From: an uncultured Chlorobiaceae bacterium
GTDB taxonomy: Bacteria > Bacteroidota > Chlorobiia > Chlorobiales > Chlorobiaceae
Assembly: GCA_903836465.1 (NCBI GenBank)
Contig: CAILRB010000044.1
Coordinates: forward strand, 3,816 to 67,815
Length of the DNA: 64,000 nt
Direction of reading: 5' to 3'
In this document: in pieces, positions 1 through 64,000 of the stretch
How the letters are laid out: every line of letters begins with the position of its first letter
Numbering within the stretch: the first letter of the stretch is position 1
The notes under the pieces: model-generated
Told to the model about the DNA's origin: nothing
The model's input: the letters and a program-made list of their open reading frames with translations, nothing else
Database searches by the model: none
Translations under genes and position numbers: made by a program

Positions 1-584
1 AATATTCCTCCATCAAGGGTTTCCGTTTCGGGTGCCTGCAGAAACAGCGAGGTCAGTTCGCTTGCCCCCTGGCCGGTAATTCCGTTGACGTGCATGATTT
101 TGGCTTTGGCGTTTGCACGTCGAACCTGAAAAGCAAACACTTCACGCTCCGCCTGCGACACAATATCGCCCTTGGTGATGACGACGATATCGGCAAACTT
201 GAGCATCGGCCCAATCTTTTTTGGGGTGGTAACGCCCATCAGGTTGTCGATAACGCAGACCGCAAGAACGCCTTTAATATGAGGCGAACAGCGGTTACAC
301 AATCCGGCGCTTTCCGAGACCAGCAGATCGAGATTGAGGGAGATGCCCCACTTCAGGCACTCCTCAATATTGCTGACAAAATAGTGGTCGGGACAGAGAT
401 TGCCGGAGAGACCGGTCTGCACGGGAATACCAAGTGAGCGAAACAGCGCGTCGTCATCCGTCGCAAGACAGTCATATTTCACCGCTCCCGCATGTAACCC
501 GGAGTTCTTGATCGACTTAATGACATTGACAAGCACGGCAGTTTTTCCAGAGGACGGAGGGCCGGATATGGTGACAAGTTTCAT
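1..584 (-). CDS. HypB/UreG-like (G3E/P47K) GTP-binding protein, runs off the window start
   Basis: Absent from the ORF track because there is no stop in the window. Hand translation from ATG at 584: MKLVTISGPPSSGKTAVL (P-loop), GNLCPDH, ESAGLCNRC, VITKGD (G4 motif). Confidence 0.85.
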   Translation of the reverse strand, partial: MKLVTISGPPSSGKTAVLVNVIKSIKNSGLHAGAVKYDCLATDDDALFRSLGIPVQTGLSGNLCPDHYFVSNIEECLKWGISLNLDLLVSESAGLCNRCSPHIKGVLAVCVIDNLMGVTTPKKIGPMLKFADIVVITKGDIVSQAEREVFAFQVRRANAKAKIMHVNGITGQGASELTSLFLQAPETETLDGGI

Positions 585-596
585 TTTTTATACACA

Positions 597-1670
597 TCAG
601 ATTTGAAAAGCATCGGGGCGAAGTCCTTGTTTCAATTCACTATCGAGCATGGCGGTCAACTCCTCATAGTCGTTGTTCAGCAGATAATCCCATGAAGGAA
701 AACTGAACGGCGCTTGCCAGTTGACATCTTCAGCAAAAGAGAAGTCACCTCGTTTCAACGCCTGCCGAATAATGTCGCTGTAGAAAAAATTGACAATCGG
801 CTGACACTCCTCCATGCGTGATGTTTTGACAAACATCAGCATCGGCGCCAGAACAGGCCCATCTTCAAACTCAAGAATTGCCCCGCGCTTGCGAGAGGGC
901 ATCTGTACTGTCGCGGCATTAGGCAGAAGATTGAAGGACGTTCGACGTGGTTCGGAGGAGTCAAGACGCTTGAGAATTTCTGCAAAATGCCAGACATTGC
1001 GGATATTGCGCGCAAAATCTGTTGCAGCGCCACTGCCAAGCTGCTCTTTGAGAATCATCAGAAGAGTGGCAATACTCGCCTTGCCATTATAGCCATGCAC
1101 CGTGATGAGATCCCTGAATCGTGGATCAACCAGATCGCGCCACCGGTGAGGATACGACTCGACCGGATTGAGCGATAAATCAAGCACAATGCTCCAGTAA
1201 CCGATCCCGAAAATCCCGATATTGTGTTCCGTGGCAAGCTTCCGAAAACTCTCCGGCATCACCTTCATTGCTGCCGAACTGGTTATACCGGTATAAATGC
1301 CGGTATCGATAAAGCTCTTTTTGAACCGTTTGGAGAGCACCGTATGCAACCCTGAAGCAACCAGCACTTCAGGAAGATCATCCTCTGTCTGCGCAGCTTT
1401 CAGCTCGCCCTCAATGCCTTTTGAATTACCATCATGCAGCATTGGCGAATAGAGCTGAACAGCGTGCGACGCATTATACAGTTCGGCAAATTCACCAATT
1501 GCCATTTTTGCAACCACCTTGAGCGGACAAGGCATGTTGATATAGAGATTGATTGCCCCCTTCTGAAGCAGAGGCACACCATTTTCAGTTGTTTTTGTAT
1601 GGAGTGGCGGCGCGCCACACACCGCAAGTACGCCACCGTTGTTCTCCATCATCGGTAATGGTTTCAGCAT
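597..1670 (-). CDS. ABC-type substrate-binding-fold protein (AfuA/PotD-like), no obvious signal peptide
   Basis: WSIVLDLS...PHRWRDLVDPRFRDLIT resembles the 'P.SW.DL.DP.YKG.I' segment of SBP_bac_6 proteins; MPCPLK motif near the N-terminus. Confidence 0.7.
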   Translation of the reverse strand: MLKPLPMMENNGGVLAVCGAPPLHTKTTENGVPLLQKGAINLYINMPCPLKVVAKMAIGEFAELYNASHAVQLYSPMLHDGNSKGIEGELKAAQTEDDLPEVLVASGLHTVLSKRFKKSFIDTGIYTGITSSAAMKVMPESFRKLATEHNIGIFGIGYWSIVLDLSLNPVESYPHRWRDLVDPRFRDLITVHGYNGKASIATLLMILKEQLGSGAATDFARNIRNVWHFAEILKRLDSSEPRRTSFNLLPNAATVQMPSRKRGAILEFEDGPVLAPMLMFVKTSRMEECQPIVNFFYSDIIRQALKRGDFSFAEDVNWQAPFSFPSWDYLLNNDYEELTAMLDSELKQGLRPDAFQI

Positions 1671-1682
1671 AATGATCTGGAT

Positions 1683-2783
1683 TTAGTGATTTTTTGACGA
1701 TGAATTTTTCAGCAGTTGAGGGTTGGGATGAAGTACTTCGGCAAGCTCGGCATCAGTGAGTTGGTGGTGATAGAAAATGTCAAAATACTCACGGGTAATC
1801 TTGTTCAGGTCGTAGTGATAGAGGTCGGGATAGAGCAGCTCCGCGACCCACAGGGCGCCCAGGATCCGGTTGGTCGCTGGCGGACGGTCGAACCATCCAA
1901 AAGGCTGAAACGGTATCTGATACAGCTTCTTGTTCTTGACCGCCCGCGTTTGAGCCCAGAGGTTATCGCTCCGGATAGCCTGCATTGTGGTCATTGAGGA
2001 GCCCATTCCTGTCCAGACCAGCACGACATCGGGATTCCACAGCAAAAGCTGCTCCATGGAGACAGCGCTCATACCCTGACCGGCAGACACGGCCACCTGC
2101 GCGACGTTGATGGCGCCGACAACATCGAGAATCTGGCTATGGAAAGAGCCCGAAGGATCCGTATTGAGACCGCGCTCCCCTTCTGCATAATAGACCCGAA
2201 CCCGCTGCTTTTCAGGGATCTGTTTCGCCTTGATGGCAATCATGTCAAAATAGGTATGGAGAAAACCTCTCATCCGGTTTGTCTGTTCCTGACGTCCAAG
2301 AAGCTCACCAAGCACCTTGAAGGTCTGGTCATAGTTACCCATATCCAGAGGAACCATAAAGACCGGAATGCCGGTTTTCTTGCTGAGTCTCTGCGCTTCA
2401 TCCTTTGTTTTTGGATTGATAGTGAAACTGGAGATGATGATATCGGGCTTGAGTCTGATGATCTCCTCTACGGAACCATCAACGTAGGGCAATTGCAGAT
2501 AAGAGCTTTTGAGGTAATGCGTGGTGTTATCCGTCATCCACAACGAGCGGCTCACCAGCATATCGGGAGCGACGGCATACATCAGCACCGTGCCGGGCTT
2601 GTTCACATAAATGTGCCCGATAACAGAAGGCACAACCATTTTCCGTCCGGCCATATCGGTCACTTCTCGAGTGGGGTATGGCCGCTTCCTCTGAGTCGCG
2701 CTATACGCTGAAAGGAGTGCCACAAAAAGCGCCAGCACAACCAGAATGCTTGACCGCATCAGCCTCGTCCTGTACCTGTTCAT
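1683..2783 (-). CDS. Fe-siderophore/cobalamin-type ABC periplasmic binding protein
   Basis: VTDMAGRKMVVP, EEIIRLKPDIII, SMEQLLLWNPDVV, PFGWFDRPP. Start placed at ATG 2783, which forms an ATGA overlap with the upstream stop. Confidence 0.9.
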   Translation of the reverse strand: MNRYRTRLMRSSILVVLALFVALLSAYSATQRKRPYPTREVTDMAGRKMVVPSVIGHIYVNKPGTVLMYAVAPDMLVSRSLWMTDNTTHYLKSSYLQLPYVDGSVEEIIRLKPDIIISSFTINPKTKDEAQRLSKKTGIPVFMVPLDMGNYDQTFKVLGELLGRQEQTNRMRGFLHTYFDMIAIKAKQIPEKQRVRVYYAEGERGLNTDPSGSFHSQILDVVGAINVAQVAVSAGQGMSAVSMEQLLLWNPDVVLVWTGMGSSMTTMQAIRSDNLWAQTRAVKNKKLYQIPFQPFGWFDRPPATNRILGALWVAELLYPDLYHYDLNKITREYFDIFYHHQLTDAELAEVLHPNPQLLKNSSSKNH

Positions 2784-3427
2784 CGCAGTATTGTTGATTT
2801 TTTGAATATGATCCACATACCGGCTTCTCCTCGCTCCACAATTCCCTCAATACCAAGCTTCAGCAGCATGGCTTCAAAGTGGCCTGGTGGATTTTTCGCC
2901 AGTCGTTCTTTGCGCTCTTTATCCCATCTCAGATCGTTCGCTTTTTCTGCCAGGATCTCCTGCAGCAGTTCGGCTGTTCCAAAACCACCGCCGATAGAGG
3001 CCCAGCCGCCAGGCCGAAGCACCCGGTACACTTCCGACAGCCCTTGCTGCTGATCCTCCCAGAAGAAGATTGAGCCCCGGCTGACCACAAGGTCTATGGA
3101 GTTATCGTCAAACGGCAGTTTTTCAGCCGCTCCCTGCACAGCCGATACTCGTCCATCAACTCCATGCTCCCGGCTATTTTCTTTCGCCAGAGCAACACAC
3201 TCAAGCGTAAGATCACACACCGTTACATCGAGAGCGCTTGCTTTTGCAAGTTCAACGGCTAACATGCCAGGCCCTCCACCAAGGTCGATGCAACGACCCG
3301 AGGTAATGCCGGTACGCTCCAGAATCTGTCGGGCAATAACCGGGTAGATTTTTTTAAACTGGCCTTTCATCACCTTTTCATTGAACTCAGCCGCATTAAA
3401 GGTGTATTTTTCTTTTTCCTGTTTCAT
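2780..3427 (-). CDS. Class I SAM-dependent methyltransferase
   Basis: Motif I IDLGGGPG, GAAEKLPFDDNSIDLVVS, EVYRVLRPGG. Confidence 0.9.
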   Translation of the reverse strand: MKQEKEKYTFNAAEFNEKVMKGQFKKIYPVIARQILERTGITSGRCIDLGGGPGMLAVELAKASALDVTVCDLTLECVALAKENSREHGVDGRVSAVQGAAEKLPFDDNSIDLVVSRGSIFFWEDQQQGLSEVYRVLRPGGWASIGGGFGTAELLQEILAEKANDLRWDKERKERLAKNPPGHFEAMLLKLGIEGIVERGEAGMWIIFKKSTILR

Positions 3428-3458
3428 TGATGTAACGTTGAGAAGTCGTTATAGGCAC

Positions 3459-3502
3459 GTCATGCAACTCTTCATGGACCGCTTCCACGAGAGTTGCACG
3501 AC
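3459..3502. other. Intergenic stem-loop between the TBDR and methyltransferase genes
   Basis: GTCATGCAACTCT (3459-3471) / AGAGTTGCACGAC (3490-3502), 12 of 13 bp complementary; no clear U-tract. Confidence 0.5.
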
Positions 3503-3522
3503 CTCTTCTGTACATGTTTTTT

Positions 3523-5586
3523 CTAAAATGCCATACTCAATTCCAGGCCAAGCGTGCGTCCTCTATCGGGATAATAGCCAGTGACATAACGGGTTGCGTA
3601 ATGGACATCACCGAGATTACGCCCATAGAGTGTGGCCGTCAGCCTGTAACCTGAAAAGGGAAATGTCCGCATGATATTCGCGTCGACCGTGGTATACCCT
3701 CCAAGATCGGCATTCTGGATCCCGACCGGACTTGCCGACGTCAGCCAGGAACTGACCTGTTTGACCGAGATATTTGCACGATACTTCTCCCATGCGTGGC
3801 CGAGCAGTGCGGTAAAGAAATCCTTCGGGGTCGAGACTCCGACTCCATCAGTGGTTACACCGTTTGTTGTTGAGCTGCTTGTGGTTAAGTGCGTCCAGGA
3901 AAAGCCGTATGACGTGCTTTGCAGTACATCACCCTTAACGGCAAGCTCAATACCCCGGCGCAACACATTAGCTTCGGTGTACCAATAGTAGGTTTCGCCA
4001 TTGACTGTATAGAATTGCAAGGCGTTATTTGCACCAAGAAGTACAGATTTTTGATTGTCAATTGTGTAATCAAACCACGTCAGCGTTGGCTTGAAATAGC
4101 TTGCCGGAGCAGCTTCAAGTGCAAGTTCAACACGTTCTTGCTTTTCAGCATGAAGCGGCGCACCTGTTTTTGTTTTCATCGTGAAATCACTTGGTGTACC
4201 TTCATCACCATGAAAATAGCGGGCATTCAAGGCCAACATTTCATGAATCTTCCAGCGAGCACCAAGTGCAAAAACTTGTGCCGGTGCCAGAGCAACATCA
4301 TGGTTGGCAAGTGGTTGAGCTGCCACCGTACTCGATACATCACTATGGGTAAGGTCACGACGATAACCACCATCAAGCGTTAACGCTCCATCAAACAGTT
4401 TTTGCTCAACACTACCCGACCACCCATGAACCGTGGTATCAAAATTGTTATAGGGATTGCTCAGGTTTGGCCCAAAACCATTACTGTTGTTGATTTGACC
4501 GCCAAGCTGCACAAACGTATTGCCAAATTGTGCATTATGGCGAAGACTATAGCCACTGGACTCTTCGATATAGTGGCGAAGTGACACAGTAGCGTTGGCA
4601 AAACTTTCATTATGCTCATCCTGTTCATACCGCGTTTTAAAGAGCGACAATATCGTCACCTGATTGTGACTCCAGGCCATGGTCGCCGTGGATGAAAGCA
4701 CTGAAGTGGTAAGCGGGTCATAGTACCATTTATCTGGAGCCAATGCGCCTGTGTAGGTGACACCACGCTGCATTTCCAGCCTGCCGGTATCGGCATAACC
4801 GGTAACAGCAACGCTTAATTTGCCGACTGTTGCGCCAGCATTGATCATACCTGATTGCCCATTCTGTCCATCAAACCAGGTGTCGTTACTGGAACGATCG
4901 TAAGCAGCGACACCACCAGCCAGGTAACCACTCATCGACGAGGCCGCACTGCCAAAACGGCTGCCCACATAGAGATTTTCGCCCGTTGCAAATGGCAGTG
5001 ATCCTGATTTTTCGGTATAGGCAGAGACCACACCTTCCGTTTTTTGCGGATGTTTGGTGCGAATCACCACAAATCCGGTATTAACGCCCGAGGTCGTGCC
5101 CCACTGACCGGGTGTCCGTGTTGGGCCAAGAGCAAGAGAGGTCGCTCCGCGAACAATCTGAATCTCCTCAATATCCGAGAGAGGAATTTTCTGTAAAATG
5201 CGACCGAACGACGACGGAAGAATTGCACCGTCGAGGATGTAGGTCATTTGCCCGCCACCGCGCTGGTCAAGAGAAAAGGGGCTTCGTCTGCCCTGATAGG
5301 TCAGGTTCATACCGGCGGCTTTATTCAACAGGTCAAAGAGATCTTTGGGCGCGTATGCTTCGATCTCTTTTTGGGTGAAGACCTCTGTGCCAAAACCGGC
5401 GCTCGACTCAACGCGAAAGGGGTTGGTGATGCTTTTTGGGTCAAGATCATCACGCTTCGATACCGATGGGGCGGTGACGTTGATGCCGTCAAGCACCACA
5501 GGTTCAGCGCTGGCGATGTTGGCACTCTGGATCACCAGAAGCGTCATGATAAACGACAGGGAACGTTTCATTATTGACGGTGACAT
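3523..5586 (-). CDS. TonB-dependent outer-membrane receptor
   Basis: Signal peptide (probable start 5571, MKRSLSF), TonB-box-like LDGINVTA, plug motif IEEIQIVRGATSLALG, C-terminal NLGD...GRTLGLELSMAF. Confidence 0.95.
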   Translation of the reverse strand: MSPSIMKRSLSFIMTLLVIQSANIASAEPVVLDGINVTAPSVSKRDDLDPKSITNPFRVESSAGFGTEVFTQKEIEAYAPKDLFDLLNKAAGMNLTYQGRRSPFSLDQRGGGQMTYILDGAILPSSFGRILQKIPLSDIEEIQIVRGATSLALGPTRTPGQWGTTSGVNTGFVVIRTKHPQKTEGVVSAYTEKSGSLPFATGENLYVGSRFGSAASSMSGYLAGGVAAYDRSSNDTWFDGQNGQSGMINAGATVGKLSVAVTGYADTGRLEMQRGVTYTGALAPDKWYYDPLTTSVLSSTATMAWSHNQVTILSLFKTRYEQDEHNESFANATVSLRHYIEESSGYSLRHNAQFGNTFVQLGGQINNSNGFGPNLSNPYNNFDTTVHGWSGSVEQKLFDGALTLDGGYRRDLTHSDVSSTVAAQPLANHDVALAPAQVFALGARWKIHEMLALNARYFHGDEGTPSDFTMKTKTGAPLHAEKQERVELALEAAPASYFKPTLTWFDYTIDNQKSVLLGANNALQFYTVNGETYYWYTEANVLRRGIELAVKGDVLQSTSYGFSWTHLTTSSSTTNGVTTDGVGVSTPKDFFTALLGHAWEKYRANISVKQVSSWLTSASPVGIQNADLGGYTTVDANIMRTFPFSGYRLTATLYGRNLGDVHYATRYVTGYYPDRGRTLGLELSMAF

Positions 5587-5587
5587 A

Positions 5588-6427
5588 TCATCTTATTGTT
5601 TTGTGTTGAAAAAAATTATCAGAATCAGACTCCATGACCGGTGCGCATACTTTTCGTGAACAGATACCGTTGTGCGGCGTGTCAAACACCTGCACCTCAA
5701 CGCCGTATATTTGCCTGAGCGTGTCAGGAGTAAGCGTTGTGTCAGGCTTGCCGCAGCAGAACAACGAGCCTTGATCAATCACAACGACTTTTGAACCAAT
5801 CATGAAGGCGTGGTCGGGGGTATGAGTTGCCATGAGAATGCCCACTGACTGTTTGCGAAGCTCCCCGATTTTGCGGATAATCCGAACCTGATTGCCGTAA
5901 TCGAGGTTTGAGGTCGGCTCGTCAAGAATGATGAATCGCGCCTCTTGCGTCAGGGCACGGGCAATAATCACCATCTGCCGTTCCCCACCGCTCAGCTCAG
6001 AAAATGCTCTCTCAGCGAGATGAGTAATCTTGAGCAGTTCAAGACAACTGTCGGCAATATCCCGATCTTTTTTGCCCGGAGAAGCAAAGAGATCGAGATG
6101 CACCGTTCGTCCGAAGAGCACAACATCGCGTACCGTGTAGGGAAATGGCGAGTGGTGAAGTTGTGGCACATAAGCCACAAGTCGCGCAAAATCTTTCGGT
6201 GAAAAGCGTGAAATATCGGTTCCGCCAATGGTAATCATTCCAGCAAGAGGCTTTATAAAACCAAGAATGGTTTTGAACAGCGTCGTCTTCCCCACGCCAT
6301 TCGGCCCAAGCAGGCAGACAATCTCACCCGTCTGAATCGTCAGGCTGACATCGCGCAAAACCACCCGCCCACTGTAGCCCAAATCGGTATGGCTGAGATC
6401 CAGCGATATGTTGCTCTCCATTACCAT
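5588..6427 (-). CDS. FepC-type ABC transporter ATP-binding protein
   Basis: Walker A GPNGVGKT, signature LSGGERQ, Walker B ILDEPT. Confidence 0.95.
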   Translation of the reverse strand: MVMESNISLDLSHTDLGYSGRVVLRDVSLTIQTGEIVCLLGPNGVGKTTLFKTILGFIKPLAGMITIGGTDISRFSPKDFARLVAYVPQLHHSPFPYTVRDVVLFGRTVHLDLFASPGKKDRDIADSCLELLKITHLAERAFSELSGGERQMVIIARALTQEARFIILDEPTSNLDYGNQVRIIRKIGELRKQSVGILMATHTPDHAFMIGSKVVVIDQGSLFCCGKPDTTLTPDTLRQIYGVEVQVFDTPHNGICSRKVCAPVMESDSDNFFQHKTIR

Positions 6428-7416
6428 GACTTTTGGGATGATTTTTTCAGGAACCAGATAAAAAATGGTGCCCCGAGAATCGCCGTGATAATACCGATGG
6501 GAATTTCAACCGAGACCACTGAGCGGGCAAGAGTATCAACCAGCAACATGAAAATGGCACCAAAAAGGAATGAGGTCGGCAGCAACAGGCGGTGGTTAGG
6601 CCCGGCAGCAAAGCGTGCAAGATGCGGCACCATCAGACCAACCCACCCGATAATGCCGGTAATTGATATAATACTGGCAGACATGAGGGTTGCGCAGAGA
6701 ATCACCAGCGCTCGCATCCAGCCCGTATGGACACCAAGCGAGCGGGCTTCATCCTCGCCAAATGAAAGCACATTCAGCCGCCAGCTCACCAGCATCAGGG
6801 GAATACTCCCGACAAACAGCATCGGCAAAATCACCATGAGATCGCTCATCCGAATATTGGCAAGGCTGCCCATGAGCCAGTAGGTGATGGCGGGCAGCTT
6901 GTCATCAGGATCAGCGATATACTTAAGCATGGAGAGCAGTGCGCCGAAGAGGGAGGAGATAATGATCCCCGAAAGCACCAGCACCAGAACGGAATCGTGA
7001 TTGCGTCCAATTGTTTTGCTGATACTGACCGAAATGAGCACGGCGGTTATGCCACCGGCGAACGAGAACACCTGTATTCCGGCCACCGGCAAGGAGAGCA
7101 GAATGGCAAGCGCCGCGCCAAATCCAGCACCGGAGCTGACGCCAAGAATATCGGGACTCACCATCGGATTACGAAACATCCCCTGATACGCTGCGCCTGA
7201 CATGGCCAACGCCCCACCAGCGGCTATTGCGCCAACAAGACGGGGCAAGCGAATATTGACAAGAATAATGGGAAGATTCTCATCACGGCACTGACCAGTC
7301 GTGATCCACGTCAGGAGATCCGCGAACGACACGGGATACCTCCCCGTGCCCATCGAAAAGAGGGCGACCACTGCCAGAACGAGCAGGCAAACCACTATCA
7401 GAGAGAGACCTTTCAT
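6421..7416 (-). CDS. FecCD-family ABC permease
   Basis: IRLPRLVG, FRNPMVSPDILGVSSGA, EARSLGV, IGWVGLMVPH. Confidence 0.95.
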   Translation of the reverse strand: MKGLSLIVVCLLVLAVVALFSMGTGRYPVSFADLLTWITTGQCRDENLPIILVNIRLPRLVGAIAAGGALAMSGAAYQGMFRNPMVSPDILGVSSGAGFGAALAILLSLPVAGIQVFSFAGGITAVLISVSISKTIGRNHDSVLVLVLSGIIISSLFGALLSMLKYIADPDDKLPAITYWLMGSLANIRMSDLMVILPMLFVGSIPLMLVSWRLNVLSFGEDEARSLGVHTGWMRALVILCATLMSASIISITGIIGWVGLMVPHLARFAAGPNHRLLLPTSFLFGAIFMLLVDTLARSVVSVEIPIGIITAILGAPFFIWFLKKSSQKSW

Positions 7417-7485
7417 GGCGTGATCAGGAAAACAAAAAGTTGAACAATTTTGAGAATTCGAAACCCTCTTTGAAGTTAAAAGAAC

Positions 7486-7513
7486 AGCGCTATAACATTA
7501 CAGATATAACGAT
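7486..7513. promoter_or_regulatory. Candidate ModE-binding box 1
   Basis: AGCGCTATAAC-attaca-GATATAACGAT matches the ModE consensus ATCGNTATATA-N6-TATATANCGAT in 11-6-11 geometry. Confidence 0.7.
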
Positions 7514-7552
7514 GATCGAAAAACGAGCAACAGAATTTATGCAATCCAGAGA

Positions 7553-7580
7553 ATCGATATATACGCTTCGCTATAACGAA
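7553..7580. promoter_or_regulatory. Candidate ModE-binding box 2
   Basis: ATCGATATATA-cgcttc-GCTATAACGAA: left half is a perfect consensus match, with a 6-nt spacer. Confidence 0.75.
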
Positions 7581-7832
7581 AAACAAGCAAAATCGGAAGA
7601 TTACAGAGATATCATCTAACTTATTAATACAAGACACAGATTTGTCCATAAATAATTAGGCAATATTATTGCCGTTCCAAATTTTATCGTCAATTATGGA
7701 GATTTGTTATCAGCTAAATAACTTTAATAAGAGACTTTTGGCATAACATGCCCGATTTCGCGAAGATATGATAACGACGCAGAGCCAAACCGCGCAGCAT
7801 TATTATCTCATTCCGTGAGTGTATCGAAATCT

Positions 7833-7903
7833 TCCGGGAACGCCGCGCGACAGCCCGGTATTTTATAATCCCTTTTGCCGAGCTGGAGCTCGGCGTTCCC
7901 AGG
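7833..7903. repeat. Inverted doublet of REP-like palindromes (REPIN-like)
   Basis: 7877-7903 contains the palindrome GCCGAGC-TGGA-GCTCGGC followed by GTTCCCAGG. 7833-7859 is a degenerate inverted copy (20/27 identity by hand), with a 17-nt spacer. Confidence 0.55.
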
Positions 7904-8159
7904 GCGCTTTTGCCTGGAACGATGGTTAGCGCCTTTTTTTCCCCGGTCGTTAACAAATTTTATAAGCACTTTTCAGCTTACGCTATTTGATGGTTACCAT
8001 TTATTCGATTAAACTGGATGAGATATGAGCGGAGATGGTGTCGGTGGGGAAAAGCCTGTTAGCATGGAGCAGATCGCCACCCTCCTGTGCAGGGAAGAGG
8101 TTCTACGCAGATGATGATTTTCGATTTACAAAAAAGTCAGTCAACAGAAGCCAAGAGTT

Positions 8160-9518
8160 ATGATTTTTGCTGCCCAGGCATCAAACCAAATTCCACCACT
8201 GTGGCTTCTTGCTCCCTTTGCTGTCCTTTTGATCATGATCGCGACAGGCCCTCTTTTGTTCCATCGCTTTTGGGAGCGGCACTATCCGGTAATTTCGACA
8301 GGGCTTGGGGTTCTTGTGGCGGGTTACTATGGAGTCGCCATGGAAAACGGGCTGAATGTTTTGGGACATACTCTTGAAGAGTACCTCTCTTTTATTGCCC
8401 TGATCTCATCCCTGTTTATTGTATCCGGTGGAATATTGATCAGGATAGAACGGAGAGGAACTCCCCTGACTAATGCTTTACTGCTTTTTGTTGGAGCCCT
8501 GATTTCAAATCTGGTCGGAACAACCGGAGCATCCATGCTGCTCATACGTCCCTATATGCGCATCAATCAAGGGCGTCTCAAAGCATTTCATATTGTCTTT
8601 TTCATTTTTATTATCAGTAATATCGGCGGTACGCTTACTCCAATCGGTGATCCCCCCTTGTTTCTTGGCTTTTTAAAAGGGGTACCATTTTTCTGGGTAT
8701 TGCCAAAAGTATGGCTCCCTTGGATCATTACCGTGGGTGTCCTGCTTCTCATTTTCGTAATACTTGATGCAAGGGCGGGAAATGTTAAGCTCAAGGAAGC
8801 TACAGTAAACGGCAGAGTGAGGATTACAGGCAAAAGAAATTTCTTTTTTCTCGCAATGATCGTTACAGCAGTTTTTCTTGATCCAGCGGTGATTGAAGGG
8901 TTTCCAAGTCTTCAGAAGCTTTTTCATCTGCCATTCGGTATCCGGGAGCTGATTATGTCTTTCGTTGCCATTACTGCATATAAATTCTCAAATCGTGAGG
9001 CTTTTAAGGGCAATGAGTTCAACTTTGAGCCCATAAAGGAGGTTGCTTTTCTTTTTATTGGCATCTTTGCAACAATGATTCCGGCTCTTGAACTTATTGG
9101 AGACTACGCTTCAAAACATGCCGCCGAATTTTCTGTATCACGCTTTTACTGGATGACAGGGGCGCTTTCCGCGCTGCTTGATAACGCTCCGACTTACATG
9201 AATTTCTTGGCCGGTGCTTTGGGAAAGTTTGGGCTGGATATCGCCACTCCAAAAGAGATACACCTCTTTGCTGATGGCCTTGCCTCCCCGGTGCAGGGAG
9301 ATGTCACCTCAGACATTTATCTTGCGGCGATTTCGGTTGCGGCGGTCTTTTTTGGGGCAATAACCTATATCGGTAACGCCCCGAACTTTATGGTAAAAAA
9401 CATTGCTGCCCAAAGTGATGTGGAAGTGCCAAATTTTCTGGAGTACATTTTCAAATACTCGCTGCCGATACTGCTTCCCTTATTTGCTCTTTTATGGCTC
9501 CTGTTTTTTAACTTTTGA
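8160..9518 (+). CDS. IT-superfamily (NhaD/ArsB/CitMHS-like) putative Na+/H+ antiporter or anion transporter
   Basis: About 12 hydrophobic segments; SNLVGTTGASMLL, NIGGTLTPIGDPPL, LDNAPTY, TYIGNAPNFMVK. Confidence 0.8.
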   Translation: MIFAAQASNQIPPLWLLAPFAVLLIMIATGPLLFHRFWERHYPVISTGLGVLVAGYYGVAMENGLNVLGHTLEEYLSFIALISSLFIVSGGILIRIERRGTPLTNALLLFVGALISNLVGTTGASMLLIRPYMRINQGRLKAFHIVFFIFIISNIGGTLTPIGDPPLFLGFLKGVPFFWVLPKVWLPWIITVGVLLLIFVILDARAGNVKLKEATVNGRVRITGKRNFFFLAMIVTAVFLDPAVIEGFPSLQKLFHLPFGIRELIMSFVAITAYKFSNREAFKGNEFNFEPIKEVAFLFIGIFATMIPALELIGDYASKHAAEFSVSRFYWMTGALSALLDNAPTYMNFLAGALGKFGLDIATPKEIHLFADGLASPVQGDVTSDIYLAAISVAAVFFGAITYIGNAPNFMVKNIAAQSDVEVPNFLEYIFKYSLPILLPLFALLWLLFFNF

Positions 9519-9550
9519 TAGAGTACCATTCATCAACAACACAGAAAACC

Positions 9551-9937
9551 ATGAAAAGCTTTATTACTGCAATCAACAATGGGGAGCACGGGTTTGTTAT
9601 CAAAAACTCTGTTTTTTTACCGTTTCATTGTGAAATCATCAGCATCTGGATTGGGAAGGAGATGTCGTTCATATCAACACCTGACGTCATTACTGATCTT
9701 GGTGATCCTGGTGTTCTCCTGATCAGAGAGGGGGAATCCTACACCAATCTTGTTTTCAGAAAATGGAATGATCTTCCGAAAGAGCTTGGTCACCATAGCG
9801 GGCATATCATTCTGCATGCGACCGAAAAAGGGGCAAATATTTTCAGCAAAGAGAACCTGCACTACATCCGGATTGGTGTTCATGACCATACAAAAGAGCT
9901 TTCTCTGGAAATTATTGATAACCCATTTGACCTGTGA
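9551..9937 (+). CDS. Hypothetical protein
   Basis: Open 128-codon frame (probable ATG at 9551, MKSFITAINNG) filling the gap between the antiporter and moaA. Confidence 0.7.
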   Translation: MKSFITAINNGEHGFVIKNSVFLPFHCEIISIWIGKEMSFISTPDVITDLGDPGVLLIREGESYTNLVFRKWNDLPKELGHHSGHIILHATEKGANIFSKENLHYIRIGVHDHTKELSLEIIDNPFDL

Positions 9938-10002
9938 TTATTCCGCCCCCCATCACTACTTGTTTCAACTTTTTTGTTGACTCTATCATACGATAGTCTT
10001 TA

Positions 10003-10998
10003 TTACCCTCCTATCTCGGACATGCTTGTTCTGCCGGAGTCTTTGGAAGAGTGCTTTCCGTCCAGGGGTTTCTGGGCCACTGCTTTTCGGAACAGATCGG
10101 CGATCGATTTGTGGCTGGCATTGCTGCGGAGAAGTGGCAACAACTTCATCCCCTTTTGGTCATAAAGACAACTGATGATGGTACCGTCGGAGGTAAGACG
10201 GATCTTGTTGCACTGGCTGCAGAAATTTCGTGTAAATGCAGGAATAATCGCAATTGAGCCCTTATGATCAGGCAAGAGATAGCTAAAATACTGGGTTGAG
10301 TGGCCTTTGATAGTCTGAAGCCCGGAATAATTACTTTTCAGGAACTCCTGAATTTTATCGGCGCTGAAAAATTTTCCGGTGCGCCAGATTTGATGGTCGT
10401 CAAACGGTTGCAGCTCCAGAAATCGAACGGTGACGGCGTGCTCTCTGGTCAAATCAACAAATCGCAAAATCTCATCGCTATTGATGTCGCGCATCAGCAC
10501 AACGTTGAGCTTTATGGGAATAACGGTCGTTGCAAGAAGGTTGTCGAGGTTATGGCGCACTCGACTATAGGCATCTCTTCTTGTTATCGTATGATATCGT
10601 TCACGATCAAGGGTGTCAATGCTGAAATTGAGGGCGTCGAGACCTGCATCAACAAGAGCGGGAAGAAAACTGTCGAGCAGAAGACCGTTGGTTGTCAGGT
10701 TTACCGTTTTTATGCCTGCAATTTTTTTGGCTTCACGAACCAATTCTACAATATCCGTGCGCAGAAGAGGTTCCCCTCCGGTAAAGCGCACCTTTGTGAC
10801 TCCAAGAGTGGCAAGCACCTTGATGATGGTCATAATCTCCTGCTTGCTCAGTTGAGAGTGAGCATCAGTACTTTCTTGATGCGCCTCGCTCATGCAGTAG
10901 GAGCATCTCAGGTTGCAGCGCGAAGTGACGGCTATACGGACATAATCTATAGGTCGGTGAAACGTATCGACAAGGAAACCCTGGAAGGGACTGCTCAT
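10003..10998 (-). CDS. moaA: GTP 3',8-cyclase (molybdopterin biosynthesis)
   Basis: Radical SAM CNLRCSYC, RFTGGEPLLR, C-terminal cluster FCSQCNKIRLTSDG...CL, ends with MSEIGG. Confidence 0.95.
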   Translation of the reverse strand: MSSPFQGFLVDTFHRPIDYVRIAVTSRCNLRCSYCMSEAHQESTDAHSQLSKQEIMTIIKVLATLGVTKVRFTGGEPLLRTDIVELVREAKKIAGIKTVNLTTNGLLLDSFLPALVDAGLDALNFSIDTLDRERYHTITRRDAYSRVRHNLDNLLATTVIPIKLNVVLMRDINSDEILRFVDLTREHAVTVRFLELQPFDDHQIWRTGKFFSADKIQEFLKSNYSGLQTIKGHSTQYFSYLLPDHKGSIAIIPAFTRNFCSQCNKIRLTSDGTIISCLYDQKGMKLLPLLRSNASHKSIADLFRKAVAQKPLDGKHSSKDSGRTSMSEIGG

Positions 10999-11317
10999 GC
11001 TGCAAAAAAGGGCAAAAAAAGTGTTATGGAGAAAAAGACGCTGCTTTTTTTTTGAGCCTGCGCCTTCTCCAATATAACAAGCATTACCAACAGTTACTTT
11101 GTGGTAAAATGTTTTACGATTGGATGGTTCATAATATGATTTCTTTTTGGATGACTACTTAAGCCTTTGCCCGGTTTTTTTCCTTTGGCCGTAATCATGT
11201 ATCTTGTTGTCATAAGTTTCAATTTCTGAAAAGCTTCAAGAGGCGCATCATGCCCACTCGTTTTCAGGGATTTCACTAACGAATAGGTTCTATGACCACT
11301 TCGGGAGGAGTTGGCGA

Positions 11318-12127
11318 ATGACATGCAACAAAGAGCTCATCGGCCTTGAAGGCTCAGTCTGGTTTCAGAAGGCCGAGAACAGGTTTCTCGGAGGCGACCG
11401 GATTGCATTACTGGAAAAAATCGATGAGCTTGGCTCAATCAGCAGCGCTGCAAAAGCTGTCGGCATCAGCTACAAAACGGCATGGCATTTGGTCAACATG
11501 ATGAATAATCTATCCGAACAGCCTCTGGTTGACCGCGTAACAGGCGGAAAAGGTGGGGGGGGGACCCTGTTGACCAAAGAGGGGAAAAAAGTTATCGAAC
11601 AGTTCCGTGTTGTTCAGGAAGAGCACCGGAAGTTTCTTGAGAATCTGGGAGATCGTCTCGGAGAGAGCAATCATCTTTATCAATTTCTTAAAAGAATAGC
11701 TATGAAAATCAGTGCACGCAACATTTTTTCCGGTACGGTGGAAAAAATCATCAAGGGAGCAGTTAATTCTGAAGTTGTCCTTCTGCTCAATGGAGGAAGC
11801 CGTATTGTCGCCATTATCACCAATGGTTCGGTTGATAATCTGGGACTTAAGGAAGGCTTGAATGCTTATGCCATCATCAAGGCAAGCTCAATTATTATAG
11901 GCCAGGAGCTGCACGAGGCAAAAATAAGTACACGCAATATTTTGCCAGGCATAATCAGCAAGCTTATTGAAGGACCGGTCAGTACTGAAGTTGATGTGGA
12001 AATTGGTGGCGGGAATGTCATTTCTGCTGTTATTACCCATGGCAGTTCAGAAAAAATGTCATTGAAAGAGGGCGACCATGCCTGCGCAGCATTCAAGGCC
12101 TCAAGCGTCATCATCGGGATAAGCTGA
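11318..12127 (+). CDS. modE: Molybdate-responsive regulator (winged HTH plus two TOBE/Mop domains)
   Basis: GSISSAAKAVGISYKTAW, GGKGGGGT, and two KISARNIF/KISTRNIL...IKASSI TOBE repeats. Confidence 0.92.
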   Translation: MTCNKELIGLEGSVWFQKAENRFLGGDRIALLEKIDELGSISSAAKAVGISYKTAWHLVNMMNNLSEQPLVDRVTGGKGGGGTLLTKEGKKVIEQFRVVQEEHRKFLENLGDRLGESNHLYQFLKRIAMKISARNIFSGTVEKIIKGAVNSEVVLLLNGGSRIVAIITNGSVDNLGLKEGLNAYAIIKASSIIIGQELHEAKISTRNILPGIISKLIEGPVSTEVDVEIGGGNVISAVITHGSSEKMSLKEGDHACAAFKASSVIIGIS

Positions 12128-12184
12128 GCACGCATAAATCTTAAAAAGATTCAAGATTTTTTTTGGAAATTTGCAGAAATATGG

Positions 12185-12198
12185 TTAACAATCGTTAA
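12185..12198. promoter_or_regulatory. TTAAC-N4-GTTAA palindrome (candidate CRP/FNR-family site)
   Basis: TTAACAATCGTTAA, 24 nt upstream of the leader ATG; a near-identical copy lies at 24621. Confidence 0.45.
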
Positions 12199-12222
12199 TG
12201 CTTAACCGAAAACATTTGACTT

Positions 12223-12303
12223 ATGAATTCAGGAACTTCTAAAACTTTCACGACGTGCTGCTGCTGTTGCCGATGGTCACACCATTCTGACACAGGAATA
12301 TAG
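12223..12303 (+). CDS. Poly-cysteine leader peptide (26 aa)
   Basis: Hand translation: MNSGTSKTFTTCCCCCRWSHHSDTGI*; codons TGC TGC TGC TGT TGC at 12256-12270. Too short for the ORF track. Confidence 0.85.
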   Translation: MNSGTSKTFTTCCCCCRWSHHSDTGI

Positions 12304-12351
12304 GGGAAGAAGATAGTTACTCATATCATTTCATGAAGTACCAAGTCTTGC

Positions 12352-12383
12352 AACCGGCTCTGAGTGTCAGAGTCGGTTTTTTT
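12352..12383 (+). terminator. Attenuator intrinsic terminator
   Basis: AACCGGCTCTGA-gtg-TCAGAGTCGGTT stem (one G-U pair) followed by a T-run ending at 12383, located before the first structural gene. Confidence 0.85.
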
Positions 12384-12420
12384 ATTTTTAATTAGATTAT
12401 CAACAATAAACTTATAACTC

Positions 12421-12894
12421 ATGTCAACAAGAGCAACAACAACATGCACAGGCATACCATTACCAATAGTCAAACTGAATCGTATAGTTTTGCTCATTGG
12501 CATCATTGCCGCCATTGTGTTCCAGCAACCAATGGTGACCACCGCACTTTTTGTTATAATTCTTTCCGCTGTAGTTTTTGGTAAAAACGGCAGCCTTATT
12601 TTTTTCATCGGCTCACGCCTTTTTGCCAAGCAAAACATGACTGCTGAAAGTGAAGATCCGAGACTCATGCGATTCAACAACTCTATTGCGACTATTCTGC
12701 TCGGAGGAGCCCAGATCGCCTTCCTTTCAGGCAAACCTCTTGTCGGCTGGATCCTTTCCGGGATGGTTGCTGTTGCAGCCACCATAGCGCTTGCAGGCTT
12801 CTGCTTCGGTTGCTTCCTGTTCTACCAGTTCAAGCTGCAACGCTTCAAGCTTTTTGGAAACAGGGCGCAGATCAACGAACAAAAAACTGCCTAA
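12421..12894 (+). CDS. DUF4395-like membrane protein
   Basis: Four hydrophobic segments, EDPRLMRFNN and the C-terminal LAGFCFGC motif characteristic of DUF4395. Confidence 0.8.
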   Translation: MSTRATTTCTGIPLPIVKLNRIVLLIGIIAAIVFQQPMVTTALFVIILSAVVFGKNGSLIFFIGSRLFAKQNMTAESEDPRLMRFNNSIATILLGGAQIAFLSGKPLVGWILSGMVAVAATIALAGFCFGCFLFYQFKLQRFKLFGNRAQINEQKTA

Positions 12895-12937
12895 AATTTA
12901 TCGTAAACATCACCAATTAATAAAGGAGAGTATGTAA

Positions 12938-14239
12938 ATGAGTTCAGAAAACTATCGCTTTGAAACGCTTGCCCTGCACGCAGGCCAGCCTGTTGACGCA
13001 ACACTCTCGCGTGGAGTGCCGGTTTACCGCACCACCTCCTATCTTTTCAAGAGCACCGAACATGCAGCAAACCTTTTTGCACTGAAGGAGCTTGGCAATA
13101 TCTATACCCGGCTGATGAACCCCACAACCGATACTTTGGAGCAGCGGGTCACTCAGCTTGAAGGGGGCGCAGCCTCGGTTGCTGTCGCTTCGGGCACTGC
13201 CGCAATTTTTAATACGATCATTACTCTCGCAGAAGCAGGCGACAACATCGTTTCTGCCAACAACCTTTACGGCGGAACCTACACCCAGTTCGATGCCATC
13301 CTTCCGAAATTTGGCATCAACGTCACCTTTGTTGATCCCAAAGATCCTGCCAATTTTGAAAAGGCAATAACAGAAAAAACAAGAGCTCTTTTCATTGAAA
13401 CCATCGGCAATCCGGTTCTTGACTATACTGATGTCAAGGCCATTGCCGAGGTAGCACACCGTAACGGCTTGCCGCTGATTGTCGATGCCACCTTCACCAC
13501 TCCTTACCTGCTTAAAACGATTGACCTTGGAGCTGATATTGTGATCAACTCCCTCACTAAATGGCTTGGCGGCCATGGCGCAGGAATAGGCGGCATTATT
13601 ACTGATGCCGGACGTTTCAACTGGAATGGGGGACGCCACCCGCTCTTTACCGAGGCAGACAATAATTACCACGGTCTACGCTGGGCCATTGACCTTCCGG
13701 AACCTCTTGCTCCAATAGCATTCGCCCTCCGCTTCCGCACGGTGCCACTGAGGAATCTCGGTGCTTGCATTGCGCCTGACAATTCATGGATACTGCTGCA
13801 AGGCATTGAAACTCTCCCTGTCAGGATGGCCCGTCATTCAGAAAATGCACTCAAGGTTGCCGAACATCTTGCAAAACACCCCGGAGTTGCATGGGTTCGT
13901 TATCCCGGTCTGAAAAATGACCCCTCTTACCCTAAAGCTTCAAAAGATTTGAAGAACGGGTTTGGCGGCATGGTTGTCTTTGGAGTAAAGGGTGGTTACG
14001 ATGCTGCCGTGGAGATTATCGACAACATCAAACTCTTCTCACACCTGGCCAATGTTGGCGATGCCAAGAGCCTGATCCTCCATCCGGCAAGCACCTCGCA
14101 CAGCCAGTTGACCGAAGAACAACAACTGCAGAGTGGTCTTTCACCTGACCTGATACGCCTCTCCATCGGCCTTGAACATCCTGACGACCTGATCGAAGCC
14201 CTTGATGAGGCGCTTCAGAGAGTGGCAACAAAACCGTAA
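12938..14239 (+). CDS. metY: O-acetylhomoserine aminocarboxypropyltransferase / OAH-OAS sulfhydrylase
   Basis: FETLALHAG, GNIYTRLMNPT, PLP lysine SLTKWLGGHG, HLANVGDAKSLILHPASTSH. Confidence 0.92.
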   Translation: MSSENYRFETLALHAGQPVDATLSRGVPVYRTTSYLFKSTEHAANLFALKELGNIYTRLMNPTTDTLEQRVTQLEGGAASVAVASGTAAIFNTIITLAEAGDNIVSANNLYGGTYTQFDAILPKFGINVTFVDPKDPANFEKAITEKTRALFIETIGNPVLDYTDVKAIAEVAHRNGLPLIVDATFTTPYLLKTIDLGADIVINSLTKWLGGHGAGIGGIITDAGRFNWNGGRHPLFTEADNNYHGLRWAIDLPEPLAPIAFALRFRTVPLRNLGACIAPDNSWILLQGIETLPVRMARHSENALKVAEHLAKHPGVAWVRYPGLKNDPSYPKASKDLKNGFGGMVVFGVKGGYDAAVEIIDNIKLFSHLANVGDAKSLILHPASTSHSQLTEEQQLQSGLSPDLIRLSIGLEHPDDLIEALDEALQRVATKP

Positions 14240-14241
14240 CC

Positions 14242-14895
14242 ATGAAAAACGAATACAAGAACATTTCTGTCATTCTTGCTGATACCCAGTATTTAACCAA
14301 TGAAGCGATACACGCCATGTTGAGGCCCCTTTTCCATACCTTCTATACCGTATCGACAAAGGCCGATCTGCAAGAGTATCTGCAAAAGGAGACCATCTCG
14401 CTCATCATCACCGATGATCTCCTTTTCGATTTTGATTCAATCAATGATCTTGCTGATCTGAGAAAAAAGCACCAGGAGACAGGAATCGTTGTGTTGACAA
14501 ACTCCTTGACAAATGTAAAAATCAAGGAATTAAATGATATCGGCATCAGAAATATTGCACTGAAAACCGATGATCGCGAAGAGATTTTTCATGCTGTTGA
14601 CGCTGCACTGAAAGGAAAGAAATATTATTCTGGAAATGTTCTGGATATCCTTTTGAAAAAAGAGACCCCTTATGAAGATGCCAGTATTCTGACCTCTTCA
14701 GAAATCGAAATAGTTCGCATGATTTCCGGCGGTTTGTCAACAAAAGAAATTGCTACAAAACGGCATATCAGTTTTCATACCGTCATGACTCACAGAAAAA
14801 ACATTTTTCGCAAACTCGGCGTTTCAAGCAGTCCGGAACTGCTCATGTATGCCATAAAAGCGGGATTGATCGACAATATTGAATACCATATCTGA
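14242..14895 (+). CDS. NarL/LuxR-family response regulator
   Basis: REC-like N-terminus (ILAD, IITDD, VLTN, ALK) and LuxR HTH LTSSEIEIVRMISGGLSTKEIA...TVMTHRKNIFRKLGV. Confidence 0.9.
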   Translation: MKNEYKNISVILADTQYLTNEAIHAMLRPLFHTFYTVSTKADLQEYLQKETISLIITDDLLFDFDSINDLADLRKKHQETGIVVLTNSLTNVKIKELNDIGIRNIALKTDDREEIFHAVDAALKGKKYYSGNVLDILLKKETPYEDASILTSSEIEIVRMISGGLSTKEIATKRHISFHTVMTHRKNIFRKLGVSSSPELLMYAIKAGLIDNIEYHI

Positions 14896-14897
14896 CC

Positions 14898-14945
14898 ATA
14901 CCCTGTTTATGGTATATCAGATGCCTGTTTAACGGGATTTATAAT
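14898..14945 (+). promoter_or_regulatory. Candidate cysK promoter with two 18-bp quasi-palindromes and a TATAAT -10
   Basis: ATACC-CTGTTTAT-GGTAT (14898-14915), ATGCC-TGTTTAAC-GGGAT (14921-14938), TATAAT at 14940-14945. Confidence 0.45.
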
Positions 14946-15001
14946 TATGTATTTATTAACGATGTTGAAGGTCATTACAACCACCTAAACAATCAACAGC
15001 T

Positions 15002-15955
15002 ATGGGACGTATTGCAAAAAAATTGACCGATCTTATCGGAAACACACCTCTTCTTGAGCTTGGAAATTTCAATCGTGAACATGATGCCCTGGGCACGATT
15101 ATTGCGAAACTTGAATACTTTAACCCTGGGGGAAGTGTCAAAGACCGTATTGGTTTTTCAATGATCGACAAGGCTGAAAAAGAGGGCTTGCTGAATAAAG
15201 AGAGCATCATCATTGAGCCGACAAGCGGCAATACCGGTATTGCCCTGGCGTTTATCGCTGCAGCGAAAGGATACCGCCTGATACTCACCATGCCTGAAAC
15301 CATGAGTCTCGAACGCAGGAATCTGCTCAAGGCGCTTGGCGCAGAGCTGGTGCTGACACCTGGCCCTGAAGGAATGGTCGGAGCCATCAGAACTGCCGAT
15401 GAACTGCACTCGGAATATCCAAATTCTTTTGTTCCGCAACAGTTCAAAAACCTTGCAAATCCTGAAATTCATCGCAAAACAACGGCAGAAGAGATCTGGA
15501 ATGATACTGACGGAAAGGTTGATTTCTTTGTCAGCGGGGTAGGCACGGGCGGTACGATAACCGGTGTTGGTGAGGTACTCAAAGCGCGGAACCCTGAGGT
15601 AAAAATTGTTGCTGTTGAACCATTCGATTCACAGGTTATTGCCGGCGGTAAACCTGGACCACACAAAATACAGGGTATCGGCGCCGGTTTTGTGCCGGAT
15701 ATTCTTAACACCTCCATTATCGATGAAATTATCCCGGTTAAAAATGAAGATGCCCTTCGTACCGGCCGAAAACTGGCCAAAACCGAAGGACTTATTGTGG
15801 GTATTTCTTCCGGCGCAGCCGTTTATGCCGCTTTACAGCTTGCACTGCGTGAGGAAAACAAGGGCAAACGAATTGTCGTCATCCTGCCGGATACCGGAGA
15901 GCGGTACCTCTCCACGCTGCTCTACCAGTTTGACAGTGAACCAGTCAATATTTGA
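15002..15955 (+). CDS. cysK: Cysteine synthase A
   Basis: [41 protein letters not shown]. Confidence 0.97.
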
Positions 15956-16006
15956 ACATAATTTTATCAATACGGAGCACCATCCGACAGAGGGAGATTA
16001 TTACTA

Positions 16007-16921
16007 ATGCAGACCAACAACGGCGATATCATTGAAGAGGCGATCAAGCTTTTATCGAGCCCTGCTGATGATAGTGAAGGTGACTATTCCGGGCAGCACG
16101 AATATCTGCTGCCCTCTATTGAAAAGCTCAAAGAGATTGTCGAACTCCTCAGGTCAATACTCTTTCCTGGGTATTTCGGCGGACCCGTATTGCGTCGCCA
16201 GTCGCTTCAACATTTTCTCGGTGTCAGGGTTGAAAAACTTTACGGATTGCTTGCTGAACAGATTCTCAGCGTTCAGCATTTCGACATAGAAAACAACAGT
16301 GCTGCCAATGCTTCAGAAAAAGCCGCCGAAGTTACCCGCCAGTTCATCGGAATTCTTTCGGAGATCAGGAAGAAATTATGGACTGACGTCAAGGCCATCT
16401 ACGACGGAGACCCGGCGGCAAAAAACTATGGTGAGATCATCTTCTGCTACCCTTCCATCAGGGCAATGGTCAACTACCGCTCAGCTCACACCCTGCTGTC
16501 GCTTGGCGTGCCCCTGATTCCGAGAATTATTACTGAAATGGCCCATTCGGAAACCGGGATTGACATTCATCCCGGCGCTCACATCGGAGACTATTTTTCA
16601 ATTGATCATGGCACCGGTGTCGTCATCGGTGAAACCTGCATTATCGGCAGCCACGTCCGACTCTACCAGGGAGTCACCCTTGGCGCAAAGAAGTTTGCTC
16701 TCGATGAACACGGCAACCCGGTCAAGAATCTGCCGCGCCACCCAATTATTGAGGATAACGTCGTCATTTACTCAAACGCCAATATTCTTGGCAGAATAAC
16801 CATCGGCAAAAACTCTGTTATCGGTGGCAACGTGTGGCAGACAAAAAGCGTACCGCCCAATTCAAGAGTTTTGCAGCAGATCGCCGTTGAAAGCAGTTTT
16901 ACCGACGGCCTCGGCATTTGA
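16007..16921 (+). CDS. cysE: Serine O-acetyltransferase (EpsC/SrpH-like long form)
   Basis: GDPAA, GIDIHPGAHIG...IDHGTGVVIGET hexapeptide repeats, LYQGVTLG, RHPII. Confidence 0.93.
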   Translation: MQTNNGDIIEEAIKLLSSPADDSEGDYSGQHEYLLPSIEKLKEIVELLRSILFPGYFGGPVLRRQSLQHFLGVRVEKLYGLLAEQILSVQHFDIENNSAANASEKAAEVTRQFIGILSEIRKKLWTDVKAIYDGDPAAKNYGEIIFCYPSIRAMVNYRSAHTLLSLGVPLIPRIITEMAHSETGIDIHPGAHIGDYFSIDHGTGVVIGETCIIGSHVRLYQGVTLGAKKFALDEHGNPVKNLPRHPIIEDNVVIYSNANILGRITIGKNSVIGGNVWQTKSVPPNSRVLQQIAVESSFTDGLGI

Positions 16922-16964
16922 AAGATCACGTTAATTGTTCACCTTTAAACCATTGAATTAACCC

Positions 16965-18419
16965 ATGAACGCACAACCCGAATCAAACAGTTATCTCCAG
17001 CGCAGCGTGACAACCCATGTGGCGAGAAATCTGGCCAATACGACCAAGACTCCTCCCCAGATGAACTCCATAACCCCGAGGTGGCTCCTGAAGCTGCTCC
17101 CGTGGGTTCACGTCTCTTCTGGTACCTATCGCGTTAACCGGACAAAAATTGAGCTCCAGAAACCCGAACGTATCGGCATCGATTTTCATGACGGCGTTGC
17201 CTCGTTCAGGCCTGATGCGCTGAAAAGCATTCCGCTGTTTGCATCATTTGACAACGAAGTTATTGGTCAGATTGCAAAAAAGTTTGTGCTTGAAGAGGCC
17301 GAACTTGGCAACACGCTTATTCTTGAAGGCGAAGAGCGCCATAAAATCTTCATTATAGCACACGGGCAGGTTGAAATTTTAAGCAAGGGACTTCATGGAG
17401 AGGATCTCCGTATCGCCCTGCTTTCGGAAGGAGAATATTTCGGTGAAGAGGAGCTTGTTTCAGAGAAACCCTCCTCGGTCACTATCCGTACCATCACTCC
17501 AGGCTCGTTTTTTTCCTTATCCAGCGTTGATATCGAAAAGCTGTTCAGGGAATCGCCATCATTGAAAGAGTCATTTCAGAATACGGTTGAAGAGTACCTC
17601 AAAATACGCTCTACCGTCAACAAACACGGTGAAAAACATATTGACCTTATTGCCGGATTCGAGGAAAATGTCGAAATCCCGGAAACCTATGTTGATTACT
17701 CAAACAAACCGCGCGAATACTCGCTGCAGGCCATACAGACTGTCGTGCGCGTCCATACACGAGTCTCCGACCTCTACAACGAACCCTTCAACCAGATCGA
17801 GCAGCAGATGCGCCTGACGATCGAGGGCATCAAGGAGCGTCAGGAGTGGGAGTTCATCAACAACAGAGAGTTCGGCCTGCTCCACTCTGCCGACCCCGGA
17901 CAGCGCATCAGCACCCGCTACGGAACTCCGACCCCGGATGATCTTGACGATTTGCTTACCAAAGTATGGAAAAAACCGGCATTCTTTATTGCTCATCCCA
18001 AAGCAATTGCGGCCTTCGAACGCGAATGCACCTGGCGCGGCGTTCCTCCGCCGACGATCAACCTTTTTGGAACTCCAGTCCTGACCTGGCGCGGTGTTCC
18101 TCTTGTTCCATGCGACAAGCTTGAAATCAACAAAAACAGCAAATCCGGCCATGGCACAACCAATATCATCCTTGTTCGTGTCGGTGAAAATGAACAGGGT
18201 GTGGTTGGACTGCACCAGGCAGGGATCCCCGGAGAGATCAGTCCAAGCCTTTCTGCAAGACTGATGGGACTCGACAAACTCGGCGTCGCTTCCTACCTGC
18301 TGACCCTCTACTCATCACTGGCCGTACTGACTGATGATGCTCTCGCGATACTTGAAAATGTCGAAGTGGGCTACTATCACGATTACGAACATCGCACCTC
18401 CGGAACCAAAGTAAAATAA
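16965..18419 (+). CDS. Family 2B encapsulin shell protein (SrpI-like HK97 fold with inserted cNMP-binding domain)
   Basis: SrpI hallmarks ARNLANTTKTPPQM..ITPRWLLKLLPWV, DY..KPREY.L, RVHTRVSDLYN.P, ERQEWEFINN..FGLL, DDLDDLL.KVWKKP, WRGVPL.PCDKL, VGENEQGVVGL. cNMP domain at about aa 85-200 (IPLF...HGQVEI...GEYFGE). Confidence 0.93.
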   Translation: MNAQPESNSYLQRSVTTHVARNLANTTKTPPQMNSITPRWLLKLLPWVHVSSGTYRVNRTKIELQKPERIGIDFHDGVASFRPDALKSIPLFASFDNEVIGQIAKKFVLEEAELGNTLILEGEERHKIFIIAHGQVEILSKGLHGEDLRIALLSEGEYFGEEELVSEKPSSVTIRTITPGSFFSLSSVDIEKLFRESPSLKESFQNTVEEYLKIRSTVNKHGEKHIDLIAGFEENVEIPETYVDYSNKPREYSLQAIQTVVRVHTRVSDLYNEPFNQIEQQMRLTIEGIKERQEWEFINNREFGLLHSADPGQRISTRYGTPTPDDLDDLLTKVWKKPAFFIAHPKAIAAFERECTWRGVPPPTINLFGTPVLTWRGVPLVPCDKLEINKNSKSGHGTTNIILVRVGENEQGVVGLHQAGIPGEISPSLSARLMGLDKLGVASYLLTLYSSLAVLTDDALAILENVEVGYYHDYEHRTSGTKVK

Positions 18420-18439
18420 AAGAACTCTTTGACAACCCG

Positions 18440-18470
18440 TCATGGCAGGCTTTCAACGTGTCTGCCATGA
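18440..18470 (+). other. Intergenic stem-loop between the shell and cargo genes
   Basis: TCATGGCAGGC-tttcaacgt-GTCTGCCATGA, 11-bp stem (one G-U pair), no U-tract. Confidence 0.6.
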
Positions 18471-18488
18471 ATTCACAATTGTTATACT

Positions 18489-20375
18489 ATGCCAGGAGCA
18501 TATCAACATCCGAACATCACAGGAGCCGAAAGCGAATCGCTGAATCCGACCTTTATTGCGCAACTTGCAAGCCGTCTCTTCAATGAACTCCCTGAGGCAG
18601 AAAACGTCCCGAGAAGTGAAGGTGATATCTCGGAAGCGCCATCTGCTGTAGCCAACACTTTCCATGATAAAACAACATTCGTCGGCACACAGGATCCCGT
18701 GGATTTCTCCTCCAGTGCCGCTTCAGCGATCCCGGTACACGATTTCTATTTTCTGCCGCACGCTCAAGAAAAAGAGCCGGAACCACTTGAACACCATGCC
18801 AATAAACTGACCGAACAGCAGAACTATTCAGAGAGTGAAAAGGGATCGAATGGTCTTGACCAGCTTTTGCGGCGTTCACTGCCTGTACAGACTGATGAGC
18901 ATGAATGTTACGCAGAAAAGCTCTACAGGGAGTTCACCGGGCAACAGGGCAGTCCCGTCATGGAGGTCGTTTTTCAGGCTCTTCGCGGTAGCGCCGAATC
19001 GCCTGCTCAGCCGGGCTTTGATCGATTACCCGTTACTCAACCTGAGTCTCCAGGAAAAGCGCCAGCTCCGGTCTCGCCAAACAGCGCCTTCAGCATCCCG
19101 GATTCTTACGCAGAGCCTTACTATTTCCTGCGTGAACCGCAACAGCCTATCCATCAGACAGAAGGATTTGATGTAACCACCATTCGCAAGGATTTTCCGG
19201 TCTTGCGTCAGTTGGTTCACGGCAAACCGCTTGCCTGGTTCGACAACGCCGCCACAACGCAAAAACCCCTGAGCGTCATCAACGCTGTAGCGCACTTCTA
19301 CGCCACGGACAATTCGAACATTCATCGCGGCGCACATACCCTTGCCGCTCGCGCCACCGATGCTTACGAAGGCGCACGCGAAAAGATCAGGCAGTTTATC
19401 GGCGCTGGCTCAACCTCGGAAATCATCTATGTCAGGGGCACTACCGAGGGTATCAACCTTGTGGCACAAACCTGGGGAAGAAAGTTTCTCCAGCCGGGCG
19501 ATGAGATTGTGCTCTCCATTCTTGAGCATCATGCCAATATCGTTCCGTGGCAGATGGTAGCCCAGGAGAAAGGAGCGCGCATCAAGGTGATCCCGGTCAA
19601 CGATCGGGGCGAAATCATCCTTGAAGAGTACACCAAACTGCTTGGGCCACGCACGCGCCTGGTCTCACTGACACAGGCTTCGAACGGTCTTGGAACCATT
19701 CTGCCTGTCAGGGAGATGATTCAACTGGCCAAACGCTATGACGCCAGAGTGCTTGTTGATGGAGCCCAGTCCGTTGCCCACATACCGGTCAATGTGCAGG
19801 ATCTCGATGCCGACTTTTTTGTCTTTTCAGGCCATAAAATCTTTGCTCCGACAGGTATCGGTGTGGTCTATGGCAAAAAAGAGCTGCTTGAGGTAATGCC
19901 GCCATGGCAGGGCGGCGGAAACATGATCAAGGATGTACGTTTCGAAGAGACCATTTACAACGAAGCCCCGGCAAAATTTGAGGCTGGAACGCCCTCAATC
20001 GGAGACGCCATCGGCCTTGGAGCTGCTCTTGATTACGTGCGCAAAATAGGTCTTGAAAACATTGCGCAATACGAGCACGAACTGACCGAGTACGGCACTG
20101 AAAAGCTGATTCGCATTCCCGGTCTGCGTCTGATTGGCACCGCAAGAAACAAGGTGGGCGTGCTCTCTTTTGTGCTGAACAATCTGCCCAACGAAGAGGT
20201 TGGCAAGCTGCTCGACCGCGAAGGCATTGCCGTCCGGGCCGGGCACCACTGCACCCAGCCATCGTTGCGCCGCTTCGGTGTTGAGGGAACCGTACGACCG
20301 TCGCTGGCCTTCTACAACACGAGAGATGAAATTGACCGGCTGGCTGATGTGATCAACCATATTCAGCGGAGATAA
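18489..20375 (+). CDS. SufS-class cysteine desulfurase with ~225-aa disordered N-terminal encapsulation domain
   Basis: FDNAATTQKP, EHHANIVPWQ, PLP motif FSGHKIFAPTG, catalytic RAGHHC. The Pro/Ser/Glu-rich extension contains IAQLASRLF, FYFL and PYYFL. Confidence 0.93.
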   Translation: MPGAYQHPNITGAESESLNPTFIAQLASRLFNELPEAENVPRSEGDISEAPSAVANTFHDKTTFVGTQDPVDFSSSAASAIPVHDFYFLPHAQEKEPEPLEHHANKLTEQQNYSESEKGSNGLDQLLRRSLPVQTDEHECYAEKLYREFTGQQGSPVMEVVFQALRGSAESPAQPGFDRLPVTQPESPGKAPAPVSPNSAFSIPDSYAEPYYFLREPQQPIHQTEGFDVTTIRKDFPVLRQLVHGKPLAWFDNAATTQKPLSVINAVAHFYATDNSNIHRGAHTLAARATDAYEGAREKIRQFIGAGSTSEIIYVRGTTEGINLVAQTWGRKFLQPGDEIVLSILEHHANIVPWQMVAQEKGARIKVIPVNDRGEIILEEYTKLLGPRTRLVSLTQASNGLGTILPVREMIQLAKRYDARVLVDGAQSVAHIPVNVQDLDADFFVFSGHKIFAPTGIGVVYGKKELLEVMPPWQGGGNMIKDVRFEETIYNEAPAKFEAGTPSIGDAIGLGAALDYVRKIGLENIAQYEHELTEYGTEKLIRIPGLRLIGTARNKVGVLSFVLNNLPNEEVGKLLDREGIAVRAGHHCTQPSLRRFGVEGTVRPSLAFYNTRDEIDRLADVINHIQRR

Positions 20376-20385
20376 CTAGGAACTC

Positions 20386-20426
20386 TTCAAAACGCAACGT
20401 TGATCATGAAAATGTTGCGTTTTGAA
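20386..20426. other. Inverted repeat downstream of the desulfurase
   Basis: TTCAAAACGCAAC (20386-20398) / GTTGCGTTTTGAA (20414-20426), perfect 13 bp; possible terminator or processing site. Confidence 0.55.
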
Positions 20427-20488
20427 AAGAAAGAGAAAAATAACGGTTATCTTTTGTCTGATTTTTTCCTGAAAGCAAAACAGATTTC

Positions 20489-21628
20489 ATGCAGTTTGAA
20501 ACCCTTGCCATCCATGACGGACAAGCACCTGATCCCCAAACCGGCTCTGTAACCGTTCCTGTTTACCAGACCTCCACCTTCGGGCGCGACAGCCTCGACG
20601 AGCGCAATGAGTTTTTTTATTCTCGAATCGGCAACCCGACACGGAAAGCGCTTGAATCAGCACTTGCGCTCCTTGAAAATGGCAAGTACGGTCTCGCCTT
20701 TGCCTCTGGAGTGGCGGCAACCATGGCGGCGCTGCAGGTGCTGAAACCCGGCGACCACATTGTTGCGGGCAACGACATTTACGGCGGAAGCTACCGCATT
20801 TTCGAGCAGCTCCTGAAACCATGGGGCGTTACCACCAGCTATACCGAAAGCGAAGCAACCGAGAGTTATGAAGCCAGCATAACACCGGCGACGAAGCTGA
20901 TCTGGATTGAAACCCCAAGCAATCCGCTGCTCCAGCTCTCCGACATCAGGGCGCTTGGCAAGCTTGCCAAAGAGCGTGGGATCTTGCTTGCAGTGGACAA
21001 CACCTTTGCCAGTCCCTATTTCCAGCGGCCACTTGAGCTTGGCGCCGACATTGTCGTGCACAGCACCACCAAATACCTCGGCGGCCACAGCGATGTCATT
21101 GGCGGCGCCGTGGTAACTTCAAACACGGCGATACACACCACCATCAAAAACTATCAGGGCGCAGCAGGGGCAGTACCCGGCCCCTGGGACTGCTGGCTTA
21201 TTCTGCGCGGTTTGAAAACGCTGAAAATCCGCATGAAGGAGCACGAAGCAAGCGCAATGCACCTTGCCGAAATGCTTGAACGCCATCCTGCTGTGGAACG
21301 GGTCTTTTATCCTGGCCTTGCCTCGCACCCGCAGCATAAACTGGCAAAAGAGCAGATGAGCGGGTTTGGCGGCATGGTGACCTTTGCCTTGAGCGGTGGC
21401 CTTCCGGCCGTCGAGCGGTTGATCGCGAAAATCAAATTCTTTGTACTGGCCGACAGCCTTGGCGGGGTGGAGTCGCTCATCTCCTCGCCAGCAAAAATGA
21501 CGCTCTGGGCGCTTTCACAGGCTGAGCGGGAGCGGAGAAAATGTACCGACAACCTGGTACGACTCTCTGTCGGGCTTGAAAATGCGACTGATCTTGAGGC
21601 TGACCTCCTGAACGCCCTTGAGCCATAA
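20489..21628 (+). CDS. Cystathionine gamma-synthase/lyase family PLP enzyme (trans-sulfuration)
   Basis: [48 protein letters not shown]. Confidence 0.92.
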
Positions 21629-21684
21629 GTTGAAAAAATATTTCAAGAGAGGCGACCTAAACAAATAGTGAAGAAATGTCATAA

Positions 21685-21888
21685 ATGATTACTATTGACC
21701 TGAACGGACAACAACAACCACTTCCCCCCGATTCTACCGTCAGCGATCTTCTCGCGGCCATCGGTTCAGACGGGAAAAGCGTGGCCGTCGTTGTTAATGA
21801 ACAAATCATTCGCCCCGAAAACCGCCCATCGCACCTGCTTCAGGCGGGTGACAGGGTTGAACTCCTGATTTTTGCCGGCGGTGGCTAA
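21685..21888 (+). CDS. thiS: Thiamine biosynthesis sulfur carrier
   Basis: 67 aa, LNG, VAVVVNEQII, GDRVE, C-terminal GG; sits upstream of thiG. Confidence 0.93.
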   Translation: MITIDLNGQQQPLPPDSTVSDLLAAIGSDGKSVAVVVNEQIIRPENRPSHLLQAGDRVELLIFAGGG

Positions 21889-21903
21889 CAGATTACTTTT
21901 ATT

Positions 21904-22680
21904 ATGGATTCATTGCAGATCGGCTCGTATACTTTTTCTTCACGCCTGATTCTTGGAACAGGAAAATTCAGCAACTCAACGGTAATGCTTGAGGCCGTGA
22001 GGGCCTCAGGTACACAACTCGTGACCGTAGCGTTGCGACGCTTCAACCGCGAACAGGCGGAAGATGACCTTTTCGGCCCCTTATCGGCCATTGAGGGAAT
22101 AACGCTCATGCCAAATACTTCTGGAGCTTCAACCGCTGCAGAGGCTGTCCGTGCGGCCCATATCGCCCGCGAACTCTCGGGAAGCCCCTTTATCAAGGTG
22201 GAAATTCATCCGAACCCGCAGCACCTGATGCCTGACCCCATTGAAACCTATGAAGCTTGCCGGATTCTGGCACAAGAGGGGTTCTTGGTGATGCCCTATA
22301 TTGCCGCAGACCCTGTACTGGCCAAGAGGCTTGAGGAAGTTGGCTGCGCGTCGGTGATGCCGCTCGGTTCGGCTATCGGCAGCGGACAGGGGCTTGCAAC
22401 GTCGGAGATGCTCAACATTATCATCCGTGAAAGCGGCATTCCGGTTATTGTCGATGCCGGTCTGCGCTCCCCTTCCGAGGCGGCGCACGCCATGGAGATG
22501 GGATGTGAAGCGGTACTGGTGAACAGCGCCGTAGCAGCAGCAAGCAACCCGCCTGCAATGGCAGAGGCTTTCGCGGAGGCTGTTGCAGCGGGAAGAAAAG
22601 GATTCAGGGCCGGGCTGATGCAGAAAAGCGGTTCCGCTGTGGCCACAAGCCCACTCACCTCTTTTCTGGGAACATGCTGA
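21904..22680 (+). CDS. thiG: Thiazole synthase
   Basis: [42 protein letters not shown]. Confidence 0.96.
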
Positions 22681-23768
22681 TGACAACTTTACCGGAATGG
22701 CTTTCCGACAATCGTGGCACTACAGCCCTTGCCGCCATGCTGTCACCTGCATCATCACAATCCATTGAAACTCTTGCCGCTGAATCGAGAGCAATCACCC
22801 TGCGACGTTTCGGACGCACGATGACGCTCTACGCCCCGCTTTACCTCTCAAACTACTGTTCAAGCGGCTGCGCCTACTGCGGCTTTGCTTCCGACCGAAA
22901 GACGCCGCGCCATCGTCTTGAACCTGATGAGATCCGACGGGAACTGGGCGCAATGAAAAAACTTGGCATCAGCGATATTCTTCTGCTCACTGGCGAGCGT
23001 ACCGCCGCTGCCGATTTCGACTATCTTCAGAGGAGTGTTGCCATCGCGGCTGAGGAGATGCCGCGAGTCTCGGTTGAGGCTTTTCCGATGAGCGTCAGCG
23101 AATACAGGGCACTTGCCGACTGTGGCTGCACCGGTATCACCATCTACCAGGAGACCTACAACCGCGAACGCTACGAAACACTGCACCGCTGGGGCCCGAA
23201 AAAAGATTTTATCGCCCGCCTGGAAACTCCTGCCCGCGCGCTTGAAGGGGGAATAAAAACCGTCGGGCTCGGGGTACTGCTCGGTCTTTCCGATCCGGTT
23301 GAAGATGCCCTGAGCCTCTATCGCCATGTTCGACACCTCGGGCGCACGTACTGGCGTGCCGGTATGACCGTATCGTTTCCACGCATGAGACCACAGACCG
23401 GCGGTTATGAGCCACCTTTCCCGGTTGACGATCACCTTCTCGCAAGAATAATCTTTGCCTTCCGCATTGCTCTTCCCGATACGGAACTGGTGCTCTCAAC
23501 GAGGGAGAGCGCGAACTTCCGTGATGGAATGGCGGGACTTGGAATTACCAGAATGAGCATCGAGAGCAGAACCACTGTTGGAGGATATTGTGAGAGTGAG
23601 AACGAAGAGAGCAAGGAGAGAACAGACAAGGGGCAATTTGAAATATCTGATAACCGCTCTGCCAAAGAGTTCTGTGCTGCTCTGCGCCGCCAGAATATTG
23701 AGCCGGTCTTCAAAAACTGGGAACTCTCCTATAACGGCCCGTCATCCAACATAAAACTGGCAATGTAA
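22674..23768 (+). CDS. thiH: 2-iminoacetate synthase (radical SAM)
   Basis: [51 protein letters not shown]. Confidence 0.94.
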
Positions 23769-23785
23769 CCAGAAAAAGAACAACC

Positions 23786-24535
23786 ATGCCACTGAACAAC
23801 ACCCTGAACGACAGCCAGCGCGAACGTTACGCCCGCCATATTACACTGCAGGAGATCGGCGAAAAGGGACAGGTGAAGCTGCTCAAGGCAAAAGTACTGG
23901 TCATCGGCGCCGGTGGACTCGGTTCCCCGGTCGCCTTTTATCTCGCTGCAGCAGGAATAGGCACCATCGGCCTCATGGATGGTGACAAGGTTGATCTCAG
24001 CAACCTTCAGCGACAGATTCTACACACCACCGACTCAATCGGAAAAGATAAGGTCACCTCTGCAAAACAACGGCTTCTCGACCTTGATCCTGACTTGAAG
24101 CTCACCCTCTACCCGTTCCGGCTCAACGCTGACAACGCACCGGAGATTCTATCGTTGTATGACTTCATCATTGACGCCACCGACAACTTCGACTCGAAAT
24201 TCCTGATATCAAGAGCCTGCCACGATGCAGCAAAAGCCTGGTCCCACGCAGGGATCAAAGAGTTCTATGGCCAGACCATGACCGTCCACCCCGGAACTTC
24301 CACATGCTACCATTGCCTCTTCCACGAAGCGGGAGTGCCAGCCGCCAGCATCCCGAAAGGCCCACTCGGTGCAGTACCCGGCATTATCGGCTCCATCCAG
24401 GCCACGGAAGCCATAAAAAACATCCTCACCATTGGCACGCCACTCATCAACACGTTGCTGACCTGCGACACCCTCACCATGACCATCCGCAAAATCCCCC
24501 TTCACCGAAACCCAACCTGCCCTCTCTGCTCCTAG
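23786..24535 (+). CDS. thiF: ThiF/MoeB adenylyltransferase
   Basis: RYARH, VIGAGGLGSP, DLSNLQRQ, CYHC and CPLC Zn motifs. Confidence 0.9.
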   Translation: MPLNNTLNDSQRERYARHITLQEIGEKGQVKLLKAKVLVIGAGGLGSPVAFYLAAAGIGTIGLMDGDKVDLSNLQRQILHTTDSIGKDKVTSAKQRLLDLDPDLKLTLYPFRLNADNAPEILSLYDFIIDATDNFDSKFLISRACHDAAKAWSHAGIKEFYGQTMTVHPGTSTCYHCLFHEAGVPAASIPKGPLGAVPGIIGSIQATEAIKNILTIGTPLINTLLTCDTLTMTIRKIPLHRNPTCPLCS

Positions 24536-24620
24536 CAAACGCGCTACCGATTATTTTGTTCGCCTGATTTTCGTTAAATCCTTCGTAATAACCGTTGTTA
24601 TTTATTATACTTCATGTCGG

Positions 24621-24634
24621 TTAACAACCGTTAA
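24621..24634. promoter_or_regulatory. TTAAC-N4-GTTAA palindrome upstream of sucA
   Basis: TTAACAACCGTTAA; the flanking 16-mer GGTTAACAA[T/C]CGTTAA is shared with 12183-12198. Confidence 0.45.
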
Positions 24635-24742
24635 GATACCGTTCCTGCAAAAGAGTAGTTCAATCAACAGCTAACACCTTTTCTCTTATAGACATCATCT
24701 CTTTGTATCTATAATCCTTTTGAAAGACAAGCACGTCACACC

Positions 24743-27574
24743 ATGATGCATCAGTATAGCAGCAGTTCCTATCTCTCAGGGGGAAATGCCCCTTATATCG
24801 AAGATCTTTATGAAGCCTATCTCGACAATCCAGGCTCAGTTTCCGAGAAGTGGCGAGCTTACTTTGATGCCATGCAAAATATGCCGGGAACAAACGGCTC
24901 CGATGCCCGAGATATCGCGCACTCACCCGTACAGGCATCGTTTGCTGAAAGAGCACGTCTTGGCCCAATCTGCCGTGTTGTAGCAAATCCTGATGCCGAA
25001 CTCGGCCGCAAACGGGTCTCGGTACAGAAACTGATCGCCGCTTACCGCAACATTGGTTCACGCTGGGCAGATCTTGATCCCCTGAAACGTCAGGAGCGAC
25101 CTGCACTTCCCGATCTTGAGCCCTCCTTTTACGGGTTCACGGATACCGACATGGATATTGTCTTTAACACCAGCAATACCTATTTCGGCAAGGAAAGTAT
25201 GCCGCTTCGCGAAGTGCTGCAGAATCTGCGCGAGACCTACTGTGGTACACTTGGCATTGAGTTCATGTACATCACTGACCAGACGGAAAAACGGTGGTGG
25301 CAGGCAAAGTTCGAGACGATACGTTCGAAACCTGATTTCACTCCGGAGAAGAAAAAACATATTCTTGAACGTTTAACTGCTGCTGAAGGATTTGAGCGCT
25401 ATCTCCATACCCGTTTTATCGGCCAGAAACGCTTCTCTCTTGAAGGGGGGGAAAGCTTTATTGCCTCCATGGATGAACTGATCCAGCGGGCTGGCAAAGC
25501 CGGGGTTCAGGAGATCGTCATCGGTATGGCCCACAGGGGACGATTGAATGTGCTTGTCAATATCATGGGAAAAAATCCGCTTGACCTTTTTGCGGAATTC
25601 GAGGGGAAGCATGCTGCGGATCTTCCCTCCGGCGACGTAAAATATCATCAGGGCTTTACCAGCGACATTGCCACTCCCGGCGGCCCGATCAATCTCTCTC
25701 TTGCCTTCAATCCATCGCATCTTGAAATTGTCAATCCAGTAGTAGAGGGCGCTGTCAAAGCCCGCCAGGTACGCAGAGGCGACAGGGACGGCTCACAGGT
25801 GCTGCCTATTCTGGTTCACGGTGATGCTGCCTTTGCCGGACAGGGCGTTATCATGGAGACGTTGAATCTTGCGCTGACAAGGGGATACGGCACTGGCGGC
25901 ACGGTTCATATAGTTATCAATAACCAGATTGGCTTCACCACTTCTGATCCTCGCGACAGCCGTTCAACAACCTATTGTACCGATGTGGTCAAGATGATTG
26001 AGGCACCGGTTCTGCACGTCAATGGCGACGATCCTGAATCGGTCGTACTGGCGACTCAGATGGCGCTTGATTACCGGCAGGCGTTCAAACGCGATGTGGT
26101 TATTGACATTATCTGTTTCCGCAAGCTTGGTCATAACGAACAGGATACACCAGCCATGACCCAACCGCTGATGTACAAAAAGATAGACAAGCACCCCGGC
26201 ACCCGGAAACTCTTTGCTGAAAGACTTGAATCGCAGGGAGTCATCAACGAGGAGTATGCCACGAAGCTCAGTCAGCAATTCCGCAAGGATCTTGATGAAG
26301 GAAAGTACACCGCAAATCCGGTACTGGTCAATAAGACCATCTTTACAGCGGAACCGGCAACCGGTCATGATGAAGTCTCCGAAACCGGCGTTCCACTTGC
26401 GGAACTCAAACGACTCTCGGAGATGATCACCAAAATCCCTGAAGGGTTCAAGCTTCACCCGCTTGTTGAAAAGGTAGTCAATGACCGTGCCCGCATGGGT
26501 CGAGGAGAACAGCTTCTCGACTGGGGTATGGGTGAACATCTGGCATTTGCATCACTTGTTGCAGGTGGTTACCCGATTCGCATTACCGGCCAGGACAGCG
26601 GAAGAGCTACATTTTCGCACCGTCATTCCGTCCTGCACGATCAAAAACGTGAAAAATGGGATTCGGGCATCTACATCCCGCTTCAGAATGTTGCCAGCAA
26701 CCAGGCGGCCTTTACGGTTATCGACTCCGTTCTTTCCGAAGAGGCAGTTCTCGGGTTTGAATACGGCTACTCTATCTCAGCTCCCGATACTCTGGTGATC
26801 TGGGAAGCCCAGTTCGGCGACTTTGCCAACGGAGCACAGGTTTTGATTGATCAGTTCATCACCTCCGGAGAGGTGAAGTGGGGGCTTTCATCCGGCCTGA
26901 CCCTCATGCTGCCTCACGGCTATGAAGGACAGGGACCGGAACACTCATCAGCCCGACCGGAACGCTTCCTGCAGCTCTGCGCCGAGAACAACATTCAGGT
27001 TTGTCAACCGACGAACCCTGCCCAGATTTTTCACCTGCTTCGGCGGCAGATGACCACCATGATCCGCAAACCGCTGGTCATTCTCACCCCCAAATCATTG
27101 CTCCGCAACAAGGAGGCGGTCTCTGCCCTGGCTGATCTCTCCACAGGAAATTTTCAGAACATTATCAGCGATCCGGCAGCAAATCCCGCAAAAGTAAAAA
27201 GACTTCTTGCCTGTTCCGGCAAGGTTTATTATGATCTTGTTAACCGCAGGCGGGAGAACACGGTTGAAGATGTTGCCATAATCCGTATCGAACAGCTTTA
27301 TCCGTTTCCTCTTGAGGAGTTTGGCGCTGAGCTTGCGCTTTATCCTCAACTGAAGGATATTGTCTGGTGTCAGGATGAACCAAAAAATCAGGGGTATTGG
27401 CGTTTTCTCCAGCACTATATCATGAAAGCCATGACGCCGGGCCAACAGTTCGGCTATGCAGGAAGACTCGCATCAGCGTCTACAGCATGCGGCTACGCCG
27501 CAACACATGCCCTCCAGCAAAAAGCGTTGCTTGATCAGGCATTCGGTGAGTTCAGTGTTTTTTTCAACAAATAA
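24743..27574 (+). CDS. sucA: 2-oxoglutarate dehydrogenase E1
   Basis: GQKRFSLEGGES, GMAHRGRLN, FNPSHLE, TPP motif HGDAAFAGQG...NNQIGFTT, GHNEQD, WEAQFGDFANGAQ, PHGYEGQGPEHSS. Confidence 0.97.
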   Translation: MMHQYSSSSYLSGGNAPYIEDLYEAYLDNPGSVSEKWRAYFDAMQNMPGTNGSDARDIAHSPVQASFAERARLGPICRVVANPDAELGRKRVSVQKLIAAYRNIGSRWADLDPLKRQERPALPDLEPSFYGFTDTDMDIVFNTSNTYFGKESMPLREVLQNLRETYCGTLGIEFMYITDQTEKRWWQAKFETIRSKPDFTPEKKKHILERLTAAEGFERYLHTRFIGQKRFSLEGGESFIASMDELIQRAGKAGVQEIVIGMAHRGRLNVLVNIMGKNPLDLFAEFEGKHAADLPSGDVKYHQGFTSDIATPGGPINLSLAFNPSHLEIVNPVVEGAVKARQVRRGDRDGSQVLPILVHGDAAFAGQGVIMETLNLALTRGYGTGGTVHIVINNQIGFTTSDPRDSRSTTYCTDVVKMIEAPVLHVNGDDPESVVLATQMALDYRQAFKRDVVIDIICFRKLGHNEQDTPAMTQPLMYKKIDKHPGTRKLFAERLESQGVINEEYATKLSQQFRKDLDEGKYTANPVLVNKTIFTAEPATGHDEVSETGVPLAELKRLSEMITKIPEGFKLHPLVEKVVNDRARMGRGEQLLDWGMGEHLAFASLVAGGYPIRITGQDSGRATFSHRHSVLHDQKREKWDSGIYIPLQNVASNQAAFTVIDSVLSEEAVLGFEYGYSISAPDTLVIWEAQFGDFANGAQVLIDQFITSGEVKWGLSSGLTLMLPHGYEGQGPEHSSARPERFLQLCAENNIQVCQPTNPAQIFHLLRRQMTTMIRKPLVILTPKSLLRNKEAVSALADLSTGNFQNIISDPAANPAKVKRLLACSGKVYYDLVNRRRENTVEDVAIIRIEQLYPFPLEEFGAELALYPQLKDIVWCQDEPKNQGYWRFLQHYIMKAMTPGQQFGYAGRLASASTACGYAATHALQQKALLDQAFGEFSVFFNK

Positions 27575-27583
27575 TATCCACGA

Positions 27584-28834
27584 ATGGCAATCATTGATGT
27601 CACCATATCCCAGTTGTCGGAATCCGTTGCCGAAGCAACACTGCTGAACTGGAAAAAAGCTCCAGGAGATGCTGTTGCTGTAGACGAAATTCTCTTTGAA
27701 ATCGAAACCGACAAAGTTGTTTTTGATGTACCGTCTCCCTCCGCAGGTATTCTCTTTGAAATTCTTGTCGGTGACGGTGGCACGGTAGTTCCCAATCAGG
27801 TTCTGGCTCGCATCGACAGCGAAGGCAAAGCGGCAGCAACAACTGCTGCAGCATCTGTTGCTGATCAGCAGAAGATCGAAACAGCTCCGCCAACGGCTGT
27901 TCCAAAATCTGAAGGCGGAATTGCCATGCCTGCCGCAGCAAAACTGATGGCTGAAACCGGCCTGAACCTGTCACAAATAGAGGGCACCGGCAGGCATGGA
28001 AGAGTTACAAAAGGCGATGTCATGCAAGCCATTGCGGCTGGAGCAGAACCGGCGGCCCAACCAGCACCTGCAGCTTCTGCAGTACAAAAGCTGAAACCAG
28101 TAGAAGCAGTTACTGACCCTTCTCTGCTGACCGACCGACCGGAACAGCGCGTACCCATGACCCGTCTCAGGGCACGCATCGCTGAAAGGCTTCTTCACTC
28201 TCAGGCAACCAACGCCATTCTGACGACCTTCAATGAGGTCGACATGCATGCGGTCATTGATCTGCGCAACCGCTACAAGGTTGCCTTTGAAAAAGAGCAC
28301 GGCGTCAAACTCGGCTTCATGTCTTTCTTTGTGAAGGCTACCGTACATGCCCTGCGCAAATATCCCGTCCTGAACGCTTCAGTTGACGGCAAGGATATCA
28401 TTTATCACGGTTATTTTGATATCGGTATCGCCGTCAGCTCACCGAGAGGACTGGTTGTCCCTATTCTTCGCAATGTCGACCAGATGAGCATTGCCGACAT
28501 TGAAAGCAAAATTGCCGACTATTCCACAAAGGCAAAACTGGGGACGCTCTCCCTTGAAGAGCTGACTGGCGGCACCTTCTCGATTTCCAACGGAGGCGTT
28601 TTCGGTTCAATGCTTTCAACGCCGATCATCAATCCGCCGCAGTCTGCAATTCTTGGCATCCACGCCACAAAAGAGAGGCCTGTTGTGGAAAACGGGCAGA
28701 TTGTCATACGACCGATGAACTATCTTGCCATGTCCTATGACCATCGAATTATCGACGGTAAAGAAGCGGTACTTGGTCTTGTTGCAATAAAGGATGCACT
28801 GGAAGATCCGGCGCGTCTCTTACTTGATCTTTAA
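27584..28834 (+). CDS. sucB: Dihydrolipoamide succinyltransferase E2
   Basis: Lipoyl motif EIETDKV, E3-binding [13 protein letters not shown], catalytic SYDHRIIDG. Confidence 0.97.
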
Positions 28835-28848
28835 AAAGAAACTCTACC

Positions 28849-30285
28849 ATGAACAAACAATTCGACGTTCTTGTTATCGGTGCAGGTCCCGGCGGATATA
28901 TTGCCGCCATCCGTGCCGCACAACTTGGTTTTTCTGTGGCCTGCTGTGAATTCAACTCCTATGACAATCCTGCAGATGAACCCCGGCTTGGCGGCACCTG
29001 TCTCAATGCCGGATGTATTCCACTGAAAGCACTTGTTGCCTCTTCTGAAGCCTTCGAAAAAGCGGTGCATCACCTTCCTGATCATGGCATCACTACGACA
29101 GGCATAAGCATTGATGTTACCAGAATGCAGAAGCGCAAGGAGGCTATTGTCACAAAAATGACTGCCGGAGTGCAGTTCCTTTTCCGCAAAAACAAGATCA
29201 CCCTTCTCAAGGGAAGGGGCTCTTTTGCCGGAAAAACTGATACCGGCTATAGAATTATCATCAGCGGCAAAGAGGGTGATGAAGAGGTGCTGGCACAGAA
29301 GGTCATTATCGCTACCGGTTCCAAAGCTCGCCATATCCCGAATGTCAAGGTCGATAATGTCACCATCTGTGATAATGAAGGAGCACTGAAATTCACTGAG
29401 GCGCCAAAAAAACTGGGAGTTATCGGCGCTGGTGTCATTGGCCTTGAAGTAGGTTCGGTCTGGCGCAGACTGGGGGCTGAGATTACCGTTCTTGAAGTTA
29501 TGCCTTCATTTCTCGGTGCTGCCGATGAGAGTGTTTCAAGAGAAGCTTCCAAGCTCTTTTTAAAACAGGGGCTGAACATCAAGCTCGGTGTCAGAATCGG
29601 CCAGGCGAAACTCACGAAAGATGGCGTCAGCATTGCCTATACCGACGATCAGGGTTCAGAACATACCCTTGAATGCGACAAACTGATTGTCTCCGTTGGC
29701 CGTACTCCAAACACGGAAAAACTTAACCTTGAGGCAGTTGGCCTCCAGACCGATGAACGGGGCTTTATTCCTGTTAATGATCATTGCGCTACTGCCGCTC
29801 CAGGTGTTTATGCTATCGGAGATGTGGTACGCGGCCCCATGCTGGCACACAAAGCTGAAGACGAAGGTGTCATGGTGGCTGAACTGCTGGCGGGTCAGAA
29901 GCCGCATCTCGACTACAACAGCATGCCATGGGTTATCTACACTACTCCCGAAATCGCCTGGGTTGGAAAAACCGAACAACAGCTTCGCTCTGAAGGACGC
30001 GATTACAAAACAGGACAATTTCCCTTTGCCGCCAACGGACGGGCACTGGGTCTTGGGGATGCCGAAGGATTTATCAAAATGCTTGCCGATGCGAAAACCG
30101 ACGAAATTCTCGGCGTACACATTATTGGCGCAAGCGCCTCCGACCTGATCGCTGAAGCCGCGCTTGCCATGGAGTTCCATGCATCATCCGAGGATGTAGC
30201 ACGCACCTGCCATCCTCATCCAAGCCTTTCGGAGGTGATGCGCGAAGCCGCCCTCGCCATTGAAAAGCGGGCGCTGAATATGTAA
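28849..30285 (+). CDS. lpdA: Dihydrolipoamide dehydrogenase E3
   Basis: GAGPGGY, GGTCLNAGCIP redox disulfide, GAGVIGLE, HPHPSLSE. Confidence 0.97.
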   Translation: MNKQFDVLVIGAGPGGYIAAIRAAQLGFSVACCEFNSYDNPADEPRLGGTCLNAGCIPLKALVASSEAFEKAVHHLPDHGITTTGISIDVTRMQKRKEAIVTKMTAGVQFLFRKNKITLLKGRGSFAGKTDTGYRIIISGKEGDEEVLAQKVIIATGSKARHIPNVKVDNVTICDNEGALKFTEAPKKLGVIGAGVIGLEVGSVWRRLGAEITVLEVMPSFLGAADESVSREASKLFLKQGLNIKLGVRIGQAKLTKDGVSIAYTDDQGSEHTLECDKLIVSVGRTPNTEKLNLEAVGLQTDERGFIPVNDHCATAAPGVYAIGDVVRGPMLAHKAEDEGVMVAELLAGQKPHLDYNSMPWVIYTTPEIAWVGKTEQQLRSEGRDYKTGQFPFAANGRALGLGDAEGFIKMLADAKTDEILGVHIIGASASDLIAEAALAMEFHASSEDVARTCHPHPSLSEVMREAALAIEKRALNM

Positions 30286-30288
30286 TGC

Positions 30289-31335
30289 TCAGCAGATTCT
30301 CGGCAATTGTTCACCGAGCGGAAGATCAATAATCCGCTGGCTGCCATAAACTGTACGCATGACCACCATACCGGGATGATCGTCAACCACCGATCCGATG
30401 ATGACGGCATCCCGGCCAGGGTCAAACCTCCGCATCACTTCAAGAACCTTCTCTGCATCACCTGCCGCTACAGCCACAACAAGTTTGCCTTCGTTGGCCA
30501 CATGCAGGGGATCAATGCCAAGCAGTTCACAAGCCCCGCGAACGTCAGATTTTACAGGAATTGTGGATTCATGGATCTCAATCCCGATGGAAGAGGAGCT
30601 TGCCAGTTCGTTCAGCGTTGCGGCTACCCCTCCCCTGGTCGGGTCGCGCATGGCGTGAATGGCGAAGGGCACCTCATCAAGAATGGTGCTGATCATGCCG
30701 TTAAGCGCTGCACAGTCGCTTGTTATCCGCGACTGGAAGGAGAGCCCTTCGCGTGAGGTCATGATGGCCATTCCATGATCACCAACTGTCCCTGAGAGAA
30801 TAATGCTGTCACCCGCTTTCATGTTTCGGCACGAAAGGTTGACTCCCTCTCTGATGATGCCGATCCCCGCTGTGTTGATGAAAAGCTTGTCGCACTGCCC
30901 TTTACCGACAACCTTGGTGTCGCCGGTGACAATCATCACTCCTGCTTTTCGGGCAGCTTCGGCCATGCTGATTACAACGGCTTCAAGCTCCGCCAGCGAA
31001 AGCCCCTCTTCAAGCACGAAACCCGCGCTGAGGTAGAGCGGTGTTGCGCCACCAACCGCCAGATCGTTGACCGTACCGTTGACGGCAAGTTCTCCAATGT
31101 TGCTGCCGGGGAAAAAAATCGGGCTCACCACGTAGGTGTCGGTAGTAAAGGCAATTCGCCTTGAGGGAAGATCAAGCTTTGCCTGATCATCGAGCAGATC
31201 CAGAAAGGAGTTATGGAGGTGGGGCATAAACACCCGATGCATGAGCGCCTGCGATAACCGCCCCCCAGCGCCATGCGCCATCTGGACCGTTTCGTGCTGC
31301 ATAATAGGAGTTGGACAAATCGGCGCAATCGTCAT
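30289..31335 (-). CDS. hypE: Hydrogenase maturation carbamoyl dehydratase
   Basis: [36 protein letters not shown]-terminal PRIC. Confidence 0.97.
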
Positions 31336-32438
31336 AAAGTATTAAGATGATATTGATAGTATGCGGCACATGCCCCTTCAGAGGAGACCATGGTGGCTCC
31401 GAGAGGATGCTGCGGTGTACACTCTTTGGCAAAAGCCGGGCAGCCATCAGGCTTGAGCTTCCCCTGCAGCACACTGCCGCTCATGCAGAGTGACGACTCT
31501 TCAGCGAAGATATTGGTGACCTTAAACTTTGTTTCGGCATCAAAACGGGCGAAAGCCTCTCTGAGGCCAAGACCGCTGCGGGGAATCAGGCCAATTCCCC
31601 TCCATGGACGGTCGATCACCTCAAACACTTTTTGGATAGTCTCCTGTGCAATTGGGTTACCTGCCCGGCTCACCACCCTTCCGTAGCAGTTCACCACCTC
31701 CGCTCTCCCCTCTTCAAGCAGCTCAACGGTTTTAAGAATCCCCGCAAGCAGCTCAACCGGTTCGAAGCCGGTCGGGACTATCGGCACCTGAAACTCACGG
31801 GATATCGGCTCATACTCCTCATAGCCCATCACCGCACAGACATGCCCGGCGGCAAGAAAGCCCTGCACCCGATTATCCGGAGATGAGAGAATCGCCCGCA
31901 TGGCTGGCGGCACCATCACCTGGCTCACCAGAACACTGAAATTGTTGATGCCCTCTCGTACGGCCTGCCAGACCGCCATAGCATTAGCAGGAGCCGTCGT
32001 TTCAAAACCAACCGCAAAAAAGACCACCTCTTTTGAAGGGTTATCACGGGCAATCTGCAGTGCATCGAGAGGGGAGAAAACAATACGCACATCACCTCCT
32101 GCACTGCGTACCATGAAGAGATCCCTTGCATTGCCCGGCACCCGAAGCATATCGCCAAAACTGGTAAAAATCACCTCTTCCCGTGCGGCAATGGCGAGAG
32201 CCCGCTCAATGGATTCAAGGGGAGTCACGCAAACCGGGCAGCCGGGACCATGCACCAGTTCAAGAGTATCAGGCAGCAGTTGGTCAATACCGTTTCGGAT
32301 AATGGAGTGAGTCTGGCCGCCGCAGATCTCCATAATAGTCCAATGATGGAGAGCTTTTTTGCGAATCTCCTCGAGGAGCTTACGGGCAAGCTCTGGATCC
32401 CGGTATTCATCAATGTATTTCATTGGCCTCAGCATCAC
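31332..32438 (-). CDS. hypD: Hydrogenase maturation protein
   Basis: [42 protein letters not shown]. Confidence 0.97.
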
Positions 32439-32707
32439 AACGATTCCGGTGAGGGAAACTCTTCATCGGGGTGAAAAGCTCCGCTCTCAATCAGCTCCTG
32501 CCAAAGCTTCAAACTCTCAGCCGCCTCCTCTTCATCAATTATTTTAAGGGCAAACCCGGCATGAACAATGGTGTACTGGCCAACCTTGATGTCGGGAACA
32601 TATTCAAGGCATGCTCTTGTTTTTGAACCGTTCACGTCAATAATGCCCATTTTGAGGCCGTTTTCGGTGGTGAGTTCGATCAGTTTTCCGGGGATGGCGA
32701 GGCACAT
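32435..32707 (-). CDS. hypC: Hydrogenase chaperone
   Basis: N-terminal MCLAIPG and VHAGFA. Confidence 0.96.
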
Positions 32708-32798
32708 GAGTATCAGGAGCTAAGGTTATGAAACACTTGTTCAAAGTAAGAAAAAAACAGTGCCCTGCCGAAAGGTGGCCGTTGGTGATTTTGTATAT

Positions 32799-35153
32799 TT
32801 ACCCGAGAGAACGACCATTCAGAAAATTACGACCGATAAGAGCCTGACCGAGCGAAAGCCCGCCATCATTCGACGGGACATGCGCATGAGCAAGCACCCT
32901 GTACCCTGCCTGCTGAAGTTCACGCAACAAGGTAATAACGAGAAGTTCATTCTGGAACACTCCCCCACTCAGCACAATGGTTGTTATGCCGGTAGCTTTG
33001 GATGCTTTTTCGATAATCTCCAAGAAGCAGGTTACAAGAGTGCGATGGAATCTTTGGCTGATGTCGCTGGTGGACATCCCTGCCTTCAAGGCCGTGGCAA
33101 TCTCTTGAATCATTGGTGAGACCATCATTATCCAACGACCTTTTTCCGTATAGTGAGTCTTCTCATTATCAATAGTTTTCCCTGGCGGTATTACGTAGTT
33201 CAAAGTATAGCGAAACTCTTTATGACCAATAGCTCCCCCTGCTTCGTGCATCAGCGCTATGGCCGCTTCTCCTTCATACGTGATATCCCCCCGAAGGTTG
33301 CAAAGCGCAGCGACGGCATCAAACAGGCGCCCACAGCTTGAAGTTTCAACAATGTTTACCTTTTTTTCGAGCAGCTCAAGAACCGGTGCTATCACCCTTT
33401 TTTTCATAAAAGGCAGATCGGAGATTTCGGAGCAACTTCGGTGAAGATAACCAAGCGCCAGACGCCATGGCTGCATAACCGCTGTATCTCCTCCCGGTAG
33501 TGGCATCGACTCCAGTGAAGCAAACCGTTCAACTCCGGAAGCGTCACCAATCAGCACCTCACCGCCCCATATCGTGCCATCGGTTCCGTAGCCTGTACCA
33601 TCAAGAATAAGCCCTATAGCGGGCCCCTCTTCCCTGTTTTCGGCAAGGCAGGCAACAAGATGGGCATGATGGTGCTGCACGCCCAATGCCGGGATATGCT
33701 GTTGTTCCGCCCATCGGGTTGTCATGTAGTCAGGGTGCAGGTCATGCACAACAAGCTCAGGTGTTACCTGAAACAGGTGCTGCAAGTGGGCGACAACCTG
33801 CTCAAAATGGCGGTATGCCTCAAAGTTTTTCATGTCGCCGATATGCTGGCTCATCAGCGCATGTGAACCTTTCAGCAGGGTAATGGTGTTTTTAAGCTCA
33901 CCTCCGGTTCCAAGCACCGTGGCCCCGCCTTTCCGGAGAGAGATCGGTGCGGGAACGTACCCCCTGCTTCGCCTGATCTGCCGAAGCTCTCCTGCAAGAT
34001 GGATAGTTACCGAATCGTCGCATTTGAGGTAAATCGGGCGATTGTGAAGGAGAACGGCATCTGCAATACCCGTGAGGCGCAAAAGCGCTTCATCATTTTC
34101 GTTGACAATAGGCTCTTCGCTGAAATTGGCACTCGTCATCACCAGGGCATCGAGAGACTCCTCAAAAAGCAAGACATGCAGTGGCGTATAGGGAAGCATT
34201 ACCCCAAGGCGTTCGTTGCCCGGAGCTATGGATTGAGCCAGCATGCAGCTCTTCCTCTTTTTCAGAAGCACAATGGGAGCCTCCGGAGAGTGAAGTGCCT
34301 CACGTTCACCTTCGCTGACCTCGCAGAGGCTCTGAACCACCCTCATGTCGCGCATCATCACCGCAAAGGGTTTTGCCTCACGCCCCTTACGCTCTCTCAA
34401 CCGCTGCACTGCCGCTTCGTTTCGGGCATCGACCACCAGATGAAAACCGCCAAGCCCCTTGAGAGCCAGAATAAGCCCCTGTTTCAGCAACACCAAAGCT
34501 TCTGATGCAACATCACCCTTCAACTGCTGGCCATGCTCCCGCCAAACATCAGCCTGCACGCCACAGGCATCCAGCAGGGTGAGAGAAGGGCCGCAGACCG
34601 GGCAGGCATTGGGCTGCGCATGAAAACGACGGTCGAGAGGATCGTGGTACTCCTGTTCACACTCCGGGCACATCACGAAAGAGTGCATTGAAGTAGAGGG
34701 ACGGTCATAGGGCAACCGCCCGACTATGGTATAACGGGGGCCGCAATTGGTACAGTTGATGAAAGGATAGCGAAACCGGCGGTTTGCCGGATCCAGAAGT
34801 TCACTGCGGCAATCGCTGCAAAGGGCAATATCGGGTGGAATAAGTGTCTCAACCTCTGCGCCGGCACTCGAATCCGCAATGACAAAGCGCTCCTCGGCTA
34901 TACAATCAAGAGTGCTCTCTTTAATAGCCTCAATGCGGGCAAGGGGCGGAAGGTCGCTCTGAAGTGTACAAACAAAACTGTCGAGAAGCATGGAAGAGCC
35001 CTGCACCTCAATCAAAACGCCTGAAGAGGTATTGCGGATAAAGCCTTTCAGCCCGAAACCGAGGGCAATCCGGTACACAAAGGGTCGGAACCCGACCCCC
35101 TGTACAATCCCGTTAACCAGCAGACGCCGCCGTGCTTCACCCTGAATGTTCAA
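32799..35153 (-). CDS. hypF: Carbamoyltransferase
   Basis: GIVQGVGFRPFVY, Zn fingers CSDC...CTNCGPRY and CPEC...CPVCGP, QHHHAH, LDGTGYG, PSNDGGLSLGQ. Confidence 0.97.
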   Translation of the reverse strand: MNIQGEARRRLLVNGIVQGVGFRPFVYRIALGFGLKGFIRNTSSGVLIEVQGSSMLLDSFVCTLQSDLPPLARIEAIKESTLDCIAEERFVIADSSAGAEVETLIPPDIALCSDCRSELLDPANRRFRYPFINCTNCGPRYTIVGRLPYDRPSTSMHSFVMCPECEQEYHDPLDRRFHAQPNACPVCGPSLTLLDACGVQADVWREHGQQLKGDVASEALVLLKQGLILALKGLGGFHLVVDARNEAAVQRLRERKGREAKPFAVMMRDMRVVQSLCEVSEGEREALHSPEAPIVLLKKRKSCMLAQSIAPGNERLGVMLPYTPLHVLLFEESLDALVMTSANFSEEPIVNENDEALLRLTGIADAVLLHNRPIYLKCDDSVTIHLAGELRQIRRSRGYVPAPISLRKGGATVLGTGGELKNTITLLKGSHALMSQHIGDMKNFEAYRHFEQVVAHLQHLFQVTPELVVHDLHPDYMTTRWAEQQHIPALGVQHHHAHLVACLAENREEGPAIGLILDGTGYGTDGTIWGGEVLIGDASGVERFASLESMPLPGGDTAVMQPWRLALGYLHRSCSEISDLPFMKKRVIAPVLELLEKKVNIVETSSCGRLFDAVAALCNLRGDITYEGEAAIALMHEAGGAIGHKEFRYTLNYVIPPGKTIDNEKTHYTEKGRWIMMVSPMIQEIATALKAGMSTSDISQRFHRTLVTCFLEIIEKASKATGITTIVLSGGVFQNELLVITLLRELQQAGYRVLAHAHVPSNDGGLSLGQALIGRNFLNGRSLG

Positions 35154-35977
35154 TGGTGTAGCAATCTCTTTTCAAGCCACTCCTGGAATACCGCAAGCCC
35201 CTCTCCCGTTTTCACCGACACTTCAAACCATTCGATATGGTGATTGACCCGCATGGCATTTTCCCGACACTTCGCCACATCAAATTCCACGTAAGGCTGC
35301 AGATCAATCTTGTTGAGCAGGCAAAGATCGGCCTCATGAAACATGGTCGGGTACTTCAGTGGCTTGTCGTCGCCCTCAGTCACACTGATAATCACCACTT
35401 TCAGCGCTTCACCAAGGTCAAAGAGCGCCGGGCAGACAAGGTTTCCGACATTCTCGATACAGAGCAGCGAGTTGTTCTGCAAGTCGAGCTCCTTGACCGC
35501 GCGGTTGACCATCAGTGCGTCAAGATGACATCCTGAACCCGTATTGATCTGAATCACCGGCACACCAAGCGCATGAATACGGTCAGCATCATTGGTGGTC
35601 TGCTGGTCACCCTCGATAACGGCAACCGGAAAACGTTGTTGCAGCAATGGAATGATTTTTTCGAGCAACGAAGTTTTTCCTGACCCAGGTGAGCTGAGAA
35701 AATTCAGGGCTAAAATATTCCTTGCCTCAAAGTATCCCCGGTTTCTTTCTGCAAGAAGATTGTTTTTCTGAAGAACATCCTGTTCGAGCATAATCTTCCG
35801 GCTTGTCCCTTCATGGTGATGATGGTTGTGTCCATGATCGTGATCGTGGTGCTCCTCACCAGCATGATGATGGGTATGCTCTTCTGTTTCAGGGGTGACA
35901 TGAACATGATAATCGCTCTCACCGGGTTTGCGAAGCACTGCCCCGCCATCAGCCGAACATCCGCAGGTATCGCACAT
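35150..35977 (-). CDS. hypB: Hydrogenase nickel incorporation GTPase
   Basis: MCDTCGC, His-rich tract, SSPGSGKTSL, GCHLDA, ENVGNLVCP, NKID. Confidence 0.97.
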   Translation of the reverse strand: MCDTCGCSADGGAVLRKPGESDYHVHVTPETEEHTHHHAGEEHHDHDHGHNHHHHEGTSRKIMLEQDVLQKNNLLAERNRGYFEARNILALNFLSSPGSGKTSLLEKIIPLLQQRFPVAVIEGDQQTTNDADRIHALGVPVIQINTGSGCHLDALMVNRAVKELDLQNNSLLCIENVGNLVCPALFDLGEALKVVIISVTEGDDKPLKYPTMFHEADLCLLNKIDLQPYVEFDVAKCRENAMRVNHHIEWFEVSVKTGEGLAVFQEWLEKRLLHH

Positions 35978-35981
35978 TTTC

Positions 35982-36335
35982 TTACTCTCCCTCTTCTTCT
36001 ATGGTTATTGATTGAATGAGAAACTCCTCACCGGAGACTATTTTTATCCGAAGCGAGCGACATTCGGGACACTCGGCATAATAAAAGGTGACCGGAAACC
36101 TCATGCCGCACTCACCGCACTCACCGATCCCTTCCGGCTCATCAATAGCAAGCACCGCATCTTCCGCAAGAGTCCCTTTTGACGCCGATGAAAAACAGAA
36201 CTTCAGGGATTCCGGCTCAATTCCGGCAAGTTTTCCGATCAAAAGATCAACCCCTGAAATCCTCCCGGCCCCTTCTTCTCGTGCTTTTGCCTCTACAGCG
36301 TCAACGATTGAAAGCGCAATACTCATTTCGTGCAT
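35982..36335 (-). CDS. hypA: Hydrogenase nickel chaperone
   Basis: MHEMSIA, CGECG and CPEC. Confidence 0.97.
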   Translation of the reverse strand: MHEMSIALSIVDAVEAKAREEGAGRISGVDLLIGKLAGIEPESLKFCFSSASKGTLAEDAVLAIDEPEGIGECGECGMRFPVTFYYAECPECRSLRIKIVSGEEFLIQSITIEEEGE

Positions 36336-36477
36336 AACAACATTTTAGAGCTGCCAATATCCCGTCTGCTGCGCTTCTACTCTCTCATCGCATCTTCTAT
36401 AAGGTAGTTCTTGATCTTCAATTTTTATTGTACATTTGAAAAAAATCTTCCTGAAACGCCGCAAATAACAGCAAGAC

Positions 36478-37419
36478 TTGAAGCACCTTACAGGATTATG
36501 TAATGTACCGGTCAGTGAAATCACGAAACTCCTCAACATGGCCGAGGGGTTCAAGAAAGAGCTGATCACAGGAAATCCCTCTTTTGAACAATCTCTTCGC
36601 AATAAACGCATTGCACTTATTTTTTTTGAAAATTCAACGCGTACCCGGTTTTCTTTTGAAATAGCTGCCCGTCACCTGGGCGCCGGGACACTGAACTTCA
36701 GCGCCTCTTCAAGCAGTGTCAGCAAGGGAGAGAGCCTCGGAGACACCATCAAAAACCTGGAAGCGATGCAGGTGGATGCCTTTGTGCTTCGCCACCCCTC
36801 ATCGGGAGCGGCAGATCTTATAACAGGCATCACCTCCAAAAACGTCATCAATGCCGGGGATGGTTCGCATGAACACCCGACACAGGCGCTCCTCGACATG
36901 TTTACACTACGTGAATATTTTGGCAGAATCGAAGGACTCAGGATCATCATCATAGGCGATGTGCTGCACAGCCGGGTCGCCCGTTCCAATATCTATGGAC
37001 TTCTTACCGCAGGCGCAGAAGTTGGTCTCTGCTGCCCGGTCACCCTCATGCCGCCCGATGCTGACAGATTGGGAGTAACCCTTTTCACGAACCTTGATCT
37101 GGCCATCGCCTGGGCTGATTCGGCTATTGTCCTTCGCCTGCAACTTGAGCGAGCTACCGGTGGCTACCTGCCCTCCCTTGAAGAGTATTCAGTCCATTAC
37201 GGCCTTACCGATGAACGGCTGGAACGGATACAGAAACATCTTCTGGTGCTCCATCCCGGACCAATAAACCGGGAAATTGAAATCGCAAATAATGTCGCAG
37301 ACCGCATTCAGCCCCCCGGCTATTCGAAAAGCATGCTGCTTGAACAGGTAACCAATGGCGTTGCTGTCCGTATGGCAGTGCTGAAAACCTTGCTTGGCCA
37401 GGAAAACAGTTTCGCATAA
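36478..37419 (+). CDS. pyrB: Aspartate carbamoyltransferase catalytic subunit
   Basis: FFENSTRTRFSFE, KGESL.DT, NAGDG.HEHPTQALLD, HPGP; TTG start. Confidence 0.96.
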   Translation: MKHLTGLCNVPVSEITKLLNMAEGFKKELITGNPSFEQSLRNKRIALIFFENSTRTRFSFEIAARHLGAGTLNFSASSSSVSKGESLGDTIKNLEAMQVDAFVLRHPSSGAADLITGITSKNVINAGDGSHEHPTQALLDMFTLREYFGRIEGLRIIIIGDVLHSRVARSNIYGLLTAGAEVGLCCPVTLMPPDADRLGVTLFTNLDLAIAWADSAIVLRLQLERATGGYLPSLEEYSVHYGLTDERLERIQKHLLVLHPGPINREIEIANNVADRIQPPGYSKSMLLEQVTNGVAVRMAVLKTLLGQENSFA

Positions 37420-37434
37420 CCATAACCCTTTTCC

Positions 37435-38316
37435 ATGATGAAACGCTTGTATCGTCTCTGCAGAATAATGATTATACTGACAGCGACACTCTTTACCTCC
37501 CATAGATACTCCTCAGCAGAAACGCCGCAGAATCAGACGGTAAAAACAATCTTTACTCCATTGCTGGCCGATCCTCTGGAACCAAGAATTGCCGTCATGC
37601 CATTGCTGGGGAAAAAATCCCTGCAGCTTGACATCGGATCATCGGCCGATCTCTACCAGAGCAAGAGCAGGAAATTTGCTGTGGGCGTAGATTTTGCAAC
37701 GTACTCTCTCCTGCGCAGAACAGAAAATTTCAAATTTCCTGTTGATGCTGTTGATTATCTGTTCGGTATCAACGCAAGCTGGAAAAAAACAATCAATAAC
37801 GAGGCACTGCCTTTTGACGAATTAAGCGCAAGAGCAAGGGTCAGTCACATTTCTGCTCATTTCGAAGATGGGCACTATGATGCCGATACAGACCAGTGGC
37901 TCCGCCAACCGGAATGGCTCGGGACGATTCCCTTTACCTACAGCCGGGAATTTGTGAACCTTGTTCTTGCGCTCAGCTCACCGGGTCGTCGGATCTATAC
38001 CAGTTACCAGTACCTCTACCATTCGCTTCCCGATGGAATAAATCCTCACTCCTTTCAGGCTGGAGCTGAACTCTCTGCTCCCGGCAACACTTACCTGGCG
38101 GCTGACTTCAAACTTCTGCCAATATGGCAACCTTTGCTGAACGAAACAAAAGGACACAGGGGCACATGGAACCTGCAGGCAGGCATCAATCTTCGCGGGG
38201 CCGGTCTGGAAAAAATCAGAGTCGCATGCAACTACTATTCCGGTATCAGTCGACAGGGAATGTATTTTTACCATCCGGAAAGCTATACCACAGCAGGTAT
38301 CATTATTGATTTTTGA
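37435..38316 (+). CDS. Exported DUF1207-like outer-membrane protein
   Basis: Signal peptide, FTPLLADPLEPR, HISAH..DG, terminal Phe. The family assignment is recalled, not searched. Confidence 0.65.
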   Translation: MMKRLYRLCRIMIILTATLFTSHRYSSAETPQNQTVKTIFTPLLADPLEPRIAVMPLLGKKSLQLDIGSSADLYQSKSRKFAVGVDFATYSLLRRTENFKFPVDAVDYLFGINASWKKTINNEALPFDELSARARVSHISAHFEDGHYDADTDQWLRQPEWLGTIPFTYSREFVNLVLALSSPGRRIYTSYQYLYHSLPDGINPHSFQAGAELSAPGNTYLAADFKLLPIWQPLLNETKGHRGTWNLQAGINLRGAGLEKIRVACNYYSGISRQGMYFYHPESYTTAGIIIDF

Positions 38317-38340
38317 ATCCATGGAGGTTGCACCTGGACG

Positions 38341-38847
38341 CTAACGGGATGAGTCGAAAAACTCGGGAATGGCATCCAGAAACTCTTCCGGTGACCGCGC
38401 AAGAATGTAGTCAGCAAGAAAAGGAGGATAGAGGTTATAACGGTCCAGTTCAGTAATTGGAATCCAGCTCACCCTGATAATCATCTGCTGATCATCGGGA
38501 TATTCCGGATCTTTTCCGGTGATCATCTTTCCTCCGGTAACAGTGCAATAAAATCCAAGTGATACCGAATGATGCAGGGAACCCTGTTCAACGACACCGG
38601 GATAAGGGTAGAGCAGCTCCTTGATAAAAAGCAGAGTACCAACCCTGCATACAAGACCAGTTTCTTCCATCATTTCACGCTTTACTGCTTCATCAAGAGT
38701 TTCACCCCGTTCGACAGCCCCTCCAGGAAGGATCCAGTAACTTTCGGGAAGCTGCGGATCGTGAGGCGCAAAACTTTTGTGTTCAATAAGCAGTACCTCA
38801 CCATCCCGGATACATAACGCGCTGACCCTGAGCCTTACCTGTGACAT
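38341..38847 (-). CDS. NUDIX hydrolase
   Basis: Nudix box GGAVERGETLDEAVKREMMEETGL. Confidence 0.93.
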   Translation of the reverse strand: MSQVRLRVSALCIRDGEVLLIEHKSFAPHDPQLPESYWILPGGAVERGETLDEAVKREMMEETGLVCRVGTLLFIKELLYPYPGVVEQGSLHHSVSLGFYCTVTGGKMITGKDPEYPDDQQMIIRVSWIPITELDRYNLYPPFLADYILARSPEEFLDAIPEFFDSSR

Positions 38848-39099
38848 AATGAAGTTTCTGTATGATTAAGCCAAAGAGTTTAGTAAATGAATTCGATTTA
38901 ATAAAATGCGCACTGAACCCTGCATGAAAACATCATACATTTTTTTAATTCATGTTAATTTTATTATATTAAAACACTATATAAGCATACCGCACCATAG
39001 AGTAGCACATTATTACATCTTGGTAGTTTTTATTATGGATATTTAAAGCTTTTTTCTTTTATTTATTAACGCACACACACATAACAACTAACGGAGAAA

Positions 39100-40311
39100 A
39101 TGAAAATGAAAAAAATGCTATCGCTTGCTGCAATGTTTGCAGTTTTGTCATACGCATCACCGGCATCTGCTGAATTAAAAATCAGCGGAGATGCAGCTAC
39201 CCGCGTGAGAGGTCAGTTTAATAATTCCGATATCGGTGGCGTCAAAACCACAAATTCAGATGATATAAAATACCAGTACAGGGTACGCCTGAAAACTGCG
39301 GCAGACCTCGGAGACGGCTACTTTTTCAAGGCATTGATTGCCAATGAGGAGACCACCAATGGAGGAACTCCCGGTTGGAGCACTGTTGGCGCCACGAACA
39401 CAGAGAAATTCCAGCTTGAAGTCTCAAACTTCTATTTCGGACGTACTCTGGAAAAATGCCACTACCAGATAGGCCGCCTTCCGCTCAACAGCTTCAACAA
39501 CCCGATTTTTGACCTTACCCTTTATCCGGTTCCAACAGCATTCAATAATACTACTGGCGTTTATGCAGTTGATGTCCCGGTATTCCAGTGGAACTTTGAC
39601 CGTGTCTACGGCATGAACTACGGCACAAAGGTAGGTAACGGTGAACTGAACGGTACACTTGTTATTCTTGACAACAACTCTGCAACAGAGAACACTGTGG
39701 CCACCGGTGACGGACTTTTCAACGACGGCTACCTGCTCCATCTTTCCTATAAAACCACCATCGGTGATGTCACCGTTGAACCACAAGCGCTTATTACCTT
39801 GACCGATGCTCAGGGCGCTACATACCAGAAGATCTCTCCTAACACCTTCGGTGCCAACGCCACGATCCCCGCAGGCAAATCCAAAATCGGTCTCAGTGGC
39901 TTTTACACCGTTTGTAAGGACAGCAAAGGCTTCACACCCCCTACAGTAACATCCGTTACGACTGCCGATCCAGTTACCCACGTAGTTTCAACTGCAACGA
40001 CAACGATTCTTAATCCTGCCTCAGTTGATTACAGTGGTTATCTCTTGAGAGCAAAAGCCGAATCCGGTCCGGTCATGGGATGGATTGACTATAACCGTAC
40101 CGTCGACAAATCGCCAGCCAATCATCTTACCTACAACAACATCTTTGTCTGGGCACAGTACAAAGTCAATGTTCACGAGTCAGCATTGGGCAGCGTCAGT
40201 TTAACTCCGACTGTACGCTACCGTGCAAGCGGAAAAGATACCGAAGGCATCTCCGGTACAGAAAGGAACAACCAGCTTCGCACAGAACTCTGGGCATCAG
40301 TGACCTTCTAA
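39100..40311 (+). CDS. Major outer-membrane porin-like beta-barrel
   Basis: Signal peptide (ASA-E cleavage), alternating beta-strand pattern, C-terminal WASVTF, strong downstream terminator. Confidence 0.8.
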   Translation: MKMKKMLSLAAMFAVLSYASPASAELKISGDAATRVRGQFNNSDIGGVKTTNSDDIKYQYRVRLKTAADLGDGYFFKALIANEETTNGGTPGWSTVGATNTEKFQLEVSNFYFGRTLEKCHYQIGRLPLNSFNNPIFDLTLYPVPTAFNNTTGVYAVDVPVFQWNFDRVYGMNYGTKVGNGELNGTLVILDNNSATENTVATGDGLFNDGYLLHLSYKTTIGDVTVEPQALITLTDAQGATYQKISPNTFGANATIPAGKSKIGLSGFYTVCKDSKGFTPPTVTSVTTADPVTHVVSTATTTILNPASVDYSGYLLRAKAESGPVMGWIDYNRTVDKSPANHLTYNNIFVWAQYKVNVHESALGSVSLTPTVRYRASGKDTEGISGTERNNQLRTELWASVTF

Positions 40312-40328
40312 ATCTCACTCTTACTGTC

Positions 40329-40362
40329 AATAAAGCCGTAGGTAACTACGGCTTTATTTTTT
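40329..40362 (+). terminator. Intrinsic terminator after the porin gene
   Basis: AATAAAGCCGTAG-GTAA-CTACGGCTTTATT, perfect 13-bp stem plus T-run. Confidence 0.9.
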
Positions 40363-40730
40363 ATATTATTTCGTTAATGTACAGCGCATTTTTTTGTGCA
40401 TGTTATTTCCTGTAAATAACAATTGTTACTTCGGGAATTTTAACGATATTACTGAAAGCCGTCAGTAACGACAAAGGCAGGCTTCTTTACCTTTAGTTTT
40501 ACATTTTTTCGACATACAGAAACCACCTTTTTACACTTGGTTTTTTAGTCCATTTGGCACTTAACATTTTAGTGCCTTATTGGGGAAAGAGTAAATTTGG
40601 CTCTCTCGTCTTCTATACCATTTTGCCTGCGGCATGAAGCAGTGTACAGGTCAACCAGCTTAACTGTTCTTTTCTATCATTTGTCATTTGTATAAAATTT
40701 ATTTAATAATTTAAACACAACAGCGGTACT

Positions 40731-41168
40731 ATGATTACCATTAAAAAAATCATCTGCCCGGTTGATTTCTCTGGTTTGTCGCGCAAGGCGCTGCAATACG
40801 CTAACGAGTTTGCAAGACTTTCCGGTGGAAAAGTCTTTCTGGTCGGCGTTATTGAGAATGACCCCACAATCACCTATTCACATGGACTTGAAAAAGAACG
40901 TGCTGAATCCGACCAAAAACTTCTCGCCTTGATTGAAGAGGAGAAGATGGCTGGTATTGTTGCCGATTATGTCATCTATGAAGGATTTGCCGAAGAGTGC
41001 ATTCTCGACTATGCCAAACGGCAGGAGGCTGATATCATTATCATGGGCTCACACGGACGGCGAGGCCTGAAACGGATGATCCTCGGCAGCGTTGCAGAAC
41101 ATGTTATACGTCGTGCTCCATGCCCGGTACTTGTCGTCAAGGAGAACGAGCACGAGTTTATCGATTAA
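40731..41168 (+). CDS. Universal stress protein
   Basis: KKIICPVDFS, IIMGSHGRRGL...LGSVAEHVIRRAPCPVLVV. Confidence 0.94.
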   Translation: MITIKKIICPVDFSGLSRKALQYANEFARLSGGKVFLVGVIENDPTITYSHGLEKERAESDQKLLALIEEEKMAGIVADYVIYEGFAEECILDYAKRQEADIIIMGSHGRRGLKRMILGSVAEHVIRRAPCPVLVVKENEHEFID

Positions 41169-41242
41169 GGAATCGCACTGAGCCAGAAGCTGGCATGCAA
41201 AAAGTTCACAACATTTTTTATTAACAATCAACGCAAACTTTT

Positions 41243-42820
41243 ATGGCACAAAATGTCACAAACGTTTCCCAAACCGAAGAGGTATCCAGCACCAGGCGGG
41301 TTATCGCTGCTTCTTCGGTCGGAACGCTCATCGAGTGGTATGATTTTTATATTTTCGGTACTCTTGCAAAAATCATTTCCGAACAATTCTTTCCTAAAGA
41401 CAACCCTACGGCGGCACTGCTTGCCACACTGGCAACCTTTGCCGCAGGCTTTGTTATCAGACCGTTCGGCGCACTTTTCTTTGGCCGCCTAGGCGATCTT
41501 ATCGGAAGAAAGTACACCTTCCTTGTCACTTTGGTGATCATGGGCGGCTCCACCTTTGCTATCGGCCTTGTTCCAGGCTATAAAACTATCGGATTCTTTG
41601 CACCGGCCATAGTCTTTGCCCTCCGGCTGCTGCAGGGTCTTGCTCTTGGAGGTGAGTACGGCGGAGCGGCCACTTATGTCGCCGAACACTCTCCGGCCGG
41701 GCAGCGAGGCTTCTGGACCAGCTTTATCCAGACAACGGCTACTTTGGGCCTCTTTCTTGCGCTCGGTGTTATTCTCGTTGTCCGTCAGACACTTGGTGTT
41801 GAAACCTTCTCTGACTGGGGATGGCGTATTCCCTTCATCCTTTCGTCACTTCTTGTCGGAGTTTCGGTCTTTATCCGCATGAAGATGTCGGAATCGCCGA
41901 TGTTTGTGAAGATGAAAAAAGAGGGCAAAACCTCAACAAACCCATTGGCTGAAAGCTTCAAGCAGAAGGATAACCTGAAAATGGTACTGATCGCCCTTCT
42001 TGGCGCTACCGCCGGTCAGGGTGTTGTCTGGTACACCGGTCAGTTCTATGCCCTCTCCTTCCTGCAGAATGCCTGTAACGTTGAGTTTGTGCAGAGCAAC
42101 ATGATTATTTCAATTGCGTTGCTTATCGGTACACCCTTCTTTATTGTTTTCGGTGCACTTTCCGACAAGATCGGACGCAAGTACATCATGATGGCTGGTA
42201 TGCTTATTGCAGTTCTTGCCTACAAGCCTATTTACCAGATCATGTACGACTCAGCCAATCTGAAAAGCAAAATTGAGGTTGTAGAGAAGACCTCTGTTGA
42301 AACCAAAGAGGCGGTAAAAGGTACGGACACCATCACGACCACTGTGACGAAGAAAACCTTTGCCGATGGCACAACCTACAAAGAGACGAAAAAACTGACA
42401 ATCCCGCTTGATGAAGCAAAAAAAGCTGAGCTTGCGGCTAAAGACAAACTGAAACCTGAAACCAAGAAGGAAGTAACCCTTCCTCAGGATCTCTTCTACA
42501 AGATGATTGGTCTTGTCTTTATTCAGGTAGTCTTTGTTACCATGGTCTACGGTCCGATTGCGGCTTTCCTTGTTGAGATTTTCCCGACCCGCATCCGCTA
42601 CACCTCGATGTCACTGCCTTACCATATCGGCAACGGCGTCTTTGGCGGTCTGGTTCCGCTTATCTCAACCCGTCTTGTTGAAGCAACCCGTCCGGCGCCT
42701 GGTCTTCCTCCAGCAGATCCACTTGCCGGCCTTATGTACCCGATACTGATTGCCAGTGTAAGCTTCGTTATCGGAATGCTGTACATCTCGAACAAAACCA
42801 ACAACATGGACGTTGAGTAA
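41243..42820 (+). CDS. MFS metabolite:H+ symporter (MHS family)
   Basis: GTLIEWYDF, RPFGALFFGRLGDLIGRK, QGLALGGEYGGA, EIFPTRIRY. Confidence 0.93.
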   Translation: MAQNVTNVSQTEEVSSTRRVIAASSVGTLIEWYDFYIFGTLAKIISEQFFPKDNPTAALLATLATFAAGFVIRPFGALFFGRLGDLIGRKYTFLVTLVIMGGSTFAIGLVPGYKTIGFFAPAIVFALRLLQGLALGGEYGGAATYVAEHSPAGQRGFWTSFIQTTATLGLFLALGVILVVRQTLGVETFSDWGWRIPFILSSLLVGVSVFIRMKMSESPMFVKMKKEGKTSTNPLAESFKQKDNLKMVLIALLGATAGQGVVWYTGQFYALSFLQNACNVEFVQSNMIISIALLIGTPFFIVFGALSDKIGRKYIMMAGMLIAVLAYKPIYQIMYDSANLKSKIEVVEKTSVETKEAVKGTDTITTTVTKKTFADGTTYKETKKLTIPLDEAKKAELAAKDKLKPETKKEVTLPQDLFYKMIGLVFIQVVFVTMVYGPIAAFLVEIFPTRIRYTSMSLPYHIGNGVFGGLVPLISTRLVEATRPAPGLPPADPLAGLMYPILIASVSFVIGMLYISNKTNNMDVE

Positions 42821-42846
42821 CCAAGAACCTTTTAATTTCATTTATT

Positions 42847-43071
42847 ATGTCAGCAATTAAAAAGCTTTTCGGGATTGTGTGGTCACTCATGGGAATAGGA
42901 ATCATCCCGCTGGTGATCATGCAAGCCATGAAAGAGATAGCCGCAAAGCCCAGTGAAGAAAACTGGATTTTCTGGTCAATCGTGATCGTTGTCCTTATGC
43001 CTATCATCGCGTTCAGTCTGATTACTTTCGGGGTGTTTGCGCTCAAGGGCGAGTACGATGTTCTTGAGTAA
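42847..43071 (+). CDS. Small two-TM membrane protein cotranscribed with the MFS gene
   Basis: 74 aa, two hydrophobic helices, ends ALKGEYD; 26 nt downstream of the MFS stop. Confidence 0.75.
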   Translation: MSAIKKLFGIVWSLMGIGIIPLVIMQAMKEIAAKPSEENWIFWSIVIVVLMPIIAFSLITFGVFALKGEYDVLE

Positions 43072-43107
43072 ATCTCAAGAGAGCACGAATTGTTCTTTTT
43101 TTTCAGA

Positions 43108-43144
43108 GAAAAGCCGCATCTTTGGTGCGGCTTTTCCTTTTTCT
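43108..43144 (+). terminator. Intrinsic terminator
   Basis: GAAAAGCCGCATC-ttt-GGTGCGGCTTTTC followed by T-rich sequence. Confidence 0.8.
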
Positions 43145-43172
43145 GAAAGAGAGCAATAAAACAGGATAACCG

Positions 43173-45026
43173 ATGCGTACTCCGGACAAGCTTGAGGAAA
43201 AACTCGCCACACTGCCCACCTCGCCAGGCGTTTACCAGTTCAAAAATAGCAGTGGACGGGTAATCTACGTCGGCAAGGCAAAAAATCTCCGCAACAGGGT
43301 TCGTTCCTATTTCAGAAATTCCCAGCAGCTCTTTGGCAAGACGCTGGTGCTTGTCACGCACATTGATGATTTTGAAGTCATCATCACTTCGTCGGAAGTC
43401 GAGGCGCTTATTCTTGAAAACAACCTGATCAAGGAGCTGAAGCCTCGCTATAATATTAACCTGAAGGATGACAAAACGTATCCTTACCTCGTCATCACTA
43501 ATGAACCCTTCCCGCGAATAATCTTTTCCCGTCAACGAAGAAACGATGGATCCACCTGGTTTGGACCCTATACCGAAGCCCGTCAGCTCCGCTCAATCCT
43601 TGATCTTATCGGATCAATTTTTCCGGTTCGAAGCTGTAAATACCGTCTGAACGAGGAAAATATTTCCTCCCGGAAATACAAAGTCTGCCTCGACTACCAC
43701 ATCCATAAATGCAAAGGGCCATGTGAAGGCTTGCAAACGGAAGAAGAGTACCTCGGCATGATCGCCGAAATAACCAGGCTGCTGAAAGGAAAAACATCAA
43801 CCACGATCCGCTCACTCACTGAAACCATGCAACTCCTGGCCATTGAGTTGAAGTTTGAACAGGCGGCAGAGATCAAAGCGCAGCTTGAGAGCCTGAAACG
43901 GTATGCTGAACGGCAGAAGGTGGTGGCAGGCGACCGACTTGACCGTGATGTTTTTGCGGTTGCCGCAAGCGAAGACGAAGGCTGCGGAGTCGTCTTCAAG
44001 ATACGAGAGGGAAAGCTGCTTGGATCGCAGCGTATCTACATGAATAATACCGACGGAGAAACTGATGCTGAGCTGCAGGCACGAGTGGTTGAAAAATACT
44101 ATCTCGAAACTCTTGAGCTGATCCCTGATGAAATTCTGCTCCAGGAACCGATTGGAACAGACGAAGAGGAGACCCTGAGAGCTTTCATTTCGACCAAACA
44201 GCAAGAGGAAAAACAGGAGAAAAAAAACATCCGGTTTGTAACACCACAAATTGGTGAAAAAGCGCATTTAGTCGAGATGTGCCGCCAGAATGCCCGACAC
44301 CATCTGGAGGAGTACCTCATACAAAAACAGAAACGGGGTGAGGCTGCCCGCGAGCACCATGGAGTTACCGCCCTCAAGGAGCTGCTCCATCTGCCAAACT
44401 TGCCGCAACGGATTGAGTGCTTTGACAACTCCCATCTTCAAGGCACCGATTATGTGAGTTCCATGGTTTGTTTTGAAAAAGGAAAACCGAAAAAATCCGA
44501 CTACCGGAAGTTTAAAATAAAAACATTTGAAGGCTCGGACGACTATGCGGCCATGGAAGAGGTGATCCGGCGGCGTTACAGCGGTTCTCTTTCAACAGAG
44601 CTTCCCTGGCCCGATCTCATTGTGGTCGATGGCGGAAAAGGGCAGGTCAACACCGCCTTTCACACCCTGAACGCTTTGGGGCTTTCGATGCCTGTTATCG
44701 GTCTGGCAAAACGCATTGAAGAGATTTTTACCCCGGAAACGCGAGATCCGTTCAATCTGCCAAAAACCTCTCCGGCACTCAAACTGCTCCAGCAGCTTCG
44801 TGATGAAGCCCACCGTTTTGCCGTTACCTATCATCGAAAACTAAGATCTGAAAGAACCCTGCAGACAGAACTCACCACAATTGCCGGTGTCGGGAAAAAA
44901 ACAGCCTTCAGGTTACTTGAACGATTCGGCTCTGTCGAAGGTGTGGCTCAAGCCACTATCGAAGAGCTGAAGGCTGCGGCTGGCGCAAAAGTGGGAGAGG
45001 CCGTTTTTCGTTTTTACCGACCATGA
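43173..45026 (+). CDS. uvrC: Excinuclease ABC subunit C
   Basis: GIY-YIG-type PGVYQF...IYVGKAKNLRNRV, RIECFDNSH, DGGKGQ, RDEAHRFA, C-terminal HhH. Confidence 0.97.
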   Translation: MRTPDKLEEKLATLPTSPGVYQFKNSSGRVIYVGKAKNLRNRVRSYFRNSQQLFGKTLVLVTHIDDFEVIITSSEVEALILENNLIKELKPRYNINLKDDKTYPYLVITNEPFPRIIFSRQRRNDGSTWFGPYTEARQLRSILDLIGSIFPVRSCKYRLNEENISSRKYKVCLDYHIHKCKGPCEGLQTEEEYLGMIAEITRLLKGKTSTTIRSLTETMQLLAIELKFEQAAEIKAQLESLKRYAERQKVVAGDRLDRDVFAVAASEDEGCGVVFKIREGKLLGSQRIYMNNTDGETDAELQARVVEKYYLETLELIPDEILLQEPIGTDEEETLRAFISTKQQEEKQEKKNIRFVTPQIGEKAHLVEMCRQNARHHLEEYLIQKQKRGEAAREHHGVTALKELLHLPNLPQRIECFDNSHLQGTDYVSSMVCFEKGKPKKSDYRKFKIKTFEGSDDYAAMEEVIRRRYSGSLSTELPWPDLIVVDGGKGQVNTAFHTLNALGLSMPVIGLAKRIEEIFTPETRDPFNLPKTSPALKLLQQLRDEAHRFAVTYHRKLRSERTLQTELTTIAGVGKKTAFRLLERFGSVEGVAQATIEELKAAAGAKVGEAVFRFYRP

Positions 45027-45139
45027 ATCATCCCCTTCCCTTCCATCCCCACCTCTCAAAATGTTTTTCTTAATAAAATTCTGTTATATTTATCGATTAT
45101 GATACGACTGACGATAAAGAAACTTTTTACGATGCCCCT

Positions 45140-46537
45140 ATGAATGTCCCTGATTTTTTCGATGATCATCATCAAAGCCCAACGGGAGCATCAGGAAAAG
45201 AAACACCCAACCTTGATGGGCTTGACGGTTTGTTTGATACGGAAGAACTTTTTGACCGCATCAACCAATATAACGAAGATGGATTCCTGATTGAGGCGCT
45301 GGCTGTTGCCCGTCGTCTTGAAGAGATTGCTCCCTATAATACGGAAACCTGGTTTGTTCTTGGCAACTGCCTGACCCTGAACGGCTCTTTCGACGAAGCA
45401 CTTGATGCCTTTCAGAAAGCTGTCGTCTTCAGTCCATCGGACAGTGAAATGCGTCTCAACCTTGCGCTTGGCTACTTCAACACCGGCAAATTCGATGAGG
45501 CACTTGAAGAGCTCGACGATAGTATGATCGACCTCTCCCTTGAAAAGGAGTACCATTACTATCGCGGCATTGTCCTGCAGCGCCTGGAACGGTATGAGGA
45601 TGCTGAATCGAACTTCGAACGCGCTCTTGAACTTGACCCGGAGTTTGCCGACTCCTGGTATGAGCTTGCCTACTGCAAGGACATTCTTGGCAAACTTGAG
45701 GAGAGCACTTCATGCTACCGCAAAACGGTGGATCATGATCCCTATAATATTAACGCCTGGTACAACAATGGTCTTGTGCTGAGCAAAATGAAGCGCTACG
45801 ACGAGGCACTCGACTGTTACGACATGGCGCTGGCTATTTCAGATGACTTCAGTTCTGCATGGTACAACCGGGCAAACGTCCTTGCCATCACCGGATGTAT
45901 TGAGGAGGCAGCCGAAAGCTATCTGAAAACCCTTGAGTATGAACCTGACGACCTCAATGCCCTTTATAATCTTGGGATAGCTTATGAAGAGCTGGAAGAG
46001 TACAGTGAAGCCATACATTGCTACAGCCGCTGCATCGTCATCAACACTGAATTTGCTGATGCATGGTTTGCACTTGCTTGCTGCCATGAAGCGCTTGAAG
46101 AGTACGAAGAGGCTTACACTGCAACACTGGAGGCCCTGAAAGGTGCCCCTGAAAGTATTGAGTTTCTGCTGCTGAAAGCGGAGATTGAGTACAATCTCAA
46201 CTTTCTTGAACGCTCAATTGCGACGTACCGTAAAATAATAACCCTTGATTCGGAAAATCCGCAGATTTGGGTTGATTTTGCCATTGTACTCAGGGAAGGC
46301 GGCCACGTTAACGCATCCATAGACGCGTTGCAGCAATCATTGAAGCTTCAGCCGCTTTCGGCCGATGCCCACTTTGAAATTGCTGCCGCCTATTTTGCCA
46401 TGGGCGACAAACTCAGCACCCTGAAAGCACTGAGCAAGGCGTTCAAGATTGATCCTGACAAGAAGGAACTGTTTCAGAGCACTTTTCCGGAACTCTATCA
46501 GCAGGATTCCGTCAGGCGGATGCTCGGTATTTCATGA
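45140..46537 (+). CDS. Tetratricopeptide repeat protein
   Basis: Many tandem 34-aa repeats (AWYN.G..L......EA...Y..AL...P). Confidence 0.9.
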
Positions 46538-47412
46538 CGAAAGCAACAAAAATTTATGCTCTTCTGGGGCGGGCAGTTGATTATTCATACTCCCCGCTCA
46601 TTCATAATTATGCTTTTCGGGAACTGGGACTTCCCTGCCACTACACCGTTTTCAACATTGCCGATCCTGATCTTGTGCAAGAGGCCCTTCGCGGCGCAAG
46701 AGCACTCGGTATTGCCGGATTTAATGTCACCATCCCCTATAAAAAAACTGTTGTTCCCTTTCTTGATGAACTCTCTGAGGGAGCTGCCTCCATACAGGCA
46801 GTCAACACTATCGTCAATGAAAACGGGAAACTTGTCGGTCACAACACTGATATTGAGGGTTTTGCAGCCCCACTTCTGCCATACCTGGAGAGCATAAGGG
46901 GAAAACGTGTCTCTATTTTTGGCGGTGGAGGAGCTGCGCTGGCTGCCATCGAAGCGTTCAGCCGTTTTTTTACCCCGGCAGAAATTCTGCTCTTTGTTCG
47001 TGACCCTGAAAAAGCGCGTTCCCTGCTCAATGAGAGCGGTTATGATCGTAATGTACCGATAACCATAATTAGTCAAGAGAGACCCGAACTCATCAGGAAC
47101 TCGAGGGTTATCGTCAACGCAACACCAGTCGGCACCAGAGGCGGCAAGGGTGACAGCTCCATTATTCCTCTTGACCGGGAGTTGCTCCACCCTGACCAGA
47201 TTGTTTACGACATGGTTTACAACCCTCTCAATACTCCCCTTCTGGAGGCCGCACAGCATGCGGGAGCCACGACCATATCGGGCATTGAAATGCTTATCGG
47301 CCAGGCTGAACGTTCATTTACCCTGTGGACCAACATGAAAATGCCGATCGCTGCGGTAAGAGCTGCACTGCTGCAAGAGATTCAAAAACAACAATCCCTC
47401 ATAGCTGACTGA
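46534..47412 (+). CDS. aroE: Shikimate dehydrogenase
   Basis: [45 protein letters not shown]. Confidence 0.95.
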
Positions 47413-47415
47413 ATC

Positions 47416-47925
47416 ATGAAATGGTTTTTCTCCCTTGTTCTTCTGGTCATTACCGCTGATCATTTGACAAAAAAAATGGCTGTTGCTTTCCTCAGGGACG
47501 CTGCTCAAAGTATTGTCATCATTCCCGGCCTCTTCTCGTTCACGTATGCTGAAAACAAGGGTGTTGCCTTTGGTCTGGAATTTGCGCCACCGGCGGTGCT
47601 CCTCCTTCTTACTGCTTGTATTACGGCTGTCGTGCTGATCTATGTCCTCAAGTCAAACAACCGGACCGCCCTTTTTCTTATCCCGTTTGCCCTCATTACA
47701 GGCGGAGGCATCGGCAATATGATTGACCGGATCACTCTTGGCCGGGTTGTTGACTTCATCTATTTTGATCTTTACAACGGCTACGTTTTCGGCACTTACC
47801 TCTCCCTATGGCCTATTTTCAATATCGCAGACTCCGCCATCTCCATTGGAGCCTGCATGTTGATTATTTTTCACAACAAAATCTTTCCTGACGGAAGCCA
47901 AGCAGTAAAAAGCCATGTTCGTTGA
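47416..47925 (+). CDS. lspA: Lipoprotein signal peptidase
   Basis: [32 protein letters not shown]. Confidence 0.95.
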
Positions 47926-48688
47926 TACCCACTGTCACCTCTCTTTCCCTGAGTTTGACCAGGATCGTAACGAGGTTATAGCACGTCTGACCGAAGGGAA
48001 CGTGAGCGTGCTCATTGATCCCGGCATTAACGTTGAAACAAGCAGAAAATCAATTGAGCTGGCAGGCAACGTTGATTTTATCTACGCCAACGTCGGACTG
48101 CACCCTCACGAGACGGAACATCCTGTCAACAAAAACGTTTATGACGAACTTGCATCCCTTGCGCTCTCACCGAAAGTCGTTGCTATAGGTGAAATCGGCC
48201 TTGATTACCACTATCCCGGGTATAACCGCTCAGCACAGCATGAGGCCTTCCGCGAGATGCTGCGACTGGCCAAATTCCTTGATATGCCGGTCGTCATCCA
48301 TTGCCGTGATGCCTGGGAGGATATGCTGCATATTCTTTCTGAAGAGAACCATTCTGCCATGCGCGGCGTGATGCACTGCTTTTCAGGTGATACTGTTATT
48401 GCAGATGCATGCATCCGTAAGGGGTTCAAGCTCTCCATTCCTGGTACAGTCACCTATAAACGCTCCCTGTTGCCCGACGTTATACGAAGTGTATCACTTG
48501 ATGACCTGCTTACTGAAACCGATGCTCCCTACCTCGCACCTGTTCCTTATCGGGGAAAACGGAACGAGCCGGCTTATGTACGTATCGTCACGGAATGCAT
48601 CGCCCGTATCAGGGAAATTTCAGTGGAAGAGAGCGCGCAAGGTATTGCAAGGAATACCATTGAATTGTTTAGATTACCACCTGCATAA
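47915..48688 (+). CDS. TatD-family hydrolase/DNase
   Basis: [36 protein letters not shown]. Confidence 0.95.
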
Positions 48689-48799
48689 ACAGCATCGGCT
48701 ATAGGTTGCCGACTGCTTTGTAATTATTTTGAAATTCATACAAACTTGCTTAGGTTGGATGCCAAACCACAACAGAAGCAGTAATCCGAAACAGACGTT

Positions 48800-49465
48800 A
48801 TGGAACAAAGTGTAAAAGCATCGACCGAGGAAAATTTTCTTTACTTCGCTATTAAATATAAAACAGCGATTATCGCTGCCCTTGTGCTGGTAATCGCTTT
48901 GGGTGGTGGTTCGTTTTTTTGGATGCAACACCAGAAGAGCAGTGAACAGGAAGCCTCACTCCAACTTTCCCGAATTTCGCCATTTCTTGACCAGGGCGAT
49001 TTTCAGGTGGCTATCAACGGTCAAGGCAAGGTTCCCGGACTGAAAAAAATTGCTGCCGAATACGCTGGCAAATTCACCGGTACGCCAAGCGGAAATATGG
49101 CGAACCTTTTGCTGGCCAATGCCTGGTACTCTCTTGGAGAGTTGGACAGTGCACTGAAGGTGTTTAAAACCGTATCCATTGCAAACAACGATCTCGCGGC
49201 TGCCGCTCTGGCAGGCGCAGGTGACTGCTACTTCAATAAAAATCAGTTTGCGCAGGCTGCAGAAAGCTATCAGGAAGCTTCAAAACAGACTGACAACAAC
49301 GTTCTCAAGTCGCAGTACCTTTCCCATGCGGCCAACAGCTTCCAGCAGTCAAACCAGTTTAAAAAAGCCGCTGAACTGTATACGAAAATCATAGCTGACT
49401 ATCCCGGCACAACCGGAGCCGCCGTTGCACAGCGGTCGCTCTGGCAGATTTCCGGAAATCTTTAA
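48800..49465 (+). CDS. Membrane-anchored TPR protein (YfgM-like)
   Basis: N-terminal TM helix followed by TPR-like helices ending at YPGT. Confidence 0.75.
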   Translation: MEQSVKASTEENFLYFAIKYKTAIIAALVLVIALGGGSFFWMQHQKSSEQEASLQLSRISPFLDQGDFQVAINGQGKVPGLKKIAAEYAGKFTGTPSGNMANLLLANAWYSLGELDSALKVFKTVSIANNDLAAAALAGAGDCYFNKNQFAQAAESYQEASKQTDNNVLKSQYLSHAANSFQQSNQFKKAAELYTKIIADYPGTTGAAVAQRSLWQISGNL

Positions 49466-49497
49466 TAACAACAACCGTTACCTTAAATATTGATGAC

Positions 49498-49989
49498 ATG
49501 CCTGAACAGTTTATTATCAAGACAAATCTTGGCGACATTACCATCAGCCTTTACGACGACACCCCGCTGCACCGTGATAACTTCATCAAGCTCACCGGCG
49601 AAAACTACTATGATGGCATCCGCTTTCACCGGGTTATCGACGGCTTTATGATCCAGACCGGCGATCCGTTGTCCCGCCATGAGGACAAACGCTCTCTGCA
49701 TGGCACCGGAGGCCCTTCAACCCGTATCCCTGCAGAAATCAAACATCCAAACAAAAAAGGAACGCTTGCCGCAGCAAGGGACAATAACCCTCAGAGAGCT
49801 TCATCGGGCAGCCAGTTCTATATCAATCATAACGACAATGCCTTTCTTGACGGCCAGTACACCGTTTTTGGTGTCGTAGAGTCGGGCATGGATGTGGTTG
49901 AAAAAATTGCTGCTGTCAAGACCGATCCCAACGACAATCCGCTTGTTCCGGTCATTATCGAGACTATTGTTCCACCAGCAAAGTCCTGA
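49498..49989 (+). CDS. Cyclophilin-type peptidyl-prolyl isomerase
   Basis: FHRVIDGFMIQTGDP, SSGSQFYI, LDGQYTVFG. Confidence 0.95.
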   Translation: MPEQFIIKTNLGDITISLYDDTPLHRDNFIKLTGENYYDGIRFHRVIDGFMIQTGDPLSRHEDKRSLHGTGGPSTRIPAEIKHPNKKGTLAAARDNNPQRASSGSQFYINHNDNAFLDGQYTVFGVVESGMDVVEKIAAVKTDPNDNPLVPVIIETIVPPAKS

Positions 49990-49998
49990 TCACTCATC

Positions 49999-50688
49999 AT
50001 GGAGAGCATTGTATCCAATATTGAGGCAATACAGGAACAGATAAACAGTGCATGCATCGAGGCGGGAAGAGATCCCGCCAGCGTGCGCCTGATTGCTGTC
50101 TCCAAAACTAAACCTGCGGAGCTTGTCCGTGAGGCATTCGATGCCGGACAAGTTGAGTTCGGGGAGAGCTACGTCCAGGAGTTTCTGGAAAAATATGATG
50201 ATCCCCTGCTTGAGGGAATCCCGGTCGACTGGCATTTTATCGGTCACCTGCAGTCAAACAAGATTCGCTCGATTATCGGAAAGGTAAGCCTCATTCACGG
50301 CATTGACAAGCTTTCGACAGCCGAAGAGCTCTCAAAACGCGCAGTCCAGAACAACCTGCAAGTCGATTATCTTCTGGAGGTCAATACCTCGGGCGAGGCA
50401 TCAAAATATGGCATGTCACCGGATGACGTTCTTTCAGAGGCAGAATCGCTTTTTCATCTCCCGAACATTACCCTTCGGGGACTGATGACCATTGCGTCAC
50501 CAAACAAAATTATGGCACGGGAGGAGTTTCGCCAGCTTCGACTGCTGCTTGAATCGCTTCAGAACATTGCCCCGGATCCCTCGCAACTGACTGAACTCTC
50601 GATGGGCATGAGCGGTGATTTTGAAGAGGCCATTCATGAAGGAGCAACCATGATCCGTGTCGGGTCGGCAATCTTCGGGTGGCGGTAA
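49999..50688 (+). CDS. yggS: PLP homeostasis protein
   Basis: LIAVSKTKP, FGESYVQE, WHFIGHLQSNK, LSMGMSGDF...RVGSAIFG. Confidence 0.95.
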   Translation: MESIVSNIEAIQEQINSACIEAGRDPASVRLIAVSKTKPAELVREAFDAGQVEFGESYVQEFLEKYDDPLLEGIPVDWHFIGHLQSNKIRSIIGKVSLIHGIDKLSTAEELSKRAVQNNLQVDYLLEVNTSGEASKYGMSPDDVLSEAESLFHLPNITLRGLMTIASPNKIMAREEFRQLRLLLESLQNIAPDPSQLTELSMGMSGDFEEAIHEGATMIRVGSAIFGWR

Positions 50689-50749
50689 GAGATGGTTGCG
50701 CTTCACCAAACATTCGTTACTTCAATTAACCTGTAAAACAATCCTCATC

Positions 50750-51571
50750 ATGATCTCACAGCAGGCACAAATCCAGGAAGCAGTCGCCTTTATCAGAAAA
50801 AAAACAGGCGCCAATTATCCAGTCGGTATCGTCCTGGGAACAGGCCTTGGGGCTCTTGTCAAGGAGATTGATATAGAGTTTTCACTCGACTACAGCGATA
50901 TTCCGAATTTTCCGGTTTCAACCGTTGAGACGCATCACGGAAAACTGATTTTTGGATCACTTTCGGGTAAAAATGTTGTCGCCATGCAGGGACGCTTCCA
51001 CTTCTACGAAGGCTACTCCATGGAACAGATTGTTTTTCCGATACGGGTCATGAAACAGCTCGGTGTTAAAATACTCGGCATCACCAACGCCTGCGGCGGT
51101 CTGAACCCTGGTTACAGAAAAGGCGATATCATGCTGATTGATGACCACATCAACCTGCTCGGCAGCAACCCGCTGATTGGCCCGAACGATCCTGAAATCG
51201 GCTCACGCTTTCCTGATCTCTGCGCTCCCTACTCTCCCCGTATTCTTGCCCTTGCTGAAGAGGTTGCGCTTAACCAGGGCATCAAGCTGCAGCGCGGCGT
51301 CTATGTCGCCCTTTCAGGCCCATGTCTTGAGACCCGCGCAGAGTACCGCATGTTGCGCATCCTTGGCGCAGATGTTGTCGGCATGTCAACCGTACCGGAG
51401 GTGATCGCCGCCGTACACCAGGGAACCGAGGTCTTCGGCATGTCCATCATCACTGACGAATGTTTCCCTGACTGCCTCAAATCGGTCAGCATTGAAGAGA
51501 TCATTGAGGTCTCAGGCCATGCTGAACCAAAAATGCCCTCCATCTTCAAATCCATTGTTGCCAACCTTTAA
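50750..51571 (+). CDS. Purine-nucleoside phosphorylase (PNP/MTAP family)
   Basis: GIVLGTGLG, QGRFHFYEGY, TNACGG, GPCLET, GADVVGMSTVPE; start placed at ATG 50750 (MISQQ). Confidence 0.93.
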   Translation: MISQQAQIQEAVAFIRKKTGANYPVGIVLGTGLGALVKEIDIEFSLDYSDIPNFPVSTVETHHGKLIFGSLSGKNVVAMQGRFHFYEGYSMEQIVFPIRVMKQLGVKILGITNACGGLNPGYRKGDIMLIDDHINLLGSNPLIGPNDPEIGSRFPDLCAPYSPRILALAEEVALNQGIKLQRGVYVALSGPCLETRAEYRMLRILGADVVGMSTVPEVIAAVHQGTEVFGMSIITDECFPDCLKSVSIEEIIEVSGHAEPKMPSIFKSIVANL

Positions 51572-51586
51572 TTCTTCTGTAAGAAT

Positions 51587-52651
51587 ATGATAGACGCCAT
51601 ATCGTTCAAAGACAACACACTTCACTACCTCGACCAGCGTTATCTGCCGCTCAAGGAGAATTACGTTGCCACAAAAGATTACAGGGAGGCTATTGAGGCC
51701 ATCAAGACGCTTGCCGTACGCGGCGCTCCGCTGATCGGTGTTGCTGCGGCCTACACCATTATTCTCGGCATCAACAGCTTCAAGGGCAGCAAGGAGGAGT
51801 TTCCTGCATTTTTTAAATCGCTCGTGGCTGAAGTTGAAGCATCACGGCCAACCGCAGTCAACCTCTTTTTTGCCGCCGCCCGCATGAAAAAGGTCTATGC
51901 TGAAAATTTTGAGGCCGACACTATCGAGACGCTCTTTGCAAAAATGAATGCCGCCGCCCGCAAAATTCATGATGATGAAATCGCCAACTGCGATCTCATG
52001 TCGCGCCATGGAGTGGAACAGATCAAAATTGACTTGGCCCACATCCTGAAAACACGAAAGCTCAACGTACTGACCCACTGCAACACCGGCACTCTTGCCT
52101 GCTGCGGCACCGGTTCAGCGCTTGGCGTCATCAGACTTGCCTGGCAGGAGGGGCTGATTGAGCGCGTCATCACTTCAGAGAGCCGTCCGCTCCTGCAGGG
52201 ACTTCGCCTGACAGCTTGGGAACTTCAGCAGGATGGCATACCGTTTGTCTCGATTTCCGACTCCTCATCAGCATTTCTGATGCAGCGCGGCATGATTGAT
52301 TTCGGTATTGTCGGGGCCGACCGGATTGCCGCCAACGGCGACACCGCCAACAAGATCGGCACCTGTGCCCACGCCATCAGTGCGTTCCACCACAATCTGC
52401 CGTTCTACATCGCCGCACCGGTATCAACTATTGATATCACCATTCCTGACGGCACCCACATCCCGATTGAAGAGCGCAACGCCGATGAGTTAAGAACCAT
52501 TTTCGGCACACAGGTGGCCATGCCGAACACGCCGGTGCTTAATTATGCGTTTGATGTCACCCCGGGGAAGTTTCTCAGAGGCATTATTACGGATAAAAAA
52601 GCTGTCGTCGGCAACTACATCACCGAACTTGCCGCTCTTATGGAGGAGTAA
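51587..52651 (+). CDS. mtnA: Methylthioribose-1-phosphate isomerase
   Basis: LDQRYLP, VRGAPLIG, RPTAVNL, LTHCNTG, ESRPLLQG.RLTAWEL, GADRIAANGDTANKIGT, NYAFDVTP. Confidence 0.94.
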   Translation: MIDAISFKDNTLHYLDQRYLPLKENYVATKDYREAIEAIKTLAVRGAPLIGVAAAYTIILGINSFKGSKEEFPAFFKSLVAEVEASRPTAVNLFFAAARMKKVYAENFEADTIETLFAKMNAAARKIHDDEIANCDLMSRHGVEQIKIDLAHILKTRKLNVLTHCNTGTLACCGTGSALGVIRLAWQEGLIERVITSESRPLLQGLRLTAWELQQDGIPFVSISDSSSAFLMQRGMIDFGIVGADRIAANGDTANKIGTCAHAISAFHHNLPFYIAAPVSTIDITIPDGTHIPIEERNADELRTIFGTQVAMPNTPVLNYAFDVTPGKFLRGIITDKKAVVGNYITELAALMEE

Positions 52652-52664
52652 GGACCAATGCCCA

Positions 52665-52702
52665 GACGCTCACCCAACTTTAAAGTGTGTACGGTGAGCG
52701 TC
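52665..52702. other. Inverted repeat at the mtnA/ccoN junction
   Basis: GACGCTCACC (52665-52674) / GGTGAGCGTC (52693-52702), perfect 10 bp; no U-tract. Confidence 0.5.
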
Positions 52703-52779
52703 GAAGCTGATTTACCTGACAACATTCCATATTTCTCATTACATTCCATCCATAATCAAAAAACGATCTGGAGGAAGAT

Positions 52780-54171
52780 ATGAATGAGGCAGGGTACAAT
52801 TACAGGGTAGTGCGCGGTTTTGCATTTTCGGCGTTATTCTGGCTTGTCATCGGTTTAGTGGTTGGACTCTGGATAGCCTTTGAAATGTTCAACCCGGCAC
52901 TGAATCTTAGCCCCTGGCTCAGCTTCGGACGTCTTCGCGTGGTTCACACCAACGGACTTGGGCTCGGATTCGGTCTCGCGGCAATTTTTTCAACATCCTA
53001 TTATATCCTGCAGCGACTGACACGTACGCCACTGCTCTTTCCCCGTCTTGCACAGGCTCATCTTTACCTTTTCAACACGGCCATAGCATTGGCGGCCATA
53101 TCGCTTTTTGCCGGCATGAATACCACGCGGGAATATGGCGAGCTGGAGTGGCCTCTCGATATCGTCGTCGTTATCTTCTGGGTGATGTTTGCCATCAACG
53201 TCTTTGGCACGCTGATCAAGCGAAAGGAGAAGCAGATGTACATCTCACTCTGGTACATCATCTCCATGACCGTGGCCATTGCCATTCTCTATATTGTCAA
53301 CAACCTTGAGGTTCCCATCAACCTCTTCAAATCGTATACACTCTTTTCCGGCGCAAACGATGCCAATGTCGAGTGGTGGTACGCTCACAACATTGTCGGA
53401 TTTATCTTCACCGTGCCAATCCTGGCGATGTTCTACTATTTTCTGCCAAAGTCTACCGGCCTTCCCATCTACAGCCACCGGCTCTCCATCGTGTCGTTCT
53501 GGGCGCTGAACTTTGCCTATCTCTGGACGGGAGCACATCACCTTATGCTGACTCCCCTGCCGGAATGGATTCAAACCGTTGCCATGGCCTTCAGCATCTT
53601 CCTGATTGCCCCCTCATGGGGTTCAGTAGTCAATGGCTACTACACGCTGCAGGGTAACTGGGATCAGATGCGGACCAACTATCTCACCAAGTTCTTCATT
53701 GCCGGCATCACCTTTTACGGACTCCAGACCCTTCAGGGGCCACTGCAGGGACTGAGAACCCTTAATGCATTCTTCCACTATACCGACTGGGTTGTCGGGC
53801 ATGTGCACATGGGGACGATGGGATGGGTGACCATGATTATTTCGGCATCATTCTACTACATGATTCCGCGCATTAACAACACAGAACTCTACAGCGTCAA
53901 ACTTGCCAACACCCATTTCTGGCTCATTCTTGTTGGCCAGTTCACCTGGACCATCACCATGTGGATTGCAGGAATCCAGCAGGGAGCCATGTGGAAAGCC
54001 ACCAATCCTGATGGATCGTTGATGTACAATTTTCTCGACACCGTAACCTCCCTTTATCCTTATTACAAGTTGCGGTTTGTTGCCGGGGTTATCTACTTTA
54101 TCGGCATACTGGTGTTCGCCTGGAATCTGATTATGACCGTCAGGAAGCAGCCAAACCAGAGTGAAGCATAA
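52780..54171 (+). CDS. ccoN: cbb3-type cytochrome c oxidase subunit I
   Basis: FGRLRVVHTN, WWYAHN, YLWTGAHH (cross-link Tyr and CuB His), HYTDWVVGHVH. Confidence 0.95.
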   Translation: MNEAGYNYRVVRGFAFSALFWLVIGLVVGLWIAFEMFNPALNLSPWLSFGRLRVVHTNGLGLGFGLAAIFSTSYYILQRLTRTPLLFPRLAQAHLYLFNTAIALAAISLFAGMNTTREYGELEWPLDIVVVIFWVMFAINVFGTLIKRKEKQMYISLWYIISMTVAIAILYIVNNLEVPINLFKSYTLFSGANDANVEWWYAHNIVGFIFTVPILAMFYYFLPKSTGLPIYSHRLSIVSFWALNFAYLWTGAHHLMLTPLPEWIQTVAMAFSIFLIAPSWGSVVNGYYTLQGNWDQMRTNYLTKFFIAGITFYGLQTLQGPLQGLRTLNAFFHYTDWVVGHVHMGTMGWVTMIISASFYYMIPRINNTELYSVKLANTHFWLILVGQFTWTITMWIAGIQQGAMWKATNPDGSLMYNFLDTVTSLYPYYKLRFVAGVIYFIGILVFAWNLIMTVRKQPNQSEA

Positions 54172-54202
54172 ACGACAACATCAACAAACAGGAGCTGACA
54201 TC

Positions 54203-54874
54203 ATGGGGATCACTTCAAAACCGGTTGTTTTTGCTGTTCTTGCAGCCGTTGTTATCCTGATCGGTACCACGGTTACCGTCTTTATTCCACTCTTCATGCC
54301 TTCGACGCAACCGGTGAGCCCTTACATAAAACCCTACACTGCGGTGGAACAGGAGGGGCGAGACATCTATATGCGTGAAGGGTGCAACAACTGCCACACC
54401 CAGACCGTCCGACCACTGAGAACCGAGGTGCTCCGGTATGGCGAATACTCAAAACCGGAGGAGTTCGCTTACGATCGCCCCTTTCTCTGGGGCTCACGCC
54501 GCACAGGGCCAGATTTGAACAGGGTCGGAGGAAAATATCCTGACTCCTGGCATTACAAGCATACCGCACACCCTCAAAGCATGTTTGAAAAGTCCAACAT
54601 GCCACCGTACGGCTGGCTTGCCAAAAACCGGCTCGACACAGGGTACTCGTTCAAAAAAACATCCACCCTTGGCTACGGCTACGCTGAAAGTGAGGTTCAG
54701 CAGCAGATTGACCAGTACCGCGAAACCGTCACCAGCGCAAGCTATCCCTCAAAGGAGAGTCGTAACCAGGTAACGCCGCCGGAGCTGCAGAATGAGCTGA
54801 CCGAAATGGATGCCCTGATTGCCTACCTTCAGAAACTTGGACGGGATGTCAAGAACATGGAGGCCAGAAAATGA
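54203..54874 (+). CDS. ccoO: cbb3-type oxidase subunit II
   Basis: GRDIYMREGCNNCHTQTVR, WGSRRTGPDL, SNMP; start at ATG 54203. Confidence 0.95.
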   Translation: MGITSKPVVFAVLAAVVILIGTTVTVFIPLFMPSTQPVSPYIKPYTAVEQEGRDIYMREGCNNCHTQTVRPLRTEVLRYGEYSKPEEFAYDRPFLWGSRRTGPDLNRVGGKYPDSWHYKHTAHPQSMFEKSNMPPYGWLAKNRLDTGYSFKKTSTLGYGYAESEVQQQIDQYRETVTSASYPSKESRNQVTPPELQNELTEMDALIAYLQKLGRDVKNMEARK

Positions 54875-55014
54875 ATGTTTCAGGCCTGGCTTATGTGCTC
54901 TTCACCGTGGTTCTCGCCATTATTTCGGGAGGGATCATAGCATACTACTACAATCCGAAACGAAAGCAGAAGGTTGAGGAACCGAAACACAGAATGCTTG
55001 ATGACGATAAATGA
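54871..55014 (+). CDS. ccoQ: cbb3-type oxidase small subunit (47 aa)
   Basis: Absent from the ORF track. Hand translation MNVSGLAYVLFTVVLAIISGGIIAYYYNPKRKQKVEEPKHRMLDDDK*; ATGA overlap with the ccoO stop. Confidence 0.85.
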   Translation: MNVSGLAYVLFTVVLAIISGGIIAYYYNPKRKQKVEEPKHRMLDDDK

Positions 55015-55030
55015 ACAAAAGGAGATGACC

Positions 55031-55492
55031 ATGCATGATACCGGAGAACCCCAAGAGAGCCATAACAAAATCCCCAAAGGCTGGCTGCTCTTTTTTTTCG
55101 GGACGATTATTTTTCTGATCGGCTATATCGTCTCCTATACCCCGGCCATTTCCGGCTGGTCATTCTACCAAGAGTTTGACAAGGAGATGGCTTCGGCGGC
55201 GAAATCAGAAAAATCTGTTGCCGTCAAAGAGTATTCGGGCGACAAGGATGCCATCAAGGAGGGCAAGGAGATCTATGCCAACACCTGCGCACCCTGCCAT
55301 AACGCCGATGCAACCGGCGGAATTGGCCCCAACCTCACCGCTGCAACGCTCAAATACGGAGCTACCCCGAAGGATATTTTTGAATCAATTTCCAAGGGGC
55401 GTCCCAACGGTATGCCGGCATTCCTTCCCCAGATTGGCTCAGAAAAAATCAGCAAGGTGGCTGCCTTTCTGGAAAGCCTGAGGAAAAAGTAA
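55031..55492 (+). CDS. ccoP: Short mono-haem CcoP-like cytochrome c
   Basis: N-terminal NKIPKGWLLFF (CcoP_N-like) plus TM helix; single CAPCH, GPNLT, GMPAF. AGGAG RBS at 55020-55024. Confidence 0.85.
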   Translation: MHDTGEPQESHNKIPKGWLLFFFGTIIFLIGYIVSYTPAISGWSFYQEFDKEMASAAKSEKSVAVKEYSGDKDAIKEGKEIYANTCAPCHNADATGGIGPNLTAATLKYGATPKDIFESISKGRPNGMPAFLPQIGSEKISKVAAFLESLRKK

Positions 55493-55519
55493 TTCTCACC
55501 AACTCAGGAGCTTGCCATT

Positions 55520-56623
55520 TTGTGGAAACCATACCGAAGAGCTATCGAAATTCTGCAGGCCGTCATGCTGACAGGTCTGCCGTTTCTTTCCATCAATGAC
55601 CAAAGTGCGCTACGCTTTGATATCCCAACCCTCAAACTTTATGTGTTCGGATCAGTGATCTGGATCCGGGAACTCTATCTTATTCTTGGCGTTTCGCTCT
55701 TTTTCCTGCTCTTGATTGCTTTTGTAACGGTCATTTTTGGAAGAGTCTGGTGCGGCTGGCTCTGCCCCCAGACGGTACTGCTCGACCTGAGCCAGAGCAT
55801 TGCCAAGCTGTTTGGGAGGAAACATCAGAAAACTGTTCAGATTCTTTTGCAGCTACCCCTCTCTGCTCTGGTAGCGATCACCATGATCTGGTACTTTGTG
55901 CCACCTGCCGAGACGCTGAACTCGCTCTTTGTCTCATCAACCCTGACCTCATTTTTTCTGGTTCTCTGGGTGGCGGTCTATCTGGAGCTGGCGTTTCTGG
56001 GAAGAGGATTCTGTACCTCAATCTGCCCTTACGCCATGCTGCAGAATGCCCTCTTCGACAAGGATACCCTGCTGATTGAGTATGATGTTTCAAGGGATGC
56101 GACCTGTATGAAGTGTGATGAGTGCGTCAAGGTCTGCCCTGTCGGCATCGACATCAAAAAAGGGTTAAGCTCTGCCTGCATTGCCTGTGCCGATTGTATC
56201 GACGCCTGCCGGGTGCTCAGTGAAAAGAGAGGTATGCCACCCTTCCCGAACTACAAAGGTCGGATACTCCGTCCTAAAACCTTCTGGCTTGGAGGCGCAA
56301 CCGTCGCTGCGGGAGTCCTTCTTTTACTGCTGCTCTGGAGCCGTCCTCCGGTTGACTTTCTGGTCACCCGGGACAACGCTCCCCTGCCGTCGGGGCTGAA
56401 CCGCTACTCCTACACCATCTATAATAATGGCGGAAAGCCGCTTGACCTTGAACTTTCGTCGCCCGACAATGTTACTCTGATCGGCGAACATTCGCTTGTG
56501 TTGCCGCCATTTTCGGTGCTGCGTGGACGTATATTGGTGAAATCAACCGGCAAACTGGAGCAACTGCATCTCAACATCTCCGGAGGCGGCATTGCAATCA
56601 ACCGAGAAAGCGTTTTTCTATGA
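55520..56623 (+). CDS. ccoG: cbb3 accessory 4Fe-4S protein
   Basis: GRVWCGWLCPQ, FCTSICPY, CMKCDECVKVCPVGIDI, CIACADCIDAC. Confidence 0.9.
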   Translation: MWKPYRRAIEILQAVMLTGLPFLSINDQSALRFDIPTLKLYVFGSVIWIRELYLILGVSLFFLLLIAFVTVIFGRVWCGWLCPQTVLLDLSQSIAKLFGRKHQKTVQILLQLPLSALVAITMIWYFVPPAETLNSLFVSSTLTSFFLVLWVAVYLELAFLGRGFCTSICPYAMLQNALFDKDTLLIEYDVSRDATCMKCDECVKVCPVGIDIKKGLSSACIACADCIDACRVLSEKRGMPPFPNYKGRILRPKTFWLGGATVAAGVLLLLLLWSRPPVDFLVTRDNAPLPSGLNRYSYTIYNNGGKPLDLELSSPDNVTLIGEHSLVLPPFSVLRGRILVKSTGKLEQLHLNISGGGIAINRESVFL

Positions 56624-57070
56624 AGCTTTTTTTCTACATCGTTTACCCGATTTTTTTCTTTGCCATGGGCTGCGGGATCTATGTGGCCTACACGAACGCC
56701 GACACCCTTGTGGACAGCAACTATTACGAAAACAGCACCCACTATTTTCAGACAAAGGAGAGTAACATCCACCAGGGCTCCTGCACCGTTACCGCAGGCC
56801 AGCGAACCGTGACGCTGAACATTGAGCCGAAACCGGTGAAGCACATGAAGGAGCTCACCTTCAGCGTCACGGTGACCTCATGCGACAAACTGCCTGAGAC
56901 GTTGCTGCTCGATCTCTCAATGCCGGGAATGCAGATGGGTAAAAATCAGGTAACGCTGGTGAAAAAGAGCGGCTGCCTCTATGAGGGCAAAGGGATTATT
57001 GTGCGCTGCATGAGCGGTCGTACACTCTGGCAGGCAACTGTCCTCTCCGATACACTGAACAATCCGGCAT

Positions 57071-57093
<23 letters not shown>
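56620..57093 (+). CDS. FixH/YtkA-like membrane-anchored accessory protein
   Basis: N-terminal TM helix, LVDSNYYE, DLSMPGMQMG; occupies the ccoH position. Confidence 0.6.
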
Positions 57094-59506
<2,413 letters not shown>

Positions 59507-59516
59507 TCAAGCAACC

Positions 59517-59717
59517 ATGAACACCACCTTTTACCTGATCGGCATCGGTTTTTTTGTCGGCGTCGCCGCATGGTTCCTCTTTATCTGGGCCGTCAAAAGC
59601 GGCCAGTTCGACGACCCCGAAGCGCCGAAATACCGGATGCTTGACGATGATGACGAGCCTGCAAAACCGGTAAAGCCACCAAGGCTCAGAACGCCCGCAA
59701 AGAGAAAGAGCCCATGA
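59517..59717 (+). CDS. ccoS: cbb3 oxidase maturation protein
   Basis: FIWAVKSGQFDDPE...RML. Confidence 0.9.
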   Translation: MNTTFYLIGIGFFVGVAAWFLFIWAVKSGQFDDPEAPKYRMLDDDDEPAKPVKPPRLRTPAKRKSP

Positions 59718-60391
59718 GCAGCGCCCCCCTTCTCGCCATGCTCCTCTCCGGGCTTGCCGGAGGATTCGGCCACTGCATCAGCATGTGCGGGCCAGTGGTT
59801 GCCGCCTTCACCGTCGGCGAAACCCGGCAGGGAGTGCTTCACCATCTGCTCTACAACCTCGGGCGAATCACCACCTACACCATCCTCGGCGCCCTTGTCG
59901 GCCTCTCCGGCTCATTCCTTGTCCTTACCACCTCCATCGAGCAGCTCCAGCGAGCCATCATGATCATCGCCGGACTCTCCATCATCCTCATGGGCCTCTC
60001 CACCGCAGAGTGGCTGCCAAGGAGCGCCTCAACCAGGAGCTGCACCCCCGGCAACTCACTCATCCAAAAGATCATGGCCCTCTTCAAAGCCCCCCGCTCC
60101 ATCGGCGCTTACTACCCCATGGGCATCGTCCTAGGCTTTCTCCCCTGTGGTCTCACCTACACCGCCCTCCTCGCCGCCGCCCGCGCCGCCATGGAGGCTC
60201 CTCACCCCTTTGCCGGAATGCTGCAAGGCGCACTGATGATGATGCTCTTCGGCATCGGCACTGCGCCAGCGCTGATTCTTGTGGGGAAGGTGGTGAATAG
60301 TATAAGCGGCAGAACGCGCAGGTGGTTTTACCGGGTGGCCAGTGTGATTATGATTGCGACGGGGGTTTGGTTTGTGGTGGAGGGGTATTAG
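59714..60391 (+). CDS. DsbD_2/TauE-SafE-like membrane protein of cco clusters
   Basis: GHCISMCGPV, YNLGRITTY, GFLPCGLTY, FGIGT. Confidence 0.85.
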   Translation: MSSAPLLAMLLSGLAGGFGHCISMCGPVVAAFTVGETRQGVLHHLLYNLGRITTYTILGALVGLSGSFLVLTTSIEQLQRAIMIIAGLSIILMGLSTAEWLPRSASTRSCTPGNSLIQKIMALFKAPRSIGAYYPMGIVLGFLPCGLTYTALLAAARAAMEAPHPFAGMLQGALMMMLFGIGTAPALILVGKVVNSISGRTRRWFYRVASVIMIATGVWFVVEGY

Positions 60392-60454
60392 ATGGTTGGG
60401 AATTTGCGTATTTTATGGCTTATATTTGTAACATCATAGATTAAGCTACTACCA

Positions 60455-60853
60455 ATGAAACACCGCTCCAGCGCCGACTACATTGAAGACCGCTTGGCCA
60501 TAAGTGGAGCGTTAGTGTTTTGTAGTGCTGTAGTTGTACAAATACTACAATTATCTGCTCTAACGCTGGCACTATGGATTGCATTAACCGCCTGTGCTGT
60601 GGCCATACCTCTTCTAACATCTGCCCTCGTTTCATACACTCTGCATGAACGTTTCACGATTCGCGTTGATACGCGATACTCGAAAATCTCAGGCCATATT
60701 GGGCTATACGCAACTCTTTTATGTGCTGGAGCTGTCTTCTGGCATTTCTCGTGGGTTACTGGTATGCTGTTCATTACCTGTGCAACACTATCGATCATTC
60801 TCTTTTCCTTAGACTATGTGCACCATAAGAAAATAAATGGTAATGAAAAATGA
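60455..60853 (+). CDS. Hypothetical four-TM membrane protein
   Basis: 132-aa open frame with four hydrophobic segments. Confidence 0.65.
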   Translation: MKHRSSADYIEDRLAISGALVFCSAVVVQILQLSALTLALWIALTACAVAIPLLTSALVSYTLHERFTIRVDTRYSKISGHIGLYATLLCAGAVFWHFSWVTGMLFITCATLSIILFSLDYVHHKKINGNEK

Positions 60854-60859
60854 AAAGGC

Positions 60860-60890
60860 GCATAACTTAATTAAATAATTGACGTTATGC
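60860..60890. repeat. Short attC-like hairpin
   Basis: GCATAAC (60860-60866)...GTTATGC (60884-60890) with an internal stem and one bulged C (60883), 6 nt after an ORF stop. Confidence 0.35.
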
Positions 60891-61089
60891 CAAACAACAG
60901 ACTCAAACCTGCCCTTGCGGTAGTAACCGAGATACAAAAGCAGAGTACTTACTGACGCTTAATCCATCTCCTGTTGTAGAATTTAACAATATTATGAAGC
61001 AAACAATTGATGCGTTTAATAGCTTTTCATGCTGTTTAAATACCGAAAGCGACAACAACCCCCAAAAAAATGGTTTCTGAATCACGCAT

Positions 61090-62253
61090 ATGATTAATAG
61101 CTTAATAATCAGCCTTATCATTGCTGGAATAGGAGCATTGATAAAATTTCTTGATCGAAAAGGTTACCTCCACGTACTATTTAATCAGGCTATGTTTCGT
61201 ATAGCTCCTCCTATAACGTGCGATCAAAAGCTATCAATAAAGGCAATCACGAAACTTCAAGCACATCTAATCAGAATACTTGTAAAAGATCAGAACAATT
61301 TTGGGCGTCACCAAGGACAATACGGAAAGTCATACGATGTTAAATCTTCTGAAATATGGCAACCGAAGGGCTCTAGTGAGAACTTGAACCTGAAACCGCG
61401 AATGTACCTTACCTATTGGCCTGTAATTATAATGAAAGAACATGGCGTTGCTCAGAGGTCGGTGTCATACGCATTTGCCGGGATAGAAAAATTATTTTCA
61501 GATGGACGTATCCCCCTTTTTTCCAGTGCACCAGATCCGTCTCCCGTAGGACGAGAGCAAAAATGGAACTATCGCCATTCAATGGCAGGAGCTCACCTAC
61601 TTGCTATCAATCAACCAAACAACAGTATAACTCGGTCAGTAGTCGGACAAATGCTTGATAAAAATAATCCTTGGCAAGACTGCACTGGTGGTTGGTGGCA
61701 AACTAGTGAAAAAAAGGGAAAGCCTGACCTCTGGGCAAGCGCCTACGCATTGAAACTTCTTGATTTTATGTCAAAAAATCAAATAGTTCCATTTATTCAA
61801 AACCCTTCATCAATAAAGAAAACTATTGAACATACGATCTGTTTTTTTGAAACCGAATGGAATTCACAACACTGGGGTGACCCAGGACGGCTCCTTACCG
61901 AGGAAAACCTTGTATTAATGTTTATCGAGTTATCACCAATACTATCACGTTATTCTCCTGAATTGAAGAATAAATGTATTACCGTAATGAAGGATTGGTT
62001 AAATCCTGCTGGGGATCTTCGTAAAAGCTATCTTGAAAGACTCGCCGCTCAAAAAACTCCAATTTTTTCTGTGCAAGCATATATTCGGATGGCGTATGCA
62101 TTCTATATCTCAAATGATAAAACAATAGATTGGCACCCTTTATTCGAGAGAGTCGCTCAGTCCTCACTAAAACAGCTATATTCTACGGAATGGGCATTCC
62201 TACTCGACCTCTCATTTATTTATAAACGTGAAGTATTATCTCGCGAATTGTAA
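61090..62253 (+). CDS. Hypothetical protein, N-terminal TM helix, possible prenyltransferase/squalene-cyclase-like helical barrel
   Basis: 387-aa AT-rich ORF; WQDCTGGW followed by DLWASAYALKLL resembles QW/prenyltransferase repeats. Confidence 0.6.
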   Translation: MINSLIISLIIAGIGALIKFLDRKGYLHVLFNQAMFRIAPPITCDQKLSIKAITKLQAHLIRILVKDQNNFGRHQGQYGKSYDVKSSEIWQPKGSSENLNLKPRMYLTYWPVIIMKEHGVAQRSVSYAFAGIEKLFSDGRIPLFSSAPDPSPVGREQKWNYRHSMAGAHLLAINQPNNSITRSVVGQMLDKNNPWQDCTGGWWQTSEKKGKPDLWASAYALKLLDFMSKNQIVPFIQNPSSIKKTIEHTICFFETEWNSQHWGDPGRLLTEENLVLMFIELSPILSRYSPELKNKCITVMKDWLNPAGDLRKSYLERLAAQKTPIFSVQAYIRMAYAFYISNDKTIDWHPLFERVAQSSLKQLYSTEWAFLLDLSFIYKREVLSREL

Positions 62254-63110
62254 ATCATTTCTTTCACCCCATTTTTCCCGGTCATCATAACCGCAACCAA
62301 AATCAAGCCATAGATAATTTGCCGCATGTTAGCTGCAATGCTATCAGGCATACCGACAAAGCGGAGTGCTTCGGGTAGCAAGACTAAAAATGCTGAGGCA
62401 AAAAAACTGCCGGCGAGGTTGCCAAGGCCGCCAATGATGACGATGGAGAGAACAAAAATAGATTCGTTGACCGTGAAGCTGGTCGGGTCAATGTATGAGA
62501 TATAATGGGCATACAACGTTCCTGGGATGGATGCCAGCATGGCACTCAACATGAACGAGACTGTCTTTGAGAGGTAAACATTTTTACCGATGCTTTGGCT
62601 GTAAATTTCGTCTTCGCTGATTGCGGTCAATGTTTTCCCAAAACCTGATCGGGATATATTCCGCAAAAGAAGCCATATAACAACAACAAAGAAGAGTGAG
62701 AGTAACAGAAATGGAATTTTGCTTTCGACACTGAAACCGAAAAATTGAATGGAAGGAATACCGGGAATACCGAGCGGCCCTCTGGTCAACTCCATCCAGT
62801 TATTCATGATAGAGAAAAGAATAACCTGAATGCCGAGGGTACAAATGATAAAATAATCATCCACTGTGCGCAATGCAATAAGAGAGACAATAAAAGCGAT
62901 AAACCCACTGATAAGCATTGCCAGTGGAATACTTGGCCAGAATGAAAAACCATAGTATGTCGAAAGAATGGCTGTTGTGTATGCGCCAATGCCATAGAAC
63001 CCGGCATGGGTCAAAGAGATAAGCCCTGCAAATCCTGCAGAGAGATTCAGGCTTTGTGAAAGCATGGTGTAAAAGCAGATCAAAATGAAAAGGTGTAAAA
63101 CATATTCCAT
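62220..63110 (-). CDS. Branched-chain amino acid ABC permease, LivM-like
   Basis: SLNLSAGFAGLISLTHAGFYGIGAY, DYFIICTLG, TRGPLGIPGIP, IVIIGGLG. Confidence 0.9.
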   Translation of the reverse strand: MEYVLHLFILICFYTMLSQSLNLSAGFAGLISLTHAGFYGIGAYTTAILSTYYGFSFWPSIPLAMLISGFIAFIVSLIALRTVDDYFIICTLGIQVILFSIMNNWMELTRGPLGIPGIPSIQFFGFSVESKIPFLLLSLFFVVVIWLLLRNISRSGFGKTLTAISEDEIYSQSIGKNVYLSKTVSFMLSAMLASIPGTLYAHYISYIDPTSFTVNESIFVLSIVIIGGLGNLAGSFFASAFLVLLPEALRFVGMPDSIAANMRQIIYGLILVAVMMTGKNGVKEMIYNSRDNTSRL

Positions 63111-63113
63111 TCG

Positions 63114-63989
63114 CTACACCTCCACTTTTTTCAGTCGTTTACCACTAAAGCCAAGTGGCTTCCAGATCAAAAACAGAATGAGAATAACATAGGTAACGGC
63201 ATCCATCCATTTTGTATCTAAGTAAAACGCCGCAAGATGTTGTGCTGTTGCTACCAAGAGCGATCCTGCAAGTAACCCTCTTGTGCTGCCAACACCTCCG
63301 ATAATCATAGCAACAACGCCATACAGTAAGAGATTGAAACCAAATGTTGGTGTCATGTTGGTATCCATTGCAGAAAGTATTCCGGCTATTGCGGCTAAGG
63401 CTGAACCAAGAGTAAAAGCAATGAGAATGACTTTGTTTGATGAAATACCGTAAATATTGCAGAGTTCGGGATTGCTTGAGACTGCACGAATTGATTTACC
63501 AGTTGCAGTGAAATGAAGAAACAGGTTGACTCCAACAAACAATACAAGAGAAACGCAAATTGTTATGATTTGGATGGTTGTAATGTAGGCTCCGAATATC
63601 TGATGCCCGACAGATATTTCTGCGGTGTTGATAACTTTTGTATCGTCTCCAAAATAGAGTGAGATAGTATTTTGCAGTAAAACGTATAAGCCGATCGAAG
63701 CAATCATATATGCTAAAGGCGGGCGATTTCTTTTCCTCATTGGGCGGTACACCAGCAGCTCGCAAAACATGCCAATGAGGGCTGCTGTGGCAATTCCATC
63801 GACAATAGCCAATGGAAAAGGGATAGAAAGTTGAATGGAAAAGAGGTAAACAAGATATGCTGCCGATGTTACAACGGCAGCATGTGCAATGTGAAAGAAT
63901 TTAGTCGGATAGTAAATAAGTGAGTATGAACTTGCGATAAGCAAATAAAGTAATGCACTTAAAGAAATATTAGTGAATACTTGACTCAT
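63114..63989 (-). CDS. Branched-chain amino acid ABC permease, LivH-like
   Basis: FFHIAHA, TGKSIRAVSSNPEL..IYGI, AMIIGGVGS. Confidence 0.9.
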   Translation of the reverse strand: MSQVFTNISLSALLYLLIASSYSLIYYPTKFFHIAHAAVVTSAAYLVYLFSIQLSIPFPLAIVDGIATAALIGMFCELLVYRPMRKRNRPPLAYMIASIGLYVLLQNTISLYFGDDTKVINTAEISVGHQIFGAYITTIQIITICVSLVLFVGVNLFLHFTATGKSIRAVSSNPELCNIYGISSNKVILIAFTLGSALAAIAGILSAMDTNMTPTFGFNLLLYGVVAMIIGGVGSTRGLLAGSLLVATAQHLAAFYLDTKWMDAVTYVILILFLIWKPLGFSGKRLKKVEV

Positions 63990-64000
63990 TGCAATACAAC

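Follow-up and report, generated by a model that had tools for sequence, protein, structure and literature searches.

A minus-strand operon of a freshwater Chlorobiaceae bacterium with predicted ModE boxes, a TonB-dependent receptor and an iron-type ABC importer: a candidate molybdenum-starvation uptake pathway

In a 64-kb stretch of DNA from a freshwater Chlorobiaceae genome (hereafter the window), an operon on the minus strand encoding a TonB-dependent receptor and an iron-type ABC importer was found behind two predicted ModE boxes. Control of this operon by ModE, as proposed in the earlier note on this DNA, is strongly supported by comparative evidence, since the boxes stand out as phylogenetic footprints in an alignment of related upstream regions and are shared in relatives with modABC and anfHDGK, mod genes accompany the module in several phyla and in Methanosarcina, and no competing Fur box or B12 riboswitch was detected. 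Judging from these sequence comparisons, we consider it probable that the operon constitutes an uptake pathway induced upon molybdenum starvation.

Gene organization of the operon

The gene content was established by Pfam and NCBIfam profiles together with open reading frames. The first gene encodes a FecCD-family permease of a type II ABC importer (6421..7416, minus strand like all genes of the operon; Pfam FecCD, 298 bits), with BtuC/FecC-like NCBIfam matches under the cut-offs. It overlaps by 7 nt with the gene for the ABC transporter ATPase (5588..6427; Pfam ABC_tran, 114 bits), whose matches to heme/corrinoid/FecE-class NCBIfam families also remained under the cut-off. Together with a periplasmic binding protein having a hydrophobic N-terminus (1683..2816; Pfam Peripla_BP_2, 82 bits), these proteins make up a type II ABC importer set of the BtuCD/FecCDE/MolBC class. 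ModA (SBP_bac_11) and ModB (BPD_transp_1) domains were absent from the operon in the Pfam search, ModABC-like genes being separate in related loci.

The TonB-dependent outer-membrane receptor (3523..5586) consists of 687 aa and ends in ...LELSMAF. Plug (40 bits) was its sole Pfam match, the barrel domain PF00593 being recorded for several orthologues and not for the window protein, and neither an NCBIfam family nor a PDB sequence was matched. The receptor clade is distinct and well conserved, and its orthologues (44-97% identity) are spread over four or more phyla. In most related loci, the receptor gene adjoins or lies near the gene for a class I SAM-dependent methyltransferase (UbiE/ArsM-like), which in the window occupies 2780..3427 and encodes a protein without a signal peptide.

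The SBP_bac_6 binding protein with an FbpA/FutA-like fold (597..1670) is presumably cytoplasmic, since it likewise has no signal peptide. The last gene, cut by the window edge at base 1, encodes a G3E-family P-loop GTPase of the CobW/HypB/UreG class (1..584), whose translation in the window contains the P-loop GPPSSGKT. Its full-length homologue in locus L005 matched Pfam cobW (44 bits) and stayed under the hypB and ureG cut-offs, and the nearest solved relative was UreG (E 5e-6). The gene list of the earlier note was thus reproduced in full, except that the GTPase lies at 584..1, outside the interval of 597-7580 assigned to the operon. In relatives, the GTPase gene is followed on its 3' side by genes for a soluble ABC-type ATPase and then TonB; a TonB_C gene closes the operon in L005/L013/L025, and the window stops short of that point. 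A Sulfurimonadaceae cluster contains ExbB-ExbD-TonB.

Predicted ModE boxes and the nearby modE gene

The proximal box is located at 7486..7513 (AGCGCTATAAC-ATTACA-GATATAACGAT), ~70-97 nt 5' of the FecCD start codon, and the distal box at 7553..7580 (ATCGATATATA-CGCTTC-GCTATAACGAA), ~137-164 nt 5' of it, in line with the two ModE-consensus boxes that had been described 70-165 nt 5' of the first gene. Compared with the E. coli ModE consensus ATCGNTATATA-N6-TATATANCGAT quoted in PMC545781, box 1 and box 2 agree by our own count at 16/20 and 17/20 specified positions, respectively. Perfect matches to the core pattern CGNTATA-N10-TATANCG occur just twice in the window, at 7488-7511 and 7555-7578, one within each box. 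With a weight matrix trained on 10 sites 5' of modA/modD from other genomes only, the boxes scored 24.8 and 23.2 bits, as compared with 10.4 bits for the next site in the window and a background of -32 +/- 9.6, which places them ~6 SD over background, in a control made partly circular by the selection of the training sites with the same core pattern.

Allowing up to 3 mismatches, the window contained no match to the Fur box GATAATGATAATCATTATC, a pattern from which the Fur motif of Chlorobi may differ. As for cobalamin and Moco riboswitches, the window gave no Rfam match at the gathering score, the interval 7300-11400 none even at E<=1, and the related loci L078, L025, L010 and L024 none either. 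The sole good sigma-70-like match (7693-7665) is situated upstream of both boxes, and thus the boxes may occupy the leader instead of the promoter.

The presumed regulator is encoded by a full-length modE on the plus strand (11318..12127), the product of which has a ModE-type HTH and two Mop/TOBE domains (TIGR00637, 99.7 bits against a cut-off of 98.5; TIGR00638 Mop, 139.8 bits in two stretches; Pfam TOBE twice and HTH_1). Both this gene and moaA (10003-10998) are indeed close by, although their distance from the operon start, previously put at 3-4 kb, is corrected to 2.6-4.7 kb. In L007/L038, L008 and L025, too, the operon has a modE gene no more than a few kb away.

Conservation of the boxes and distribution of the module

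Boxes were found 5' of FecCD in L003/L014, L005/L064, L007/L038, L008, L025 and L009/L081. When the upstream regions of six Chlorobiaceae were aligned (mean column identity 49%), the box pairs formed conserved islands separated by differing spacers, the distal box being kept in L064, L014, L008 and L025 and the proximal box in L064, L038, L008 and L025; the boxes are therefore present upstream of orthologous operons and maintained amid diverged flanks. The 69 related loci (1.22 Mb) contained 16 exact and 32 one-mismatch boxes, as against 0 and ~1 in Markov simulations, and the boxes were >40-fold enriched over these loci.

The same motif accompanies genes of molybdate uptake and alternative nitrogenase. 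In L081, a close relative, modABC and the operon diverge from these two boxes, one of which is ~46-90 nt 5' of modA, and the motif was also located 5' of modD-modABC in L095/L098/L100 and of modA in L017/L018. In L025/L087/L088, the boxes separate the operon from a divergent anfH-I1-I2-D-G-K-O, and SBP_bac_6 paralogues in related loci have a ModE box of their own and lie 5' of anfA. Both modABC and anfHDGK are canonical Mo-repressed targets (PMC12327845).

TATA-rich palindromes are likelier to arise in AT-rich intergenic DNA, the ModE-site assignment is drawn from sequence, and the boxes may lie off the promoter, all of which would be compatible with the boxes being chance AT-rich palindromes, or sites of another regulator, in front of an ordinary iron or B12 importer. 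We regard this explanation as extremely improbable, considering the uniqueness and score of the two matches in the window, their enrichment over the related loci, their retention while the flanks diverge, the occurrence of the same motif at modABC and modD operons, and the absence of a Fur box or riboswitch match in the window.

Outside Chlorobi, the receptor has orthologues of 44-60% identity in Campylobacterota, Desulfobacterota and some Gammaproteobacteria, and these mostly adjoin or form part of modA/B/C/D/E/mop clusters that carry the same boxes. Cultured carriers include Pelodictyon phaeoclathratiforme, Chloroherpeton thalassium and Sulfuricurvum kujiense. In S. kujiense, the orthologue lies within modA...modD-modB-modC, and orthologues adjoin modE, modABC or mop in Rhodocyclaceae, Desulfobulbus, Ca. 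Thiodiazotropha, Arcobacteraceae and Sulfurospirillum. Mod genes were present at a distance of up to 10 kb in 33 of the 71 stretches retrieved. A second version of the module in Chlorobi/Bacteroidales lies between modE and modCBA-modD and is headed by a CobA-like tetrapyrrole methylase. The accessory genes differ with lifestyle: a globin and a luciferase-like monooxygenase in Campylobacterota, DUF364 and FmdE (with a radical SAM protein at one locus) in Desulfobacterota, and the SBP6-GTPase-ATPase trio in Chlorobi.

Comparison with known systems

The closest functionally characterised relative of the window binding protein is MolA (PDB 3PSA/3PSH; E 3.8e-19), which ranked third among the solved relatives and whose alignment was significant only over the C-terminal lobe (residues 164-350); closer solved structures were 4PAG, an uncharacterised Sulfurospirillum protein (E 1.5e-49), and 4OVK. 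MolBC-A of Haemophilus influenzae (HI1470/71/72) likewise joins a permease of the FecCD class to an ABC ATPase and a binding protein of the Peripla_BP_2 family, and as a type II importer of molybdate/tungstate it demonstrates that an importer of the iron type can carry Mo/W oxyanions (PMC4031551). Unlike the window operon, MolBC-A lacks an outer-membrane receptor, a methyltransferase, a cytoplasmic binding protein and a GTPase, and it is of low affinity, working at high molybdate concentration. We know of no ModE control of MolBC-A.

Conversely, E. coli modABC shares the regulator type, the operator consensus and the logic of switching uptake genes off at sufficient Mo, whereas its machinery is wholly different, consisting of a type I importer with ModA of SBP_bac_11 and ModB of BPD_transp_1 and no outer-membrane part. 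Among TonB-dependent metallophore uptake systems, those for siderophores and BtuB/BtuFCD have the same architecture of receptor, TonB, cluster-A binding protein and FecCD/ATPase, and the catechol siderophores of Azotobacter bind Mo and V. In contrast to those Fur-regulated siderophore and B12 systems, the window operon apparently answers to ModE, with no Fur box, cobalamin riboswitch or chelator biosynthesis genes found nearby.

The ModE regulon of Methanosarcina acetivorans includes the 'Fe ABC transporter' operons ma1200-1197 and ma1224-1234 (Mol Microbiol 2025, PMC12327845), in which, as in the window, iron-type ABC importer genes lie behind a ModE palindrome, in this case near Mo-repressed alternative nitrogenase genes. 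ModE bound the ma1234 promoter in EMSA, and for ma1200-1197 a motif, not binding, was reported (PMC12327845). In a Methanosarcina MAG, we found a motif identical to the ma1200-1197 type with an operon homologous to that of the window directly downstream, comprising two binding-protein genes, methyltransferase, FecCD and ATPase (identities to the window of 38% for the binding protein, 37% for the methyltransferase, 53% for FecCD and 43% for the ATPase). The archaeal operon differs in having no TonB-dependent receptor or TonB, in that SBP_bac_6 and the GTPase were not seen in the stretch retrieved, and in its motif, RTTATGT-N8-RCATAAY instead of the E. coli type.

The authors of that study read the ModE-bound clusters as Fe transporters (PMC12327845), and in the same manner the window operon could be a Mo-repressed importer of iron or an iron complex, covering the additional iron need of Fe-only nitrogenase and other Mo-independent enzymes that are produced once Mo is exhausted. 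The component families are of the iron type, the SBP_bac_6 protein, which has no signal peptide, shares the fold of the ferric-binding proteins FbpA/FutA, an SBP_bac_6 paralogue adjoins anfA, and anfHDGK is the divergent neighbour sharing the boxes in L025/L087/L088. We nevertheless judge iron import unlikely, though a serious rival: the module is part of or next to modABC/modE/modD/mop in Campylobacterota, Desulfobacterota, Rhodocyclaceae and Thiodiazotropha, with no anf or nifH detected within 10 kb, the window itself is without nitrogenase genes, the characterised relative of the binding protein takes molybdate/tungstate and not iron, and it would be unusual for an iron importer to show no detectable control by Fur. 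Of the two purposes suggested in the earlier note, supplying metal to a Mo-independent nitrogenase is genuinely supported in Chlorobiales by the divergent anf neighbour. For the other, import of a chelated Mo, V or W species (metallophore), the Mo/W part agrees best with the mod linkage across phyla, the cargo may or may not be chelated, and vanadium is unsupported, since vnf genes were not encountered.

Bulky ligands are the classical cargo of TonB receptors that work with Peripla_BP_2/FecCD systems. The cargo might be a metal in an organic complex or a cofactor, for example Mo/W bound to a metallophore, a tetrapyrrole-like compound or a pterin cofactor, that is processed chemically after import; the near-universal methyltransferase and the lineage-specific enzymes would be explained, because such a cargo would need processing. 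The methyltransferase beside the receptor in most loci, the tetrapyrrole methylase of the second Chlorobi/Bacteroidales variant and the accessory genes varying by lifestyle would all be in keeping with it. We hold this to be quite unlikely, however, as genes for chelator biosynthesis (such as NRPS) were absent from the annotated neighbourhoods, neither the window nor the four related loci yielded a cobalamin or Moco riboswitch, MolA provides a precedent for a bare oxyanion in this class of binding protein, and the roles given to the processing enzymes are guesses.

Proposed pathway

Uptake of molybdenum or tungsten under starvation, the reading that we favour, is the best fit because the module is linked to mod genes across phyla. 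From the observed sequence elements, homologies, box conservation and neighbourhoods, we infer that ModE binds, in which direction it regulates, what is imported and what the cytoplasmic proteins do, as follows. When Mo (or W) is replete, molybdate-loaded ModE would bind at both boxes and repress the operon, which would be transcribed when Mo is scarce. The TonB-energised receptor would then capture a scarce Mo/W species, such as trace molybdate, thiomolybdate or a Mo complex, and the MolA-related binding protein would hand it to the FecCD/ATPase importer. The methyltransferase, the FbpA-like binding protein, the G3E GTPase and the downstream soluble ABC-type ATPase may process or traffic the cargo in the cytoplasm.

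Several points speak against Mo uptake. FecCD, Peripla_BP_2, the FbpA-like fold and the TonB-dependent receptor are typical of iron-chelate/heme/B12 uptake, the low affinity of MolBC-A would differ from that expected of a starvation-induced scavenger, a free oxyanion has no obvious need for a receptor, methyltransferase or GTPase, and the anf association in Chlorobiales fits iron supply equally well. As a more specific version, which we put forward tentatively and consider doubtful, a dedicated Mo (or W) pathway of anoxic, sulfidic habitats would import a non-molybdate species (such as thiomolybdate or organically bound Mo) through the receptor and type II importer, and the methyltransferase and the FbpA-like/G3E/ATPase trio would release and traffic the metal in the cytoplasm.

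The window was found repeatedly in lake-water metagenomes, whereas no RNA runs containing the locus were found, and Mo in freshwaters is typically <20 nM (PMC3440940). If this more specific version is true, the receptor would be the first for Mo that depends on TonB, the GTPase would be the first G3E metallochaperone linked to Mo, and the homologous 'Fe ABC transporter' operons of methanogens would represent the receptor-less form of the pathway. The position of related operons beside molybdate genes, in several bacterial phyla and in methanogens, points to an uncharacterised route of Mo acquisition in sulfidic, Mo-poor waters.

Gene Content of the Importer Operon

Positions 1-7416 of the window are filled by a single, closely spaced row of minus-strand genes, comprising a FecCD permease gene (7416..6421), an ABC ATPase gene (6427..5588) overlapping it by 7 nt, and the genes for a TonB-dependent receptor (5586..3523), a class I SAM methyltransferase (3427..2780), a Peripla_BP_2 binding protein whose N-terminus is hydrophobic (2816..1683), an SBP_bac_6 protein lacking a signal peptide (1670..597), and a G3E P-loop GTPase. 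All genes named in the earlier, sequence-only note were thus found, the one correction being that the GTPase gene falls outside the range assigned to the operon, as it starts at 584 and is cut by the window edge. The row is longer in close relatives, where it extends into genes for a soluble ABC-type ATPase of 331 aa and for TonB. Promoter- or terminator-like sites inside the row were not above chance. The genes moaA (10003-10998) and full-length modE (11318-12127), the latter encoding the ModE HTH and two Mop domains, lie 2.6-4.7 kb from the operon.

The closest solved relatives of the Peripla_BP_2 protein were, in order, 4PAG, an uncharacterized Sulfurospirillum protein (E 1.5e-49), 4OVK, and Haemophilus influenzae MolA (E 3.8e-19), which binds molybdate/tungstate for the type II importer MolBC-A. 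Neither a named NCBIfam receptor family nor a PDB sequence matched the receptor, and the SBP_bac_6 sequence had no relative in the PDB. The confidently predicted structure of the SBP_bac_6 protein (pLDDT 85) matched proteins of the FbpA/FutA/AfuA class at only TM 0.5-0.6 and 10-15% identity, and these matches did not identify a ligand. Against the PDB, the GTPase gave only a weak match to UreG, its RecA matches being dismissed as P-loop noise.

ModE Boxes Upstream of the Operon

The two palindromes on the 5' side of the FecCD gene, AGCGCTATAAC-ATTACA-GATATAACGAT (7486-7513) and ATCGATATATA-CGCTTC-GCTATAACGAA (7553-7580), agree, by our count, with 16 and 17, respectively, of the 20 specified positions of the Escherichia coli ModE consensus ATCGNTATATA-N6-TATATANCGAT (quoted in PMC545781). 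A perfect CGNTATA-N10-TATANCG occurs at only two places in the 64 kb, namely these boxes. With a matrix trained exclusively on 10 modA- or modD-associated upstream sites from other genomes, they scored 24.8 and 23.2 bits, as compared with 10.4 for the next best site in the window and a background of -32 +/- 9.6, a control that is partly circular since the training sites were picked by the same core pattern. All Chlorobiaceae loci reaching past the 5' side of FecCD carry one or two boxes, and when six upstream regions were aligned (mean column identity, 49%), these boxes stood out as conserved islands with varying 6-nt spacers, so that ModE control, as proposed in the earlier note, withstood comparison with the orthologous operons. 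Furthermore, 16 exact and 32 one-mismatch boxes were counted in 1.22 Mb of 69 non-redundant loci, where Markov simulations yielded 0 and about 1, respectively. Chance matches are effectively excluded, and it is very likely that the boxes are ModE operators and that the operon is regulated by Mo.

Other modes of control were also considered. Fur control was rejected, as the window showed no match to the E. coli Fur box at up to 3 mismatches. Rfam gave zero matches of any kind in the window, none within 7300-11400 even at E<=1, and none in four related loci, and therefore a cobalamin (B12) or Moco riboswitch was rejected. Action of the boxes on the divergent CitMHS_2 gene (8160-9518) was likewise rejected, as this gene is separated from them by 580 nt and did not turn up next to orthologous operons. 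It belongs to a pair (8160-9937) located between the boxes and moaA/modE, which encodes a permease of the ArsB/NhaD superfamily and a 140-aa protein without a family match; the pair, which might conceivably act in the transport of anions, perhaps of Mo, was not detected beside orthologous operons. An 80-aa ORF with a TTG start (7714-7956) lies within the 580-nt gap (7580-8160) that separates the CitMHS_2 gene from the distal box.

A promoter scan, which used a consensus from which those of Chlorobi may deviate, was not decisive. It revealed one good sigma-70-like site, TTGACG-17-AATAAT (7693-7665, minus strand), upstream of both boxes, with its -10 element in the perfect hairpin GGCAATAATATTGCC (7673-7659). 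This site could be the operon promoter, in which case the boxes would lie in the leader.

Genes Sharing the Boxes in Related Loci

In L081 (= L009), the locus of a close relative, both boxes lie between the operon and a divergent modA-modB-modC, one of them about 46-90 nt from modA. The importer part of this locus (6700-9000) is degraded, with FecCD, ATPase, and receptor present as fragments only and with intact genes for the binding proteins, GTPase, ABC-like ATPase, and TonB. In several other Chlorobiales, the operon shares its ModE boxes with a divergent Fe-only nitrogenase operon, anfH-I1-I2-anfD-anfG-anfK-anfO in L025/L087 and L088, with NCBIfam scores above the respective cut-offs for ANFD (1090 bits), anfG (171), and anfK (957). 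Vanadium supply, a part of the cargo proposed in the earlier note, was rejected, because the nitrogenase genes adjoining the module score as anfD/G/K rather than vnf, and no vnf was seen elsewhere. The complete Fe-only nitrogenase operon, which includes a PNPOx-like gene between anfK and anfO, was observed in the Chlorobiales loci L025 (2582-7574), L087, L088, L079, and L105, and Chloroherpeton thalassium ATCC 35110 is among its carriers. In L005/L064, the divergent neighbors are nifH, a nifB-like gene, and a gene for a nifA-like activator, which has a one-mismatch box of its own. In L005, the stretch just 3' of the operon's TonB gene (16229-16918) encodes a TIR-domain member of the CAP12/Pycsar effector family.

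A paralogue of the SBP_bac_6 gene with an exact box lies directly 5' of an anfA-like sigma-54 activator gene in C. thalassium and others (L079, 9874-11065; L105, 7945-9146; L087, about 20920 onward), and its product may act alongside AnfA as a sensor of Mo or metal.

The affinity of ModE for DNA increases with molybdate, and molybdate transport genes and alternative nitrogenases are its classic Mo-repressed targets (PMC12327845). Because the boxes are shared with modABC- and nitrogenase-type neighbors, we infer that repression by Mo would be the most economical reading of how the operon is regulated.

Distribution of the Module

The closest relatives of the receptor (88-97% identity) are found in Chlorobiaceae metagenome-assembled genomes, with the orthologue of Pelodictyon phaeoclathratiforme being 87% identical, and the window was found again in lake-water metagenomes, with no RNA runs containing the locus being detected. 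The receptor belongs to a well conserved clade, whose members beyond Chlorobi are 44-60% identical to the window protein and occur in Campylobacterota (Sulfuricurvum, Sulfurovum, Sulfurimonas, Sulfurospirillum, Arcobacteraceae), Desulfobacterota (Desulfobulbus, Desulfobacter, Desulfosarcina, Desulfatiglans, Geopsychrobacteraceae), and Rhodocyclaceae, Rhodoferax, and Ca. Thiodiazotropha. According to gene maps made by tblastn at a coverage of at least 50%, which are not curated annotation, the receptor, methyltransferase, Peripla_BP_2 protein, FecCD, and ATPase are kept as a core across loci, and the accessory genes vary by lineage: SBP_bac_6, GTPase, ABC-like ATPase, and TonB in Chlorobi; globin, luciferase-like monooxygenase, and a second receptor in Campylobacterota; DUF364 and FmdE in Desulfobacterota. 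Cultured carriers include P. phaeoclathratiforme, C. thalassium ATCC 35110, Sulfuricurvum kujiense DSM 16994, Desulfobulbus elongatus DSM 2908, and Desulfosarcina variabilis.

At least one of modA, modB, modD, modE, and mop lies within 10 kb in 33 of 71 related stretches, and the boxes typically stand between modE or modABC and the module (e.g., loci L022, L024, L030, L043, L060, L063, and L074). In S. kujiense, the entire module is placed between modA and modD-modB-modC, with mop adjoining. A second version in Chlorobi/Bacteroidales, flanked by a divergent modE (with a box in between) and modCBA-modD, starts with a CobA-like methylase and a different receptor and continues with FecCD, ATPase, methyltransferase, Peripla_BP_2, SBP_bac_6, GTPase, and ABC-like ATPase. 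The trio SBP_bac_6-GTPase-ABC-like ATPase also occurs alone beside mod genes, with boxes (L092, L096, and L099).

In Methanosarcina acetivorans, ModE binds in EMSA to the promoter of ma1224-1234, which comprises an "Fe ABC transporter" and nifV, and ma1200-1197, likewise named "Fe ABC transporter," is preceded by the same motif (PMC12327845). A search of genome contigs gave no match for the exact ma1234 motif, and the exact ma1200 motif led to a Methanosarcina MAG. Directly 3' of the motif, this MAG encodes homologues of the window binding protein (38% identity, E 1e-71), methyltransferase (37%), FecCD (53%), and ATPase (43%), along with a further, weaker match to a binding protein. Both Bacteria and Archaea thus possess the core module in association with a ModE motif. 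That iron-type importers can belong to a ModE regulon has already been published, as a general idea, for one methanogen; our literature search brought up no account of the version that includes a receptor in bacteria, nor of a TonB-dependent transporter or receptor for Mo or thiomolybdate.

Cargo of the Importer

Mo in freshwater is typically below 20 nM (PMC3440940), and molybdate is thiolated by sulfide (PMC11484787). Because of this habitat, the cross-phylum embedding in mod clusters, and the homology to MolA, we consider it reasonably probable that the operon would serve Mo/W acquisition. Iron import for Mo-independent enzymes has a good motive in the anf neighborhood of Chlorobiales and accords with the predicted FbpA-like fold of the SBP_bac_6 protein; it fits poorly, however, where the module sits inside mod clusters without anf nearby, and we regard it as unlikely. 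An organic or cofactor-like cargo in need of chemical processing, to which the near-universal methyltransferase and lifestyle-specific accessory enzymes might point, seems quite improbable as a separate reading, and it overlaps with Mo/W acquisition if the complex carries Mo.

Other Features of the Window

The sulfur-assimilation cluster at 12938-21628 encodes an SrpI-like encapsulin shell protein of type 2A, which has a cNMP-binding domain (16965-18419), and a long cysteine desulfurase (18489-20375), probably the cargo of this encapsulin. Of the genes flanking these two, one is O-acetylhomoserine sulfhydrylase-like, one is CysK-like, and the others encode a hexapeptide acyltransferase and a Cys/Met PLP enzyme. 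The genes for E1, E2, and E3 of 2-oxoglutarate dehydrogenase (24743-30285) were unexpected for a green sulfur bacterium, as such bacteria normally employ the reductive TCA cycle with 2-oxoglutarate:ferredoxin oxidoreductase. Positions 30289-35977 carry the hydrogenase maturation genes hypE/D/F/B. At 52780-59506, the gene for a COX1-family heme-copper oxidase subunit I of 463 aa, together with those for a CcoG-like ferredoxin and a heavy-metal P-type ATPase, is reminiscent of a cbb3-oxidase cluster; the organism is presumed to be strictly anaerobic. Within 58001-64000, the GC content is 0.60 at 58-60 kb versus 0.41-0.44 at 60-64 kb, and this low-GC end carries a 387-aa ORF without a family match and branched-chain amino-acid-type ABC permeases.

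Implications for Molybdenum Supply

Molybdate is described in PMC11484787 as the sole bioavailable Mo source known so far. How anaerobes obtain Mo where sulfide removes molybdate bears on N2 fixation in stratified lakes and on models of the low-Mo Proterozoic ocean. The widespread, apparently ModE-controlled module, found in green sulfur bacteria, sulfur-oxidizing Campylobacterota, sulfate reducers, and methanogens and physically linked to modABC and Fe-only nitrogenase, provides concrete candidates for such a supply, which are directly testable in several cultured carriers, and suggests that many genes labelled as iron-complex transporters are misnamed.

Follow-up and report, generated by a model that had tools for sequence, protein, structure and literature searches.

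The leader region of a cysteine/sulfur operon in this genome of a freshwater green sulfur bacterium (Chlorobiaceae) probably functions as a ribosome-mediated (leader-peptide) transcription attenuator, which senses cysteine via charged tRNA-Cys and controls a cysteine-synthesis and sulfur-mobilization operon. Several hallmarks of this class were found in the sequence or in silico: a short ORF with a cluster of Cys codons, a terminator before the first structural gene, a dependence of the predicted fold on ribosome position, and cysteine genes downstream. The earlier note on this DNA had proposed the logic of the trp and his leaders applied to cysteine, and this reading is now supported by a conserved in-frame Cys run, a covarying terminator, the cysteine/sulfur genes that follow, and a sister leader upstream of a second operon. 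All positions below refer to the window, i.e., the whole 64-kb stretch of DNA that was analyzed, and all features are on its + strand.

Leader ORF and gene context

The leader ORF (12223-12303) begins with ATG, consists of 26 codons encoding MNSGTSKTFTTCCCCCRWSHHSDTGI, and ends at a TAG stop codon (12301-12303). It contains five tandem Cys codons (TGC TGC TGC TGT TGC, 12256-12270) as the proposed sensing site, exactly where the earlier note had located both the 26-aa ORF and its Cys run, and no other in-frame run of five Cys codons is present across the 64-kb window. Five in-frame Cys codons inside a 26-codon intergenic ORF are not a chance feature. The leader ORF lacks a Shine-Dalgarno sequence. 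The distance from the AUG to the Cys run is 11-12 codons, or about one ribosome footprint.

Downstream of the leader is the putative controlled operon (12421-21628), whose extent is inferred from Pfam/NCBIfam matches and from a gene order that is conserved 3' of the leader. It consists of genes encoding a DUF4395 protein (12421-12894), an O-acetylhomoserine/O-acetylserine sulfhydrylase (metY, 12938-14239), a LuxR-type response regulator (14242-14895), CysK (15002-15955), a CysE-like protein (16007-16921), a family 2B encapsulin shell (16965-18419), its cargo cysteine desulfurase (18489-20375), and a second Cys/Met PLP enzyme (20489-21628). On the other side, most loci have a modE-like gene upstream in the same orientation, and in the window it has its own hairpin and T-run at 12136-12164. 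The leader and terminator are nevertheless kept in 17 loci with an altered upstream gene (modE not found in 15 and inverted in two), and the leader is directly upstream of cysK in locus L129 and upstream of RR-cysK-cysE in L086. Judging from these arrangements, the leader travels with the cysteine/sulfur operon and not with the upstream gene.

Conservation and distribution of the leader

An ATG, three to seven tandem Cys codons, and a terminator occur upstream of the orthologous operon in 47 of the 80 DUF4395 loci from Chlorobiaceae genomes, and further copies of the leader were found on metagenome contigs. The cultured photoferrotrophs Chlorobium ferrooxidans and Chlorobium strain KB01 contain the leader. 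The family-1 alignment comprises the window and 65 further sequences (n = 66), and in all 65 the ORF with its Cys run, the terminator, and the complementarity between them co-occur. The start codon is ATG in 65 of the 66 sequences and GTG in one, and the Cys run is in frame in every one of them, which answers the previously raised question of whether it is conserved in relatives. The run consists of three, four, five, six, or seven codons in 10, 19, 31, 5, and 1 sequences respectively; its insertions and deletions are whole codons, and TGC and TGT alternate, as codons would.

The position of the run is fixed at codons 12-16 of a leader of about 31 codons. Most loci have a homologous ORF of 30-31 codons, in contrast to the 26 codons in the window, which is an atypical copy: its TAG comes early and its antiterminator has 13 bp. 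On its sequence, the window leader is a derived short form in which a C-to-A change gives the early TAG; its stop is shifted by five codons and the RNA elements are still kept. The N-terminal part of the leader is poorly conserved (0.69-0.81). The distal region, which contains the pairing segments X and Y described below, has a conservation of 0.88, 0.84, and 0.86 at codon positions 1, 2, and 3 respectively, and this equal conservation at all three positions suggests that the RNA is constrained rather than the peptide.

An Rfam cmscan of positions 11000-14000 (E up to 10) returned only chance-level matches, none of them on the leader strand, and there was no covariance-model match to the His, Trp, Leu, and Thr leaders, SAM riboswitches, the T-box, or Chlorobi motifs. 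The author of the earlier note knew of no poly-Cys attenuator in Chlorobi, and our literature search likewise gave no earlier report from this phylum; a prior prediction is possible in an attenuation survey that included Bacteroidetes/Chlorobi (Lopatovskaya et al., 2010; PMID 20198868).

Terminator and antiterminator

The intrinsic terminator (12352-12389) is located 38 nt upstream of the first gene, DUF4395, a gene without a Shine-Dalgarno sequence that could be sequestered. Its hairpin, AACCGGCTCTGA-GTG-TCAGAGTCGGTT (12352-12378), has 12 pairs (12352-12363/12367-12378), six of them G-C, and a 3-nt GTG loop. The T-tract begins at 12377, still within the 3' arm, and extends to 12383; an A and then TTTTT (to 12389) follow, so that the T-tailed terminator previously placed at 12352-12383 is present with a somewhat longer tail. 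The stem is 98.5% paired across 65 distinct sequences, and five pairs are changed on both sides, providing the covarying stem that had been suggested as a check. Variation is free in the lower stem and almost absent from the loop (UGU) and upper stem, a pattern that implies a third pairing partner for the conserved part. The folding energy of the whole leader is ordinary (single-sequence z-scores of -0.56 and -1.42); as these values are not significant, they were left out of the evidence.

The candidate for this partner is in the distal leader ORF. In the window, the antiterminator 5' strand X (ACCAUUCUGACAC, 12281-12293) is predicted to pair with X' (GUGUCAGAGUCGGU, 12364-12377), which consists of the terminator loop and nearly the entire 3' arm, as a 13-bp helix with one bulge. 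It includes the complementarity that had been pointed out between ATTCTGACAC (12284-12293) and GTGTCAGAGT (12364-12373), whose 8-nt core (12286-12293/12364-12371) is perfect. By our own estimate, about 0.6 perfect 8-nt complements are expected per approximately 290 nt, and the X:X' pairing is therefore not significant alone in a single sequence. The two window conformers are nearly isoenergetic, at -26.8 kcal/mol for the antiterminator vs. -27.2 kcal/mol for the terminator.

The alignment indicates that the antiterminator as first described has the conserved core right but is incomplete, since the family duplex is bipartite (UUCUGACA-GGAUAUCGG paired with the 5' arm, loop, and upper 3' arm of the terminator). 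X, with the family core UUCUGACA (93% paired), is only the outer half; the inner half, GGAUAUCGG (referred to as Y), pairs with the terminator 5' arm and corresponds to the classical 2:3 element. In the window, Y is degenerate (AGGAAUAUAGGGG, 12294-12306): the C-to-A change that makes the TAG also weakens the pairing, leaving a predicted AGG:UCU plus 2 bp only. For most of 47 sequences, RNAduplex recovered a near-identical two-part duplex, at a mean of -19.6 kcal/mol (z -2.9), and 91.3% of the antiterminator cells in the alignment are paired, vs. 24-49% when the partners are slid. The eight core X pairs, with 93% of cells paired, include the otherwise unconstrained terminator loop UGU. One true compensatory change, an A-U to G-C replacement in a loop pair, was found in locus L055 (GACAC/GTGTC to GGCAC/GTGCC). 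Covariation of the antiterminator is not above that of shuffles, because both strands are nearly invariant.

We also searched for a classical region 1, which would lie under the stalled ribosome and pair with Y, and found only weak and inconsistent candidates of 4-5 bp; those at alignment columns 47-50:103-106 and between the Cys codons and GGCAGC were dropped for that reason. The top non-terminator pair in an all-against-all covariation scan (columns 99:175) has no helical neighbors and was rejected as a phylogenetic correlation.

Predicted folding in relation to ribosome position

Growing transcripts were folded with a ribosome footprint placed on the Cys codons, on the stop codon, or absent. 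With the ribosome on the Cys codons, the X helix in the window has a probability of 0.78-0.98 at transcript ends 12370 and 12373, and across the family of 66 the antiterminator reaches 0.60-0.68 vs. 0.09-0.10 for the terminator. With the ribosome on the stop codon (12301), the probability of the X helix in the window is 0 and the terminator pairs reach up to 0.78; the corresponding family values are 0.03-0.08 for the antiterminator vs. 0.44 for the terminator. Folding thus bears out both halves of the switch proposed earlier, in which a ribosome stalled on Cys codons frees X so that the antiterminator dominates the growing transcript, and a ribosome at the stop covers X, so that the X helix is lost and the terminator forms.

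Whenever the X strand is free in the window, the X helix is dominant (P 0.66-0.98). In the absence of a ribosome, the antiterminator is present in folding intermediates with a probability of 0.66-0.84 in the window and about 0.4 in the family, so that untranslated transcripts may terminate inefficiently. In the full-length transcript at equilibrium, the terminator is ahead in every ribosome state (P 0.86-0.96), and the switch must therefore be kinetic.

We propose the following mechanism, all steps of which are inferred from sequence, comparison, and folding. Transcription would start just 3' of a conserved promoter/operator-like motif (12162-12198), and a ribosome would translate the leader closely behind the RNA polymerase. 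When Cys-tRNA is scarce, the ribosome would stall in the Cys run, leaving the distal leader free (12281-12293, plus GGAUAUCGG in relatives). The terminator 5' arm, loop, and upper 3' arm would then zip onto the waiting leader strand in the order of their synthesis as they emerge, which would keep the terminator hairpin from nucleating and allow read-through into DUF4395, metY, cysK, cysE, the encapsulin gene, and the following genes. When Cys-tRNA is plentiful, the ribosome would proceed to the stop codon and cover X in the window, or the nucleating CGG of Y in relatives, whose stop codon is about 24 nt past X and where a terminating ribosome would cover the 3' end of Y only. The 12-bp terminator would then form, and transcription would end at approximately 12379-12389.

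Helix H1 and the upstream motif

A further helix, H1, was overlooked in the earlier note. Its 5' strand (ACUUAUGAA, 12219-12227) spans the start codon region of the leader and pairs with block b (UUCAUGAAGU, 12330-12339), a segment 3' of the stop codon for which a local hairpin with 12316-12322 is the alternative. RNAduplex predicts that most of the 66 sequences form H1, with a mean energy of -12.0 kcal/mol and a z-score of -2.6; the H1 of the window has 9 bp, -6.1 kcal/mol, and a z-score of -0.5. Its covariation is above that of all shuffles (0/500), with seven pairs changed on both sides, and H1 and the antiterminator are mutually exclusive in any nested structure. H1 probably either shuts off further translation of the leader or locks untranslated transcripts in the terminating fold. 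In the trp leader, pairing of the ribosome-binding site with a downstream segment has been reported.

The putative promoter/operator motif consists of TTTGGAAA (12162-12169), 15 nt, and the palindrome TTAACAATCGTTAA (12185-12198). The palindrome is present in 63 of the 66 family-1 loci, and the 15-nt spacing in nearly all loci with both boxes; the motif also occurs in Chlorobaculum loci without a leader. It ends 24 nt upstream of the ATG, a distance that suggests a short 5' UTR. Metatranscriptome depth in relatives (33-35 over the leader vs. 4.5-7 over DUF4395) was dropped as evidence, as it comes from mixed strains with possible DNA and says nothing on L002. Among public RNA runs, none contained the source organism of the window and none turned up for C. 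ferrooxidans.

Alternative explanations

The same leader could sense cysteine and act through another output, namely H1, Rho, mRNA stability, or translational coupling to DUF4395, with X:X' pairing a by-product of sequence conservation. We regard this as unlikely, despite the covariation of H1 and not of the antiterminator, the dominance of the terminator at equilibrium, and the effect of mycobacterial poly-Cys sORFs on translation rather than termination. A by-product would not be expected to leave a near-invariant terminator loop and upper stem above a freely varying lower stem, which implies a third partner, nor a loop change in L055 that is compensated in the leader, nor a pairing with the 5' arm that recurs in an independent family-2 leader; and an output other than termination is at odds with a strong covarying terminator 38 nt before a first gene that has no Shine-Dalgarno sequence to sequester. 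Less probable still is that a riboswitch or a protein-binding RNA, responding for example to a sulfur metabolite or to the response regulator of the operon, governs the terminator and that the ORF is incidental. An incidental ORF would hardly retain ATG in 65 of 66 sequences and a Cys run that is always in frame, changes length by whole codons, and alternates TGC with TGT, or be matched by a second leader in which an unrelated N-terminus retains the Cys run; there is also no Rfam match, and no conserved multi-helix aptamer is predicted. The points in favor of such an RNA are the conservation of X and Y at the nucleotide level, the conserved upstream operator together with a regulator gene within the operon, and the lack of a Shine-Dalgarno sequence in the leader.

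That the ORF encodes a functional Cys-rich micropeptide (e.g., metal- or sulfur-binding, or a RiPP precursor) on a separate small transcript that stops at the terminator would fit a short conserved ORF with its own terminator, and Cys-rich peptides do exist. We find this scarcely plausible, given the poor N-terminal conservation (0.69-0.81), a Cys number that varies from 3 to 7, a C-terminal part conserved equally at all codon positions, and a window stop codon shifted by five codons with the RNA elements intact. The 38 nt between the T-tract and the next gene leave little room for a separate promoter, and the partner genes are invariably cysteine and sulfate genes. The hairpin could finally be the terminator of the upstream modE-like gene, with the poly-Cys ORF arising by chance in its 3' UTR, and the modE gene found upstream in the same orientation in most loci, as well as one metatranscriptome contig that links modE to the leader, would be consistent with this. 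It is very unlikely, since modE already has a hairpin and T-run (12136-12164), the leader and terminator persist where modE is not found (15 loci) or inverted (two), and they also precede cysK or sbp elsewhere.

Comparison with known attenuators

Attenuation of the classical type is established for several amino acids. The proposed cysteine attenuator has in common with the enterobacterial systems (trp, his, leu, thr, pheA, and ilv) an intrinsic terminator ahead of the structural genes, a predicted alternative helix that uses the terminator 5' arm and is set by ribosome position, and a terminator that is the more stable structure, hence a kinetic choice. It differs from them in being specific for cysteine and in occurring in Chlorobi, with no sequence relation (no match to an Rfam leader family), and in that the antiterminator extends across the terminator loop and into the 3' arm. 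Unlike the enterobacterial attenuators, it has no clear region 1 under the stalled ribosome and no Shine-Dalgarno sequence.

For cysteine, the precedents found are a translational variant in mycobacteria, which has been shown, and a cysS motif in Rhodobacterales, which is a prediction. Mycobacterial polycysteine leaderless sORFs were described as attenuators by Canestrari et al. (2020; bioRxiv 10.1101/834739), following an earlier prediction (Seliverstov et al., 2005; PMC1262725). They likewise have consecutive Cys codons before cysteine-metabolism operons, including cysK-cysE, and act on several operons as a “ribulon.” However, they are leaderless, and their C-terminal Cys tract base-pairs with the Shine-Dalgarno sequence of the gene that follows; regulation is therefore translational and involves no terminator. 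A 3' Cys tract of this type, pairing with a Shine-Dalgarno sequence and lacking a terminator, is not present here; instead, the Cys run is in the middle of the ORF (codons 12-16 of 26-31) and a covarying terminator follows. The actinobacterial precedent named in the earlier note thus holds for poly-Cys sORF attenuators as such, but not for termination.

The uORFC-8-2 motif upstream of cysS in Rhodobacterales is a predicted attenuator (Brewer et al., 2021; PMC8632094). Ribosome-mediated transcription attenuation, tandem Cys codons, and a terminal U-run are common to both predictions. The motif differs in having two Cys codons only, located inside the first stem, and in controlling a cysteinyl-tRNA synthetase rather than biosynthesis or transport; it is alpha-proteobacterial, unrelated in sequence, and likewise a prediction only.

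In Firmicutes, S-box/SAM riboswitches and Cys T-boxes control methionine and cysteine genes. Their targets (metY, cysK, cysE, and sulfate uptake) and their output, a terminator vs. an antiterminator, resemble those considered here, but their sensor is an aptamer or RNA-bound uncharged tRNA rather than a translating ribosome, and neither family is matched in this leader.

With a terminator-based poly-Cys attenuator in Chlorobi, the mechanism would reach a new combination of amino acid and phylum, and ribosome-mediated attenuation would be placed in a lineage whose leader, in this case, has no Shine-Dalgarno sequence. The membrane protein DUF4395, whose function is unknown, would also become part of a cysteine/sulfur regulon.

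A second poly-Cys leader and a possible cysteine ribulon

A second poly-Cys leader family was found in Chlorobium upstream of the sulfate ABC transporter operon sbp-cysTWA. The N-terminus of the family-2 leader is unrelated to that of family 1 and the Cys run is kept; its terminator is homologous, and the antiterminator again pairs with the terminator 5' arm. Both families have a common upstream TTAACAATCGT-type core. No leader was found upstream of sbp in C. luteolum DSM 273.

We tentatively suggest, at slightly less than even odds, that freshwater, sulfur-poor Chlorobium (including C. ferrooxidans and KB01) may run a cysteine ribulon of at least two operons, each with its own poly-Cys leader, a homologous module, and the shared TTAACAATCGT-type core. 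In this ribulon, the antiterminator would zip successively onto the 5' arm, loop, and 3' arm as each is synthesized, and H1 would be held open only by a second ribosome queued behind the stalled one. The operons concerned may be that for cysteine synthesis and the desulfurase encapsulin, and that for the sulfate ABC transporter. Charged tRNA-Cys would then be a candidate signal for inducing both the desulfurase encapsulin operon and sulfate uptake in green sulfur bacteria and, if the ribulon exists, it would be the earliest proposal of how a family 2 encapsulin operon is regulated. Sulfur storage and a response to sulfur starvation are documented for related encapsulins (PMC8049743; PMC10836720). 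The hosts are green sulfur bacteria of sulfur-poor, ferruginous, or boreal lakes and serve as analogues of Archean photoferrotrophs, in which sulfate assimilation has been documented (PMC5498476). In the family-2 leader, UCCGGUUC was first taken as a partner of the terminator 3' arm; folding indicated that GGAA..UCCGG pairs with the 5' arm.

A cysteine leader and terminator upstream of sulfur genes

Comparison of related sequences makes it quite probable that Chlorobium has a real, conserved family of cysteine-sensing leader-peptide transcription attenuators, of which the window carries one member. Its leader ORF (12223-12303, forward strand) has an ATG start, begins 95 nt beyond a gene for a ModE-like regulator (11318-12127), and encodes MNSGTSKTFTTCCCCCRWSHHSDTGI, with the Cys codons TGC TGC TGC TGT TGC at 12256-12270 (forward strand), the sole five-codon Cys run in the 64-kb window. 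This is, to the nucleotide, the 26-aa ORF with five tandem Cys codons read in the earlier note. It is followed by an intrinsic terminator, AACCGGCTCTGA-GTG-TCAGAGTCGGTT (12352-12378, forward strand; 12 pairs, 6 of them G-C), whose T-tract begins inside the 3' arm and continues to 12389. The T-tailed terminator of the earlier note was the one strong terminator in a consensus scan of 11000-20000, and it appears in all predicted folds of the region. No Rfam family matched the leader region, even at E values up to 10. Directly 3' of the modE-like gene, a weak AT-rich hairpin with a T-run (12136-12164) is probably that gene's own terminator.

About 38 nt beyond the end of the leader terminator starts a co-directional string of genes encoding a DUF4395 membrane protein (nearest proteins from Chlorobiaceae), an O-acetylhomoserine/O-acetylserine sulfhydrylase (metY), a LuxR-type response regulator (RR), CysK, a CysE-type serine acetyltransferase, a family 2B encapsulin shell protein with a cNMP-binding domain, the encapsulin's cysteine desulfurase cargo, and a second Cys/Met PLP enzyme. 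This string is a cysteine-synthesis and sulfur-mobilisation cluster. The encapsulin shell and cargo genes (16965-20375) thus stand in the same string as cysK and cysE, after the Cys leader; the pair is missing in some relatives (L091, L095, L119, and L127). After a 275-nt gap, the same strand carries thiG, a thiH-like gene, and thiF (21904-24535), for sulfur-requiring thiamine synthesis.

Distribution among relatives

With the DUF4395 protein as query, 80 loci were obtained from a genome set holding one genome for each GTDB species. Of these, 47 have a short ORF containing 3-7 consecutive Cys codons 150-200 nt ahead of DUF4395, with a terminator after it, so that the conserved Cys runs sought upstream of DUF4395 are indeed present. 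All 47 are Chlorobium-like, and Chlorobium sp. KB01 and Chlorobium ferrooxidans DSM 13031 are among them. A metagenome scan requiring three Cys codons and a terminator stem, with the loop and distal leader unconstrained, returned 55 loci: 35 leaders of the window type (family 1), 13 of a second family, and 7 chance matches. In public sequencing runs the window's organism was present as DNA only, and two metatranscriptomes with related sequence yielded strain-mixed contigs and no decisive result; a search for RNA runs of C. ferrooxidans found none. Most family-1 loci have modE upstream in the same orientation as the leader; it is inverted in two and not found in 15. Downstream, the order DUF4395-metY-RR-cysK-cysE(-encapsulin) is retained despite these changes, which indicates that the leader belongs to the downstream sulfur genes. 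It is found directly upstream of cysK in one locus (L129) and of RR-cysK-cysE in another (L086).

The second family (n = 13; e.g., MSTLYERNALSAGSCCCQIMECVTIRKSGSC; loci L085, L088, L090, L094, L099, L102, L105, L106, L114, L115, L116, L125, and L128) precedes the sulfate ABC transporter operon sbp-cysT-cysW-cysA, whose binding protein has 95% identity to proteins named Chlorobium sp. A sister leader family on this operon would imply a small cysteine regulon. Its leaders (..SCCCQIMEY..KSGSC), with a homologous terminator, occur on Chlorobium metagenome contigs and form two subtypes, L085 and L116 appearing intermediate to family 1. In cultured Chlorobium luteolum DSM 273 (L136; CP000096.1, 1740703-1747710), metY-RR-cysK is immediately followed by sbp-cysTWA; neither a poly-Cys leader nor a terminator was found before sbp, but the locus does carry TGGTAT repeats and a box resembling TTA..CG..TT.AA.

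Four Chlorobaculum-like loci (L040, L043, L051, and L060) have a diverged DUF4395 leader with only 2-3 Cys codons, (S/T)CCR(N/C)M...NPDTLN, and keep the CCTGACA ... TGTCAG elements and a GCCGGTTCTGATTGTCAGCACCGGC terminator. Other Chlorobaculum DUF4395 loci, and most Chloroflexi ones, have no leader. Two GC-rich Chloroflexia loci, L076 (~2090-2400) and L078 (~2660-2806), have Cys-rich short ORFs upstream of DUF4395 (..GVCCCACLRLGMCCM.. and ..PCHCCACTRLAAC.., respectively), followed in L076 by a hairpin and T-run; they could represent independent cysteine leaders. In a second group of DUF4395 paralogues (L056, L061, L062, and L080), the terminator is different (GCCGGATCATGACATCAGTGATCCGGC) and the short upstream ORFs have a conserved ..GRNR stop ending, some containing Cys or Met codons.

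Terminator, antiterminator, and ribosome position

RNAalifold of 47 sequences gave the terminator as the sole consensus fold, with compensatory changes in five pairs, and it is 98.5% paired across the 66 aligned family-1 sequences. The competing helix of the earlier note joins the distal leader (X, core 12286-12293) to the terminator loop and 3' arm (X', 12364-12371 for the core); the 10 bp described there are a perfect 8-nt complement, recovered by a repeat finder, with flanking A-U and G-U pairs. By itself an 8-nt complement means little, as about 0.6 would be expected by chance in 290 nt (our estimate). The eight core pairs are 93% paired in the family, and the upper stem and UGU loop of the terminator hardly change, whereas the lower stem is free to vary. 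One sequence pair (L055 and L097) has GACAC/GTGTC changed to GGCAC/GTGCC.

In most of the 47 sequences, RNAduplex placed X:X' as the outer half of a longer bipartite duplex between leader AUUCUGACA-AAA-GGA-U-AUCGG and CCGGU-UCU-GAA-UGUCAGAA (terminator 5' arm, loop, and upper 3' arm), with a mean energy of -19.6 kcal/mol (z -2.9 vs. shuffles). In this model the inner half (leader segment Y with the terminator 5' arm, Y') is the classical element, which would sequester the 5' arm while the 3' arm has yet to be transcribed; second-family leaders are predicted to form its homologue (GGAA..UCCGG with CCGGUUCC). The whole duplex is 91.3% paired, vs. 24-49% with the partners slid. It shows no covariation beyond shuffles, so that its support is conservation and complementarity. 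Conservation of the X and Y stretch is equal at the three codon positions (0.88, 0.84, and 0.86), which argues for a constraint on the RNA rather than the peptide.

Leader geometry is very regular across relatives: ATG, 11-12 codons, the Cys run, ~15 codons, and a stop within a conserved GTAAC or GTAGC, with the terminator 35-40 nt further on. The window is the exception, as a C-to-A change (ATATCGG in relatives, ATATAGG in the window) creates a TAG at 12301-12303, five codons early, giving 26 codons vs. 30-31. With this premature stop the inner antiterminator half becomes weaker, and a longer outer helix accompanies it; an early stop of a similar sort is seen in L109. When the RNA 3' of a stalled ribosome was folded under constraints, the X helix extended to 13 bp (12281-12293 with 12364-12377) and the two conformers had near-equal energies in the window (-26.8 kcal/mol for X vs. 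-27.2 for the terminator); the family means were -27.1 (antiterminator) vs. -34.2 kcal/mol (terminator).

The proposed logic, in which stalling gives the antiterminator and arrival at the stop gives the terminator, was reproduced in silico in the window and the family when growing transcripts were folded, with a 30-nt ribosome footprint made unpairable. For window transcripts ending at 12370 and 12373, a ribosome on the Cys codons gave an X helix P of 0.78-0.98 and a terminator P of 0-0.02; on the stop codon (12301), X fell to 0 and the terminator was 0.02 at 12370 and 0.78 at 12373; with no ribosome the values were 0.66-0.84 and 0-0.20. Across the 66 sequences, at alignment column 192, antiterminator and terminator P were 0.60-0.68 and 0.09-0.10 with the ribosome on the Cys codons, and 0.03-0.08 and 0.44 with it on the stop. 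In full-length transcripts the terminator prevails in every ribosome state (P 0.86-0.96), as expected of a kinetically decided attenuator. A ribosome terminating at the window's early stop would sit squarely on X; in relatives it would cover just the nucleation site at the 3' end of Y.

A further helix, H1, absent from the earlier note, pairs the start-codon region ACUYAUGAAAUCA with a block (UGAUUUCAUGAAGU) located after the stop codon and ahead of the terminator; in the window it spans 12219-12227 with 12330-12339 (forward strand, 9 bp). Its energy averages -12.0 kcal/mol (z -2.6) and goes down to -20 in some sequences. It is 84% paired, seven pairs are changed on both sides (e.g., AAAUC/GAUUU to AAUUC/GAAUU), and its covariation exceeds that of all 500 shuffles. 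The pairings of H1 and of the antiterminator are interleaved, so no nested fold can contain both. We infer that H1 would favour termination or block re-initiation; the AUG-to-Cys spacing is about one ribosome footprint, and, more speculatively, a queued second ribosome could keep H1 open in starvation. This detailed antiterminator and H1 model seems to us somewhat better than an even bet, a lower confidence than we place in the attenuator itself.

Comparison with known cysteine leaders

Poly-Cys leaders without terminators were predicted in Actinobacteria (Seliverstov et al., 2005; PMC1262725). The actinobacterial elements are leaderless sORFs that sequester the Shine-Dalgarno sequence and act translationally, and by the authors' statement uORF-mediated cysteine attenuation had not been described earlier (Canestrari et al., 2020; bioRxiv 10.1101/834739). 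A terminator attenuator with two Cys codons was predicted upstream of cysS in Rhodobacterales (Brewer et al., 2021; PMC8632094). The Chlorobium leader lacks two of the defining features of the mycobacterial class and hence does not belong to it; it is predicted to operate as the trp and his attenuators do, sharing with them a leader ORF with an in-frame run of regulatory codons, an intrinsic terminator ahead of genes for the sensed amino acid, and a fold that depends, in silico, on ribosome position. The trp/his-style cysteine attenuator first proposed from the window is supported and extended. Searches of the literature on Chlorobi or Chlorobium leader peptides, attenuation, and cysteine gave nothing on this element, and within the literature covered, whose scope does not include the survey of Lopatovskaya et al. 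(2010), the family is previously undescribed: a mechanism of known kind in a new family.

Conserved sites upstream of the leaders

A highly conserved motif, TTTGGAAA-N15-TTAACAATYGTTAA (12162-12198), lies 5' of the leader and is probably a promoter/operator forming a second control layer. Its palindrome is present at 63 of the 66 loci. At leaderless Chlorobaculum loci its spacing is 5 nt vs. 15 nt, one helical turn less. The operon itself encodes a LuxR-type response regulator. A TTAACAATCGTGAA version of the motif precedes the second-family leader, with direct repeats (TATGGTAT) farther 5'.

Follow-up and report, generated by a model that had tools for sequence, protein, structure and literature searches.

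Comparison with related genomes indicates that the Cys/Met synthesis cluster of an uncultured lake Chlorobium, which has a short leader gene at its head, is a conserved Chlorobium operon made of the leader, DUF4395, metY, a response regulator, cysK, cysE, a metB-like gene and thiSGHF. In this study, we propose that three elements act on this Cys/Met operon: (i) an attenuator, (ii) the response regulator, and (iii) a palindrome-binding factor. Taken as a whole, this model appears to us reasonably probable; we infer the partner protein of each site, and whether the effect is activation or repression.

All eight elements named in the preliminary description (attenuator, DUF4395, metY, LuxR regulator, cysK, cysE, encapsulin and encapsulated desulfurase) were found at the positions given for them, all on the forward strand of the window, by which we mean the whole 64,000-nucleotide stretch of DNA that was analysed (Table 1). 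The co-oriented block extends past 20375 with the metB-like gene and thiS, thiG, thiH and thiF, and the terminator scan predicted no intergenic terminators from 12400 to the end of the block at 24535. The synteny search that had been suggested recovered the same gene order in about 25 loci of other Chlorobium species. Because this order recurs, and because 45 of the 60 distinct Chlorobiaceae upstream regions retain at least three Cys codons in a row (the remaining peptide diverges), the arrangement is, on comparative grounds, not a product of chance. The gene for the DUF4395 protein is the first behind the attenuator; the protein has a CxxC close to its C-terminus, and no NCBIfam name was found for it. 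The MetY-type enzyme possibly also uses O-acetylserine, and the serine O-acetyltransferase matches TIGR01172 under the cutoff of that model.

Table 1. Features of the Cys/Met synthesis cluster, in window coordinates.
Feature	Position	Strand	Evidence or remark
Promoter-like region P1	12163-12198	+	near-invariant block in 18-locus alignment
Leader ORF, 26 codons, MNSGTSKTFTTCCCCCRWSHHSDTGI then stop	12223-12303	+	translation
Proposed antiterminator 5' strand (region 2)	12281-12305	+	pairing statistics, duplex energy, ribosome-mask folds
Intrinsic terminator of attenuator	12352-12385	+	terminator scan; compensatory changes
DUF4395 membrane protein	12421-12894	+	PF14340, E=1.1e-23
MetY-type O-acetylhomoserine sulfhydrylase	12938-14239	+	TIGR01326, 590 bits vs cutoff 495; PF01053
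NarL/VraR-family response regulator	14242-14895	+	GerE, E=4e-15
Two phased 18-bp palindromic sites, putative operator	14898-14938	+	pattern count, positional conservation
Degenerate copy of P1 palindrome, TTAACGATGTTGAA	14956-14969	+	3 mismatches to P1 site
cysK, cysteine synthase A	15002-15955	+	TIGR01139, 464 bits vs cutoff 351
Serine O-acetyltransferase (EpsC/CysE type)	16007-16921	+	NF041874, 152 bits vs 150
Family 2B encapsulin shell	16965-18419	+	NF041163, 590 bits vs 400; PF19307 and PF00027
Encapsulin cargo, SufS-type cysteine desulfurase	18489-20375	+	NF041166, 800.7 bits vs 800
Cystathionine gamma-synthase/lyase-like (metB-like) gene	20489-21628	+	downstream of desulfurase
thiS, thiG, thiH-like, thiF	after metB-like gene, up to 24535	+	same orientation

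The attenuator that had been claimed upstream of DUF4395-metY-regulator is well supported by comparison among relatives: the Cys-run ORF is conserved, the terminator covaries, and part of the leader is complementary to that terminator. The ORF has five tandem Cys codons (12256-12270), and conservation of the leader was seen in a comparison of 24 related loci. The terminator has a 12-bp G+C-rich stem (12352-12378) with a 3-nt loop, followed by TTTTTTT, and three of its pairs carry compensatory changes (RNAalifold); an Rfam search of the leader gave no family match. By these comparisons, the leader ORF and the terminator form a real conserved unit. The core of the proposed antiterminator strand, TCTGACAC (12283-12290), lies within the final codons of the ORF. 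The proposed pairing is made in 82.8% of cells, against at most 42.5% with a slid partner, and when the duplex formed by region 2 with the terminator is compared with shuffles in 53 leaders, its energy gives a median z of -2.1. The CTGACA/TGTCAG complementarity persists in leaders of the Chlorobaculum type, whose peptides are unrelated, and a paired change is seen between two leaders (GCTGTC/GACAGC in L045 and GCTGTT/AACAGC in L052). Covariation is almost absent from this helix because both of its strands are nearly invariant. When a ribosome is masked in, the terminator gives way to the antiterminator in the folds of the window leader and of four other loci; in the minimum-energy fold of many loci, the terminator persists despite a mask at the Cys codons. 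In the window leader itself, a TCG-to-TAG change shortens the ORF, with loss of the lower part of the proposed helix.

From these data we infer that the leader is translated and that the antiterminator pairs. When Cys-tRNA is plentiful, the ribosome would reach the leader stop codon (12301) and cover the TCTGACAC segment, whereupon the terminator would fold and transcription would end. When Cys-tRNA is scarce, the ribosome would stall at the five Cys codons and leave this segment free to pair with the terminator, which would allow read-through to DUF4395-metY-regulator. As a prediction, this Cys-tRNA-dependent read-through is well supported.

The regulator had been described as LuxR, which is right for its GerE/LuxR helix-turn-helix; the addition of a receiver domain makes the protein a NarL/VraR-type response regulator. 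Its gene does start 2 nt past the metY stop codon, as had been reported. The Response_reg match (27.6 bits) is slightly under the Pfam cutoff of 30.2, and of the two N-terminal acidic residues, just one is present in the receiver domain. The closest solved relative is VraR, with Asp58 of the regulator aligned to Asp55 of VraR. Since this phospho-acceptor Asp is kept, the regulator probably requires, and would integrate, a further signal of its own. It shares its domain architecture and this Asp with the NarL/VraR family but differs in having no nearby cognate kinase gene; no kinase gene adjoins it, and it can be called an orphan. In many relatives, an HPr-like gene is found coupled to that of the regulator.

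Two candidate sites for this regulator, of the pattern ATACC-N8-GGTAT, begin 3 nt beyond its stop codon: ATACCCTGTTTATGGTAT (14898-14915) and ATGCCTGTTTAACGGGAT (14921-14938). In the window there is one exact match to the pattern, and four matches are found when one mismatch is allowed (0.73 expected). In 52 of 53 distinct spacers, such sites lie -103 to -122 and -80 to -86 relative to the cysK ATG, and the same pair recurs in a Bacteroidales MAG locus (L156) beside a 49%-identical regulator and cysK; another locus (L152) has one ATACC-type site. Conservation of the outer 5-mers (ATACC/GGTAT) is base-specific, and the inner 8 nt vary. The two sites keep a fixed 23-bp phasing, as is typical of response-regulator dimers and known from NarL-family operators. 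The paired inverted-repeat operators of NarL (7-2-7 sites) likewise have a TACC-containing half-site and two phased copies upstream of the promoter; to our knowledge, the putative half-site ATACCRTA matches no characterised NarL/VraR-family member. The conservation of the sites and their recurrence in Bacteroidales support an action of the regulator on cysK, and we propose to assign the sites to it on co-occurrence only. Regulator made from the read-through transcript would bind these two sites just 3' of its own gene, and would most likely activate a promoter for cysK-cysE-encapsulin-desulfurase. The candidate promoter that had been placed at 14896-15001 was not recovered, a sigma-70 scan of the spacer between the regulator gene and cysK reporting none.

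A third conserved element is a 14-bp palindrome, TTAACAATCGTTAA (12185-12198), which overlaps the -10-like hexamer of P1. This putative promoter consists of TTGGAA (12163-12168), an 18-nt spacer and AACAAT (12187-12192). The window has two exact copies of TTAAC-N4-GTTAA (0.04 expected), and the palindrome also lies upstream of cysK in paralogous encapsulin loci, where the regulator sites are absent. At the position matching the degenerate copy in the window, two related loci (L046 and L047) have near-perfect copies upstream of cysK. The presence of the palindrome both on the leader promoter and on cysK promoters devoid of regulator sites points to parallel control by another factor. A dimeric protein binding TTAAC-N4-GTTAA across the leader promoter's -10 region, and at the cysK promoters of relatives, would add a separate input, probably a repressive one.

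The encapsulin shell protein bears an inserted cNMP-binding domain, and its cargo desulfurase has an N-terminal extension of about 230 aa with IAQLASRLFNE and AEPYYFLRE, which resemble the published encapsulin loading motifs LARLANEFFS and AASPYYFLDG. The preliminary description had made this pair an integral part of the design. In at least 10 related loci, regulator-cysK-cysE-metB is found without encapsulin, the metB-like gene being directly 3' of cysE, and MAGs with such operons carry a separate cysK-encapsulin-desulfurase locus. Judged from this distribution, encapsulin-desulfurase, whose sulfur-storing shell is of a known type, is an optional cassette that in the window lineage has entered the operon between cysE and metB.

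Expression could be followed only in assembled metatranscriptome contigs of related strains (88-95% identity), which are without strand information, have flat depth values and may include DNA carry-over. One such contig covers 13886-15903 (metY, regulator and cysK). Contig depth, which is weak data, falls from about 35 on the leader to 0 at the terminator, with 1.5-4.5 in DUF4395. Another observation is a contig that extends from modE into the leader region, and part of the leader RNA may belong to the end of modE transcripts.

Such contigs bear on the two-tier cascade of the preliminary description, of which the Cys-gated read-through is well supported, and the action of the regulator before cysK gains support from sites that the description did not have. 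In its strict serial form, cysK-cysE-encapsulin-desulfurase would be transcribed solely from their own promoter, firing only once read-through has produced the regulator. The position of the regulator gene behind the attenuator, tightly spaced to metY, and the conserved sites before cysK fit such an order, but we consider it unlikely: between the regulator gene and cysK there is no terminator, and one RNA contig crosses this junction, the conserved Asp probably answers to another signal, the palindrome adds a third element (it stands without regulator sites at paralogous cysK-encapsulin-desulfurase loci), and the cassette is optional. With no intervening terminator and a spanning contig, attenuator read-through may also supply cysK-cysE-encapsulin-desulfurase directly.

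The same contig and the terminator-free stretch would suit a single long operon with no regulator tier, in which the attenuator and the palindrome factor govern DUF4395 to thiF and the regulator has unrelated targets. The ATACC elements would then be RNA hairpins (for processing or stability) or sites of another protein; they are palindromic, so that RNA folding is possible, and symmetry does not separate palindromic DNA sites from RNA hairpins. This seems to us quite unlikely, given the base-specific conservation of the outer 5-mers around a variable interior, the weak, A/U-rich stems without a U-tail, the 23-bp phasing, and the occurrence of these elements in non-transcribed-looking promoter regions of paralogous loci and with the regulator gene into Bacteroidales. 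It is highly improbable that the poly-Cys ORF is not a sensor at all (encoding a functional Cys-rich micropeptide, or being fortuitous) and that the hairpin at 12352 is the modE terminator. The contig from modE would agree with this, as would the position of modE directly upstream in many loci, but leader and terminator are kept in loci with modE missing or inverted (L004, L021, L024, L025 and L029) and always precede Cys/Met genes, and the leader is conserved only in the Cys run, start codon and terminator-complementary segment.

The claim that this wiring is undescribed is partly right, since poly-Cys leader attenuators and sulfur-starvation-controlled cysK/cysE/encapsulin/desulfurase clusters have been published in other phyla. 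Mycobacterial poly-Cys short-ORF attenuators (Canestrari et al., bioRxiv 10.1101/834739), with Cys leaders predicted in Actinobacteria (PMC1262725), are also tandem-Cys short uORFs before cysteine-metabolism operons, where ribosome stalling at low Cys raises downstream expression, as we propose for Chlorobium. Unlike these, the Chlorobium element combines a 5' UTR with an intrinsic terminator, that is, transcriptional control; it has no sequence relationship to them, and belongs to another phylum with other downstream genes (DUF4395-metY-response regulator). The uORFC-8-2 motif upstream of cysS in Rhodobacterales (PMC8632094), which has two Cys codons and controls a tRNA synthetase gene, and the trp/his/leu attenuators share with it a regulatory-codon leader ORF followed by a U-run intrinsic terminator, and alternative pairing set by ribosome position (proposed for Chlorobium). 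In contrast to uORFC-8-2, Chlorobium leaders have 3-7 Cys codons and precede biosynthetic genes and a regulator gene. Among encapsulins, 199 Family 2B desulfurase operons have been catalogued (PMC8346489), and SrpI-type desulfurase systems are induced by sulfur starvation (PMC8049743, PMC10836720). The SrpI-type operons (the S. elongatus srp cluster and the Acinetobacter four-gene operon) also have a shell gene followed by a SufS-type desulfurase, whose disordered N-terminal loading domain has two known motifs, whereas the window has a single shell gene of the cNMP-domain (2B) form in a green sulfur bacterium lineage. In cyanobacteria, the cluster reportedly depends on the CRP-family regulator CysR; the candidates in the window are instead the Cys-codon attenuator, the NarL-type response regulator and the palindrome. 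Attenuator read-through and the regulator together would make the wiring of the Chlorobium operon a feed-forward amplifier rather than a strict two-step relay.

The eight elements that the preliminary description had assembled into one cysteine-gated locus are all present on the forward strand at the positions it gave, according to profile searches and a terminator scan, and the regulator gene does begin 2 nt past the metY stop codon. Position 20375, which had been taken as the end of the locus, is not the end of the block: co-oriented genes run on to 24535. Pfam and NCBIfam searches confirmed each gene, with the curated cutoffs exceeded in most cases. The window is nearly identical to contigs from lake-water metagenomes and its closest relatives are uncultured Chlorobiaceae MAGs; the locus is also found in the cultured Chlorobium ferrooxidans DSM 13031 and in Chlorobium sp. 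KB01. With the encapsulin and the regulator as queries, we gathered 157 related loci, designated here by L-numbers.

Features of the cysteine locus in the window, and of related loci where a locus handle is given
Feature	Position	Strand	Remarks
Palindrome TTAACAATCGTTAA	12185-12198	+	shares bases with the -10-like hexamer of TTGGAA-N18-AACAAT, a conserved block 5' of the leader
Leader ORF	12223-12303	+	reads MNSGTSKTFTTCCCCCRWSHHSDTGI and stop; five consecutive Cys codons at 12256-12270
Terminator	12352-12378, then seven T	+	12-bp G+C-rich hairpin; top match of the terminator scan
DUF4395	12421-12894	+	Pfam/NCBIfam profile searches
MetY-type O-acetylhomoserine sulfhydrylase	12938-14239	+	Pfam/NCBIfam
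GerE/LuxR-type regulator	14242-14895	+	Pfam/NCBIfam
ATACC site 1, ATACCCTGTTTATGGTAT	14898-14915	+	begins three nt past the regulator stop codon
ATACC site 2, ATGCCTGTTTAACGGGAT	14921-14938	+	weaker copy, starting 23 bp after the first
cysK	15002-15955	+	Pfam/NCBIfam
Serine O-acetyltransferase (cysE)	16007-16921	+	Pfam/NCBIfam
Family 2B encapsulin shell with cNMP-binding domain	16965-18419	+	Pfam/NCBIfam
SufS-type cysteine desulfurase	18489-20375	+	Pfam/NCBIfam; N-terminal extension of about 230 residues
Cystathionine gamma-synthase-like, thiS, thiG, thiH-like, thiF	to 24535	+	same orientation as the block
HPr-like gene	L001:7000-7266; L020:6877-7143; L034:6875-7141; L021:6743-7009; L046:6923-7189		also in many encapsulin-free loci
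Paralogous locus type	L009, L011-L019, L023, L030, L035, L036, L038, L039, L043, L051		

The leader ORF has 26 codons and places its five tandem Cys codons upstream of metY, cysK and cysE. Among 60 distinct sequences upstream of DUF4395, 45 carry a run of 3-7 Cys codons (within codons 11-20) in an ORF some 30 codons long; in a further 6 the run consists of two Cys codons only. The flanking peptide is poorly conserved (for example MNSGTSKTFTM..., MKSKASTIYIM..., MSSTHPIFLATL...). Since the alignment retains just the start codon, the Cys run and a segment shortly before the stop codon, the pattern fits a sensory leader, not a functional peptide. The window leader stops four or five codons earlier than those of its closest relatives (12296-12303, compared with L003 and others) owing to a TCG-to-TAG change, which also deletes a UCGG able to pair with the base of the terminator 5' arm. 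Other Cys-rich ORFs were discarded as leaders: the 4-Cys ORF of the paralogous locus L009 sits within a real gene in another frame, and the remaining 3-Cys ORFs of the window are not conserved.

The hairpin begins 48 nt 3' of the leader stop codon. It was recovered by RNAalifold from 18 loci, with compensatory changes in three pairs and no variation in the loop and upper 3' arm (TGTCAG). The leader segment TCTGACAC (12283-12290) is the complement of this invariant part, its terminator-side counterpart being GTGTCAGA, and in most loci the leader segment could pair over a longer stretch with the loop and both arms of the terminator, at -19 to -26 kcal/mol. This pairing is stronger than that obtained with shuffled leader segments (median z of -2.1 over 53 leaders, half of them below -2), and 82.8% of the cells in the antiterminator alignment can pair, whereas sliding the partner strand gives 42.5% at most. 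Covariation is nearly absent because both strands hardly vary; in the divergent Chlorobaculum-type leaders the complementary pair changes jointly (GCTGTC/GACAGC in L045, GCTGTT/AACAGC in L052). From these data we infer an antiterminator pairing, and its geometry fits the classical attenuation model: 12283-12290 is covered once a ribosome has reached the stop codon (12301), but stays free while the ribosome is stalled with a Cys codon in the A site. In folds computed with a ribosome mask at the last Cys codon, the antiterminator replaced the terminator as the structure of lowest energy in the window and four further loci, though not in every locus. An Rfam scan of 10000-23000 at E up to 1 gave no relevant match, the one hit being a chance-level STnc410 on the other strand.

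Related RNA sequence was found in just one small metatranscriptome, from a lake, as assembled contigs of strains with 88-95% identity; a search for RNA runs covering the C. ferrooxidans locus gave none. In these contigs the depth drops from about 35 over the leader to 0 at the terminator and reaches 1.5-4.5 in DUF4395, a pattern that is weakly consistent with termination at the hairpin. One contig seemed to skip 81 nt of the leader ORF; this was set aside as an alignment artefact, as the peptide-coding part has diverged and the short side of the alignment is only 29 nt. Upstream, the interval from the modE stop codon to the leader promoter (12128-12165) holds only a weak A/U-rich hairpin and a T8 run, and a metatranscriptome contig joins modE to the leader, some of whose RNA may thus come from read-through of modE.

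The regulator had been described as LuxR-like, and it does possess a GerE helix-turn-helix domain (E=4e-15), but it has no autoinducer domain and is not a quorum-sensing LuxR: it belongs to the NarL/VraR family of response regulators. Its receiver domain scores 27.6 bits, slightly under the cutoff of 30.2, and in a full-length alignment to VraR its Asp58 falls on the phospho-acceptor Asp55, with the Thr and Lys positions retained. No kinase gene adjoins the regulator at the locus. In many Chlorobium relatives an HPr-like gene of 88 aa (PF00381, E=3e-12), with the His15 and Ser46 equivalents kept, lies between metY and the regulator and ends 2-5 nt ahead of the regulator start; the window is without it, the regulator directly following metY. 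The HPr-like protein could donate phosphate to the orphan regulator or act as its partner.

Downstream of the regulator gene, the exact ATACC-N8-GGTAT element occurs once in 64 kb, and there are 4 matches with at most one mismatch against 0.73 expected. Of 53 distinct spacers separating the regulator from cysK, 52 have a site of this quality at -103 to -122 relative to the cysK start codon, usually with a second at -80 to -86. Both sites, in the same 23-bp phasing, stand between the regulator stop codon and cysK in the Bacteroidales MAG L156, whose regulator is 49% identical, and one site precedes the cysK-like gene of the Bacteroidetes MAG L152. Because the regulator gene and the site travel together across classes, there is good comparative evidence that the regulator binds the ATACC sites, an assignment based on co-occurrence. 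A DNA operator is favoured over an RNA element, as the outer 5-mers are conserved base-specifically around a variable inner 8 nt, and any stems formed in RNA would be weak and without a U-tail. The sites abut a TTTACA/TTTATA-like hexamer, which makes activation from about -40 and -63 plausible. As for the separate promoter proposed ahead of cysK, the operator-like sites there are conserved but the sigma-70 consensus scan gave no match, at this or at the other proposed promoter region, which speaks neither for nor against either; Chlorobi promoters may not fit the consensus. A sigma-54 promoter at TTGGAAATTTGC was rejected on reading the sequence, the GG/GC spacing being wrong.

Further copies of the element were seen outside this spacer. 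In L036, a paralogous locus, extra ATACC-N8-GGTAT sites at 8167 and 8579 flank a cold-shock-like gene (8273-8497) in a noncoding stretch, between a substrate-binding-protein gene on the minus strand (6833-7915; sulfonate/NitT-TauT-like by eye) and the paralogous cysK. Similar extra sites are present in L012, and those of L036 hint at further members of the regulon. The L152 spacer between the regulator homologue and the cysK-like gene (L152:5080-5450) contains about eight tandem copies of a unit of about 49 nt (TTTAGGCAACCAAATCAAATCGTGTTTGACAATCTAAAAATT...).

The preliminary description had linked these parts in a two-tier cascade, in which cysteine starvation would let the attenuator be read through, the regulator be made and cysK and the encapsulin then be switched on by it. 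This reading is supported in part, but not as a strict relay. No terminator was predicted from the regulator gene to cysK, and one contig of 2026 nt covers 13886-15903, that is the metY 3' end, the regulator and cysK, so that read-through of the attenuated transcript into cysK itself is likely; a second contig joins cysK and cysE. The circuit looks like a feed-forward arrangement. Moreover, a separate factor that binds the TTAAC-N4-GTTAA palindrome probably controls both promoters in parallel, since this element occurs both at the leader promoter, where it is nearly invariant in all full loci, and upstream of cysK. In the paralogous cysK-encapsulin-desulfurase loci it stands about 45-65 nt upstream of cysK, often without an ATACC site; it is present in the regulator-cysK spacer of L046 and L047, and a degenerate copy is found in the window at 14956-14969. 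The exact palindrome occurs twice in the window against 0.04 expected. ModE was rejected as the binding factor, as loci with no neighbouring modE gene also contain the palindrome and the moaA/modE intergenic region lacks it. The 5-4-5 geometry resembles that of CRP/FNR-type sites, which we take as a lead only. A stronger role for the response regulator is conceivable but rather unlikely in our estimation: a Cys-tRNA-sensing attenuator would gate an orphan NarL-type regulator dedicated, throughout Chlorobiota and in some Bacteroidota, to activating cysteine synthesis and, in genomes with the cassette inserted, the sulfur-storing encapsulin. Under this dedicated-activator reading the HPr-like protein might be the phosphodonor of the regulator, with which it is translationally coupled in many relatives. 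If true, a Family 2B desulfurase compartment would for the first time have a transcription factor and an operator assigned to it, and a leader-peptide attenuator would set the level of a regulator, not of enzymes alone.

Two copies of the palindrome type lie at 24588-24634 (ATAACCGTTGTTAT and TTAACAACCGTTAA), about 110-150 nt upstream of the 2-oxoglutarate dehydrogenase E1 gene (24743-27574), which is followed by the E2 and lipoamide dehydrogenase genes; ATAACCGTTGTTAT is a related copy next to the second exact palindrome of the window. The element holds the equivalent place in the related loci L002, L003, L007 and L008, which suggests that the 2-oxoglutarate dehydrogenase genes and the sulfur-amino-acid operon share a regulator.

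The compartment genes carry the hallmarks of a Family 2B encapsulin with cysteine-desulfurase cargo, its assembly and loading being predicted from sequence. The shell matches NF041163 (590 bits, cutoff 400) as well as PF19307 and PF00027, as in SrpI-like shells of the HK97 fold with a cNMP-binding domain, and the desulfurase matches NF041166 (800.7 bits, cutoff 800). The N-terminal 230 aa of the latter have no Pfam domain; they contain IAQLASRLFNE and AEPYYFLRE, which resemble LARLANEFFS and AASPYYFLDG of encapsulin-loaded desulfurases. Across relatives the leader/regulator/cysK operon recurs, but the encapsulin is optional: at least 10 Chlorobium genomes have leader, DUF4395, metY, regulator (in some with the HPr-like gene before it), cysK, cysE, metB, thiS and thiG, with no encapsulin or desulfurase. 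Several MAGs with such an encapsulin-free operon hold the encapsulin-desulfurase pair at a second locus behind another cysK, and Chlorobaculum-type genomes have the order cysE, encapsulin, desulfurase, regulator paralogue. The conserved core is a Cys/Met operon with its own regulator, into which the compartment genes were inserted between cysE and metB in the lineage of the window.

The paralogous locus type, with cysK, encapsulin and desulfurase and without cysE, metY or the regulator, is found in many Chlorobiaceae MAGs, some of which also have the main operon. Its promoters fall into two classes, one with the palindrome alone at about -50, the other with the palindrome at -127 and an ATACC site at -89. 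In L009 the cysK ahead of the encapsulin (L009:9564-9980) is cut to 138 aa with a frame-shifted tail and is probably a pseudogene. In the window, a 13-bp perfect hairpin with a 15-nt loop (TTCAAAACGCAAC ... GTTGCGTTTTGAA, 20386-20426) lies directly past the stop codon of the desulfurase gene. Neither strand carries a U-run, and the hairpin may serve RNA stability or processing, or be a scar left by insertion of the cassette. Relatives about 70% identical (L060-L080, from Planctomycetota, Spirochaetota and Geobacter MAGs) show two tandem 2B shell genes followed by the desulfurase in Planctomycetota and the order cysK-cysE-shell-desulfurase in Leptospiraceae/Spirochaetota. These arrangements agree with the two-component 2B shells in the literature and with a cassette that spreads by horizontal transfer.

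The wiring had been thought undescribed, which holds for the combination but not for the parts or the general logic. Cyanobacterial desulfurase-encapsulin genes reportedly depend on CysR. Cys-codon leader ORFs have been predicted in Actinobacteria (PMC1262725), those of mycobacteria were shown experimentally to act on translation (bioRxiv 10.1101/834739), and a terminator-based Cys-codon leader precedes cysS in Rhodobacterales (PMC8632094). Family 2B encapsulins with desulfurase cargo are known from 199 operons, in which serine O-acetyltransferase is the most enriched neighbour (PMC8346489), and sulfur starvation induces desulfurase encapsulins in Synechococcus elongatus and Acinetobacter, with storage of elemental sulfur (PMC8049743, PMC10836720). 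A literature search on Chlorobium and leader-peptide attenuators found no paper linking the two, nor did we find a published cysteine regulator or leader attenuator for Chlorobium ferrooxidans-type green sulfur bacteria. The novelty lies in this attenuator family, in a regulator-operator pair that persists into Bacteroidales, and in their occurrence together with a 2B compartment in green sulfur bacteria.

In conclusion, known mechanisms are extended here to a new lineage and a new combination, and current understanding is not overturned. The locus provides a concrete, easily testable regulatory model of cysteine homeostasis in Chlorobium ferrooxidans-type green sulfur bacteria, enlarges the small set of known Cys-codon attenuators by an unrelated, terminator-based one, and proposes an operator (ATACC-N8-GGTAT) for a response-regulator family that Bacteroidales share. 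Finally, cysteine-regulon promoters appear to acquire the desulfurase encapsulin as a cassette, which bears on when and why cells build a sulfur-storage compartment.

Follow-up and report, generated by a model that had tools for sequence, protein, structure and literature searches.

Desulfurase encapsulins characterised so far all belong to Family 2A, as the earlier note on this DNA correctly stated; sulfur starvation induces them, they keep sulfur in elemental form (PMC10836720; PMC8346489), and their cargo-loading motifs have been defined (PMC8049743). Operons combining a Family 2B shell with desulfurase cargo are known from genomes: Andreas & Giessen (2021) catalogued 199 of them in 9 phyla (PMC8346489), such cargo is found in about 9% of 2B systems (PMC11550324), and two-component CD operons were described in Adv Sci in 2025 (PMC12407261). 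The locus reported here belongs to this class, which NCBI annotates automatically; its names for the Chlorobium homologues include ‘family 2B encapsulin nanocompartment shell protein’. The novelty that the earlier note implied for a CBD-bearing shell with a desulfurase was thus overstated. In the literature, we found no Family 2B desulfurase encapsulin with experimental characterisation and no paper tying encapsulins to Chlorobium; the term ‘Chlorobi’ is absent from the main text and 7 supplementary files of Andreas & Giessen 2021 (PMC8346489).

The stretch of DNA analysed, hereafter the window, is 64 kb in length (64,000 nucleotides). It contains what is almost certainly a single-shell Family 2B desulfurase encapsulin operon, cysK-cysE-enc2B-cyd, located on the chromosome in a setting of cysteine and methionine biosynthesis genes. 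An ORF check returned 484 aa for the shell gene (16965..18419, plus strand) and 628 aa for the desulfurase gene (18489..20375, plus strand), separated by an intergenic gap of 69 nt. The four-gene cassette runs in the order cysK-cysE-shell-desulfurase, and its features and neighbours are as follows.

12421..12894, plus strand: DUF4395 membrane protein, first in the conserved same-strand block of type A Chlorobiaceae loci (Pfam DUF4395 E 1e-23; synteny)
12938..14239, plus strand: metY-like O-acetylhomoserine/O-acetylserine sulfhydrylase (Pfam Cys_Met_Meta_PP E 6e-130; NCBIfam TIGR01326 590 bits, cutoff 495)
14242..14895, plus strand: LuxR/NarL-FixJ-type response regulator, receiver plus GerE HTH (Pfam GerE E 4e-15)
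14899..14914, no strand: TACC-N8-GGTA, a conserved palindrome in the gap from the regulator gene to cysK and a putative operator (pattern count, conservation)
15002..15955, plus strand: cysK, O-acetylserine sulfhydrylase (cysteine synthase A; NCBIfam TIGR01139 464 bits, cutoff 351)
16007..16921, plus strand: cysE/epsC-type serine O-acetyltransferase with extended N-terminal domain (NCBIfam EpsC NF041874 152 bits, cutoff 150; Hexapep)
16965..18419, plus strand: Family 2B encapsulin shell protein, 484 aa (NCBIfam, Pfam and solved-shell matches)
17148..17672, plus strand: insertion relative to Family 2A shells, residues ~62-236, comprising a putative metal-binding subdomain, CBD-fold beta-barrel and linker (tblastn, Pfam)
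17439..17489, plus strand: segment equivalent to the phosphate-binding cassette, F159-G160-E161 ... K168-P169-S170-S171-V172-T173-I174-R175 (alignment)
17607..18371, plus strand: C-terminal part of the SrpI-like HK97-type domain, residues 215-469 (Pfam PF19307 E 3e-117)
18489..20375, plus strand: encapsulin cargo, SufS-type cysteine desulfurase, 628 aa (Pfam, NCBIfam, 8KG1)
18489..19163, plus strand: cargo-loading domain, residues 1-225 (composition, alignment, NCBIfam cargo model)
18552..18581, plus strand: cargo-loading motif 1, FIAQLASRLF(NELP), equivalent to ‘LARLANEFFS’ of Family 2A cargo (alignment with 2A cargos)
19116..19130, plus strand: cargo-loading motif 2, PYYFL in AEPYYFLREP (residues 208-217), equivalent to ‘AASPYYFLDG’ (alignment with 2A cargos)
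19164..20372, plus strand: catalytic type II desulfurase domain (SGHK and HHC motifs)
20489..21628, plus strand: cystathionine gamma-synthase/lyase family gene (Pfam Cys_Met_Meta_PP E 5e-146)

In type A loci, the desulfurase gene is followed by the cystathionine gamma-synthase/lyase family gene and then by thiS (21685-21888), thiG, thiH and thiF. The gene moaA lies upstream of the cassette at 10003-10998, cysE provides an accessory serine O-acetyltransferase immediately upstream of the shell gene, and the annotated genes around the cassette include no rhodanese.

The cassette shares its gene order, cysK(srpG)-cysE(srpH)-shell-desulfurase, with the Family 2A SrpI/CyD system of Synechococcus elongatus PCC 7942 (plasmid pANL; PDB 6X8M). 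Identities to the pANL proteins are 56% for cysK/srpG, 52% for cysE/srpH/epsC (residues 33-304), 61% for the shell and 64% for the desulfurase, and the two cargos have in common a two-domain layout and both N-terminal motifs. Unlike SrpI, the Chlorobiaceae shell has an extra CBD-fold insertion of ~175 residues (~62-236); the cassette also lacks the downstream rhodanese of the SrpI operon, carrying the cystathionine gamma-synthase-family gene there instead, and is chromosomal whereas the SrpI operon is plasmid-borne. Likewise, the Family 2A system of Acinetobacter baumannii (PDB 8T6R) is 59-61% identical in the shell HK97 domain and 62% in the desulfurase domain, its operon also includes cysE, and its cargo N-terminus carries TIARLANEFFSAVP and AFYFL motifs that align with those of the Chlorobiaceae cargo. 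However, its shell has no CBD and its operon, rhodanese-cysE-shell-desulfurase, has no cysK. Elemental sulfur storage has been shown in A. baumannii; for the Chlorobiaceae system it is only inferred.

Profile searches bear out the claim that the shell is a CBD-bearing Family 2B protein. It scores 590 bits with NCBIfam encap_f2b (NF041163; cutoff 400) over residues 14-469, and it matches Pfam SrpI-like (PF19307) over residues 215-469 (E 3e-117) and Pfam cNMP_binding (PF00027) over residues 113-196 (E 8e-14). In phmmer searches, solved Family 2B shells match over the full length (9BJE E 1e-121, 9BHU 6e-112, also 9BIX), and the Family 2A structures 6X8M and 8T6R match as well. Full-length identity to the 2B shells solved by cryo-EM is 43-47%. 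Within the HK97-type domain, 2A desulfurase shells are 58-59% identical to it, and the 2B shells of actinobacteria and alphaproteobacteria 53-57%. Family 2A shells are ~300 aa without a CBD insertion, whereas this protein has 484 aa with a 175-residue insertion, and the best stretch of the encap_f2a model covers residues 223-474 only. By this homology, the shell would be expected to self-assemble into an icosahedral particle. The E-values for both the shell and cargo assignments lie far outside what chance would give.

A tblastn comparison with SrpI aligned only shell residues 20-61 and 237-476, which bound the ~175-residue insertion. Residues 60-90 align with the segment of Sg Enc and Sl-Enc1 that corresponds to the metal-binding subdomain described for Sg Enc; in the AF2 model these residues form two short strands and a helix at low confidence. 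The AF2 model of the shell is poor (mean pLDDT 42.7), reaching moderate confidence for residues ~75-210 only. The segment equivalent to the phosphate-binding cassette is at least 80-90% conserved among 206 clade sequences, with Gly160-Glu161 retained and Ser170 conserved in at least 90% of them. We take Ser170 to occupy the position of the cyclic-phosphate-contacting Arg of canonical cNMP cassettes (CAP/PKA/HCN type). As this substitution is clade-wide, canonical cNMP gating is unlikely; the pocket is nevertheless strongly conserved, so the domain may bind something else or serve as a structural or docking element.

The Streptomyces shells Sg Enc/EshA of S. griseus (9BHU) and Sl-Enc1/Enc2 of S. 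lydicus (9BJE, 9BIX) are homologous to the Chlorobiaceae shell over the full length including the insertion (E 1e-121 to 1e-110), fall under the same family HMM (encap_f2b) and equally lack the canonical cNMP-pocket Arg. They differ in their cargo, which instead of a desulfurase is a terpene cyclase or, in the xylulose kinase operon, unknown, and in the N-arm, which is 2A-like and highly conserved in the Chlorobiaceae shell. The Chlorobiaceae CBD and its counterparts in the 2B shells of actinobacteria and alphaproteobacteria share only ~21-27% identity. Actinobacterial 2B shells carry a pocket Trp (W176 of Sg Enc) where the Chlorobiaceae shell has a one-residue gap, with Ser170/Ser171 there. 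Cryo-EM of a 2B shell places the CBDs on the outer face, above the two-fold axes and pores, and Sg Enc, the one 2B shell tested, showed neither cAMP binding nor a cAMP-induced conformational change (PMC11550324).

The cargo is a SufS-type desulfurase with a long N-terminus, as the earlier note described it. The protein matches Aminotran_5 over residues 250-618 (E 3e-146), SufS TIGR01979 with 558 bits, the structure 8KG1 over residues 217-625 (E 1e-171) and NCBIfam f2_encap_cargo1 (NF041166) over residues 13-624 with 800.7 bits against a cutoff of 800. Its SGHK motif occupies residues 447-450 (Lys450, codon 19836-19838) and its HHC motif residues 586-588 (Cys588, codon 20250-20252); from knowledge of SufS (E. 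coli K226, C364), Lys450 is presumably the PLP lysine and Cys588 the persulfide cysteine. The N-terminal 225 residues are rich in P/E/S/A and disorder-like by composition (disorder-promoting residues make up 59% of them, compared with 48% of the catalytic domain), and this N-terminal domain varies in length between relatives (proteins of 628 to 749 aa). The sequence FIAQLASRLFNELP at residues 22-35 aligns with the 2A cargo motif. A scan of the whole window found the cargo motifs in no other ORF. An additional DFYFL is present at 18744-18758.

The host is a freshwater green sulfur bacterium of the Chlorobiaceae, as had been proposed: the shell is 98% identical to proteins of Chlorobiaceae MAGs and 91% identical to its homologues in Chlorobium ferrooxidans DSM 13031 and Chlorobium sp. 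KB01. These two photoferrotrophs are the only cultured carriers found, and carriers inhabit ferruginous or freshwater anoxic layers. Among assessable Chlorobiales loci, a desulfurase gene lies downstream of the shell gene in 47 of 47, cysK within 1.3 kb upstream in 44 of 45 and cysE directly upstream in 28 of 45. Synteny with metabolic genes is stable over 58 Chlorobiales loci, all of which have a single shell gene (58/58). By comparison, 16 of 22 loci from other phyla have two shell genes; outside the Chlorobiales, the desulfurase is downstream in 15 of 16 loci. The nearest relatives outside the Chlorobi (Leptospiraceae, Planctomycetes and a Geobacter MAG) are 69-74% identical and show the arrangement cysK-(cysE)-shell(-shell)-desulfurase.

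A response regulator gene accompanies the shell operon in two layouts, either upstream of cysK or straight after the desulfurase gene (W9 MAGs). Its Response_reg match (27.6 bits) falls under the Pfam cutoff of 30.2. The palindrome TACC-N8-GGTA that follows it, a putative binding site, matches twice in the window against 0.21 expected, and a degenerate second copy is found at about 14921-14938. Across type A and type B2 loci of Chlorobiaceae (~40 in all), its arms are invariant and the spacer varies. The regulator is a candidate controller of the cassette, its tie to the palindrome being positional only. In a freshwater (lake) metatranscriptome, ~90%-identical contigs span metY-regulator-cysK, cysK-cysE and cysE-shell; the contigs are thinly covered, belong to a related population and may include DNA.

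We consider it reasonably probable that the whole system is a sulfur-sequestering compartment, the CBD-bearing counterpart of the sulfur-starvation operon srpG-srpH-srpI-cyd. CysE and CysK would convert serine, acetyl-CoA and sulfide to cysteine. The shell, by homology, would be a 60-subunit, T=1 HK97-fold particle into which the ~225-residue N-terminal domain, with its FIAQLASRLFNELP and PYYFL motifs, would pack the SufS-type desulfurase. Within the lumen, this enzyme would convert cysteine to alanine and sulfane sulfur, which would build up as a private non-toxic reserve as in Family 2A systems. Each subunit would display one CBD-fold domain on the exterior, which may bind a ligand other than a cyclic nucleotide, be structural or act as a docking site; control of lumen access by this domain is possible. 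Expression is probably controlled by the NarL/FixJ-type regulator through the TACC-N8-GGTA palindromes upstream of cysK. That the shell assembles, takes up its cargo and stores sulfur is a prediction, extrapolated from shells 53-59% identical in the HK97 domain; the regulation and any ligand are predicted too. A rhodanese is the proposed remobilising partner and is present in about half of 2A operons; that none adjoins this cassette counts against storage. In addition, the two-fold pores of the solved 2B shell are large and open; if also present here, such pores would make a closed storage lumen less obvious.

Two other uses of an encapsulated desulfurase are less probable. The compartment might detoxify cysteine and sulfide in Fe(II)-rich, sulfur-variable water, keeping sulfur from Fe(II) and from thiol-driven redox damage with re-use secondary; we regard this as unlikely. 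The sulfide-to-cysteine-to-S0 route that cysK and the desulfurase would form, the habitats of the carriers, and the alanine dehydrogenase and Nramp transporter flanking the cassette in type B loci agree with it, but homologous 2A systems are induced by starvation of sulfur, not excess, and its overlap with the storage model is so large that sequence cannot separate the two. We give slightly less credence to a sulfur-trafficking hub, in which the desulfurase would pass persulfide sulfur to external acceptors (ThiS/ThiF for thiamine, molybdopterin, Fe-S clusters). Channelling to a dedicated acceptor was proposed by Andreas & Giessen (PMC8346489), and here thiS-thiG-thiH-thiF begin two genes downstream and moaA lies upstream. 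However, the thi genes are missing from type B Chlorobiaceae loci and from those of other phyla while cysK and the desulfurase are conserved, the cassette encodes neither a rhodanese nor another acceptor, and an enzyme within a shell would be out of reach for a protein acceptor.

The remaining readings concern the shell itself. A cAMP- or cGMP-gated sulfur store, separate from the dissimilatory sulfur globules of the lineage, is very unlikely: the Pfam cNMP_binding match, the kept Gly160-Glu161 and the position of CBDs over the two-fold pores in the solved shell speak for it, but Ser170 replaces the phosphate-binding Arg throughout the clade, Sg Enc does not respond to cAMP, and the cultured carriers assimilate sulfate and are not known for sulfide-based growth. 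Both cyclic-nucleotide gating, as one form of the possibly ligand-gated store suggested in the earlier note, and that note's contrast with extracellular sulfur globules are weakened by this, and the cysteine/methionine biosynthesis context resembles that of srpGHI-cyd. It is highly improbable that the gene encodes a Crp/Fnr-type transcription factor or other non-assembling cNMP-binding protein; databases do name homologues ‘Crp/Fnr family transcriptional regulator’ and ‘CRP-like cAMP-binding protein’, but the shell's Pfam matches include no HTH domain, its C-terminal 270 residues are an SrpI-like HK97 domain, and cryo-EM shells deposited under those misleading names are homologous over the full length. 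The chance that it is a remnant prophage capsid gene is close to negligible. A PHROG major-head model does match weakly (E 5e-8), which any HK97 fold might be expected to do, but encapsulin models are better by more than 100 orders of magnitude, the 64 kb window yielded no other phage genes, and the metabolic synteny is stable.

Storage remains the reading we favour. C. ferrooxidans and KB01 grow on sulfate by assimilatory reduction (PMC5498476), and that the only cultured carriers found are sulfate-assimilating photoferrotrophs points to sulfur economy rather than dissimilatory sulfur globules. More speculatively, the external CBD-fold domains, with their non-canonical conserved pocket, might sense a sulfur-status metabolite and open or close lumen access, providing a ligand-regulated sulfur reserve for photoferrotroph-type Chlorobium in sulfur-poor ferruginous water; we rate this as quite unlikely. 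Candidate ligands include O-acetylserine or N-acetylserine, APS/PAPS, a thiol or a non-cyclic nucleotide. If true, a ligand-sensing pocket would be the first function assigned to the Family 2B insertion domain.

The Chlorobium system offers a test case with a clean single shell, a compact operon and a candidate dedicated regulator and operator, and two of its hosts, C. ferrooxidans and Chlorobium sp. KB01, are in culture and can be grown under a controlled supply of sulfur. If sulfur is stored, this would be an assimilatory intracellular reserve in a group known for dissimilatory sulfur chemistry, and it would bear on models of photoferrotrophy in sulfur-poor, Precambrian-like waters.

The cassette (cysK-cysE-shell-desulfurase) is embedded in a longer run of genes, from DUF4395 through thiF, that lies on one strand with short gaps throughout:

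12421-12894 (+), DUF4395 gene
12938-14239 (+), metY-like sulfhydrylase
14242-14895 (+), LuxR/NarL-type response regulator
15002-15955 (+), cysK
16007-16921 (+), cysE/epsC
16965-18419 (+), Family 2B encapsulin shell, 484 aa
18489-20375 (+), SufS-type cysteine desulfurase, the presumed cargo, 628 aa
20489-21628 (+), cystathionine gamma-synthase-family gene
directly after this gene (+), thiS-thiG-thiH-thiF

The shell and desulfurase reading frames lie at exactly the positions where the earlier note had placed a Family 2B encapsulin and its cargo. Both of the domains it named are matched in the shell: SrpI-like (Pfam PF19307) at residues 215-469 (E 3e-117) and cNMP_binding (Pfam PF00027) at residues 113-196 (E 8e-14), the latter within an inserted cNMP-binding-like domain (CBD). 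The shell scores 590 bits against the NCBIfam equivalog model for Family 2B shells (NF041163; cutoff 400; residues 14-469). It matches Family 2B shells solved by cryo-EM over its full length (9BJE, E 1e-121; 9BHU, 6e-112; 9BIX, 1e-109), and the best match to the Family 2A shells 6X8M (SrpI) and 8T6R (Acinetobacter baumannii) is confined to approximately residues 230-478; PDB identities follow published work (PMC12407261; PMC11550324). Sequence homology to these structures was used in place of an AlphaFold2 model of the shell, whose confidence was too low for a fold search (51 aligned sequences, all at least 69% identical; mean pLDDT 42.7, CBD region alone 65-81). In its HK97 part, the protein shares 58-59% identity with 2A desulfurase shells, 53-57% with 2B shells from Kitasatospora, Methylobacterium, and Streptomyces, and 76-82% with a cross-phylum clade of desulfurase-type 2B shells. 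The transcription-factor annotation that database entries give to homologues was rejected on Pfam domain content, and a prophage remnant was rejected because the match to phage profiles is weak and the annotated window shows no other phage genes. The window holds no second copy of the shell or cargo.

The downstream protein had been described as a SufS-type desulfurase with a long N-terminus, and this also held. Residues 226-628 form a complete class-V aminotransferase/SufS domain (TIGR01979, 558 bits; 8KG1, E 1e-171), preceded by 225 residues rich in P, E, S, and A. By analogy with other SufS enzymes, we take K450, in an SGHK motif of this domain, to be the PLP lysine and C588, in an HHC motif, to be the catalytic cysteine. 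An NCBI encapsulin-cargo model spans residues 13-624, narrowly above its cutoff (800.7 vs 800). The guess of a green sulfur bacterial host was likewise correct: the shell is 98% identical to those of several uncultured Chlorobiaceae MAGs from lakes, and 91% identical to those of Chlorobium ferrooxidans DSM 13031 and Chlorobium sp. KB01. The window DNA was recovered almost entirely in lake-water metagenomes.

The same gene order is found in the characterized SrpI operon on plasmid pANL of Synechococcus elongatus (cysK-epsC-srpI-cyd-rhodanese). Identities between the two loci are 56% for CysK, 52% for CysE (residues 33-304), 64% for the desulfurase domain, and 61-62% for the shell on either side of its insertion (residues 20-61 and 237-476). 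The window locus differs in the insertion itself, of approximately 175 residues, and in having no adjacent rhodanese. Because the gene order is shared and all proteins are homologous, the locus is essentially an SrpI-type operon in which the shell insertion was gained or retained and the rhodanese is not adjacent.

Family 2A cargo proteins carry two motifs in their disordered N-terminal domain, defined by Nichols et al. as LARLANEFFS and AASPYYFLDG (PMC8049743). The window desulfurase contains counterparts of both, FIAQLASRLFNELP (residues 22-35) and AEPYYFLREP (208-217), and an additional DFYFL (86-90); no other reading frame of the window contains cargo-loading motifs. In an alignment of cargos from Chlorobiaceae, Leptospiraceae, Planctomycetes, Geobacter, S. 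elongatus, Azospirillum, A. baumannii, and Kitasatospora, just one block of the N-terminal domain aligns well, namely the first motif. This motif is discernible in most of these proteins, degraded in S. elongatus, and missing from the short Kitasatospora cargo. The remainder of the domain varies strongly in length (547-749 aa for whole proteins of the close clade). In C. ferrooxidans and in related loci lacking cysE (type B), it is approximately 120 residues longer than in the window (741-749 vs 628 aa), and the extra block sits between the two conserved motifs (L034 9523-11772; L011; L039). At the sequence level, the motifs support a loading mechanism shared with Family 2A, and we infer encapsulation itself.

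Synteny is stable in a set of 58 Chlorobiales loci: a desulfurase gene comes after the shell gene in all 47 that could be assessed, and none of the 58 has two shell genes. Of 45 assessable loci, cysK lies within 1.3 kb upstream of the shell in 44 and cysE directly upstream in 28. A further 22 loci were collected from other phyla (Planctomycetes, Leptospiraceae/Spirochaetota, and one Geobacter MAG); 16 of these, mainly from Planctomycetes (L060-L080), carry a tandem pair of shell genes ahead of the desulfurase. The desulfurase is present in 15/16 loci from these phyla. Two-component desulfurase operons have been mentioned in the literature (PMC12407261). Chlorobiaceae shells form one clade, with type B loci nested among those that carry cysE as the window does (type A). 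In one type B group (L019 3877-12939; also L009, L011, L013, L017, L051), MgtE-like and Nramp genes on the minus strand come first, followed by cysK-shell-desulfurase and then by a convergent gene for alanine dehydrogenase, alanine being what the desulfurase produces. Both locus types occur together in several MAGs, and either real paralogy or mixed bins could account for this; because bins may be mixtures, duplication within a genome is not taken as proven. DNA identity to the nearest MAG (L003) ranges from 85 to 98.6% along the region with no clear recombination boundary at the cassette, so no inference is drawn from this variation.

Between the regulator gene and cysK lies a palindrome, TACC-N8-GGTA (14899-14914; 2 matches in the window vs 0.21 expected), followed in tandem by a degenerate second copy (pair 14899-14938). 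Since its arms are invariant across approximately 40 Chlorobiaceae loci and its spacer varies without compensatory changes, it looks like a protein-binding site rather than an RNA hairpin. We take its TAC-N10-GTA geometry to be that of NarL-type 7-2-7 sites. The regulator accompanies the operon even where it has moved behind the desulfurase (W9 MAGs), and for this reason the two are reasonably viewed as a candidate regulator-operator pair. Similarity of the regulator to E. coli NarL is weak (26% over 126 residues, E 1e-5, with an approximate NarL sequence) and serves only to support assignment at family level. A second palindrome, TTAAC-N4-GTTAA, is perfect in two intergenic promoter regions, at 12185-12198 (between modE and DUF4395/metY) and 24621-24634 (upstream of sucA). 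Type B loci show it again ahead of cysK (e.g. L011, L019, L036). It may be the operator of some global regulator, its count in the window (3 vs 1.0 expected) being not significant alone.

In a freshwater metatranscriptome, contigs of approximately 90% identity cover metY-regulator-cysK (13886-15903) and a portion of the shell gene, and bridge the junctions between cysK and cysE and between cysE and the shell gene (16544-17149). Given low depth and possible DNA carry-over, they lend weak support to transcription and co-transcription of the cassette in a related population. Rfam at gathering thresholds and ARAGORN returned nothing in the window, including no riboswitch upstream of the cassette or thi genes. 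Scans for sigma-70 promoters and intrinsic terminators (11-25 kb) were at or below shuffle expectation and defined no operon boundaries.

Elsewhere in the window, genes for a 2-oxoglutarate dehydrogenase complex, sucA (E1, 943 aa), sucB (E2), and lpd (E3), lie at 24743-30285 (+), and sucA adjoins thi genes in related MAGs too (L002, L008, L029). Green sulfur bacteria are known for running the TCA cycle in reverse, by means of a ferredoxin-dependent enzyme. A gene cluster for a cbb3-type cytochrome oxidase at 52780-59506 (+; ccoN, ccoO, ccoP, a ccoG-like ferredoxin, and a ccoI-like P-type ATPase) occurs in a host from a strictly anaerobic phototroph group. Hydrogenase maturation genes hypE, hypD, hypF, and hypB occupy 30289-35977 (-), and two reading frames of approximately 400 aa, 39100-40311 (+) and 61090-62253 (+), have no Pfam match at E <= 1e-5.

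Mean per-position conservation across 206 non-identical close-clade shells is 0.74 in the CBD, 0.82 in its phosphate-binding-cassette segment, and 0.89 in the HK97 part. In the window this segment reads F159-G160-E161-E-E-L-V-S166-E-K168-P169-S170-S171-V172-T173-I174-R175. The canonical register, which we take to be FGE-x7-P-R-[ST]-A-[ST]-V, places the arginine that contacts the cyclic phosphate at Ser170, a residue kept in at least 90% of the clade. HMMER alignment to actinobacterial 2B shells leaves a one-residue gap exactly at the pocket tryptophan (W176 of Sg Enc, the Streptomyces griseus shell). According to Andreas & Giessen, the arginine is missing from nearly all 2B shells; Sg Enc, whose CBDs lie on the exterior over large two-fold pores, does not bind cAMP and undergoes no cAMP-dependent change of structure or cargo activity (PMC11550324). 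This negative is not automatically transferable, because the window CBD shares only 21-27% identity with 2B CBDs of actinobacteria and alphaproteobacteria. Since the window domain itself lacks the arginine, canonical cNMP binding is unlikely; a different ligand, or a structural or docking role, would fit the conserved pocket. The earlier note's observation of the locus was confirmed and its interpretation supported in part. Its possibly ligand-gated sulfur store, if taken as gated by a cNMP, is disfavored by the pocket.

The best-supported reading of the cassette is a sulfur-reserve compartment. Cysteine would be made by CysE and CysK, the packaged SufS-type enzyme would remove its sulfur inside a T=1 shell, and sulfane sulfur would build up in the lumen as a reserve. 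The 2A system of A. baumannii has been shown to form such a reserve, and SrpI has been proposed to do so; sulfur starvation induces both (PMC8346489; PMC10836720). The thi genes close to the cassette could instead suggest a trafficking hub for cofactor synthesis, but they are not conserved with it, making this role quite improbable. A device for detoxifying cysteine or sulfide is unlikely as well, and overlaps with storage.

Genome surveys have already described the class to which the locus belongs: desulfurase cargo is reported for 199 Family 2B operons in 9 phyla (PMC8346489) and, separately, for approximately 9% of 2B systems (PMC11550324), and NCBI models already name the shell and desulfurase, Chlorobium homologues included. 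The available parts of the Andreas & Giessen supplements do not mention Chlorobi, Chlorobium, or ferrooxidans; our searches found no literature linking encapsulins with Chlorobium and, up to 2026, no experiments on any 2B desulfurase system. Added here are the homology of four genes to srpGHI-cyd and their common order, the almost invariable association with cysK within this clade, the single shell of Chlorobiales versus two in most other-phylum loci, a predicted Ser-for-Arg pocket unlike the Trp pocket of solved 2B shells, and a candidate regulator and operator. A further addition concerns cultured carriers: C. ferrooxidans DSM 13031 and KB01, both photoferrotrophs, are the sole cultured Chlorobiaceae in the top 80 of 167 relatives. 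Classical sulfide-oxidizing type strains were not detected among the same 80, which, because the scan was pattern-based, is not to be read as absence. C. ferrooxidans and C. phaeoferrooxidans use sulfate as sole sulfur source through assimilatory sulfate reduction (PMC5498476; PMC8125076). Methionine and sulfur salvage is represented in the window by MTA phosphorylase, encoded next to methylthioribose-1-phosphate isomerase (IF-2B family) at 50657-52651 (+), and likewise points to sulfur economy. For hosts assimilating scarce sulfate in ferruginous water, a sulfur reserve would be ecologically sensible.
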